Source: Deltaproteobacteria bacterium
GTDB taxonomy: Bacteria; Desulfobacterota; Syntrophia; Syntrophales; UBA2210
Length of the DNA stretch: 32,000 bases
NCBI GenBank assembly: GCA_030603465.1
Contig: JAUVXT010000002.1
Location: 1 to 32,000, forward strand
Direction: 5' to 3'
Shown here: positions 1-32,000 of the stretch, piece after piece
Position numbering within the stretch: position 1 is the stretch's first letter
Layout: every line of letters starts with the position of its first letter
Notes under the pieces: model-generated
Seen by the model: the letters and a program-made list of their open reading frames with translations, nothing else
Databases searched by the model: none
Told to the model about the DNA's origin: nothing
Made by a program: the position numbers and the translations under genes

Positions 1-80
1 CAAGTAACTAGAATTTACAAAATCGCCATAACTTATTGATACTTCTTAATATATGCCAAGTAATACGCGAATTTAAATAA

Positions 81-95
81 TGCAAGTTACTTGCA
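81..95. promoter_or_regulatory. 15-bp palindrome TGCAAGT-T-ACTTGCA, candidate GntR/FadR-type operator upstream of the regulator gene
   Basis: Perfect 7-bp arms around one central base, with a GT-N-AC core typical of GntR-family operators. Related CAAGTWA half-sites occur at 1-9 and 57-65. A TATAAT hexamer lies directly downstream at 98-103. Confidence 0.35.
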
Positions 96-178
96 ATTAT
101 AATGTCCCGACTCGTCGGGGCATAGCGGAGCTTTTTACGAACGCATCAAGATTTACTAACTATTTTAAAGGTGTGACT

Positions 179-892
179 ATGACAATATTCAAACCCCTTC
201 GAAGTGAAAAATTTTCCCAGGAAGTAGCTAGCAGAATCAAAGAAAGTATATTTGATGAAACCTTTGTCCCCGGAGATAAGCTTCCTTCGGAAAGGAAAAT
301 GGCCGAAGCCTTTGGGGTGAGCAATGTTACCGTAAGGCAGGCTATCAGGGTTCTTGAAAATTCTGGAATAGTTCACACAAAGCAGGGTGTGGATGGCGGA
401 ATTTTTGTGTCCGAGGCGGACACAATATCTGTGAGTTCATATCTCTCGGATATGCTCAGGTTGAAGAGGGTTAGCATGAGTGATTTGACAATGGCCAGGG
501 TTATTTTTGAACCGGAAATTGCCTTTCATGCCTCTCTGGTTTGGAAGGATGGAGACATGGAAGAAGTGGAAAGAAATATAGAAGAGGCCGAGATTGCCTT
601 AGCTCATGGGAAAGCCTTTGATTCCAGGATGTTGAATCTGACATTTCATCGCCTGGTTTGCAATATCACTAAAAATCCAGTAGTTACATTCGCCCTCAAT
701 TCAGTGGTTGATGTATTGGAAGAAAATGCCATGAAGTCAAAATCAGACAAGGATTTTACTACCGAAGTAATTGCCTCGCATAGAACGATTATGGAAAAAA
801 TTCGGGACAGGAAAAAGGAAGAAGCCAGGGATGAGATGAAAAAGCATATCGAGAGGGTTCATGTAAGGCTTGGCAAACTTTATCGTATATAG
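179..892 (+). CDS. GntR/FadR-family transcriptional regulator
   Basis: N-terminal winged-helix signature (PGDKLPSERKMAEAFGVSNVTVRQAIRVLENSGIV) followed by an all-helical FCD-like C-terminal domain. The ATG at 179 has an AAAGGTG Shine-Dalgarno 5-6 nt upstream. The ORF-track start at 80 lies inside the palindrome and has no RBS. Confidence 0.85.
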   Translation: MTIFKPLRSEKFSQEVASRIKESIFDETFVPGDKLPSERKMAEAFGVSNVTVRQAIRVLENSGIVHTKQGVDGGIFVSEADTISVSSYLSDMLRLKRVSMSDLTMARVIFEPEIAFHASLVWKDGDMEEVERNIEEAEIALAHGKAFDSRMLNLTFHRLVCNITKNPVVTFALNSVVDVLEENAMKSKSDKDFTTEVIASHRTIMEKIRDRKKEEARDEMKKHIERVHVRLGKLYRI

Positions 893-1022
893 AAAAGGGT
901 CTGAGATTTACCTGTTGGGCGCTTGTGATGGCTGTGGCGTAACGTGCAATCTTTTTTATCGAGAATTAGCATAGGCAAAGGTTGTCGTTATTGATTTTCT
1001 GACGATTTTACGACGTTTTGAG

Positions 1023-1073
1023 CTGAACAGCGAGCACATTCCCCGCTGCTTGCGGCGGGGTTAGCGAGCGAAC
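1023..1073 (+). repeat. Intergenic structured repeat R1, copy a (CTGAACAGCGAGCRCATT + GC hairpin + TTAGCGAGCGAA)
   Basis: Near-identical copies occur at 12349-12400 and 31790-31844, and a partial copy at 31915-31946. The hairpin is CCCCGC (1041-1046) / GCGGGG (1055-1060) with loop TGCTTGCG. Confidence 0.75.
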
Positions 1074-1181
1074 ATAAAATAATTTATCTCTTTCGCATTT
1101 AAGTTGATGAACCGTCGCATAAACGCCTTTTGCTTGTCTAAGATGCTTTTTGATAAATCGAAGGCTTGCTACAGGCGATTT

Positions 1182-1214
1182 AAAGAATCATCATGTTATC
1201 CATGATGATTCTTT
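1182..1214. promoter_or_regulatory. Perfect 14-bp inverted repeat AAAGAATCATCATG-N5-CATGATGATTCTTT, candidate operator
   Basis: The two arms are exact reverse complements (checked by hand). The right arm overlaps the -35 of the promoter candidate at 1213-1242. Confidence 0.45.
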
Positions 1215-1242
1215 GAAAGGTAAGGAAGGTTTCAGTTATATT
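1213..1242 (+). promoter_or_regulatory. Sigma70-like promoter candidate for the cupin-to-TRAP operon
   Basis: -35 TTGAAA (1213-1218), 18-nt spacer, -10 TATATT (1237-1242). Each hexamer matches consensus at 5 of 6 positions. It lies about 170 nt upstream of the first ATG of the operon. Confidence 0.35.
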
Positions 1243-1410
1243 CGTTCGCCTTCGCTCACTGTTCTTTTCAAAACTCGCCCTTCGGGTTCAGGCAGTTTAA
1301 ATCGCTATCCTTCCGCTTCGCCAAGATTTATTCTAACGCTCAAAGGTATTTATGCTTGAACAACTTTATCACGAAAGAACCAAATATATTGTCTAGGAGG
1401 TTTGACGCAT

Positions 1411-1896
1411 ATGAAAAAGTACGAGGAAAAGATTACGATCAACGGTAGCAATATTTCTGTTGCCCGCACAGATAATCCCACCAATGTGGATTATATAGCA
1501 GGAGATTTGAAGCTTTTGACATACGACATAACGGATCCCAAGTTGAAACCCGAAAATTTTGACAAACCGGGCGGAACGCCCATGACTCTCTTTAAGGCAG
1601 ACGCACTGAGAGTTGACCTCTCCAAACGTACGAAGGAAGCGATGAATTTTTGGCACAGGAGTTGTGACTTTCACGAGTTGATTTTCTGTTTTAAGGGCTC
1701 AATTATATGGGAAACCGAGCTCGGCAATGCGGAATTGAAGGCCGGGCAGATGATGATTATACCCAAGGGGGTGGCACACAGGTCCAGCCCCGGGCAGACT
1801 GAGAGCGAAAACATCATAGTAGAGTTAAAGATATATTCCGATTCCATCGAGGAAGTGGTTCAGGGAATCGATATAGCAAAGAGAGTGAGGGATTGA
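1411..1896 (+). CDS. Cupin-fold protein of unknown specificity
   Basis: Cupin motif 2, G-x5-P-x-G-x2-H, is present (GQMMIIPKGVAHRS). Motif 1 is partial, E-x6-G (HELIFCFKG). An AGGAGG lies 10 nt upstream of the ATG at 1411. The ORF-track TTG at 1402 is too close to that RBS. Confidence 0.7.
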   Translation: MKKYEEKITINGSNISVARTDNPTNVDYIAGDLKLLTYDITDPKLKPENFDKPGGTPMTLFKADALRVDLSKRTKEAMNFWHRSCDFHELIFCFKGSIIWETELGNAELKAGQMMIIPKGVAHRSSPGQTESENIIVELKIYSDSIEEVVQGIDIAKRVRD

Positions 1897-1897
1897 T

Positions 1898-3304
1898 ATG
1901 GGAAAGAGGACGGCGGATCTTTTGATAAAAAATGCCGACTGGATCATTACCATGGATGGAGAAAGGCGGATCATCAGGGACGGCGCAATTGCCGTGAAGG
2001 GTGATACCATCCTGGATATCGACAAGACCGATATTGTGGAAAGTCGTTATGGTGCAGAGAAAACCATCACTGCAGAGGACAGGGTGGTAATTCCCGGCAT
2101 GATCGACAGTCATGTCCATTCGGCATTTCAACTGAGTCGTGGGTTGGCCGATGAAGTGGGGGAGCAAAAATTCCTCTTTGAAAGGATGTATCCCTATGAA
2201 GGCTGCATGGATGATGAAGATACTTATTGGAGCGCTGTCCTCTGCACTCTCGAACTTCTGAAACATGGGGTGACCTGTTTCGTAGATCCGGGAAATTACC
2301 GCATAGATGAAACGGCAAAGGCCGTTGAAGAATCGGGCATGCGGTGCATCGTTGCGAAAAGCAGCTTTGATATTGGAAAGTCCTCTTTTGGAAGTATTCC
2401 GGAGGCATGGATCGAAACGACGGAAGAAGCCCTGGAGAGAGCGGAGACCGTCATAGAAAAATGGCATGGCAAAGCGGATGGACGAATCCGGGCATTTGCC
2501 TCTTTCAGAGGGTTAAACAACTGTACCGACCAGCTTATTCAGGGTTTGAAGGAGATTGCCGATAGGCACAATACGGGGATCCAGACCCACTGCGCCTTTG
2601 CCCAGAAAACGAGAGACATGTCACTGGACAAGTTTGGTATGACCGAGGTGGAGCGTCTTGAAAGACTTGGTGTACTGGGACCTAACGTGCTTCTGGGGCA
2701 TGTGGGGTGGCTCACACCCGCCGAGCTTCTTTTGATGCAGAAGAGAGAGGTGTGCGCGGTGGCGTGTCCCAGTTCTACCTTTCACAACGGCTACGGAAAT
2801 ATCACCATGGGACATATTCCCGAATTACTCGAGATGGGTCTTTCCGTTGGAGTCGGGTCGGACCACGCATCATCGGGCATTGTCGACATGTTGCAGGAAT
2901 TGCGTATCGTCGGTATGGGCTTCAAGGAGACACGGATCGATCCCAAGATAATGCCGCCGGAAAGGGTCTTTGAAATGGCCACCGTCAATGGCGCAAAGGG
3001 CGCCCTCTGGGATAAGGAGATAGGAACTCTTGAAGCCGGCAAAAAGGCCGACATTGTCATGTTTAACACCATGAGGCCCGAATGGATGCCCCTCTACAAC
3101 AATCCCCTTGTCAATCTTGTCTACAGTGCTACGGGAAGTAGTGTAGATACGGTCATCGTGGCCGGGAACATCCTCGTTGCAAAGGGTGAAGCGGTATCGA
3201 TCGATGAGGGCAAAGTGTATGCCGAAATTAAGAGACTGACGGGGAAAATCCTGGCAAAGACGGGGTTGGGACCGATTATAAAACCTAAATGGAAGGTAGT
3301 GTAA
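1898..3304 (+). CDS. Amidohydrolase-superfamily aminohydrolase/deaminase (ATZ/TRZ, MtaD, SsnA-like; COG0402 type)
   Basis: HxH metal motif in the typical context (VIPGMIDSHVHSAFQLSRGLADE). Downstream His and Asp positions (GIQTHCAF, LLGHVGW, VGVGSDHA) also fit. The length of 468 aa is typical. The start lies 1 nt after the cupin stop. Confidence 0.85.
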   Translation: MGKRTADLLIKNADWIITMDGERRIIRDGAIAVKGDTILDIDKTDIVESRYGAEKTITAEDRVVIPGMIDSHVHSAFQLSRGLADEVGEQKFLFERMYPYEGCMDDEDTYWSAVLCTLELLKHGVTCFVDPGNYRIDETAKAVEESGMRCIVAKSSFDIGKSSFGSIPEAWIETTEEALERAETVIEKWHGKADGRIRAFASFRGLNNCTDQLIQGLKEIADRHNTGIQTHCAFAQKTRDMSLDKFGMTEVERLERLGVLGPNVLLGHVGWLTPAELLLMQKREVCAVACPSSTFHNGYGNITMGHIPELLEMGLSVGVGSDHASSGIVDMLQELRIVGMGFKETRIDPKIMPPERVFEMATVNGAKGALWDKEIGTLEAGKKADIVMFNTMRPEWMPLYNNPLVNLVYSATGSSVDTVIVAGNILVAKGEAVSIDEGKVYAEIKRLTGKILAKTGLGPIIKPKWKVV

Positions 3305-3318
3305 GGAGAACTTTAAAA

Positions 3319-3873
3319 ATGAAGATAGTCGTTGGTATATCGGGAGCCTCGGGGGTGCAGTATGGGATCCGGTTTTTGGAGGTCTGTCGGTCGTTGAAGA
3401 TTGAAACTCACCTGGTGATATCTGCCTGGGGGAGGAAAAACATTGAACTGGAAACCGACTGTAGCGTCAGTCAGGTTTGCTCGCTGGCATCTAAAAATTA
3501 CGAAAAGGAAGACCTCGCGGCGGCGATATCAAGCGGGTCATTCAGGCATGACGGGATGGTTGTAATACCTTGCAGCATGAAATCTGTGGCGGCTATAGCA
3601 AACGGGTATACGGAAAATCTGCTTCATCGCGCCGCCGATGTGACACTCAAGGAAAGACGGAAACTGATACTGATTCCCAGGGAGACGCCTCTCAGTGTCA
3701 TCCATCTGGAGAATCTTTTAAAACTGGCCCGTTCGGGCGCAATCATACTTCCGCCAATGCCCGCCTTTTACAATAAACCCAAAACCCTGGAAGACATTAT
3801 CGACCATCTGGTTGGGCGCGTGCTGGATCATCTCGGTGTGGATCATGAGTTGGTCAATCGATGGGGTGAATAG
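3319..3873 (+). CDS. ubiX: Flavin prenyltransferase UbiX (prFMN synthase)
   Basis: Classic N-terminus MKIVVGISGASG, plus the PCSMKSVAAIANG and LILIPRETPLS blocks. The length of about 184 aa fits. An AAGGAG RBS lies upstream of the ATG at 3319. Confidence 0.9.
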   Translation: MKIVVGISGASGVQYGIRFLEVCRSLKIETHLVISAWGRKNIELETDCSVSQVCSLASKNYEKEDLAAAISSGSFRHDGMVVIPCSMKSVAAIANGYTENLLHRAADVTLKERRKLILIPRETPLSVIHLENLLKLARSGAIILPPMPAFYNKPKTLEDIIDHLVGRVLDHLGVDHELVNRWGE

Positions 3874-3932
3874 ATTGCTGAGCGAAGTACAACTGTGAAA
3901 TATCAAAACCAATCAAGTGTGAGGTGACAAGA

Positions 3933-5375
3933 ATGGTACATGTGGAAACAACTGCTGGTAGTTCTTTAGACGGATTATTCAAGGCTGAAGGCATTGCTAT
4001 TATCGGGGCTTCGTCCAAGGTGGGAAAGCCGGGGAACAAGATCGTCGAATATGCCCTGGAGTTGGACTTTAAGGGGGAGATATATCCCATCAATCCGGGT
4101 GCTGAGGAAATCATGGGGTTAAAATGCTACAGGGACCTGGAGGCCATTGAAGGGAAAGTGGATATAGTCGTGGTGGTGCTGCACTCTGACGACTGCGTTA
4201 CGGCGGCTCAGAAGATCGCGCAGAGAAAGGATGAAAAGGGCGATATTTCCGTGGTGGTGGTTGTCTCCGGCGGGTTCAGCGAACGGGGAGACGAAGAGGG
4301 GAGAGAAAGGGAAAAAGCCTTGCTCGAACCCCTGATGTCAAGAGGGATCCGGGTTGTCGGCCCCAACTGTCAGGGGATCATAGATACCTATCAGGGGATA
4401 AATACGACCTTTGATGTGGGGAAATACAAGAAGGGGGGATTGTCCGTCATCACGCAGAGCGGGGCCTTTGCCGTTTCCTACCTCATGTGGGCCGATCCTC
4501 TGGGGATGTTGGGATTGAGCAAGTTCGTGTCTGTGGGCAATATGAGGGATGTAAGCGCCATAGATCTCCTTAACTATTTTGCCGACGATGAGAGTACCAA
4601 GGTGATCGCCCTCTATCTGGAAGGCGCAAATGAGGCGAGGAAGCTGATAGAAACGGCTGCCGAGGTGTCGAAGAAAAAACCTATCGTAACCATGAAGGCC
4701 GGCAGAACAGAGTTGGGAGGCCGCGCCGCCCAGAGCCACACAGGCTCCATTGCGGGGAGCTTCGAAATGTACAAGGGGGCCTTTCGCCAGTCCGGTGTGA
4801 TTCAGACCTTCAATGTGCCGGAATTTTATCATACGGCGGCGGCATTCTCGAAAATGCCCATGCCCAAGGGCAACCGCGTCTGTGTTTTGACCGTTGTCGG
4901 CGGCCCGGGGACACTCTGTGTAGATGAACTGATTACATCGGGTGTCGTCGAACTGGCGAAACTCTCGGAGGAGACAAAATCACGCCTCAAAGAGATACTG
5001 GCGCCAACGGCAAATGTGGGTAAACCTGACGGCTATATAGACATGACGGGCTCGGTGAGTGAGACCCTTCATAAGGAGGTGTTCAAAATCGTTCTCAGTG
5101 ACAAGAATATCGACGGTGTTATCTATCTGACGACTCCGCCCGCCTTCCTCGATGAGGAACTGCTGGCGAAAAATATAGTGTCGGCCTATCAATCCTTCCC
5201 CGAAGAAGAGAGAAAACCGGTGCTTTCGGTATTGCTCTATGGATTCTCGGTTGCGAAAGGGAGGAGGATTATGGAGGATGCCGACATGCCGACGCTCGAC
5301 TATCCCGATACGGCCGCTCAGGTGATGGCAAACATGATCAGATACAGTCAATATCGTTCGAGAAATAACTGCTAG
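3933..5375 (+). CDS. ADP-forming (NDP-forming) acyl-CoA synthetase, alpha subunit (CoA-binding and CoA-ligase domains)
   Basis: LFKAEGIAIIGASSKVGKPG CoA-binding Rossmann start, GPNCQGI, and a phosphohistidine loop AAQSHTGSIAG. The ATG at 3933 is preferred over the GTG at 3924 because GAGGTG lies 6 nt upstream. Confidence 0.85.
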   Translation: MVHVETTAGSSLDGLFKAEGIAIIGASSKVGKPGNKIVEYALELDFKGEIYPINPGAEEIMGLKCYRDLEAIEGKVDIVVVVLHSDDCVTAAQKIAQRKDEKGDISVVVVVSGGFSERGDEEGREREKALLEPLMSRGIRVVGPNCQGIIDTYQGINTTFDVGKYKKGGLSVITQSGAFAVSYLMWADPLGMLGLSKFVSVGNMRDVSAIDLLNYFADDESTKVIALYLEGANEARKLIETAAEVSKKKPIVTMKAGRTELGGRAAQSHTGSIAGSFEMYKGAFRQSGVIQTFNVPEFYHTAAAFSKMPMPKGNRVCVLTVVGGPGTLCVDELITSGVVELAKLSEETKSRLKEILAPTANVGKPDGYIDMTGSVSETLHKEVFKIVLSDKNIDGVIYLTTPPAFLDEELLAKNIVSAYQSFPEEERKPVLSVLLYGFSVAKGRRIMEDADMPTLDYPDTAAQVMANMIRYSQYRSRNNC

Positions 5376-5421
5376 ACGTGAACCGATTATCAGTTCCAGA
5401 CAATATTAGTGGAGGTCAAAA

Positions 5422-6117
5422 ATGGGTTATAGAGAAATAATAGAGCGCGCCATAGATACGGGGAGAGAGGTTCTCCCTGAACATGAGGCCTATCAGGTAT
5501 GTGAAGAATTCGGTATCGCCTATCCGCCGACCAGGTTTGCGACGACCCGGGAAGAGACAGTGGAAGCGGCAGAAAGCCTGGGCTATCCCGTCGTGCTAAA
5601 GATTGTCTCGCCGGCAGTGGTTCACAAATCTGATGCGGGGGGAGTCATCGTCGGTATCGTCTCTCAGTCGGAGCTCAAGGATGCCTACGATCTTTTATTT
5701 GCCAATGTGAAGGAGAAGGTGGGCGACGTGCCCATTGACGGCGTGCTGATACAAAAGGCTATGCCGAAGGCCGCAGAAGTTGTCGTGGGCGGCCTGAAGG
5801 ATGATCTCTTCGGTCCTGTCGTCATGTTCGGTTCCGGGGGAATCCTGGTGGAGATATTCAAGGATGTCTCTTTCAGGCTGGCGCCTCTAGACAGGGACGA
5901 AGCCATGAGGCAAATCAAGGAGACGAAGGCCTACGAAATATTAAAGGGTGTCAGAGGCGCACCTCCGAGTGATCTGGATGCCCTGGCCGATCTGATTGTG
6001 AATGCGGGAAAATTGTTGTCCGCCCTTCCTGAAATTAAAGAGCTCGATTTTAATCCTGTCTTTGCCGGTTCCGATGGTTCTGTTGTTGTCGATGCCAGGA
6101 TGGTAATAGGGAGTTGA
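5422..6117 (+). CDS. ADP-forming acyl-CoA synthetase, beta subunit (ATP-grasp domain)
   Basis: ATP-grasp_5-type sequence (GYPVVLKIVSPAVVHKSDAGGV ... ELDFNPV). The size of 231 aa matches the split archaeal-type beta subunit. A GGAGG RBS is present. Confidence 0.85.
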   Translation: MGYREIIERAIDTGREVLPEHEAYQVCEEFGIAYPPTRFATTREETVEAAESLGYPVVLKIVSPAVVHKSDAGGVIVGIVSQSELKDAYDLLFANVKEKVGDVPIDGVLIQKAMPKAAEVVVGGLKDDLFGPVVMFGSGGILVEIFKDVSFRLAPLDRDEAMRQIKETKAYEILKGVRGAPPSDLDALADLIVNAGKLLSALPEIKELDFNPVFAGSDGSVVVDARMVIGS

Positions 6118-6122
6118 TCGAA

Positions 6123-8543
6123 ATGAAAAAAGTGAAACGCTGGGTGTCACAGGATATTCCCAGGCTGGAAAATGGCAGGCTCTTAACGGGTAGTGGGCGA
6201 TTCATTGCCGACATGACCCCCGTTTCGAACATGCACTACGCCGCGATCCTCAGAAGTCCCTATGGCCACGCCCTCATTAAGAGTATAGATACAAAAGAAG
6301 CAAGAAACTTCCCCGGCGTAGTAGATGTGTTGACGGGTGAAGACGTCAAGGATATGTCGGACCCATTTCCCGTGCTCTCCGATAAGGGTAAGGAATATTA
6401 CTCCATGGCCATCGATAAGGTCCGCTTCGTTGGTGAACCGGTGGCCGTAGTCGTGGCGAGAGACAGATACACGGCGGAAGATGTCCTCGATCTCATTGAA
6501 GTGAACTATGAACCATTGCCGGTAGTTACCTGTCCCGAAAAGGCGATGGAGCCCGATGCCCCTCTCCTGCACGAAAAGTCGGGTACCAATGTGGCACTTC
6601 ATCGGTTACTGAGTTATGGCGATGTTGATTCGGCCTTTGATGGGGCCGATGTCACGGTAAAAGAGCGGATTGTGTACCCGAAGATTTCACCCACGCCCAT
6701 GGAGACCAATGGCGTTATCTGTAGTTTTGATTTTCACACAAAACTCCTCACCTGTTGGTGCGGCTTTCATGGTCCCTACAGCCTTCATGCGGTGATGACC
6801 AAGGCCTTGAGACTCCCCAGCAACAAGGTCCGCGTTATCGTTCCCGCCGATGTGGGAGGGTCATTCGGCGTGAAGATCCCTTCCTATTCCTACATCCTTC
6901 CCATAGCACTGGCCTGTCGCAAGGCGGGGGTCCCCGTCAAGTGGATAGAGGATCGCCGTGAAAACCTTATGGCAAGTTCAAGTGGTGTTGATCGGGTGGC
7001 CTATGTCGAAATGGCCGCGACAAAGGAGGGAATATTCACGGGTCTGAGAATGAAGATAATGGATAACGTCGGCGGCTACATGCGGGCGCCGGAACCGGGG
7101 TGTCTGTTACGCCCACTGGGAAACCTGACATCAGCCTACGGAATAAAAAATGTCAGCATGGATGGTTATGTTGTTGTGACGAATAAGTCGCTTACCGGTC
7201 CCACACGGGGATATGCCTGTCAGCACCTCTACTTCGGCATCGAGAAATGTGTCGAGAGGATTGCCGAAAAACTTTCTCTCGATCCAGCGGAGTTGAGGCG
7301 GAAAAATTTGATACTGCCCCATCAGCTACCCTATACGACGCCGACAGGGGGAATATACGATGCCGGCGATTACCCCAAGGCGTTCGATCTACTCCTTGAA
7401 CTCAGTGAGTACGACGCATTCCGGAAAGAACAGAAGCGGGCGAGAAAAGAGGGGCGCTTCATCGGCATAGGTATCGCTGTGGGAATCGATCCCTCAACTT
7501 CCAATATGGGTTATATTCAGGCGGCGCTCCCTGCGGAAAAACGATCGCCTGCCAGACAGCTATCGGGGTGTGCACAGGCAACGACCATATTTATCGACCA
7601 CGGTGGTAACGTTAATGTGGAATTGAGTACCGTTTCTCATGGTCAGGGACACGAGACGGTCATAGCGCAGACGGTGGCCGACGAATTGGGGATATCTCCC
7701 TACGATATTACTGTCATCGGCGGTATGGATACGAGTACACGGGCATGGACTATTCCTTCGGGTGCCTACTCCAGTCGTTTTGCCTCTGTGGGCCCTGCCT
7801 CGGCGGCAATGGCGGCCAGGAAACTTCTCGATAAGATGCTCAAGATCGCCGCCCATCTCTTTGGCGTAAGTGCAGAAGAGGTGACAACGGAAGAGGGACA
7901 ATTTTATGTGAGAGATAATCCCGAGAAGAGAATCGGAATCAGGCGTATCGCATCGGTTGCACACTGGGACCCACACTCTCTGCCTGAAGGCATGGAACCG
8001 GGTTTGACGGCAACATATTATTTCAACATACCCGTTGCAAAACCTATCGATGGGGAAGACAGGGTAGATTCATCGGCAACCTATGGGTTTACATCCGATA
8101 TGGCCATAGTGGAAGTGGATGGTGAAACGGGAGAGGTAAAGATACAAAAATATATCTCCGTTCATGATGCCGGCACCATTCTACATCCGGGCATAGCGGA
8201 GGGGCAGGTGCGTGGTTCCATAATGCATGGCGTGGGCAGCGCGCTCTATGAAGAACTGAAGTATGATGAGCACGGCCAGTTTCTTACCGCCAGTTTTGCC
8301 GATTATCTGGTTCCGACGGCTATGGAGGCGCCTGAAATAAAGACGGGACACATCGAGACGCCTTCGCCCTTGACGATTCTGGGATCGAAGGGAATAGGCG
8401 AGGCGAGCAGCCAGACGGCGCCCATTGCAATAGTCAATGCAGTCGAAGATGCGCTGGCACCTTTGGACATAAAGATCAACACAATGCCCTTGAGTTCCGA
8501 TTATATATGGAGGCTTATGGAAGAAAAGAAGAAAGAGAAATGA
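6123..8543 (+). CDS. Xanthine-dehydrogenase/CoxL-family molybdopterin-binding large (catalytic) subunit, with no adjacent FeS or FAD subunits
   Basis: N-terminal RLENGRLLTGSGRFIADM, DKVRFVGEPVAVVVA, VGGSFGVK, KWIEDRRENL, SVHDAGTILHP and the C-terminal catalytic Glu context GSKGIGEAS. It is a paralogue of the subunit at 15803-18229. Confidence 0.9.
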   Translation: MKKVKRWVSQDIPRLENGRLLTGSGRFIADMTPVSNMHYAAILRSPYGHALIKSIDTKEARNFPGVVDVLTGEDVKDMSDPFPVLSDKGKEYYSMAIDKVRFVGEPVAVVVARDRYTAEDVLDLIEVNYEPLPVVTCPEKAMEPDAPLLHEKSGTNVALHRLLSYGDVDSAFDGADVTVKERIVYPKISPTPMETNGVICSFDFHTKLLTCWCGFHGPYSLHAVMTKALRLPSNKVRVIVPADVGGSFGVKIPSYSYILPIALACRKAGVPVKWIEDRRENLMASSSGVDRVAYVEMAATKEGIFTGLRMKIMDNVGGYMRAPEPGCLLRPLGNLTSAYGIKNVSMDGYVVVTNKSLTGPTRGYACQHLYFGIEKCVERIAEKLSLDPAELRRKNLILPHQLPYTTPTGGIYDAGDYPKAFDLLLELSEYDAFRKEQKRARKEGRFIGIGIAVGIDPSTSNMGYIQAALPAEKRSPARQLSGCAQATTIFIDHGGNVNVELSTVSHGQGHETVIAQTVADELGISPYDITVIGGMDTSTRAWTIPSGAYSSRFASVGPASAAMAARKLLDKMLKIAAHLFGVSAEEVTTEEGQFYVRDNPEKRIGIRRIASVAHWDPHSLPEGMEPGLTATYYFNIPVAKPIDGEDRVDSSATYGFTSDMAIVEVDGETGEVKIQKYISVHDAGTILHPGIAEGQVRGSIMHGVGSALYEELKYDEHGQFLTASFADYLVPTAMEAPEIKTGHIETPSPLTILGSKGIGEASSQTAPIAIVNAVEDALAPLDIKINTMPLSSDYIWRLMEEKKKEK

Positions 8544-8644
8544 TGCATGAAGATTAAAAAGGTCTATCGTTAGGCAAAGCTGCACGGTGGAACTTTTTTT
8601 ATGAGCCCACAATAATTGATTAAAATATTTAGGAGGGTTGTTTT

Positions 8645-10114
8645 ATGGAAGATTTGAGAAGCTGGATAAAACTTTTGGAAGATGAAGGTGAACTGGCAAG
8701 GATCACTACGGAGGTTGACTGGAACCTGGAAATCGGCGCAATTTTACGCAAGGTTATGGACAAAGGCGGGCCAGCTATCCTCTTTGAGAATATCAAAGAT
8801 TACAAGGATACTATCTCTACAAAGATGTTCGCCCACGGCCTAAACAGAAAGACCTTTCCCCTTGCCCTCGGGAAGCCAAAGGATACGAAGCGTGACGAAT
8901 TATCACAAATATTCAGAGATGCGATCCACAATCCCGTTATGTATAAAACCGTCGAGTCGGGCCCTGTAAAAGAGAATAAAATTACCGGCTCCGACATTGA
9001 TTTGTACCAGTTCCCCACGCCTATGTGGCACTCGCCTGATGGCGGCAGATATATGATGACGTGGTGTGCGGTTATAACGAGGGACCCTGATACAGGAGAA
9101 CATAACGTCGGCGCCTATCGCGGAATGCTGACCGCTAAAGATCAGATGTCGGTGCTGATAATATTATCACAGGGGTGGGGTGTTCACTTTTCAAAGTACT
9201 GTCAGCGTCAGGAGAAGATGCCCATTGCCGTTGTCTGGGGCTATGAGCCCACGCTTGGTATCGTCGCGGGAAGTCAGATCCCCATGGGGATGGATGAATA
9301 CAAGGTGATGGGAGCCCTTAGAGGCGAGCCCGTACCCCTTGTGAAATGTGAAAACTCGGAGATAATGGTCCCCGCCTCTGCCGAACTGGTAGTCGAAGGG
9401 TATGTAGATCCCGATCCCACGAACTATGCCATGGAAGGTATCTTTGGCGAATATACGGGATACTACGGTGGTGCGCGGAGGCCCCGTCATACCTTGCAGG
9501 TTGAATGTATTACGCACAGGAATGATCCGATTTTCCGCGGCAGCATGGAGGGATCGGGTCCGGGGCATCCCAATGAGAATACCTGGATTTACGCGGTTAC
9601 AAGCAAGGTGAATTTCATGGAGGCGCTGGAGAGGGCCGGTGTGCCGGGAATCATTGATGTCAGGCCGGGACCCGTCTGTTATGTCAAGATCAGGCAGGCG
9701 TACAATGGTCATGCCAAGCAGGTTGCCAATGCTCTCTGGGGTTCATGGTCTGCCGAATGGATGTACAAGGTACTTGTCGTAGTCGACCATGATATCGATA
9801 TAAATGATCATCGGCAAATCGACTGGGCCCTCTGTTACCGTATGGAACCCGGCACACACGATATTATCACAATGCCTCATACCCGCGGGGGCGGCCTGGA
9901 TCTGGCAGAATACGATGACACGCTCTTCGGAACGGGGAGTCGTGGAAGGATACTCCTTGATGCGACAAGAGATATAAAAAAGGCAAAGCGCGATAAATAT
10001 GGGAACCTTGATTGGGGACCATTTTCCTACGATCTGGATGAGCCGGAAAAAGAGCTGATCGAGAGAAGATGGGATGAATATGGAATCAAACTGCCTGAAA
10101 GAAAGAAGAGATAA
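8645..10114 (+). CDS. ubiD: UbiD-family prFMN-dependent (de)carboxylase
   Basis: Typical N-terminus DLRSWIKLLEDEGELARITTEVDWNLEIGAI, plus VGAYRGM and the EGIFGEYTGYYG active-site block. Length is 489 aa. An AGGAGG RBS is present. Confidence 0.9.
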   Translation: MEDLRSWIKLLEDEGELARITTEVDWNLEIGAILRKVMDKGGPAILFENIKDYKDTISTKMFAHGLNRKTFPLALGKPKDTKRDELSQIFRDAIHNPVMYKTVESGPVKENKITGSDIDLYQFPTPMWHSPDGGRYMMTWCAVITRDPDTGEHNVGAYRGMLTAKDQMSVLIILSQGWGVHFSKYCQRQEKMPIAVVWGYEPTLGIVAGSQIPMGMDEYKVMGALRGEPVPLVKCENSEIMVPASAELVVEGYVDPDPTNYAMEGIFGEYTGYYGGARRPRHTLQVECITHRNDPIFRGSMEGSGPGHPNENTWIYAVTSKVNFMEALERAGVPGIIDVRPGPVCYVKIRQAYNGHAKQVANALWGSWSAEWMYKVLVVVDHDIDINDHRQIDWALCYRMEPGTHDIITMPHTRGGGLDLAEYDDTLFGTGSRGRILLDATRDIKKAKRDKYGNLDWGPFSYDLDEPEKELIERRWDEYGIKLPERKKR

Positions 10115-10128
10115 AGAGGTAAATGAAT

Positions 10129-10179
10129 ACAGGGCAGTATGATTGGTGGTTTTTCTCGCTGTTAGTAATGCTGTCCTGT
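10129..10179 (+). terminator. Long imperfect stem-loop after ubiD (possible terminator or attenuator)
   Basis: ACAGGGCAGTA pairs with TAATGCTGTCCTGT (11 pairs including 2 G-U) around a 26-nt loop. A T-rich tract follows, but this is not a canonical intrinsic terminator. Confidence 0.25.
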
Positions 10180-10282
10180 TTCCAACATTTGGTTTATTTA
10201 CATGATTTTCGGAGTGAAAGACGTGCTCTGCGGGTAACCGGTCGGGAATTATAGATAGGCTGAAAGGAAAAGGAATTGGAGA

Positions 10283-12184
10283 ATGATCTTAGAGAAAGAA
10301 AAAACAGGTTTTAAGGATTTTATCTCGGCAGGCGCTTTAATCGCTATTGCCTGGTCGCTTTATCAGTTATATCTGGTCATTTTTGGCTTTCAGGTAGGAT
10401 ATCTGCAGAGACCCCTGCACCTGGTATTTGCGCTTGCTTTGACCTTCTTTCTCCGTCCCCTTGCTCGCGCTGAAATAAGCTGGATCAAATCCATAAAGGG
10501 CCTTGCAGTCACCATTGATGCCGGTTTAATTGCTTTATGCTTTGCAATCGGGATTTATGTAATGATCAGCTTACCGCGGATAGTGACGCGGATGCAGTAC
10601 GTAGATGATCTTTACAAACTGGATTATTTTTTCGCGATTATAGCGATATTGTTGGTCATGGAGGCATGCAGGCGTTTGCTGGGCTGGAGCCTTGTAATAG
10701 TGGGGGTGATTTTTATTGTCTATGGATTCATCGGACCCTGGATACCGGGAGGCCTTTCCCACAACGGGATATCGTTTCGGCACTTCATAGATATGAATTT
10801 CCTTACGGTGCAGGGGATGTACGGTATTCCCATCGGAGTCTCCGTTCGATATGTCTTCTATTTTGTACTCTTTGCTGCATTTCTGGAATTGTCGGGCGGT
10901 GGTGATCTCTTTATAGATCTGGCGAGACGATTGACGGGGACCACCCGTGGAGGATCGGCCAAGACGGCCGTTGTGGCGAGCAGCCTTATGGGGACGATCA
11001 GCGGCAGCGCCGTGGCCAATACGGTGGGAACAGGTGTCTTTACGATTCCACTGATGAAAAAATCGGGATACACATCCACCTTTGCAGGGGCAGTGGAGGC
11101 CACGGCATCCACGGGCGGGCAGATAATGCCGCCCATAATGGGTGCGGCGGCCTTTGTCATGGCTGAAATGGTGGGGGTTCCCTATTTGAAAATCATGGAG
11201 ATAGCCGTAATCCCGGCCATTATCTTTTACATTTCAATATTTGCTATTGTGGATCTTAAGGCCCAGAAAGATGGAATCTTGGGCATGAAAAAGAGTGAGC
11301 TCCCCACATTCAGGAGTATCTACAGGCGAATCCATTTAATTATACCCCTTATTGTGTTAGTGACGTCTATAATATCGGGGTCTACCATAATGATGGCGGC
11401 TTTCAGGAGTATTGTCACTGTGGTCATAGTGAGCTGGATAAGACAAGAGGATCGCCTTGGGCCGTATCAAATATTGAAGGCCCTGCAAAAGGGTGCTGAA
11501 AAGGCCCCTGTTATAGCCGTTCCTGCGGCATTGGCCGGAATTATTGTCGGTGTTGTCACCTATACAGGACTTGGACTCAAGTTCAGTTATCTGGTATTAG
11601 CAGTGTCTGGAGGTCACCTGCTTCTTGCGCTATTTCTTGTGATGATAACCTGTATTATCCTCGGAATGGGAATGCCCACGACTGCGGCTTACATACTGGG
11701 TGCCGTGATCATGGCGTCAGTCTTGCAGGATCTGGGAATCAATCGTTTGGCCGCCCACATGTTCATCTTTTATTTTGCTATTCTTTCTATGGTAACACCT
11801 CCCATAGCGCTTTGCGCCTATGCGGCGGCAGGCATTGCCGGCAGCAATATAATGCGCACGGGAGTCCAGGCCTTTGCGCTAAGCCTGGCCGGATTTATGG
11901 TTCCATATGTCTTTGTCTTCAATAACGCTCTTCTCATGCAGGGATCGGTATTAGAGGTACTGGGGGTTTCAATTAGTTGCGCATTCGGAGTGTGGGCACT
12001 GGCGGGCGTTGTAGTGGGGTATTTTTTCGGAAGATTGAATTATATGACTCGCCTTATACTCCTGGTTGCAGCCGTTTCTCTGGTTTCTCCTCAACTTGTA
12101 ACCGATGCGATTGGGATATCCTTGATCATTGCTGTTATAGGAATTCAAAACTTCTTAATGAAATTCACAAAAGTAAAAACTTAG
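10283..12184 (+). CDS. TRAP transporter fused permease (4TM/12TM fusion, TAXI-type)
   Basis: The 633-aa protein is highly hydrophobic and multi-spanning. It has DctM-like blocks (GGSAKTAVVASSLMGTISGSAVANTV, TGGQIMPPIMGAAAF). No binding-protein gene is adjacent. Confidence 0.8.
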   Translation: MILEKEKTGFKDFISAGALIAIAWSLYQLYLVIFGFQVGYLQRPLHLVFALALTFFLRPLARAEISWIKSIKGLAVTIDAGLIALCFAIGIYVMISLPRIVTRMQYVDDLYKLDYFFAIIAILLVMEACRRLLGWSLVIVGVIFIVYGFIGPWIPGGLSHNGISFRHFIDMNFLTVQGMYGIPIGVSVRYVFYFVLFAAFLELSGGGDLFIDLARRLTGTTRGGSAKTAVVASSLMGTISGSAVANTVGTGVFTIPLMKKSGYTSTFAGAVEATASTGGQIMPPIMGAAAFVMAEMVGVPYLKIMEIAVIPAIIFYISIFAIVDLKAQKDGILGMKKSELPTFRSIYRRIHLIIPLIVLVTSIISGSTIMMAAFRSIVTVVIVSWIRQEDRLGPYQILKALQKGAEKAPVIAVPAALAGIIVGVVTYTGLGLKFSYLVLAVSGGHLLLALFLVMITCIILGMGMPTTAAYILGAVIMASVLQDLGINRLAAHMFIFYFAILSMVTPPIALCAYAAAGIAGSNIMRTGVQAFALSLAGFMVPYVFVFNNALLMQGSVLEVLGVSISCAFGVWALAGVVVGYFFGRLNYMTRLILLVAAVSLVSPQLVTDAIGISLIIAVIGIQNFLMKFTKVKT

Positions 12185-12348
12185 AACGCTTAAGAAGTTG
12201 GTTCTTTTGATGTTAGCCCCGGCCACCACCAGGCGACCGATTTATCCACTTTACCTCGATAAATTTGTGGAATAATCAAGATGATAAAAAGTGTATGATG
12301 CGGCCAAAGTGGTACGTAACGTGTCGCTTTTGTCAGAGATCCAGCTTT

Positions 12349-12400
12349 CTGAACTGAACAGCGAGCGCATTCCCCGCTGCTTGCTGCGGGGAGCTTCAAT
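12349..12400 (+). repeat. Intergenic structured repeat R1, copy b (variant ending AGCTTCAAT)
   Basis: CTGAACTGAACAGCGAGCGCATT + CCCCGC (12372-12377) / GCGGGG (12386-12391) + AGCTTCAAT. It has the same orientation as copies a and c. Confidence 0.75.
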
Positions 12401-12570
12401 TAATGATCTTTTAAAAATAAGTTAACTGTTAAAGATTTTTTTCTTGACACAAGTTTAAATCAGATGTAGTGATAGTTGTTTGAATATTGCATTTAATATA
12501 TCAGAAATAGTAGCCCACTCAGAAGATATTATCAAGATATTTAGTAACTTAATAATTCGGAAGAAAAATT

Positions 12571-13296
12571 ATGAAGGATGTTAATTTACTCATACCCAGA
12601 TCAAAATCGCTAAAGGAAAGGGCGTATGATGTCCTGAAAGAGTTAATCTTTACCGGAAAGTTGGAACCGGGAAATCTTTATAATGAAAGTAGGCTTGCAG
12701 AGAGTATGGGAGTCTCCCGAACGCCTGTTAGAGAGGCCCTCCTGGAACTGAGCAGGGAGGGGATGGTAACATTTATGCCTGGCAAGGGTGTTAGGGTGCA
12801 AAAGATTACAAAGGCGCAGGTTCGGGATGTCTATGAGATACGTAAGATAATAGAAGGTTATGTCATCAAAAAAATTACCAGACAGCTTACTTCTTCAGAC
12901 CTGACAAAAATTCGAAATATTATTGTAAAGCAGGAAAAAACGTCTGAAAGAAAAGACAAACTTGCATTTATCAAAACCGATCGTGAAATGCACTTTTACC
13001 TATCCTCCAAGCTGGGGAACAGGCAGATGGATACGGTGCTATTTAACCTCAGAGATCAGATTCAGCGTATGGGAATAAAGGCCGTTGAAGAGGACAACAG
13101 ATCTCTACAGGTAATCGGGGAGCATTACGAAATTCTATCGGCGCTTGAAAGAAAGAATGAAAGAGAGGCCTATGATAAGTTGATGCGGCATCTATGTAAT
13201 TCGGAGGAGAATCTGGTTTCCAGTATTGATGAAGATGAAGATGAAGATGATGGTGTTGGTAATGATGATTTAATACAACACGACATAAGGAGGTAG
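12571..13296 (+). CDS. GntR/FadR-family transcriptional regulator with an acidic C-terminal tail
   Basis: wHTH block (LYNESRLAESMGVSRTPVREALLELSREGMV) plus an FCD-like domain. The tail is DEDEDEDDGVGNDD. The stop lies 7 nt before the ligase start. Confidence 0.85.
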   Translation: MKDVNLLIPRSKSLKERAYDVLKELIFTGKLEPGNLYNESRLAESMGVSRTPVREALLELSREGMVTFMPGKGVRVQKITKAQVRDVYEIRKIIEGYVIKKITRQLTSSDLTKIRNIIVKQEKTSERKDKLAFIKTDREMHFYLSSKLGNRQMDTVLFNLRDQIQRMGIKAVEEDNRSLQVIGEHYEILSALERKNEREAYDKLMRHLCNSEENLVSSIDEDEDEDDGVGNDDLIQHDIRR

Positions 13297-13303
13297 TGTC
13301 ACA

Positions 13304-14941
13304 ATGGAAAGCCATGTGGGATACGATACTTTTTTACAGATGGATAGTCACGGGTTTTACAAGTTGGAAATTCCCGAAAAATTGAATATGGCCAGGCAGA
13401 CAGTTGACTACTGGGCGGATCACGGAAGGGCTCAAGATGTGGCAATCTATTATAAAGACGAGGAAATAACTTACGGAGAGCTCAAGGATCTTACCGATAG
13501 ATTCGGTGCCGGTTTCCATAAAATGGGAGTTTCTAAAGGAGATTGCTACGTTATCAGGACTCCGAATCAGCCCGAATACGAAGTTGCATTCCTTGGAGGG
13601 CAGAAAATCGGGGCCATTCCCATTCCTACGAACATTATGTTGCGCGAAGGCGAATTGGTGCACATTATCAACAATAGCGAATCCGTTGCCGTTATCACCA
13701 CTTCTCAATACATTCAGGCGATTGAAAATATACGCCCCAAATGCAAAACACTGAAGTACGTCATAGTGATCGGAGAAACAGAGGGGGGTCAAATCTCATT
13801 TAATGATCTTATAAAAGAAGATGGTACGGCCCTCCCCTATGTGGAGACCCATAAAGATGATCCGGCATACTTCCTCTATACCTCGGGGACGACGGGAGCT
13901 CCGAAGGGCGTTGTGCATGCCCACCGCTTCATAATTGGAGCGGGTGATCCTATCGGAAAGTTTGCCATGGGGGTCCAGCGAGGCGACATATGCAGCGGTC
14001 CCACGGCTCTTACCTGGATGTATGCCCTTGGTCACAATTTCCTCTTTTCCCGGAGATGGGGCATCTCAACGGCTATCTATTATGATGAGCGTTTCAACAA
14101 GGAACGGACCTTTGAATTTATTGAGAGATACAAGCTGACGCACTTTATAGGCACCCCGACCATATACAAGATGTTGATGTCTATTAAAGATGCTGAAAAG
14201 AAATATGATACGAGTACGTTAAAGCAGTGTCTCAGTTCCGGTGAACCCCTTTTGGCGGAGACTGCCAGGGAATGGAAGAGGCGTTTCGGACTCGATATTC
14301 TTGACAGTATGGGTCAGACTGAGGCTCATGAATTCTGCACGACACAGGTGAACTTGAATATAAAAGTAGGGTCAATGGGAAAACCCCTTCCCGGAATCGA
14401 GGTGGCAATTGTCGATGACAACGGTGAGCGCCTTCCCCCCAACGAACTGGGGCATCTGGTTCTCAGGCGGGATCATCCGGGTCTTTTAAGAGAGTATCAC
14501 AAGAGTCCGGAACTTATGGAAGAAGTAACTTTTCCAAATAATTGGTATGACACGAAAGACTTGGCCTATATGGACGAGGACGGATATTTTTGGTATGGAT
14601 CTCGTTCTGATGATATTATGACTTGTCACGGTTATCGTATTTCTCCCTCTGATGTGGAGACGGCCCTGCAGGAACATGAGAAGGTCTTCGAGGCCGGTGT
14701 TGCGGGAGTTAAAGATCCCGAAATGGGGGACAAGGTGAAGGCGTGGGTCGTTCTTCACGAAGGATATGAAGGCTCTGAAGAGCTTGCAAAGGAACTCCAG
14801 GACTTCGTTAAGAAAACGATTGCGCCCTACAAATTTCCGAGAGAGATCGAGTTTATCAAGGAACTTCCCAAGAATTCGGCGGGAAAGATTCTGCGCAGGG
14901 AGTTGAGGCGATGGGAAAAAGAGAAGCTTGAAGGAAAATAA
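13304..14941 (+). CDS. AMP-forming aryl/acyl-CoA ligase (benzoate-CoA ligase-like adenylating enzyme)
   Basis: AMP-binding signature YTSGTTGAPKGV, GEPL, the hinge YDTKDLAYMDEDGYFWYGSRSDD, and a C-terminal PKNSAGKILRREL with the catalytic Lys. An AAGGAGG RBS is present. Confidence 0.9.
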   Translation: MESHVGYDTFLQMDSHGFYKLEIPEKLNMARQTVDYWADHGRAQDVAIYYKDEEITYGELKDLTDRFGAGFHKMGVSKGDCYVIRTPNQPEYEVAFLGGQKIGAIPIPTNIMLREGELVHIINNSESVAVITTSQYIQAIENIRPKCKTLKYVIVIGETEGGQISFNDLIKEDGTALPYVETHKDDPAYFLYTSGTTGAPKGVVHAHRFIIGAGDPIGKFAMGVQRGDICSGPTALTWMYALGHNFLFSRRWGISTAIYYDERFNKERTFEFIERYKLTHFIGTPTIYKMLMSIKDAEKKYDTSTLKQCLSSGEPLLAETAREWKRRFGLDILDSMGQTEAHEFCTTQVNLNIKVGSMGKPLPGIEVAIVDDNGERLPPNELGHLVLRRDHPGLLREYHKSPELMEEVTFPNNWYDTKDLAYMDEDGYFWYGSRSDDIMTCHGYRISPSDVETALQEHEKVFEAGVAGVKDPEMGDKVKAWVVLHEGYEGSEELAKELQDFVKKTIAPYKFPREIEFIKELPKNSAGKILRRELRRWEKEKLEGK

Positions 14942-14953
14942 TTATTTTACGAG

Positions 14954-15661
14954 GTGAAGCGCCAGGATATGGTTGAATCGTTTACAATAGACGGAGAAAA
15001 TGCAAAGCAAGACATCTCTGTGGATATTCATGGGGTCGTCCTTTGCGGATACACGGGACGTGATCAGGATGCCGTCAGAAAACACATAGAAGAATTGCGG
15101 AAGGAGGGTATTGAACCACCCCCTTCTGTGCCGATGTACTATCCCAAGCCACCCAGGGGGATTGAAAAGACCGGTGTGATTGATATTCAGGGGAGCGAAA
15201 CGTCGGGTGAAATTGAATATGTGCTGATTATTGATAAAGATAGTATATGTGTAGGACTTGGAAGCGATCATACGGATCGGGAGATGGAGAGACTCGATAT
15301 CTTGAAGTCGAAACAGGTATGTCCGGCCGTTGTTTCTCAAGAGATGTGGAACTATGACGACGTGAAGGATCACTGGGATGATATAGAGATCCGAAGCTGG
15401 GTTACGAAAGCGGATAAAAGAGAGATTTATCAGGATTCAACCCTTTCCACAATGCTGCTTCCCGAGGATTTGATTGACTTGGTGGGAAAACGGGTCAGCG
15501 GATCCCTTCATGGTATGGCAATCTTATCGGGTACTCCGCCCATCTTGACGGGGGAAATGATATTTGCGGACCGTTTCGAGGGAGAACTGTATGATCCCAT
15601 CTTGAAGAGAAAAATAACCATTGACTACTCGATTAAAACAATTGACTGGTTTAACGATTAG
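14954..15661 (+). CDS. DUF2848-like protein of unknown function
   Basis: The blocks GYTGRDQDAVRKHIEELRKEGIEPPPSVPMYY and GLGSDHTDRE match my memory of the DUF2848 family, which is about 220-235 aa. The start is uncertain: GTG at 14954 or ATG at 14969. Confidence 0.55.
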   Translation: MKRQDMVESFTIDGENAKQDISVDIHGVVLCGYTGRDQDAVRKHIEELRKEGIEPPPSVPMYYPKPPRGIEKTGVIDIQGSETSGEIEYVLIIDKDSICVGLGSDHTDREMERLDILKSKQVCPAVVSQEMWNYDDVKDHWDDIEIRSWVTKADKREIYQDSTLSTMLLPEDLIDLVGKRVSGSLHGMAILSGTPPILTGEMIFADRFEGELYDPILKRKITIDYSIKTIDWFND

Positions 15662-15708
15662 CCTTTAGTAAGTTAGAAAGTATTTTCTGCGTTTTCCGGC
15701 AGAGAGTA

Positions 15709-15746
15709 ATTTCGTTAACGCACTTATCCCGTTTATCGGGGTTAGG
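15709..15746 (+). repeat. Intergenic repeat R2, copy a
   Basis: ATTTCGTTAACGCACTTATCCCGTTTATCGGGG is the reverse complement of 31862-31898, with one mismatch over the 34-nt core (hand alignment). Confidence 0.7.
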
Positions 15747-15802
15747 TAGTTCCACGATGAAAAATGAGGGTAGTTGATGACTAAATTGTTAAGGAGAAGG
15801 TT

Positions 15803-18229
15803 ATGAGCGGCGAAAAGAAAAAATGGGTAGGTTCAAGTTATAAGAGGAAGGAGGACATGAGGCTTCTGACAGGCAGAGGAACCTTTATGGATGACATCCT
15901 CCTGCCGAACATGAAACATGCGGCGATTCTACGAAGTCCCTATGCCCATGCAAAAATATTGGATGTTGACATCTCTGAGGCCCTTAAGGCTCCGGGAGTA
16001 ATTGGAGTGGTAACCGGTGAGGATGTTAAGAAGGCATCGAAACCCTATCCCTGCGGAGTGACGATTCCCACAAAGTATTATACCTGCGCCGTTGATAAAG
16101 TTCGGTTCGTTGGTGAACCCGTGGCGGTCGTGGTGGCTGATAATCGTTACCTTGCCGAGGATGCCCTCGATCTGATCGAAGTGGATTATGATCCACTGGA
16201 AGCGGTTGTGGATATAGAAAAGGCCATAGAGCCCGATGCCCCCGTGCTTCATGAAAACATCGGGAGCAATATCTATAACCACCGTTTCTTCAAGTATGGT
16301 ACAGACTGGGATACCCTGTGTCAGGAAGCCGATGAAGTTGTCAAATGGAAATTTAATTTCCCCAAATATGCCGGTTCGCCTATTGAGACGTATGGTGTAA
16401 TTGCTTCATACAGTTCCTTCGAGAACTCCTATGTGGTGTACAATAACTATCAGGGGCCCTTTGTGAATCACGCCCTGACAGCCATGGCCCTCGGTATTCC
16501 CGAAAACAAGATGAGATGGATCATACCCACAGATATCGGGGGTGGTTTTGGAACAAAAACGGGCATTTATCCCTATTGCGCTTTAATGTCTATCGTTGCC
16601 AAAAAGACCGGTGTAACAGTAAAATGGATAGAAGATAGACGGGAACACCTGTTGGCCTCGGCCACCTGTACTGACAGGGTTACCTATATCGAAGCAGCCG
16701 TCAGGAAGGACGGGAAAATTCTTGGGTTGAAGGACAAGGCCATGGATACGACGGGCGGATATATCCGACCTCCGGAACCGGGTTGCGCCTATCGTAGTAC
16801 GGGCAATCATACGGGTGCTTATGACATCAGGAACCTGGACCGGGAGGTGTATATCGTTGCCACCAATAAGGGACTGACGGCGCCTCTCAGGGGGTATGGT
16901 TGCCAGGAACTCTACTTCAGCACCGAAAGAATCACCGATATGGCGGCGGCCAAGCTGGGGATTGATCCCGCCGAGATCAGATTCAAGAACTTTGTTCAAC
17001 CGGAGCAGATGCCGTACACGACTGCGACAGGCGGTTATTACGACGTGGGAAACTACCCTGCGGCCTTCCAAAAGTGTTTGGATATAGTTGAATATGACAA
17101 AATGAGAGAGTACCAGAAAAAGGCCAGAGCGGAAGGACGGCTGGTCGGTATCGGCCTCGCGTCAGTCGTCGATCCCTCTGTGACAAATATCGCCTATGTT
17201 GCCATAGGTAAGACGATTGAGGAGAGGAAGAATGAACGAGACAAATCGGGATCGGGCGAGGCTGCCATTGTCAAGGTCGATCCGCTGGGAGGCATAACGG
17301 TCATATGTTCGACTAACCCGCAGGGTCAGGGACATGAAACGGTGATCAGCCAGATCATTGCCGATGAATTCGGTGTTCATCCCGATGAGGTTGTTGTCGA
17401 CTCCGTTTTGGATTCTTCAGACCGCTTATACAGTATTACAACGGGAAGTTTCTCCAGTCGTTTTGCATCTTCGGGAACTACCGCTATTGTCAGGGCATCG
17501 AGACAGTGTATCGAAAAGGCGAAAAAGATCGCGGCCCATCTGATGAAAATAAAGGTGGAAGACGTCGTGATGGAAGAGGGCAAGTTCTTCGCGAAGGACA
17601 AGCCGGAAAAGGCGATCAAGCTGCGGCATATTGCCGGCGCCGCCCACTGGAACCAGTACGATCTGCCGGAAGGAATCGATGCGGGTCTCTTTGGTACGAG
17701 TCTGTGGACAATGCCTACATCGAGGCCTCCCGATGGGAAAGACAGAGTAAATTCATCAAACACATATGGCTTTGTTGCCGAGGCAATTGTTGTAGAAGTT
17801 GATCAGGAAACGGGTGAGATCACATTTCTCAAATGGGCCAGTGTCCACGATGCCGGGACCATTCTCAATCCTCAGATAGTCAGAGGGCAGGTCTTGGGAA
17901 GTATTGTCCAGGCAATTGGCGGCAGTATGTACGAGGAACAGGCCTACGATGAGCATGGTCAGTGCCTGACGGCATCATTCGCAGATTATCTCTGTCCGAC
18001 GGCCATGGAAATGCCGAAGGTTGATGTAGATCATTTTGAGTCGCCATCGGTACTTACTGCGCTCGGTTCAAAGGGGGCAGGAGAAGGGTCAAGCATGTCC
18101 GTTCCGCCTGCTATCGGTAACGCTATTGCAGATGCGCTGGCGCCCCTGGGAGTGGTGGTAGATGAACTGCCCCTTAGCCCGAGCAAGATCTGGCACATGA
18201 TTGACGAGGCCAAAGCCAAAACAAATTAG
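15803..18229 (+). CDS. Xanthine-dehydrogenase/CoxL-family molybdopterin-binding large (catalytic) subunit
   Basis: It has the same block set as 6123-8543: RLLTGRGTFMDD, DKVRFVGEPVAVVVA, IGGGFGTK, KWIEDRREHL, SVHDAGTILNP and GSKGAGEGS. An AAGGAGAAGG RBS is present. Confidence 0.9.
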   Translation: MSGEKKKWVGSSYKRKEDMRLLTGRGTFMDDILLPNMKHAAILRSPYAHAKILDVDISEALKAPGVIGVVTGEDVKKASKPYPCGVTIPTKYYTCAVDKVRFVGEPVAVVVADNRYLAEDALDLIEVDYDPLEAVVDIEKAIEPDAPVLHENIGSNIYNHRFFKYGTDWDTLCQEADEVVKWKFNFPKYAGSPIETYGVIASYSSFENSYVVYNNYQGPFVNHALTAMALGIPENKMRWIIPTDIGGGFGTKTGIYPYCALMSIVAKKTGVTVKWIEDRREHLLASATCTDRVTYIEAAVRKDGKILGLKDKAMDTTGGYIRPPEPGCAYRSTGNHTGAYDIRNLDREVYIVATNKGLTAPLRGYGCQELYFSTERITDMAAAKLGIDPAEIRFKNFVQPEQMPYTTATGGYYDVGNYPAAFQKCLDIVEYDKMREYQKKARAEGRLVGIGLASVVDPSVTNIAYVAIGKTIEERKNERDKSGSGEAAIVKVDPLGGITVICSTNPQGQGHETVISQIIADEFGVHPDEVVVDSVLDSSDRLYSITTGSFSSRFASSGTTAIVRASRQCIEKAKKIAAHLMKIKVEDVVMEEGKFFAKDKPEKAIKLRHIAGAAHWNQYDLPEGIDAGLFGTSLWTMPTSRPPDGKDRVNSSNTYGFVAEAIVVEVDQETGEITFLKWASVHDAGTILNPQIVRGQVLGSIVQAIGGSMYEEQAYDEHGQCLTASFADYLCPTAMEMPKVDVDHFESPSVLTALGSKGAGEGSSMSVPPAIGNAIADALAPLGVVVDELPLSPSKIWHMIDEAKAKTN

Positions 18230-18251
18230 CATATATTAAAGGAGAATTATT

Positions 18252-18683
18252 ATGAAGATAGAAGGAACATATACATTTAAGGCACCACAGCAGAAAGTCT
18301 GGGAGACCTTTAATTCGGTGGAACACCTGCAGGAAGCACTGCCCGGGTGTGAGGAACTGATAGAAACGGAGCCCGGAAAGTTTGATGTTTTCTTGAAAAT
18401 AGGAATCTCAGCCGTTAAAGGGAAATATAAGGGTAAATTTGAGATTGCCGATCCGAACCCCCCTAACAGCTACAAGCTCATAGGCCAGGGGAAGGGCCTC
18501 CCCGGCTATGTGAAGGGAGAGGCTGTCATTTCAATGTCGCAGGAGGGTGAAGATACTATTCTCTCCTATGACGGAGATGTACAGGTAGGCGGACTTCTTG
18601 CCGGTATCGGTCAGAGGATGATAGGTGGGATTTCGAAGATGATGATTGGGCAGTTTTTCAAGAGCATGGATAAAGTATTGTAA
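18252..18683 (+). CDS. CoxG-like SRPBCC-fold subunit or accessory protein
   Basis: The 143-aa protein starts MKIEGTYTFKAPQQKVWETFNSVEHLQEALPGCE, as in the CoxG family, and has a C-terminal ISKMMIGQFF segment. Confidence 0.8.
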   Translation: MKIEGTYTFKAPQQKVWETFNSVEHLQEALPGCEELIETEPGKFDVFLKIGISAVKGKYKGKFEIADPNPPNSYKLIGQGKGLPGYVKGEAVISMSQEGEDTILSYDGDVQVGGLLAGIGQRMIGGISKMMIGQFFKSMDKVL

Positions 18684-18709
18684 TAAAACGAAAGTATAGG
18701 AGAAAGGAA

Positions 18710-19594
18710 ATGAAACCAACCGCATTTGAATATTTTACCCCTTCCACGGTACAGGAAGCGCTCCAGCTTCTGGAAAGCCAGGGGGATGAGGCTAAGATAA
18801 TTGCCGGCGGCCAGAGCCTTGTTGCGATGATGAATTTCAGGGCGGCCCGTCCGGAAGCGCTGATTGATATAAATAATATTAAAGACCTCGACTACATCAG
18901 GGAAGAGGAAGATGAGCTCGTTATCGGCGCCCTTACAAGGGAGAGGACACTGGAAGTATCTCCGTTGGTGAAGGAGAAGTGTCCTATCCTGGCCAAGGCG
19001 ATTACCCATATCGGCCATCTTCCGATCAGGTTTCGAGGCACCATAGGGGGTACGCTGGTTCACGCAGATCCTACCGCTGAGATACCGATAACATCGGTTG
19101 CTCTCGATGCAAAGATGAAGATTGCAGGTCCATCGGGCGAGCGGGTGCTGAATGCCGGTGAGTTCTTTTTGACCTATCTTACCAGTGCCATAGAAGAAAA
19201 CGAGCTTCTGGTGGAAGTAAGAATTCCCACGCTTCCTCCAAAAACGACGGCATGGTCATATGTTGATATCAGCAGAAGATTCGGTGATTTCGCAATTGTT
19301 GCTGTCGCCTCTGTTCTATCACTGGATAATGACGGGGTATGCAAGGAAGCCAGGATCGCTATGGGCGGCGTAGCGCCGACACCGGTCAGGGCGAAGGAAG
19401 CGGAAGCCCTGCTGGCAGGACAAAAAATAACAGACAGCATCATTGAAGAAGCGGCAATTAAAGCAGCGGAATCGGACGATGTAGATCCTGATTCTGATTA
19501 TCACGCTACCGCTGAGTATCGGAAGGCCATGACTAAGGTTCTAACCCAGAGAGGGCTCAAAGAGGCCTGGACAAACTTTGAAGGGAGTAAGTAA
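18710..19594 (+). CDS. FAD-binding medium subunit of a molybdenum hydroxylase (CoxM/XdhB-like)
   Basis: IIAGGQSLVAMMNF and RGTIGGTLVHADP FAD-binding motifs, plus a CO-dehydrogenase flavoprotein C-terminal-type tail (DYHATAEYRKAM). The protein contains only two Cys. Confidence 0.9.
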   Translation: MKPTAFEYFTPSTVQEALQLLESQGDEAKIIAGGQSLVAMMNFRAARPEALIDINNIKDLDYIREEEDELVIGALTRERTLEVSPLVKEKCPILAKAITHIGHLPIRFRGTIGGTLVHADPTAEIPITSVALDAKMKIAGPSGERVLNAGEFFLTYLTSAIEENELLVEVRIPTLPPKTTAWSYVDISRRFGDFAIVAVASVLSLDNDGVCKEARIAMGGVAPTPVRAKEAEALLAGQKITDSIIEEAAIKAAESDDVDPDSDYHATAEYRKAMTKVLTQRGLKEAWTNFEGSK

Positions 19595-19595
19595 G

Positions 19596-20078
19596 ATGGC
19601 AGATAAACGTCAAGTAAAAGTCAAGGTGAATGGCGTAGAATATGAAGGATATGCGGAACCGAGGAAGCTCCTTTCCGATTTCTTGCGGGACGATCTTGAG
19701 CTTCTGGGAACGCATGTAGGTTGTGAACACGGTATATGCGGGGCGTGTACGATTCTCTTTAACGGAGAGCCGATCCGCTCCTGCCTGATGTTTGCCGTTC
19801 AGGCAACCGGCGCGGAGATAATGACTGTGGAGGGTATTGCCGAGAACGGCAAATTACACCCGATACAGGAAGCATTTAATGAACATCATGCACTGCAGTG
19901 TGGGTTCTGTACACCAGGCATGCTCATTACCGTCTATCACTTTCTCAAGGAAAATCCCAATCCGACAGAGGAGGAGGCACGCGAAGCAGTGTCCGGCGTT
20001 CTCTGCCGTTGTACGGGATACACGCAGATAGTAGAGGCTGTTATGGCTGCGGCGGAAAAGATGAGGATTGCCGCATGA
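19596..20078 (+). CDS. [2Fe-2S]-binding small subunit of a molybdenum hydroxylase (CoxS/XdhC-type ferredoxin subunit)
   Basis: Both cluster motifs are present: GCEHGICGAC...C and CGFCTPGM...CRCTGY. The ATG at 19596 lies 1 nt after the FAD-subunit stop and has a GGGAG RBS. Confidence 0.9.
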   Translation: MADKRQVKVKVNGVEYEGYAEPRKLLSDFLRDDLELLGTHVGCEHGICGACTILFNGEPIRSCLMFAVQATGAEIMTVEGIAENGKLHPIQEAFNEHHALQCGFCTPGMLITVYHFLKENPNPTEEEAREAVSGVLCRCTGYTQIVEAVMAAAEKMRIAA

Positions 20079-20953
20079 TTCTCTTTCAACAGCTCATAAA
20101 CGGGCTTATGCTGGGGGCCACCTATTCACTGGTGGCCATAGGCTATACTTTAATCTTCGGGGTGCTGGGGCTTCTTCACTTCGCGCATGGCGAAGTGTTG
20201 ATGGCCGGCGCCTTTATGGGACTTTATATAATCCTATGGAGTGGATTGCCACTCTATATCACCCTGCCCTTAACCATGATAGCGACGGGTATATTGGGTC
20301 TTATCGTTCAATTCTTTGCTATAAGACCTATTAAAAAGGATTATCATCTGGCCCCACTGTTGAGTACAATAGGGGTAACAATAATTCTCCAGCACCTTGC
20401 CATCAAAATCTTCGGTGGTTATGGGACAAGGTTTCCCGATGCAATTTCCACGAAAATATATAAATTTGGGGCTCTAACAATAAGTTCGGATAGCCTTCTG
20501 ATTTTCGGTATAGCTGTTATGCTGATGCTAGTTCTTTATTTCTTTATTGCGAAGACCAAGGTTGGGAGGGCCATGAGGGCCGTTGCAGAAAGTCACCTGA
20601 CAGCCGGTTTTCTAGGTGTGAATGTAGATCGGATTGTACTGATTACCTTTGGAGTTGCATCTGCCCTGGCTGGAGCGGCCGGAGTTCTGGTGGGTATTGC
20701 GTTTCATACTATTACACCCTTTATGGGGCTCACGTTTGCGCTGAAGGGACTTGTGGTGATGCTGCTTGGCGGTCTTGGGAATGTTGTGGGCGCCATGATT
20801 GGGGGGCTGATTCTCGGGCTGGCCGAAGTGAGCAGTGTTGTGCTCATTCCGTCCGAGATCAACTTGCAGGATGTTTTTGCCTTCGGAATCATGATTCTCA
20901 TCCTCATTTTCAAGCCTGAGGGGTTGTTTGGAACTCGCGTGAGCAAAAGATAG
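20075..20953 (+). CDS. livH: ABC importer permease, LivH family (HAAT)
   Basis: N-terminus MILFQQLINGLMLGATYSLVAIGYTLIFGV is typical LivH. The ATG at 20075 overlaps the FeS-subunit TGA (ATGA). The upstream part of the ORF-track ORF is out of frame over the FeS gene. Confidence 0.9.
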   Translation: MILFQQLINGLMLGATYSLVAIGYTLIFGVLGLLHFAHGEVLMAGAFMGLYIILWSGLPLYITLPLTMIATGILGLIVQFFAIRPIKKDYHLAPLLSTIGVTIILQHLAIKIFGGYGTRFPDAISTKIYKFGALTISSDSLLIFGIAVMLMLVLYFFIAKTKVGRAMRAVAESHLTAGFLGVNVDRIVLITFGVASALAGAAGVLVGIAFHTITPFMGLTFALKGLVVMLLGGLGNVVGAMIGGLILGLAEVSSVVLIPSEINLQDVFAFGIMILILIFKPEGLFGTRVSKR

Positions 20954-20966
20954 GGAGATATAGAAA

Positions 20967-21809
20967 TTGGATTATTTATTTTCGGTAGCGGCCATTGCGG
21001 GCATTAATATCATTATGGCTCTTAGCTTTTACCTGCCGTTTATTACGGGTCAGATATCATTAGGCCAGGCAGGATTTATGGCAATCGGAGCATACGCTTC
21101 GGCGGTATGCTCCGTAAAGTTCGGGATTCCGTACGTTCCAGCTGTTCTACTGGGAGGAGTTATGGCAGGGGTAGCCGGGTTTGTGTTGGGGATGCCTGCC
21201 CTCAGGATAAAGGGGATATATCTTCTCCTTTTGACCATGGGATTCGGAGAAATTGTCAGGGTGATCTTTATAAATATTGACTATGTGGGTGGCGCTGCCG
21301 GATTGGGAGGTATTCCTTATCAGGAATATACCACTTTGTATGCATACGGCACGGTCGTAATTTTAACAGTCTTTTTTTATCGATTACGTAAGTCACGCAT
21401 GGGGAGGGCCTTTCAAGCGATAGGAGATGATGAGGACACAGCTGAAATCATCGGAGTTAATATTGCAACGGCCAAGCTTACCGCCTTTTCTGTGGGCGCG
21501 TTTATCGCTGGTATTGGGGGGGGGATTCTGGCTCATTTTCAGGAGTATATAGAGCCGCTCATGTTCGGCGTCATGCATGGGGTGGAGTTCATTGTGTTTG
21601 CCATATTCGGAGGGATTCAGATATTTTGGGGTCCCATATTTGGCGCGCTTGCCCTTACATTCATACCGGAGTTTCTCCGGGAAATACAGGAATGGAGAAT
21701 GGAACTGTATGGCTTGCTTTTGATAGTAATGATGATTGTACGGCCCCAGGGGGTTATCGGGCTGGATGTTATTAAATGGATTAAAAAGAAATTACTGAGG
21801 ATTCGCTGA
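20967..21809 (+). CDS. livM: ABC importer permease, LivM family
   Basis: Hydrophobic protein with GQISLGQAGFMAIGAYASA and GGAAGLGGIP blocks. A TTG start at 20967 has GGGAGA 8 nt upstream. Confidence 0.8.
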   Translation: MDYLFSVAAIAGINIIMALSFYLPFITGQISLGQAGFMAIGAYASAVCSVKFGIPYVPAVLLGGVMAGVAGFVLGMPALRIKGIYLLLLTMGFGEIVRVIFINIDYVGGAAGLGGIPYQEYTTLYAYGTVVILTVFFYRLRKSRMGRAFQAIGDDEDTAEIIGVNIATAKLTAFSVGAFIAGIGGGILAHFQEYIEPLMFGVMHGVEFIVFAIFGGIQIFWGPIFGALALTFIPEFLREIQEWRMELYGLLLIVMMIVRPQGVIGLDVIKWIKKKLLRIR

Positions 21810-21830
21810 TAGAGGAGATATGGAGGGACG

Positions 21831-22601
21831 ATGATCCTGGAGATACGAAATGTTACCAAATACTATGATGGTTTTTGCGCATTGCACAATATCCCGATCA
21901 CTGTGGAAGAGGGGAAAATACACGCAATAATTGGCCCAAATGGGGCAGGCAAAACGACCTTGTTTAATCTGATCAGTGGGATGCTTGACATAACAACCGG
22001 TGATATTTTCTTCAAAGGGAAGAAGATAAACAAACAAAAACCGAATTACCGGGCCAAAGATGGCATTGGAAGGACTTTTCAGATCATTCGACTCTTCAAC
22101 TCCATGACCGTTTTGGAAAATGTGATGTTGGGAAGGCACTGTAAAACCAGCGCCGGTCTGTTGAAGACGTTTTTCAGGCTGTCGCTGAAAGAACCGAATG
22201 AAGAGAAGGAGATCCGTGAAAGGGCGTTAGAGTGTCTGGATTTCGTCGGTATGGTCGATAAAGCGGAGCAGATGGCTTCAAGTTTGCCTCATGCCGAACA
22301 GAGACGGGTAGAGATCGCCCGGGCTCTTAACCTTGAACCTGAACTCGTTCTTCTGGATGAGCCTGCAGCCGGCATGAACCCGAAAGAGACAAACGATCTT
22401 GATTCGCTCATTTTGAGGATTAATAATGATTTGGACAAGACAATACTCCTGATTGAACACAACATGACCCTGGTTATGGGAATATCCGAGATCGTTTCGG
22501 TATTAAATTTTGGTGAGAAAATTGCTGAGGGAAGTCCTTCTGAAGTGCAGGCTAACCCTGCGGTAATAGAGGCATATCTTGGTAAGGGAGGGGACGATTA
22601 G
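21831..22601 (+). CDS. livG: ABC transporter ATP-binding protein, LivG family
   Basis: Walker A GPNGAGKTT, a signature-loop region, Walker B LVLLDEPAAGMN, and a LivG-type C-terminal NPAVIEAYLG. Confidence 0.9.
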   Translation: MILEIRNVTKYYDGFCALHNIPITVEEGKIHAIIGPNGAGKTTLFNLISGMLDITTGDIFFKGKKINKQKPNYRAKDGIGRTFQIIRLFNSMTVLENVMLGRHCKTSAGLLKTFFRLSLKEPNEEKEIRERALECLDFVGMVDKAEQMASSLPHAEQRRVEIARALNLEPELVLLDEPAAGMNPKETNDLDSLILRINNDLDKTILLIEHNMTLVMGISEIVSVLNFGEKIAEGSPSEVQANPAVIEAYLGKGGDD

Positions 22602-22602
22602 G

Positions 22603-23331
22603 ATGCTGTCTATAGAGGGCGTTTCATCCGGTTATGGGAAGATCCTTGCAGTTAAAGATGTAAATCTTCTGGTGGAAGAAGGCGAAATTGTGGTTCTCCT
22701 TGGAGCAAACGGGGCAGGGAAGTCGACTCTTTTGAGGACCATATCGGGTGCGATGAAACCAAAAAGCGGGAGTATTATCTTCAAGGGACAGAGGATTGAT
22801 GGTAAGAAACCGCATCTCATCGTTAAGGAAGGTGTTGTCCAGGTAGAAGAGGGGCGTGGAATCCTTTCTCGCATGTCTGTTAAGGAAAATCTGGATATGG
22901 GCGCGTATCTGCGTTCCGATAAAGATGGGATCATGAAAGATCTGGAGCGGGTATTTCAAAAATTTCCCAGGCTTAAGGAAAGACTGAACCAGAATGCCGG
23001 CACCCTGTCGGGCGGAGAGCAACAGATGCTGGCCATCGGGCGTGCCATGATGGCCAATCCAAAATTGCTTCTCATGGACGAGCCTTCACTGGGGCTCTCG
23101 CCTAATTTTGTGGAACTGATCATACGGGCCATACGCGAATTTCGCGATCAGGACGGTTATACGATTCTTTTGGTTGAGCAGAACGCAAAGAAGGCGCTCG
23201 ATATTGCCGATCGAGGGTACATATTAGAAACGGGAAGGATTGTTCTTGAGGGAACAGCGCAAGATTTGTTGAATAATGAAGAACTTCAAAGGGCATACCT
23301 GGGTCGGGATGCAAAGACCCGGGAAGACTGA
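22603..23331 (+). CDS. livF: ABC transporter ATP-binding protein, LivF family
   Basis: Walker A GANGAGKST, signature LSGGEQQML, Walker B LLLMDEPSLGL, and the end ELQRAYLG. The ATG at 22603 lies 1 nt after the livG stop. Confidence 0.9.
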   Translation: MLSIEGVSSGYGKILAVKDVNLLVEEGEIVVLLGANGAGKSTLLRTISGAMKPKSGSIIFKGQRIDGKKPHLIVKEGVVQVEEGRGILSRMSVKENLDMGAYLRSDKDGIMKDLERVFQKFPRLKERLNQNAGTLSGGEQQMLAIGRAMMANPKLLLMDEPSLGLSPNFVELIIRAIREFRDQDGYTILLVEQNAKKALDIADRGYILETGRIVLEGTAQDLLNNEELQRAYLGRDAKTRED

Positions 23332-23489
23332 GAGACCCTAATAATTAAACAATAGAAAGATAACAGGTATCAGTTTCATGGTTAATAGCACATAATAACG
23401 GCGTTTATTAAAGTTGAAATATGAAGGGGGGTGATAGTGAAAATCGTTCTGGATATTCATAATTTTCATCAATCAAAGGAGGTAAAACA

Positions 23490-24662
23490 ATGAAAAAAGA
23501 TCGTTTTGTGCTTTCAATGTTTATAGTGTTCATACTGGTAACATGTCTGGTAATAGCAGTACCGGTTCACGCGAAGCTTGCCGGCGACAAGGTCAAGGTA
23601 GGAGGGCTGTTTGGGGTATCCGGTGTATGCGCGGAATGGGGGACGAACGGTAAAATCGGTACTGAGATAGCCGTGGAGGAAATCAATGCAGCCGGCGGGA
23701 TCGGTGGACTGCCCATAGAAATTACTTGGTATGATGATGAGTGCAAGGGCGCGCCCGTTATTCCCCTGGTTGAAAAACTTACAAAGAAGGATAAGGTCCT
23801 CGTTATTAATGGGCCCTGTCAGAGCTCAACCTGTGAAGTTGCCTTCCCTAAACTGAACAGGTTGAAGATCGTAAGCATCGCCTTTTGTTCTTCAAAACCG
23901 GGACTGTCAAAGCTGAGCAAATGGGGTTTCAGAAATACCCTGACCAGCGATAAGCAGCTCGATCCGGCCGTGAAGAAGTGGAAAGCGAAGTATGGCATAA
24001 AAACGGCTGTAGTTATCTATAATTCCGAGGATGCCGTCTCTACCGTTGAAGGTAAGAAGATCATGCCGGTCCTGTTTGAAAAACATGGCATCAAACTCCT
24101 GAAGATGTTCTCATTTCAGACTCAGACGGTCGATTTTGCGCCCTTTATAACGGAGATAAAAGCGCTAAATCCCGACGGTATAGGAATAGGGAGTTGTTAT
24201 GAGGCGGGAGCGAAGATTGCCATTGAAGCCAGGCGTCAGGGGATCAAGGCACAGTTTATCGGCGGTGCCTGTAACAGTACCCCCGGCTTGATAGAGGTAG
24301 GTGGCGAGGCAGTCGAGGGGTATTACGGTTCAACGGCGGCATGGATTCAGGGAAACCCTGATCCCCGCGTCATCAAGTTTGTCAAGGAATTTAAAAAGCG
24401 CTCACCTGCCGGTAAAGATCCGACTTACGGTGGGCTTCGTGCCTATGACAATATGTACATCATCAAGAAGGTCATAGAAGAAGAAGGCGTGACGAACAAG
24501 CCTGGAGATCTGCAGAAAGACAGGGAAAAGATTCGTCAGGGCTGGGCAAAATTGAAGAATTATCCGGGCATTTCCGGCGTTACAACAATGAACGAAGAGG
24601 GAGACGGCCAGGGAGGTGTCAAAACCCTAGTAGTCAAAGGTGGAGAGTTCCTTGTAAAATAA
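23490..24662 (+). CDS. Periplasmic substrate-binding protein, LivJ/K-type (type I PBP) with a Sec signal peptide
   Basis: N-terminal signal MKKDRFVLSMFIVFILVTCLVIAVPVHA. The mature part has the fold signature KVKVGGLFGVSG ... INAAGGIGG. An AAAGGAGG RBS is present. Confidence 0.85.
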   Translation: MKKDRFVLSMFIVFILVTCLVIAVPVHAKLAGDKVKVGGLFGVSGVCAEWGTNGKIGTEIAVEEINAAGGIGGLPIEITWYDDECKGAPVIPLVEKLTKKDKVLVINGPCQSSTCEVAFPKLNRLKIVSIAFCSSKPGLSKLSKWGFRNTLTSDKQLDPAVKKWKAKYGIKTAVVIYNSEDAVSTVEGKKIMPVLFEKHGIKLLKMFSFQTQTVDFAPFITEIKALNPDGIGIGSCYEAGAKIAIEARRQGIKAQFIGGACNSTPGLIEVGGEAVEGYYGSTAAWIQGNPDPRVIKFVKEFKKRSPAGKDPTYGGLRAYDNMYIIKKVIEEEGVTNKPGDLQKDREKIRQGWAKLKNYPGISGVTTMNEEGDGQGGVKTLVVKGGEFLVK

Positions 24663-24700
24663 TAGTGGATTTTGTCTCTGATAAACGAATAAAACGGACA

Positions 24701-24745
24701 GCCGGTTAGACTCTCTGCCCGCTTTCGGGTGGTGAGCTAACCGGC
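24701..24745 (+). terminator. Compound GC-rich hairpin downstream of the binding-protein gene
   Basis: The outer stem is GCCGGTTAG/CTAACCGGC and the inner stem is CCCG-CTTT-CGGG (24718-24729). There is no clean U-tract, so terminator function is uncertain. Confidence 0.35.
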
Positions 24746-24767
24746 AAAGAGTATGTGCTCTACCTAT

Positions 24768-24834
24768 AAATCCCATATCCCGGAAGAATATTAGATTCAT
24801 ATGTGAAGGATGGATTTTCCGGGATACGGGATTT
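24768..24834. repeat. 18-bp inverted repeat (AAATCCCATATCCCGGAA / TTCCGGGATACGGGATTT) separated by 31 nt
   Basis: The arms are complementary at 17 of 18 positions. Each arm contains two ATCCC/GGGAT units 7 nt apart. The element lies in the 383-nt gap upstream of the CoA-transferase genes. Confidence 0.5.
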
Positions 24835-25045
24835 GTAGATAATGCAATTAAAAAAGTGTGATCGTAAAATGCGAATAGGAGAGATCGTTGTGATGAAAGG
24901 AGCCGCTGATGTGTGGTTCGTAACAGTCGAGTGGGTAACTATCCCATGAGATCAGAAGAAGCTATTCTGTAAGGTAGTTGGCGTAAATTCGCGATGCGAC
25001 ATTATATTCCTTTTGCGGGATCATTAATAAACGGAGGATAAATAT

Positions 25046-25999
25046 ATGATGAAATCTTACGAAGAATTGAGAGAAGTCATCGACAAGAAGAACAGGGGTC
25101 TGCGTGACAAAGTCATGTCACTGGAAGATGCCATCGGATTGATCCAAGACGGTGATCATGTTGCTTCGGGCGGCTGCCACTATTCCAAGACGGCAATGGC
25201 GGCAGTTTGGGAGATGATACGGCAGAAGAAGAGGGATATAACCTATTCCAGAAGCATTGCTTCGACGGAAGGGGATCTTCTTCTGGTGGCAGGTGTGGTT
25301 AAGCGTGTTGTTTCAAGCTGGTTCAGCCCGGGGGTTACCTGGGGTGTGTCCAGGGTAATGCGTCATTACACGCAGAATAAAATTGCGGAATTTGAAGAGT
25401 GGAGCCACATGAGCCTCGGTCTTCGGTATCGAGCGGGGGCTATGGGAATCCCCTTTATCCCGGCAAGAGCTATGATGGGATCAGACCTATTCCCCCGATT
25501 ATCGGATATAAAAGAAATGGAATGTCCCTTTACGGGCGAGAAGCTGGCGCTTATACCGGCCCTCAATCCCGATGTGGCCATTATACATGCGCAGCGTTGC
25601 GATGCCTATGGAAATGTGCAATTGGACGGGCTCCCCTTTATGGACAAAGACATAGCCCTTGCCGCCAATAAGGTTATTGTTACAACCGAGCGGATTGTCA
25701 GCAATGATCAGATTCGAAGGGCGCCGGATCGTACTGCAATAGGTTTCTTCTGTGTCGATGCGGTGGTAGAGGTTCCCTATGGATGCCTTCCTCACGAATG
25801 TTACGGGCAATATGAGCCGGCATTCAAACACATGGATTACTACGTAAAGCTGATGATGGGCAGGGGTCCCGACGGCGTAAAGGAATACTTGGATGAGTAT
25901 GTTTATGCTCCGGCCAACTGGAATGAGTATATTGAAAAGATTGGATTCAAGAATATTCTGGATGCAACCATCGAAGGAAGGGGGATTTACAATGACTAA
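25046..25999 (+). CDS. Family I CoA-transferase subunit A (glutaconate CoA-transferase GctA-like)
   Basis: The 317-aa large alpha subunit has SLEDAIGLIQDGDHVASGG at the N-terminus and a NPDVAIIHAQRCDAYGN block. A GGAGGA RBS lies 7 nt upstream. Confidence 0.8.
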   Translation: MMKSYEELREVIDKKNRGLRDKVMSLEDAIGLIQDGDHVASGGCHYSKTAMAAVWEMIRQKKRDITYSRSIASTEGDLLLVAGVVKRVVSSWFSPGVTWGVSRVMRHYTQNKIAEFEEWSHMSLGLRYRAGAMGIPFIPARAMMGSDLFPRLSDIKEMECPFTGEKLALIPALNPDVAIIHAQRCDAYGNVQLDGLPFMDKDIALAANKVIVTTERIVSNDQIRRAPDRTAIGFFCVDAVVEVPYGCLPHECYGQYEPAFKHMDYYVKLMMGRGPDGVKEYLDEYVYAPANWNEYIEKIGFKNILDATIEGRGIYND

Positions 26000-26774
26000 G
26001 TTAGATTACAACACAGCCGAACTGGTTGCCATTATGAGCGCCAGGTTCCTCGAGGATGGAAAGATTGTCTTTGGCGGAGCCGGGATGCCTTTAATATCCT
26101 GTATACTCGCGCAGAAATTACATGCACCCACATTAACCATTCTCTTTGAAGGGGGTGTAATAGGACCGGATATACAAATAGGGAAATTGCCTCCAAGTAC
26201 CAATGAGCAGAGGGCGGCCAGAAGGGCCAATATGCTACTTTCGATTACGGACATTCTGCTTCTTCAGCAAAGGGGATATGTAGATTATGGATTTCTTGGG
26301 GGCGCCCAGATCGATCAGTACGGGAACCTGAACAGCTCCTTTATCGGCGATCCCGATAATCCGAAGGTCAGACTTCCCGGGACCGGTGGCGCCAATGATA
26401 TAGCAAGTCTGGCATCGAAAATACTGGTGGCCATGCATCATGAGAAGAAGCGCTTCGTAGAGAAGGTCGACTTCATTACCACCCCGGGCTACCTGCAGGG
26501 TGGAACCAGCCGCAAGGATGCCGGTTTGCTTGCCGGAGGCATTTACAAGGTTATAACGCACCTGGGCATATTCGGATTTGAGAAAGAGTCTAAGAGGATG
26601 TGCCTGGAGACCCTTCACCCGGGTGCAACAATAGAAGAGGTCGAGGAGAGGACGGGATTTGAAATGATCATACCCGATAAAATCGAGTATACCAAGGCTC
26701 CAACGGAGAAGGAGCTTACCATTTTGAGGGAACTTGATCCCGATAAACGGTATACCACACCAAAAGCGGAATAG
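25992..26774 (+). CDS. Family I CoA-transferase subunit B (GctB-like)
   Basis: The start MTKLDYNTAELVAIMSARFL at 25992 overlaps the subunit A stop by 8 nt. LTILFEGGVIG contains the expected catalytic Glu context. A PGTGGANDIA block is present. Confidence 0.8.
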   Translation: MTKLDYNTAELVAIMSARFLEDGKIVFGGAGMPLISCILAQKLHAPTLTILFEGGVIGPDIQIGKLPPSTNEQRAARRANMLLSITDILLLQQRGYVDYGFLGGAQIDQYGNLNSSFIGDPDNPKVRLPGTGGANDIASLASKILVAMHHEKKRFVEKVDFITTPGYLQGGTSRKDAGLLAGGIYKVITHLGIFGFEKESKRMCLETLHPGATIEEVEERTGFEMIIPDKIEYTKAPTEKELTILRELDPDKRYTTPKAE

Positions 26775-26807
26775 ATAATACCCGGATATTTCGGACAATA
26801 ATCTTAC

Positions 26808-26839
26808 GGGACCTCTGGAATTATTCTTTCAGGGGTCTC
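26808..26839 (+). terminator. Possible intrinsic terminator after the CoA-transferase genes
   Basis: GACCTCTG pairs with CAGGGGTC (8 bp including one G-U) around a 13-nt loop, followed by a T-rich stretch. This is a weak call. Confidence 0.25.
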
Positions 26840-26898
26840 ATATTGATGTTATTTCAGAGAGAACAAGCGATAAGACTTTATCGGGAGGAAAACATGAT

Positions 26899-29064
26899 AT
26901 GAATAATAATAGAATAAAAAATCTTGAATATCTTTTTAATCCGCGGTCAATCGCGATTTTAGGCGCGTCTTCAGACCTGAATAAACTGAGCGGCAGGCCC
27001 CTGGCTTATATGCTTCGTTTTGGTTATCCGGGGAAGATCTACCCCATAAATCCGAAATACGATGAGATTGCGGGTATCAAGTGTTATCCCAGTCTGGACG
27101 ATGTGCCGGGTGATATTGATATACTCATGGTCATAGTTCCTACCAAATACGTACTGCCGAACCTGGAGAAGGGACTTCGTAAAGGCGTAAAGGCGGCCGT
27201 TGTTATAAGTGGAGGATTTTCTGAGGTCGGTGAAGATGGCAGAAAAGAACAACTTAAACTGACTGAATTCGCGAAAGAGACGGGGATGCTTATCTACGGT
27301 CCCAACACGAATGGATTTGTCAGCATTGTTAACAAGACGGTGGCAACATTTTCACAGTCCGTCGAGGTCATTAAGGAGATGATACCGGGAAATACGGGGC
27401 TCATCACACAGAGTGGCGCCTTTGGAGCCACCATATTTGATCGGGCCATGAAGGTGGGTCTTGGCATGAGTCACTGGGCGGCAACGGGAAATGAAGCGGA
27501 TCTGGAGTTCTGTGATTTTCTTGAATACATGGTTGATGATCCGCAGACGAAGGTGATAGCAGGATTCCTGGCAGGTGTCGAGGATGGTCAAAAGTTTATC
27601 AGCGCATTAGACCGGGCCGCGAAAAAGGGCAAACCGGTGATTATCTTGAAGGTTGGTGGTACTGAAGCTTCTCAGAGGGCCGCTCAATCGCATACCGGAA
27701 CCATTATCGGGTCGGCGGAATCTTATGACGCGATTTTCAAACAAAAGGGAGTGATTGTTGCGAAGGATGTTCATGATTTGATCGATTATTCGATGGCCTT
27801 ATCGTCAACAGATACCTATCCTCGTGGGAAAAGGGTTGGGATCATGACCGAGTCGGGGGGTGGCGGAATACTCCTGACGGAACGCTGCACCGAGTTTGGA
27901 ATGACGGTTCCTGAAGTGACGGGGTCAACGGCTGAAAAGCTGAAGGAGGTCGTTCCGGCCTTCGGTTCGATAAAGAACCCGATCGATCTTACAGGACAAA
28001 CCCTGAGTGTTCCGGGGTTGATCAAGGATGCCACGGAAGTGATGATGAAAGTGGATGATTTTGATATCGTTGTACCCTTTCTTCTGATGTCAAAGGCCAC
28101 CGCCGAAATCAGAGCCAGGGGGCTTACGGATATAGCCCGTGACTACAAGGGCGGCAAGACCATGGTGGTTTGCTGGCCCGAAGGACCAAAAGAGTGGGTC
28201 AAACATCTTACCGATAATGGCATCCATGTATCTGAAACGGCTACCGGTTGTGCCGAGATCATGAACGCGATTGTCAGCTATGATGAATTCAGGAGAAAAT
28301 ACAAGACACCCGAACCTCTGGATGAGAAATTGGTAGAGATGCCTTCCGACCGCAGGGAAAGGGCGATGAAGATCATTCAGGGTGCGCGAGATAGAGGCGA
28401 TAAGTCACTGAATGAGTACGAGGCAAAAGGGGTTCTTCAGGCTTACGGCATTCCCACGGTGGAGGAAGCCTTGGCGAATTCTCCCGATGAAGCGGCCAGC
28501 ATAGCCGGAAAGATCGGATATCCCGTCGTTGCAAAGCTTGTTTCTTCCGACATACTTCACAAAACGGAGGCGGGTGTTATCAGGTTGAACATTGAATCGG
28601 AAGGTCAATTGAAAAATGCCTATGAAGAAGTTATCGCGAACGGGAAGAAATATAGGGCTGATGCAAGAATACAGGGAGTATTGATTCAGAAAATGATCGT
28701 TGAGAAGGGTGTTGAAACGATCATCGGTGTCTCCCGCAAAGAACCCTTTGGACCGGCAATGATGTTTGGTCTGGGAGGAATCCTTGTAGAAGTTATGAAG
28801 GATGTATCCATAAAGGTCTTACCTGTGAGTACGGTGGATATGGAAAATATGGTTCGGGAGATTTGTGGATATAAGATTCTTCAGGGTGTGAGAGGTAGAA
28901 AAGCGTCTGATATTGCCGCCATTTCCAATACCCTGCTCAAGGTTGCCTGTCTGGCCAACGATTTCAAAGATGTTATCGCTGAATTGGATATAAATCCCCT
29001 GATCGCCCTGGAATATGGGAAAGGCGTAAAAGCAGTCGATGCCCTCATATTGCTGAAGGGATAA
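26899..29064 (+). CDS. Fused ADP-forming acyl-CoA synthetase (alpha plus beta/ATP-grasp in one 721-aa polypeptide)
   Basis: N-terminal LFNPRSIAILGASSD, GPNTNGF and the phosphohistidine loop AAQSHTGTIIG. The C-terminal ATP-grasp part (GYPVVAKLVSSDILHKTEAGV ... ELDINPL) is collinear with 3933-6117. Confidence 0.85.
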   Translation: MNNNRIKNLEYLFNPRSIAILGASSDLNKLSGRPLAYMLRFGYPGKIYPINPKYDEIAGIKCYPSLDDVPGDIDILMVIVPTKYVLPNLEKGLRKGVKAAVVISGGFSEVGEDGRKEQLKLTEFAKETGMLIYGPNTNGFVSIVNKTVATFSQSVEVIKEMIPGNTGLITQSGAFGATIFDRAMKVGLGMSHWAATGNEADLEFCDFLEYMVDDPQTKVIAGFLAGVEDGQKFISALDRAAKKGKPVIILKVGGTEASQRAAQSHTGTIIGSAESYDAIFKQKGVIVAKDVHDLIDYSMALSSTDTYPRGKRVGIMTESGGGGILLTERCTEFGMTVPEVTGSTAEKLKEVVPAFGSIKNPIDLTGQTLSVPGLIKDATEVMMKVDDFDIVVPFLLMSKATAEIRARGLTDIARDYKGGKTMVVCWPEGPKEWVKHLTDNGIHVSETATGCAEIMNAIVSYDEFRRKYKTPEPLDEKLVEMPSDRRERAMKIIQGARDRGDKSLNEYEAKGVLQAYGIPTVEEALANSPDEAASIAGKIGYPVVAKLVSSDILHKTEAGVIRLNIESEGQLKNAYEEVIANGKKYRADARIQGVLIQKMIVEKGVETIIGVSRKEPFGPAMMFGLGGILVEVMKDVSIKVLPVSTVDMENMVREICGYKILQGVRGRKASDIAAISNTLLKVACLANDFKDVIAELDINPLIALEYGKGVKAVDALILLKG

Positions 29065-29304
29065 ATGAAAGAGAAAACAGAGGGAATTGATATGAACGAT
29101 TCTAAAAAAGGTAGCATTTCTGGGAAAGAAGAAAAAAAAGCAGACCTTTCTTATCTCAGAGGTTACTGCCGCGTATGCAATCGACACTATTTCTACAAAC
29201 ATCACATCGATACGGAGCATGTTCAGCTTCGCCAGTACCATAGCGGTGTCTGTCAGAAGTGCCGGAAAAAGTGTGTGCGAATCGATTCGATAACGAGGAG
29301 TTAA
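29065..29304 (+). CDS. Small (79-aa) Cys/His-rich protein, putative zinc-binding
   Basis: The ATG directly abuts the upstream TAA, and the stop lies 2 nt before the next start, so the ORF exactly fills the gap. It has a lysine-rich N-terminus, then CRVC-x7-HH-x4-H and CQKCRKKC. Confidence 0.5.
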   Translation: MKEKTEGIDMNDSKKGSISGKEEKKADLSYLRGYCRVCNRHYFYKHHIDTEHVQLRQYHSGVCQKCRKKCVRIDSITRS

Positions 29305-29306
29305 GT

Positions 29307-30131
29307 ATGATTATAGATTTTCATGTCCATACTGCCTATTATCAGACCATGACCCGGAGTTACGCGGATTATATTCGCAGCAAATGGGGCGATCGCACGG
29401 ATTGGCTGATAGAAACATATTCATCGCCCGAGGCCTTTCTCGGATTGATGGACGAAGGGGGTATCGATTATGCCGTGATACTGGCGGAATTGGCGCCGAT
29501 TACCACCGGGATTGCGGATAATGAATATGTGGCCGAGTTTTGCTCCAAAAGCCCCCGGCTGATACCCTTTGCCAGCGTCAATCCCTGTACTTCCCCCTTG
29601 CCGGCCAAAGAACTGGAAAAGCTGGTACTGGAGTACGGTTTTCGAGGATTGAAACTCTATCCTACTTACCAGCATTATTATCCCAATGATGCCATGATCT
29701 ATCCGCTCTACGCGAAAGCTCAGGAACTGGGTATGCCGGTATCCATGCATTTAGGGTCATCGATATTTACAGGTTCCAGACTGAAGTATGGAGATCCTCT
29801 CTATATTGATGATGTGGCCGTGGATTTCCCTGAACTGACGCTGGTTCAGTGTCACAGTGGCCGTCCCTTCTGGTATGACCGGGCATTCGGACTGGCCAGG
29901 CTTCATGAGAATGTCTATATGGAGATATCAGGTCTTCCCCCGACACTGCTTTTGAAATATTTTCCAGACATGGATAGGATAGCGGACAAGGTGATATATG
30001 GGTCGGATTGGCCCGGAGTGCCGACCATCAAGGAGAATATCCAGGTCATAAAGGGCCTGGAGATGAGCGATGATTCAAAGCAAAAGATCCTTGGTGTCAA
30101 TGCGGCCAGGGTATTGGGCATAGAATCATAA
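29307..30131 (+). CDS. Amidohydrolase_2 (PF04909-type) TIM-barrel metal hydrolase/decarboxylase/lactonase
   Basis: MIIDFHVHTAYY has the HxH motif at the extreme N-terminus, followed by GLKLYP, MHLGS, the His in VQCHSGRPFW and the terminal Asp in VIYGSDWP. A GAGGAG RBS is present. The ORF-track start at 29259 overlaps the small ORF. Confidence 0.85.
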   Translation: MIIDFHVHTAYYQTMTRSYADYIRSKWGDRTDWLIETYSSPEAFLGLMDEGGIDYAVILAELAPITTGIADNEYVAEFCSKSPRLIPFASVNPCTSPLPAKELEKLVLEYGFRGLKLYPTYQHYYPNDAMIYPLYAKAQELGMPVSMHLGSSIFTGSRLKYGDPLYIDDVAVDFPELTLVQCHSGRPFWYDRAFGLARLHENVYMEISGLPPTLLLKYFPDMDRIADKVIYGSDWPGVPTIKENIQVIKGLEMSDDSKQKILGVNAARVLGIES

Positions 30132-30199
30132 ACGGCGGCATTGACGACGATGAATGTCGATTCACATAAACTAAAAACTGAATTTCCGATATGCGGCAT

Positions 30200-30229
30200 T
30201 TCAGAACGCTCATAACCTATTAATATAAT
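30200..30229 (+). promoter_or_regulatory. Sigma70-like promoter candidate for the GS-like gene
   Basis: -35 TTCAGA (30200-30205), 18-nt spacer, and a perfect -10 TATAAT (30224-30229), 27 nt upstream of the ATG at 30257. Confidence 0.3.
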
Positions 30230-30256
30230 GTATTATTACCTTTGAAGGAGGGTTTG

Positions 30257-31789
30257 ATGACAGCGAGGAATATCACATGTGAAAAGAATGAATACGGCAT
30301 GGAGATGAATCTCTTGGTAAAGTTTTTGAAAAAACAGCCCGATGACTTTACAAAGGAAGATATAATTCATTTTATAAGGGAAAACGATATAGAGATAGTT
30401 AATTTCTGCTATCCAGGTGACGATGGAAGAATTAAGAAACTGAATTTCCCTGTAACGAATCTCGACTATATTGATCTTATACTTGAAGCGGGAGAAAGAG
30501 TGGATGGCTCGAGCCTCTTTCCCTATATAGACGCGGCAAGCTCCGACGTTTATGTGGTGCCGAGATACAAGAACGCCTTTGTGGATCCCTTCAGTTCAAT
30601 ACCATCACTGAACCTTATGTGCTCTTACATTGACAATAGCGGAAAGCCGCTTGGAATCGGGCCGCACAATATTGTGAAAATGGTGAGCAGAAAAATTATA
30701 GAGGATACGGGAATAAGGCTTAAGGCGTTGGGTGAGCTTGAATACTATGTCATTATGGATGTAGAAGATGACGGGTTTCCTTCAGTTCCACAGAGGAATT
30801 ATCACGAGTCGGCGCCCTTCGTAAAGGGTGAAGCCCTTAGAGAAGAGATCCTGACGACGCTCAGCAGGTGTGGAATAAAGGTGAAATATGCCCATTCGGA
30901 AGTGGGCGATCTCCCTCCCAAGGGAACAAAGGTGGCGGAACAGCATGAAATAGAACTCCTCCCGGAAATCATAGAGGATATGGCTGATCACATGACGATA
31001 GCTAAATGGATAATAAGAAATGTGGCGGCGGAACTGGGAGTTACCGTTACCTTCTCGCCGAAGATAGAAGTGGGGCACGCAGGTTCCGGTCTGCATATAC
31101 ACCTTTGCGGCGAGATGGACGGCAAAGGTGTTATGACAGGGGAAGACGGGCAATTAAGTCTTATCGCCAGGCAGATGATCGGCGGAACCCTCAAGTATGC
31201 GAAGAGTATTACCGCCTTCGGGAATATGATCCCTACATCGTATCTGAGACTGGTTCCCAATCAGGAAGCGCCTACGAAGATATGCTGGGGACCGAGAAAC
31301 AGGTCTGTCCTGGTGAGAATTCCCCTCGGGTGGGGCGAGAATATGGCTAATATAGGACAGATTCTCAACTATGGTGAAGTAAGAGTACCCTTTGAACTTC
31401 CCGAAAAACAGACCTTTGAAATAAGGTCTCCGGACCTGTCATCAAATCCTTACCATCTCCTTTCTGCAATTGGAGCGGCTATACACTGGGGCCTGACTAA
31501 TCCTGATGAATCACTAAAGATTGCAGAGGATCTCTATTTAACTGAAAATATCTTTAAGGATAAAAAACTGGCAGATAAATATGACGACCTCCCCGGGTCA
31601 TGCGTTGAATCGGGAAGGTCTCTTGAAGCCGACAGAGCTTTGTACGATGGGATCGGTTTTCCCTCTGAGCTTATCGACAAAAACATACAAAAGCTTAAAA
31701 GTTTCAATGATGAGAATATCAGGGAAGAAATTATAATAGATCCGGAGAAACTGGAAGAGTATGTTGAAAAGTACTTCCATTGCGGATAG
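30257..31789 (+). CDS. Glutamine synthetase-family (GSI-like) ATP-dependent amide ligase
   Basis: A full catalytic block set is present: GELEYYV, KYAHSEVG, AGSGLHIHL, RLVPNQEAP, GPRNRSVLVRIP and EIRSPDLSSNPY. An AGGAGG RBS precedes the ATG at 30257. Confidence 0.85.
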   Translation: MTARNITCEKNEYGMEMNLLVKFLKKQPDDFTKEDIIHFIRENDIEIVNFCYPGDDGRIKKLNFPVTNLDYIDLILEAGERVDGSSLFPYIDAASSDVYVVPRYKNAFVDPFSSIPSLNLMCSYIDNSGKPLGIGPHNIVKMVSRKIIEDTGIRLKALGELEYYVIMDVEDDGFPSVPQRNYHESAPFVKGEALREEILTTLSRCGIKVKYAHSEVGDLPPKGTKVAEQHEIELLPEIIEDMADHMTIAKWIIRNVAAELGVTVTFSPKIEVGHAGSGLHIHLCGEMDGKGVMTGEDGQLSLIARQMIGGTLKYAKSITAFGNMIPTSYLRLVPNQEAPTKICWGPRNRSVLVRIPLGWGENMANIGQILNYGEVRVPFELPEKQTFEIRSPDLSSNPYHLLSAIGAAIHWGLTNPDESLKIAEDLYLTENIFKDKKLADKYDDLPGSCVESGRSLEADRALYDGIGFPSELIDKNIQKLKSFNDENIREEIIIDPEKLEEYVEKYFHCG

Positions 31790-31844
31790 CGAACTGAACA
31801 GCGAGCGCATTCCTCTGCTGCTTGCGGCGAGGTTAGCGAGCGAA
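31790..31844 (+). repeat. Intergenic structured repeat R1, copy c
   Basis: It starts immediately after the GS-like stop codon. The flanks match copy a. The hairpin arms are CCTCTGC (31812-31818) / GCGAGG (31827-31832) with the same loop, TGCTTGCG. Confidence 0.75.
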
Positions 31845-31861
31845 TAAAAAATAAAATTTTT

Positions 31862-31898
31862 CTTACCCCGATAAACGGGATAAGTGTGTTAACGAAAT
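31862..31898 (-). repeat. Intergenic repeat R2, copy b (inverted relative to 15709-15746)
   Basis: Its reverse complement, ATTTCGTTAACACACTTATCCCGTTTATCGGGG, matches copy a. Confidence 0.7.
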
Positions 31899-31914
31899 CA
31901 TTAAACGGTCGGAG

Positions 31915-31946
31915 ATTCCCCGCAACTTGTTGCGGAGAGCTTCAAT
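31915..31946 (+). repeat. Partial R1-type repeat, copy d (ATTCCCCGC...hairpin...GAGCTTCAAT)
   Basis: It shares the ATTCCCCGC and AGCTTCAAT flanks with copy b. Its hairpin is CCGCAA-CTTG-TTGCGG. Confidence 0.6.
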
Positions 31947-32000
31947 CCGCTCGGAAAAGACTTCTTACGAAGTCGTCAAGATTGCAGAGTTGAAATATGT

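Follow-up and report, generated by a model that had tools for sequence, protein, structure and literature searches.

The eight plus-strand genes at 1411-12184 of the window (the whole 32,000-nt stretch that was analysed) are assigned, at somewhat better than even probability, to O2-independent, CoA-dependent catabolism of a heteroaromatic carboxylic acid on the plan of the furoate/FDCA (hmf, Trudgill) pathway, the nearest characterised relative. What the analysis shows directly is which genes are present, which families they belong to, their homology to Hmf proteins, the missing deaminase glutamate and the co-conservation. The favoured substrate is an N-heterocycle such as a pyrrole- or pyridine-(di)carboxylate, because a dedicated metal amidohydrolase replaces the spontaneous or undefined lactone opening of the furoate pathway; the amidohydrolase fold is the sole basis for assigning nitrogen. 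Ring opening on furoic-acid-like logic would be carried by two uncharacterised proteins, a cupin and an amidohydrolase.

In the proposed route, the anionic substrate would be imported via a TAXI-type TRAP transporter, and UbiD, with prFMN from UbiX, would remove a ring carboxyl, from either the free acid or its CoA ester, as a funnel step. A split ADP-forming synthetase would supply the heteroaryl-CoA thioester, whose ring carbon beside the heteroatom would be hydroxylated with water by the molybdenum enzyme MoL1, using CoxG, FAD and 2Fe-2S subunits borrowed from 18252-20078. The cupin-amidohydrolase pair would then tautomerise and hydrolytically open the lactam (or lactone) ring, giving an open-chain 2-oxo- or 2-amino-dicarboxyl-CoA for central metabolism; the Trudgill pathway requires tautomerisation and ring hydrolysis at exactly this point (PMC3223595). 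No HmfE-type thioesterase is present, which counts against the model. Supported parts of the preliminary description are substrate uptake, activation with CoA, (de)carboxylation (prFMN-dependent) and hydroxylation (Mo-dependent). Its N-heterocyclic substrate is likewise plausible, but the "amino-substituted" part has no support.

Operon layout and regulatory region

ORF listing combined with start and gap analysis gave the order cupin, amidohydrolase, UbiX, synthetase (ACD) alpha, ACD beta, MoL1, UbiD and TRAP permease, with gaps of 1, 14, 50, 46, 5, 101 and 168 nt. The eight co-directional genes described before were thereby recovered, and both the 1-nt cupin/amidohydrolase gap and the 5-nt distance from the ACD beta stop to the MoL1 start proved exact. 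GGAG-type Shine-Dalgarno sequences, previously noted for most genes, lie 5-10 nt 5′ of every start (8/8). All family calls hold by Pfam and NCBIfam, the cupin call by structure prediction only; the earlier title named the right families, though not in gene order.

A GntR/FadR-family protein (80..892, +; GntR and FCD domains, Pfam) is the probable regulator of the operon, its true start probably lying inside this ORF. In L093, an orthologue of 94% identity occupies the same position and is preceded by a TAXI (NMT1_3) solute-binding protein gene, which matches the TAXI-type permease of the operon. The 518-nt non-coding leader (893..1410, +), confirmed at the length first reported, was analysed by sequence, promoter scan and repeat search. 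It contains a palindrome with perfect 14-bp arms (1182-1214), a candidate operator that is conserved in L093-L095, and the best promoter-like site (TTGAAA-18-TATATT, 1213-1242); no Rfam family matched 893-1410. The repeat element reported after the operon was found at 12347..12391 (+), where a copy of a dispersed intergenic repeat marks the downstream boundary. Two further copies lie in the window, at 1016-1092 within the leader and at 31787-31864.

Hydroxylase, decarboxylase and CoA activation

MoL1 (6123..8543, +) is an XDH/CoxL-family molybdopterin large subunit by Pfam. It aligned with HmfA of pENH92 over 786 aa at 42.5% identity with 1 gap, and phmmer scored HmfA at 661 bits, against 496 for CoxL (the best solved structure), 431 for Qor and 235 for HcrA. 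On these comparisons its nearest characterised relative is the furoyl-CoA dehydrogenase HmfA, and the hmf likeness claimed earlier is now quantitative. MoL1 has the catalytic Glu motif GIGEAS and lacks the CODH loop AYRCSFR. The active-site loop reads RGYACQH in MoL1 as opposed to RGFGGPQ in HmfA, and MoL1 orthologues differ from HmfA too; moreover, 42% identity falls below the 45% cut-off used for hmfA orthologue calls (PMC8091172). MoL1 is proposed to be a heteroaryl-CoA hydroxylase, its action on a CoA ester being extrapolated in view of the loop and the sub-cut-off identity.

The Mo subunit had been called lone, which is true inside the operon only. The sole electron-transfer partners in the window are CoxG (18252-18683), a 294-aa FAD subunit (18710-19594; 36% identity to HmfB) and a 2Fe-2S subunit (19596-20078; 55% to HmfC), all on the plus strand and assigned by Pfam; corresponding genes adjoin the MoL1 orthologue in most other lineages (L097, L096, L008 and L017). 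They are presumably common to MoL1 and its paralogue MoL2 (15803..18229, +; 51% identity to MoL1, 41.6% to HmfA). MoL1 would depend on subunits of a separately regulated operon 10 kb downstream, a point against the model. CoxG is a free-standing gene in the window, whereas it forms the C-terminal 200 aa of HmfA as a fused domain.

The operon is part of a larger island, at least 32 kb long, that also contains a second, HmfA-like module. The latter begins with a GntR/FadR regulator (12571-13296, +), a benzoate-CoA-ligase-like AMP-forming ligase (13304-14941, +; NCBIfam benz_CoA_lig 336 bits, cut-off 375) and a DUF2848 protein (14954-15661, +), all with Pfam matches; this stretch (12571..15661) is syntenic in L001, and a 46% homologue of the ligase adjoins ACD-MoL1 in L097. 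Further downstream, an Amidohydro_2-family protein (29307..30131, +; Pfam) is possibly a non-oxidative decarboxylase or hydrolase. In L097, its 56% homologue belongs to the ACD-MoL1-amidohydrolase-cupin cluster, and this co-clustering argues for a functional link.

UbiX (3319..3873, +), the flavin prenyltransferase that makes prFMN for UbiD, scored 269 bits against TIGR00421 (cut-off 109) and is 49% identical to HmfG of pENH92; its longest ORF begins at 3289, and the start at 3319 is backed by 184-aa orthologues in L001 and L093. The NDP-forming acyl-CoA synthetase comprises an alpha subunit (3924..5375, +; CoA-binding and ligase-CoA domains, Pfam) and a beta subunit (5422..6117, +; ATP-grasp_5, Pfam 264 bits). 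The alpha subunit stays under the TIGR02717 cut-off (414 vs 567 bits), matches PDB entries 2csu and 4xyl (ACD1) and has orthologues of 63-96% identity in L097, L005, L001 and L093; L005 retains the order ACDa-ACDb-MoL with the remaining genes shuffled. The permease (10283..12184, +) is a fused DctQM protein and belongs to a TRAP transporter of the TAXI type, which takes up carboxylates (TIGR02123, TRAP_fused, 660 vs 321 bits).

The UbiD-family prFMN-dependent (de)carboxylase (8645..10114, +; Pfam; TIGR00148 293 vs 245 bits) had PhdA (7pda, 218 bits), HmfF (6h6x, 190) and Pcd (67) as best PDB matches. Identity to HmfF of pENH92 is 29% (153 bits), and it is not an HmfF orthologue; it falls outside every characterised clade. 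Relatives of at least 50% identity always lie beside a CoA-activating enzyme. UbiD is an accessory member of the gene set, missing from the L097 and L088/L089 clusters; this gap and the distance from HmfF count against the model.

As seen in phthalate systems, the 50-55% relatives have a type III CoA-transferase or an AMP ligase as neighbour. This, together with an adjacent TRAP or MFS uptake gene and the near-threshold score of the next operon's ligase against the benzoate-CoA ligase model, would fit a carbocyclic route of the phthalate/isophthalate type, with CoA activation, UbiD acting on an aryl-dicarboxyl-CoA, the Mo enzyme modifying aryl-CoA, and amidohydrolase and cupin serving an unrelated side reaction. 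Such a route is very unlikely: UbiD matches phthaloyl-CoA decarboxylase at just 67 bits, the 32 kb hold no benzoyl-CoA reductase or ring-reduction genes, the FAD subunit lacks the HcrB-type extra length and HcrA is distant, and the lineage-wide coupling of cupin-amidohydrolase to a Mo enzyme would be left unexplained.

A furan (2-furoate or 2,5-furandicarboxylate) as the substrate, in an anaerobe's Trudgill pathway, is considered unlikely. Here cupin and amidohydrolase would perform enol-keto tautomerisation and lactone hydrolysis, and ADP-forming synthetases or a CoA-transferase would recycle the thioester instead of HmfE. Lactonases do belong to the amidohydrolase superfamily, and MoL1, FAD, FeS, CoxG and UbiX are all homologous to Hmf proteins. 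L017 has an HmfA-type enzyme (55% identity, the same RGFGGPQ loop, fused CoxG) directly 5′ of FAD-FeS-cupin-amidohydrolase, and the pathway chemistry is O2-free (PMC3223595). However, the divergent loop of the MoL1 orthologues, a UbiD nearer PhdA than HmfF, the lack of an HmfD or HmfE orthologue, and canonical hmf clusters that function with neither cupin nor amidohydrolase all speak against it.

The cupin-amidohydrolase pair

The first gene (1411..1896, +) encodes a small cupin-like protein of 161 aa below the Pfam threshold (Cupin_2, 19 vs 27 bits). Its AlphaFold (AF2) model (pLDDT 88) matched small cupins in Foldseek with probability 1.0, which bears out the original call. The family is small, with 23 representatives (E<=1e-30) among 1.84 billion; the triad His82/Glu89/His123 is invariant. 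A cupin with 2-His-1-Glu is usually the sign of a dioxygenase, and the triad therefore counts against the ring-opening model.

The second gene (1898..3304, +) encodes a COG0402-fold metal amidohydrolase of 468 aa (Amidohydro_1; Pfam, NCBIfam). Its AF2 model (pLDDT 90.5) superimposed on adenosine and isocytosine deaminases and AtzA with TM 0.87-0.90, and it scored below every NCBIfam equivalog cut-off (314 vs 522 bits). All metal ligands are kept and H72, H74, H231, H268 and D322 are invariant. So is Phe234, which PDB alignments place where COG0402 deaminases and chlorohydrolases have their catalytic glutamate (HxxE); 115 of the 120 closest cluster representatives likewise carry Phe there. With this glutamate replaced family-wide, the deamination step of the preliminary description is unlikely. 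The enzyme is proposed to be a ring-opening (lactam/lactone) hydrolase and the cupin its partner, as tautomerase/isomerase or non-catalytic subunit; the translationally coupled pair more likely opens the hydroxylated ring than deaminates it.

Only two similar architectures had been listed; the hmf likeness stands, and a third was found in lumazine/pterin cluster I of Cupriavidus LA-1 (2025), which combines a three-subunit Mo dehydrogenase, UbiD/UbiX, a COG0402 deaminase and a two-subunit amidohydrolase-type isomerase (DHLI) with one non-catalytic subunit (PMC12391406). By analogy, the Mo enzyme could hydroxylate a free N-heterocycle, the amidohydrolase (with a non-catalytic cupin, like DHLI alpha) could hydrolyse or rearrange the ring to a heteroaryl carboxylate for decarboxylation by UbiD, and the CoA synthetase would act on a late aliphatic product only. 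This has a small but real chance of being correct. An amidohydrolase without the deaminase Glu fits a non-deaminating ring reaction, and L088, L090 and L092 combine the pair with Mo enzymes, Amidohydro_2 and/or UbiD without a CoA ligase. However, the cluster's defining parts are absent from the operon: DHLI, a pair of Amidohydro_2 proteins that never occurs without a CobW-like GTPase, is missing there together with that GTPase, and no GTPase was found in the 32 kb. MoL1, furthermore, is nearest to a CoA-ester hydroxylase and translationally linked to ACD, the surroundings hold no genes of purine or xanthine catabolism, and the window UbiD shares just ~30% identity with those of L090 and L092.

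Conservation across lineages

The gene set recurs in about nine lineages with shuffled order, including cultured Alteribacillus and an alphaproteobacterial MAG. Those examined were the window with L093, L001, L005, L008, L017, L088 and L090, L096 (the Alteribacillus) and L097. Cupin, amidohydrolase and an XDH-family Mo enzyme occur together in all nine; the cupin adjoins the amidohydrolase in eight, the two genes overlapping or lying 1 nt apart in five. A CoA synthetase is found in six; it is ADP-forming in the window lineage and L005, AMP-forming in L008 and L096, and of both types in L097. None lies within 10 kb in L088, L090 and L017, which counts against the model. That an irreversible AMP-forming ligase can stand in for the ADP-forming enzyme speaks for activation and against ATP harvesting.

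Recurrence of this set in unrelated lineages puts the arrangement far outside what chance would give. The neighbourhood check suggested earlier shows co-conservation in other genomes, which supports reading the eight genes as one unit that breaks down a (hetero)aromatic acid, and no orthologous cluster already assigned to a pathway was found. That the genes are mere neighbours without a common pathway, or the amidohydrolase an ordinary nucleobase/MTA deaminase as annotated automatically (JGI labels relatives 5-methylthioadenosine/S-adenosylhomocysteine deaminase), is scarcely credible given co-occurrence across phyla despite shuffled order, the missing catalytic Glu and the missed equivalog cut-off. 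The host is probably an anaerobe, as members of the 90%-identity cluster carry the names Syntrophaceae or Deltaproteobacteria and there is an LDH/ETF module in the vicinity.

Operon layout and the surrounding island

The reading frames, gaps, ribosome-binding sites and family calls on which the preliminary description had based an eight-gene operon at 1411–12184 were borne out. From the ORF listing, the forward strand encodes a cupin-like protein of 161 aa (1411–1896), an Amidohydro_1 protein (1898–3304), UbiX (3319–3873, a start supported by 184-aa orthologues over that of the longest ORF at 3289), the alpha (3924–5375) and beta (5422–6117) parts of a split NDP-forming acyl-CoA synthetase (ACD), the XDH-family molybdopterin large subunit MoL1 (6123–8543), UbiD (8645–10114) and a fused TRAP permease (10283–12184). 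The genes are separated, in this order, by 1, 14, 50, 46, 5, 101 and 168 nt, and a GGAG-type ribosome-binding site was found at all eight gene starts. All family calls were confirmed with Pfam and NCBIfam, with the exception of the sub-threshold cupin; none of the operon proteins reached an NCBIfam equivalog cut-off, and therefore names are used at family level only.

The operon leader comprises 518 nt (893–1410) and holds the region's top promoter-like site (1213–1242), the −35 element of which is overlapped by a perfect palindrome at 1182–1214 (AAAGAATCATCATG-TTATC-CATGATGATTCTTT). The palindrome, a candidate operator for the upstream GntR/FadR regulator, is kept in three related loci (L093–L095) and missing in a fourth (L001), where an Fe-ADH gene precedes the operon. 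An Rfam search of the window and the leader returned no riboswitch and no other RNA family. The operon is bracketed by a dispersed intergenic repeat, present three times in the window (1016–1092, 12347–12391 and 31787–31864), with the core CTGAACAGCGAGCRCATTCCCCGCTGCTTGC followed by a GC-rich hairpin, which looks REP- or MITE-like. A second repeat of 37 nt forms an inverted pair (15709–15745 and 31862–31898, 95% complementary) in two intergenic regions and is also found within the L093 leader at about 9690–9725.

The operon is one module within a larger island. It is followed at 12571–20078 by a second module resembling the hmf furoate/FDCA cluster, with a second GntR/FadR regulator, a benzoate-CoA-ligase-like AMP ligase, a DUF2848 protein, the large subunit MoL2 (51% identical to MoL1) and CoxG, FAD and 2Fe-2S (FeS) genes at 18252–20078; this module may serve another substrate or a further hydroxylation. 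Through the last three genes MoL1, previously described as a lone Mo subunit, has potential partners within the window. Further downstream, after a Liv-type ABC transporter, the segment 25046–31789 encodes a two-subunit CoA-transferase, a fused ADP-forming synthetase, an Amidohydro_2 protein and a glutamine-synthetase-like protein. A 56% homologue of this Amidohydro_2 protein lies inside the ACD-MoL1-amidohydrolase-cupin cluster of locus L097, which suggests that the whole 32 kb form one catabolic island. Among plasmids, the best homologue of this Amidohydro_2 protein (45%) was located on the haloarchaeal megaplasmid NZ_CP100001.1 of Halorussus vallis, surrounded by XdhC, two AMP ligases, an XDH L/S/M set, a PaaI thioesterase, a BenE transporter and an SRPBCC protein, a set that may constitute a related archaeal aryl-CoA/Mo-hydroxylase system.

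The closest record to the window locus was L093, with 95–99% amino-acid identity. There, the TAXI solute-binding gene (NMT1_3) required by the fused DctQM permease (TIGR02123, 660 bits vs. 321) is located directly upstream of the first regulator, beyond the window itself, which assigns the transporter to the TAXI type; the gene is adjoined by an LDH/ETF module of a type common in anaerobes. The 90%-identity cluster of the amidohydrolase contains members labelled Syntrophaceae bacterium and Deltaproteobacteria bacterium, and among GTDB species representatives no UbiD was more than 54% identical to that of the window. The host is probably a strictly anaerobic member of an uncultured Desulfobacterota-type lineage.

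Conservation of the gene set across lineages

Neighbourhoods of relatives of UbiD, the cupin and the amidohydrolase were compared. Both modules are fully syntenic in L001 (about 88% identity to the window), and L005 (about 77%) has the same set in changed order (ACDa-ACDb-MoL-cupin-amidohydrolase-UbiD). At about 50–55% identity, L008 reads cupin-amidohydrolase-GntR-SDR-AMP ligase-UbiD-MBL-MoL-cupin-amidohydrolase-FAD-FeS-CoxG. The cultured Alteribacillus sp. YIM 98480 (L096, GCA_009765375.1) carries cupin-amidohydrolase-MBL-MoL-FAD-FeS-CoxG-AMP ligase-UbiD-TAXI binding protein. An alphaproteobacterial MAG (L017) has SDR-ECH-ACAD-LysR-UbiD-UbiX-hydrolase-MoL-FAD-FeS-cupin-amidohydrolase. On the 1.3-Mb contig of L097, the order is AMP ligase-ACDa-ACDb-CoxG-FAD-FeS-MoL-amidohydrolase-XdhC-NifS-MocA-Amidohydro_2-ECH-cupin, without UbiD, and the MoL is 59% identical to MoL1. 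In the more distant L088, L090 and L092, cupin-amidohydrolase stands beside FeS-MoL-FAD together with Amidohydro_2 and/or a distant UbiD, without a CoA ligase.

From this comparison, the invariant core consists of the Mo hydroxylase, the amidohydrolase and the cupin. In six of the nine lineages, the core is joined by a CoA synthetase, be it ADP- or AMP-forming, and UbiD/UbiX is a common yet dispensable addition. The cluster is widespread, being found in Desulfobacterota/Syntrophaceae-like MAGs, Acidobacteriota, Rokubacteria, Alphaproteobacteria and the cultured Alteribacillus.

Three further observations were made in these loci. In L004 (2021–5606), whose UbiD is 75% identical, the TRAP permease gene is truncated; UbiX, another UbiD that is only distantly related (34%) and a 71-aa ORF come after it. 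In the second amidohydrolase copy of L008 (12299–13714), similarity ends after about residue 350, as a result of a frameshift (pseudogene) or of an error in the assembly. Moco maturation genes (XdhC, NifS-like desulfurase, MocA-type cytidylyltransferase) lie in or beside related clusters (L097 11480–15004, L005 108–1232), which implies an MCD-type sulfurated cofactor; no gene of these three types was found in the window.

Comparison with the hmf cluster

As comparator, the canonical hmf cluster on plasmid pENH92 of C. necator NH9 was used, the pathway being named from Cupriavidus basilensis HMF14. The gene order on pENH92 (UbiD-UbiX-TctC-GMC oxidase, then Mo-FAD-FeS-AMP ligase-ECH) agrees with the published hmfFGH + hmfABCDE arrangement (PMC8091172, PMC3223595). 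The logic that the operon would share with hmf comprises a UbiD/UbiX funnel, CoA activation, a three-subunit, water-using XDH-family hydroxylase and opening to an oxo-dicarboxyl-CoA. The type of pathway proposed in the preliminary description was supported by hmf-like homology and co-conservation; its deamination step, its lone subunit and its restriction to two similar architectures were not supported.

The alignment of MoL1 with HmfA spans 786 residues, contains one gap and shows 42.5% identity (phmmer 661 bits, well over any solved structure); this identity is below the 45% set as threshold for hmfA orthologues (PMC8091172). MoL2 was 41.6% identical to HmfA, the FeS protein 55% to HmfC, the FAD protein 36% to HmfB and UbiX 49% to HmfG. 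The C-terminal 200 residues of HmfA correspond to a CoxG domain, the counterpart of which is here a free-standing CoxG gene, and the FAD and FeS genes are, unlike in hmf, placed in the neighbouring operon. Among solved structures, the best relatives of MoL1 were CoxL (496 bits), quinoline oxidoreductase (Qor, 431 bits) and the ketone dehydrogenase Kdh; 4-hydroxybenzoyl-CoA reductase was distant (235 bits). The active-site loop PTRGYACQ is of the ordinary xRGxG/A type, aligned best with AYRGVGF of Qor, and the catalytic Glu is present. One alignment had put a Cys at the copper site of CODH; alignments with Qor and the O. carboxidovorans enzyme gave the xRGxG/A loop, the CODH loop AYRCSFR with its Cu-binding Cys is absent in MoL1, and the score of 536 bits compares with a CODH equivalog cut-off of 991, so that MoL1 was rejected as a CODH.

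Within the loop, MoL1 and its orthologues have RGYACQH and MoL2 has RGYGCQE, compared to RGFGGPQ in HmfA; judged from these sequences, MoL1, MoL2 and the HmfA type appear to be sister specificities within one subfamily. The HmfA loop recurs in the large subunit of L017, which is 55% identical to HmfA with CoxG fused. This locus is the strongest hint at a furan as substrate, which is possible but disfavoured for the window: its Mo loop differs, its UbiD is not an HmfF orthologue (29% identity and 153 bits to HmfF of pENH92, with PhdA closer at 218 bits), and canonical hmf clusters do without the cupin and the amidohydrolase. Moreover, the ADP-forming synthetase is non-homologous to the AMP-forming HmfD, an HmfD-type synthetase is not found in the operon (the AMP ligase encoded in the second module shares 27% identity with HmfD), and no ECH-family ORF, as expected for the 2-oxoglutaroyl-CoA hydrolase HmfE, is present in the 32-kb window. 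The TAXI-TRAP transporter and the probably strictly anaerobic host set the operon apart from hmf as well.

UbiD has the domains UbiD_N, UbiD and UbiD_C (Pfam; TIGR00148 293 bits vs. 245), the invariant residues R159, E264 and E269 (the latter two within EGxFGEYTGYY) and a UbiX partner in the operon. With scores of 218 bits to PhdA, 190 to PtHmfF (6h6x), 190 to E. coli UbiD, 177 to HudA and 67 to Pcd, this bona fide family member is placed outside the characterised clades. Relatives with at least 50% identity were always found beside a CoA-activating enzyme (ACD, AMP ligase or type III CoA-transferase); at 40–47% identity, such a neighbour was present in only 7 of 44. A phthalate-type route would agree with the phthalate-like neighbourhood of UbiD relatives at 50–55% identity and with the anaerobic phthalate/isophthalate systems, in which UbiD/UbiX stand beside a CoA-activating enzyme and uptake genes, as here. 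It is disfavoured, as these systems are without Mo hydroxylase, amidohydrolase and cupin, benzoyl-CoA pathway genes are absent near the operon, and phthaloyl-CoA decarboxylase (Pcd; 8oz5/8pmk, E 1e-17) was the weakest of the UbiD structures matched. The isophthalate paper contained no comparable cluster. Plasmid-borne UbiDs were all at most 36% identical to the window UbiD, and those examined were ubiquinone-pathway or hmf genes; UbiDs on Paracoccus and Agrobacterium plasmids, considered as lumazine-cluster genes, belong to O2-independent ubiquinone biosynthesis.

The ACD contains CoA_binding, Succ_CoA_lig and ATP-grasp_5 (414 bits vs. an acetate-CoA ligase alpha equivalog cut-off of 567), and its best PDB relatives were 2csu and ACD1 (4xyl). 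The domain set is that of archaeal ACD and the 3-hydroxypropionate/4-hydroxybutyrate-CoA ligases, here spread over separate alpha and beta subunits. From its context, the enzyme would act on an aryl or heteroaryl acid, which is unusual among bacterial ACDs.

The amidohydrolase–cupin pair and a proposed route

The amidohydrolase (Amidohydro_1, Pfam 172 bits) keeps all metal ligands (HxH, His, His, Asp) as invariant H72, H74, H231, H268 and D322, and its AF2 model (pLDDT 90.5) has TM values of 0.87–0.90 to adenosine and isocytosine deaminases and AtzA. Fold and metal ligands are thus those of the COG0402 deaminases and chlorohydrolases (MTA/SAH, isocytosine and 8-oxoguanine deaminase, AtzA, TrzN), all of which use the glutamate of an HxxE motif as proton shuttle for deamination or dechlorination. 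In contrast, alignment with 4f0r and 4dzh placed Phe234 at this position, which is invariant in the subfamily and a Phe in 115 of 120 relatives; identity is just 22–27%, and a small cupin is an obligate neighbour. The deamination formerly ascribed to this protein is accordingly unlikely. The subfamily is broad (Thermodesulfobacteriota, Acidobacteriota, Rokubacteria, Acidimicrobiia, Sulfobacillus, Bacillaceae) and labelled in databases solely as "amidohydrolase" or "MTA/SAH deaminase", the latter of which is a mis-annotation. The conservation of the cluster together with the missing glutamate excludes both an ordinary deaminase and a chance adjacency of genes.

The cupin was recognised by its AF2 model (pLDDT 88; Foldseek cupin matches with probability 1.0), sequence HMMs being sub-threshold; a G-x5-P-x-G-x2-H motif and the triad H82/E89/H123 are invariant. 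The Foldseek search with this model returned generic small cupins alone, without a functional analogue, and the family has few members (23 representatives at E ≤ 1e-30 among 1.84 billion). In five lineages, the cupin and amidohydrolase genes overlap or are spaced by 1 nt, which suggests a complex. An O2-dependent ring-cleavage dioxygenase, a reading prompted by the 2-His-1-Glu triad and weak HgmA_N matches, was given a low rank, as the host is likely to be strictly anaerobic.

Besides the hmf and phthalate architectures, to which the preliminary description had limited the comparison, lumazine/pterin cluster I of Cupriavidus sp. LA-1 (Doi, Maeda, Takaya 2025, PMC12391406) is comparable. As described, it combines an XDH-family Mo dehydrogenase, UbiD/UbiX with a new-clade UbiD, a ring-rearranging enzyme of the amidohydrolase type, made of two proteins of which one is non-catalytic, and a COG0402 protein, besides transporters and regulators (PMC12391406), and Mo hydroxylation, amidohydrolase ring chemistry and prFMN decarboxylation, in this order, are a working design for N-heterocycles (PMC12391406). 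The closest alternative for the window is therefore a route of this type, in which the Mo enzyme hydroxylates the free heterocycle, an amidohydrolase-type enzyme rearranges it and UbiD decarboxylates the product (PMC12391406); it accounts for the CoA-free clusters L088 and L090. However, MoL1 is tied to an ACD, whereas cluster I is without CoA chemistry and without a cupin (PMC12391406). Its isomerase DHLI is an Amidohydro_2 pair always accompanied by a CobW-like GTPase (PMC12391406), of which a single Amidohydro_2 (29307–30131, 17 kb downstream) was found in the window, with neither a second copy nor a GTPase ORF. The COG0402 protein of LA-1 is a true pterin deaminase, a function for which the window protein is without the HxxE Glu, and in LA-1 purine permeases take the place of the TRAP transporter.

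The evidence best fits an hmf-like route, for which we infer order, direction and substrate from homology, motif loss and co-conservation. The TAXI-TRAP system would take up the substrate, UbiX/UbiD would serve as a decarboxylating funnel before or after thioesterification, and the ACD would activate the acid with CoA; the presence of AMP-forming ligases in its place in L008 and L096 speaks for activation and against ATP harvesting. MoL1, with the shared CoxG/FAD/FeS proteins, would then hydroxylate the heteroaryl-CoA in a water-dependent manner, and the cupin–amidohydrolase pair would tautomerise the product and open the ring hydrolytically. In the Trudgill pathway, the corresponding steps consist of an enol-keto tautomerisation and the hydrolysis of a lactone, described as "spontaneous or catalysed" (PMC3223595). 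A nitrogen heterocycle would be favoured here, because its lactam would not open spontaneously. Tentatively, and as a reading that we hold to be rather unlikely, the cupin and the Glu-less amidohydrolase might form a new two-protein, O2-independent enzyme opening the lactam that arises from HmfA-like hydroxylation of an N-heteroaryl-CoA such as pyrrole-2-carbonyl-CoA or pyridinecarbonyl-CoA. If true, this would be the first time that a CoA-dependent anaerobic pathway for nitrogen heteroaromatic acids is defined at the gene level, with UbiD funnelling dicarboxylates in and ADP-forming synthetases that could regain thioester energy as ATP.

Pyrrole-, thiophene- and pyridine-carboxylates stem from hydroxyproline, spore dipicolinate, alkaloids, cofactors and Maillard products. 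To our knowledge, little is known of the genes by which such small N-, O- and S-heteroaromatic acids are degraded anaerobically; a genetic basis has been assigned solely to the aerobic furoate route and, since 2025, to the lumazine route. In the full-text literature (most subscription journals lying outside its coverage), no paper was found in which a pathway is assigned to this set of genes or to orthologues of it, and no gene-level description was found for isonicotinate/citrazinate, N-heteroaryl-CoA or pyrrole-/thiophene-carboxylate. The aerobic dipicolinate (dip) cluster is unrelated, being Moco-independent and monooxygenase-based. The design is a variant of hmf and, conceptually, of the lumazine cluster, and no new category. 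New are the use of an ADP-forming synthetase, the occurrence in a probable strict anaerobe and three features that can serve as leads: the sister clade of furoyl-CoA dehydrogenase (HmfA) with its altered active-site loop, the UbiD clade linked to CoA-activating enzymes, attractive with regard to biocatalytic carboxylation, and the COG0402 subfamily that has lost the deaminase glutamate and gained a cupin partner. Among the structural neighbours of the amidohydrolase are also the PDB entries 6sj0–6sj4, an amidohydrolase "AHS" with 3-hydroxyanthranilate in the crystal, so that a protein of the COG0402 fold is able to bind an aromatic amino acid.
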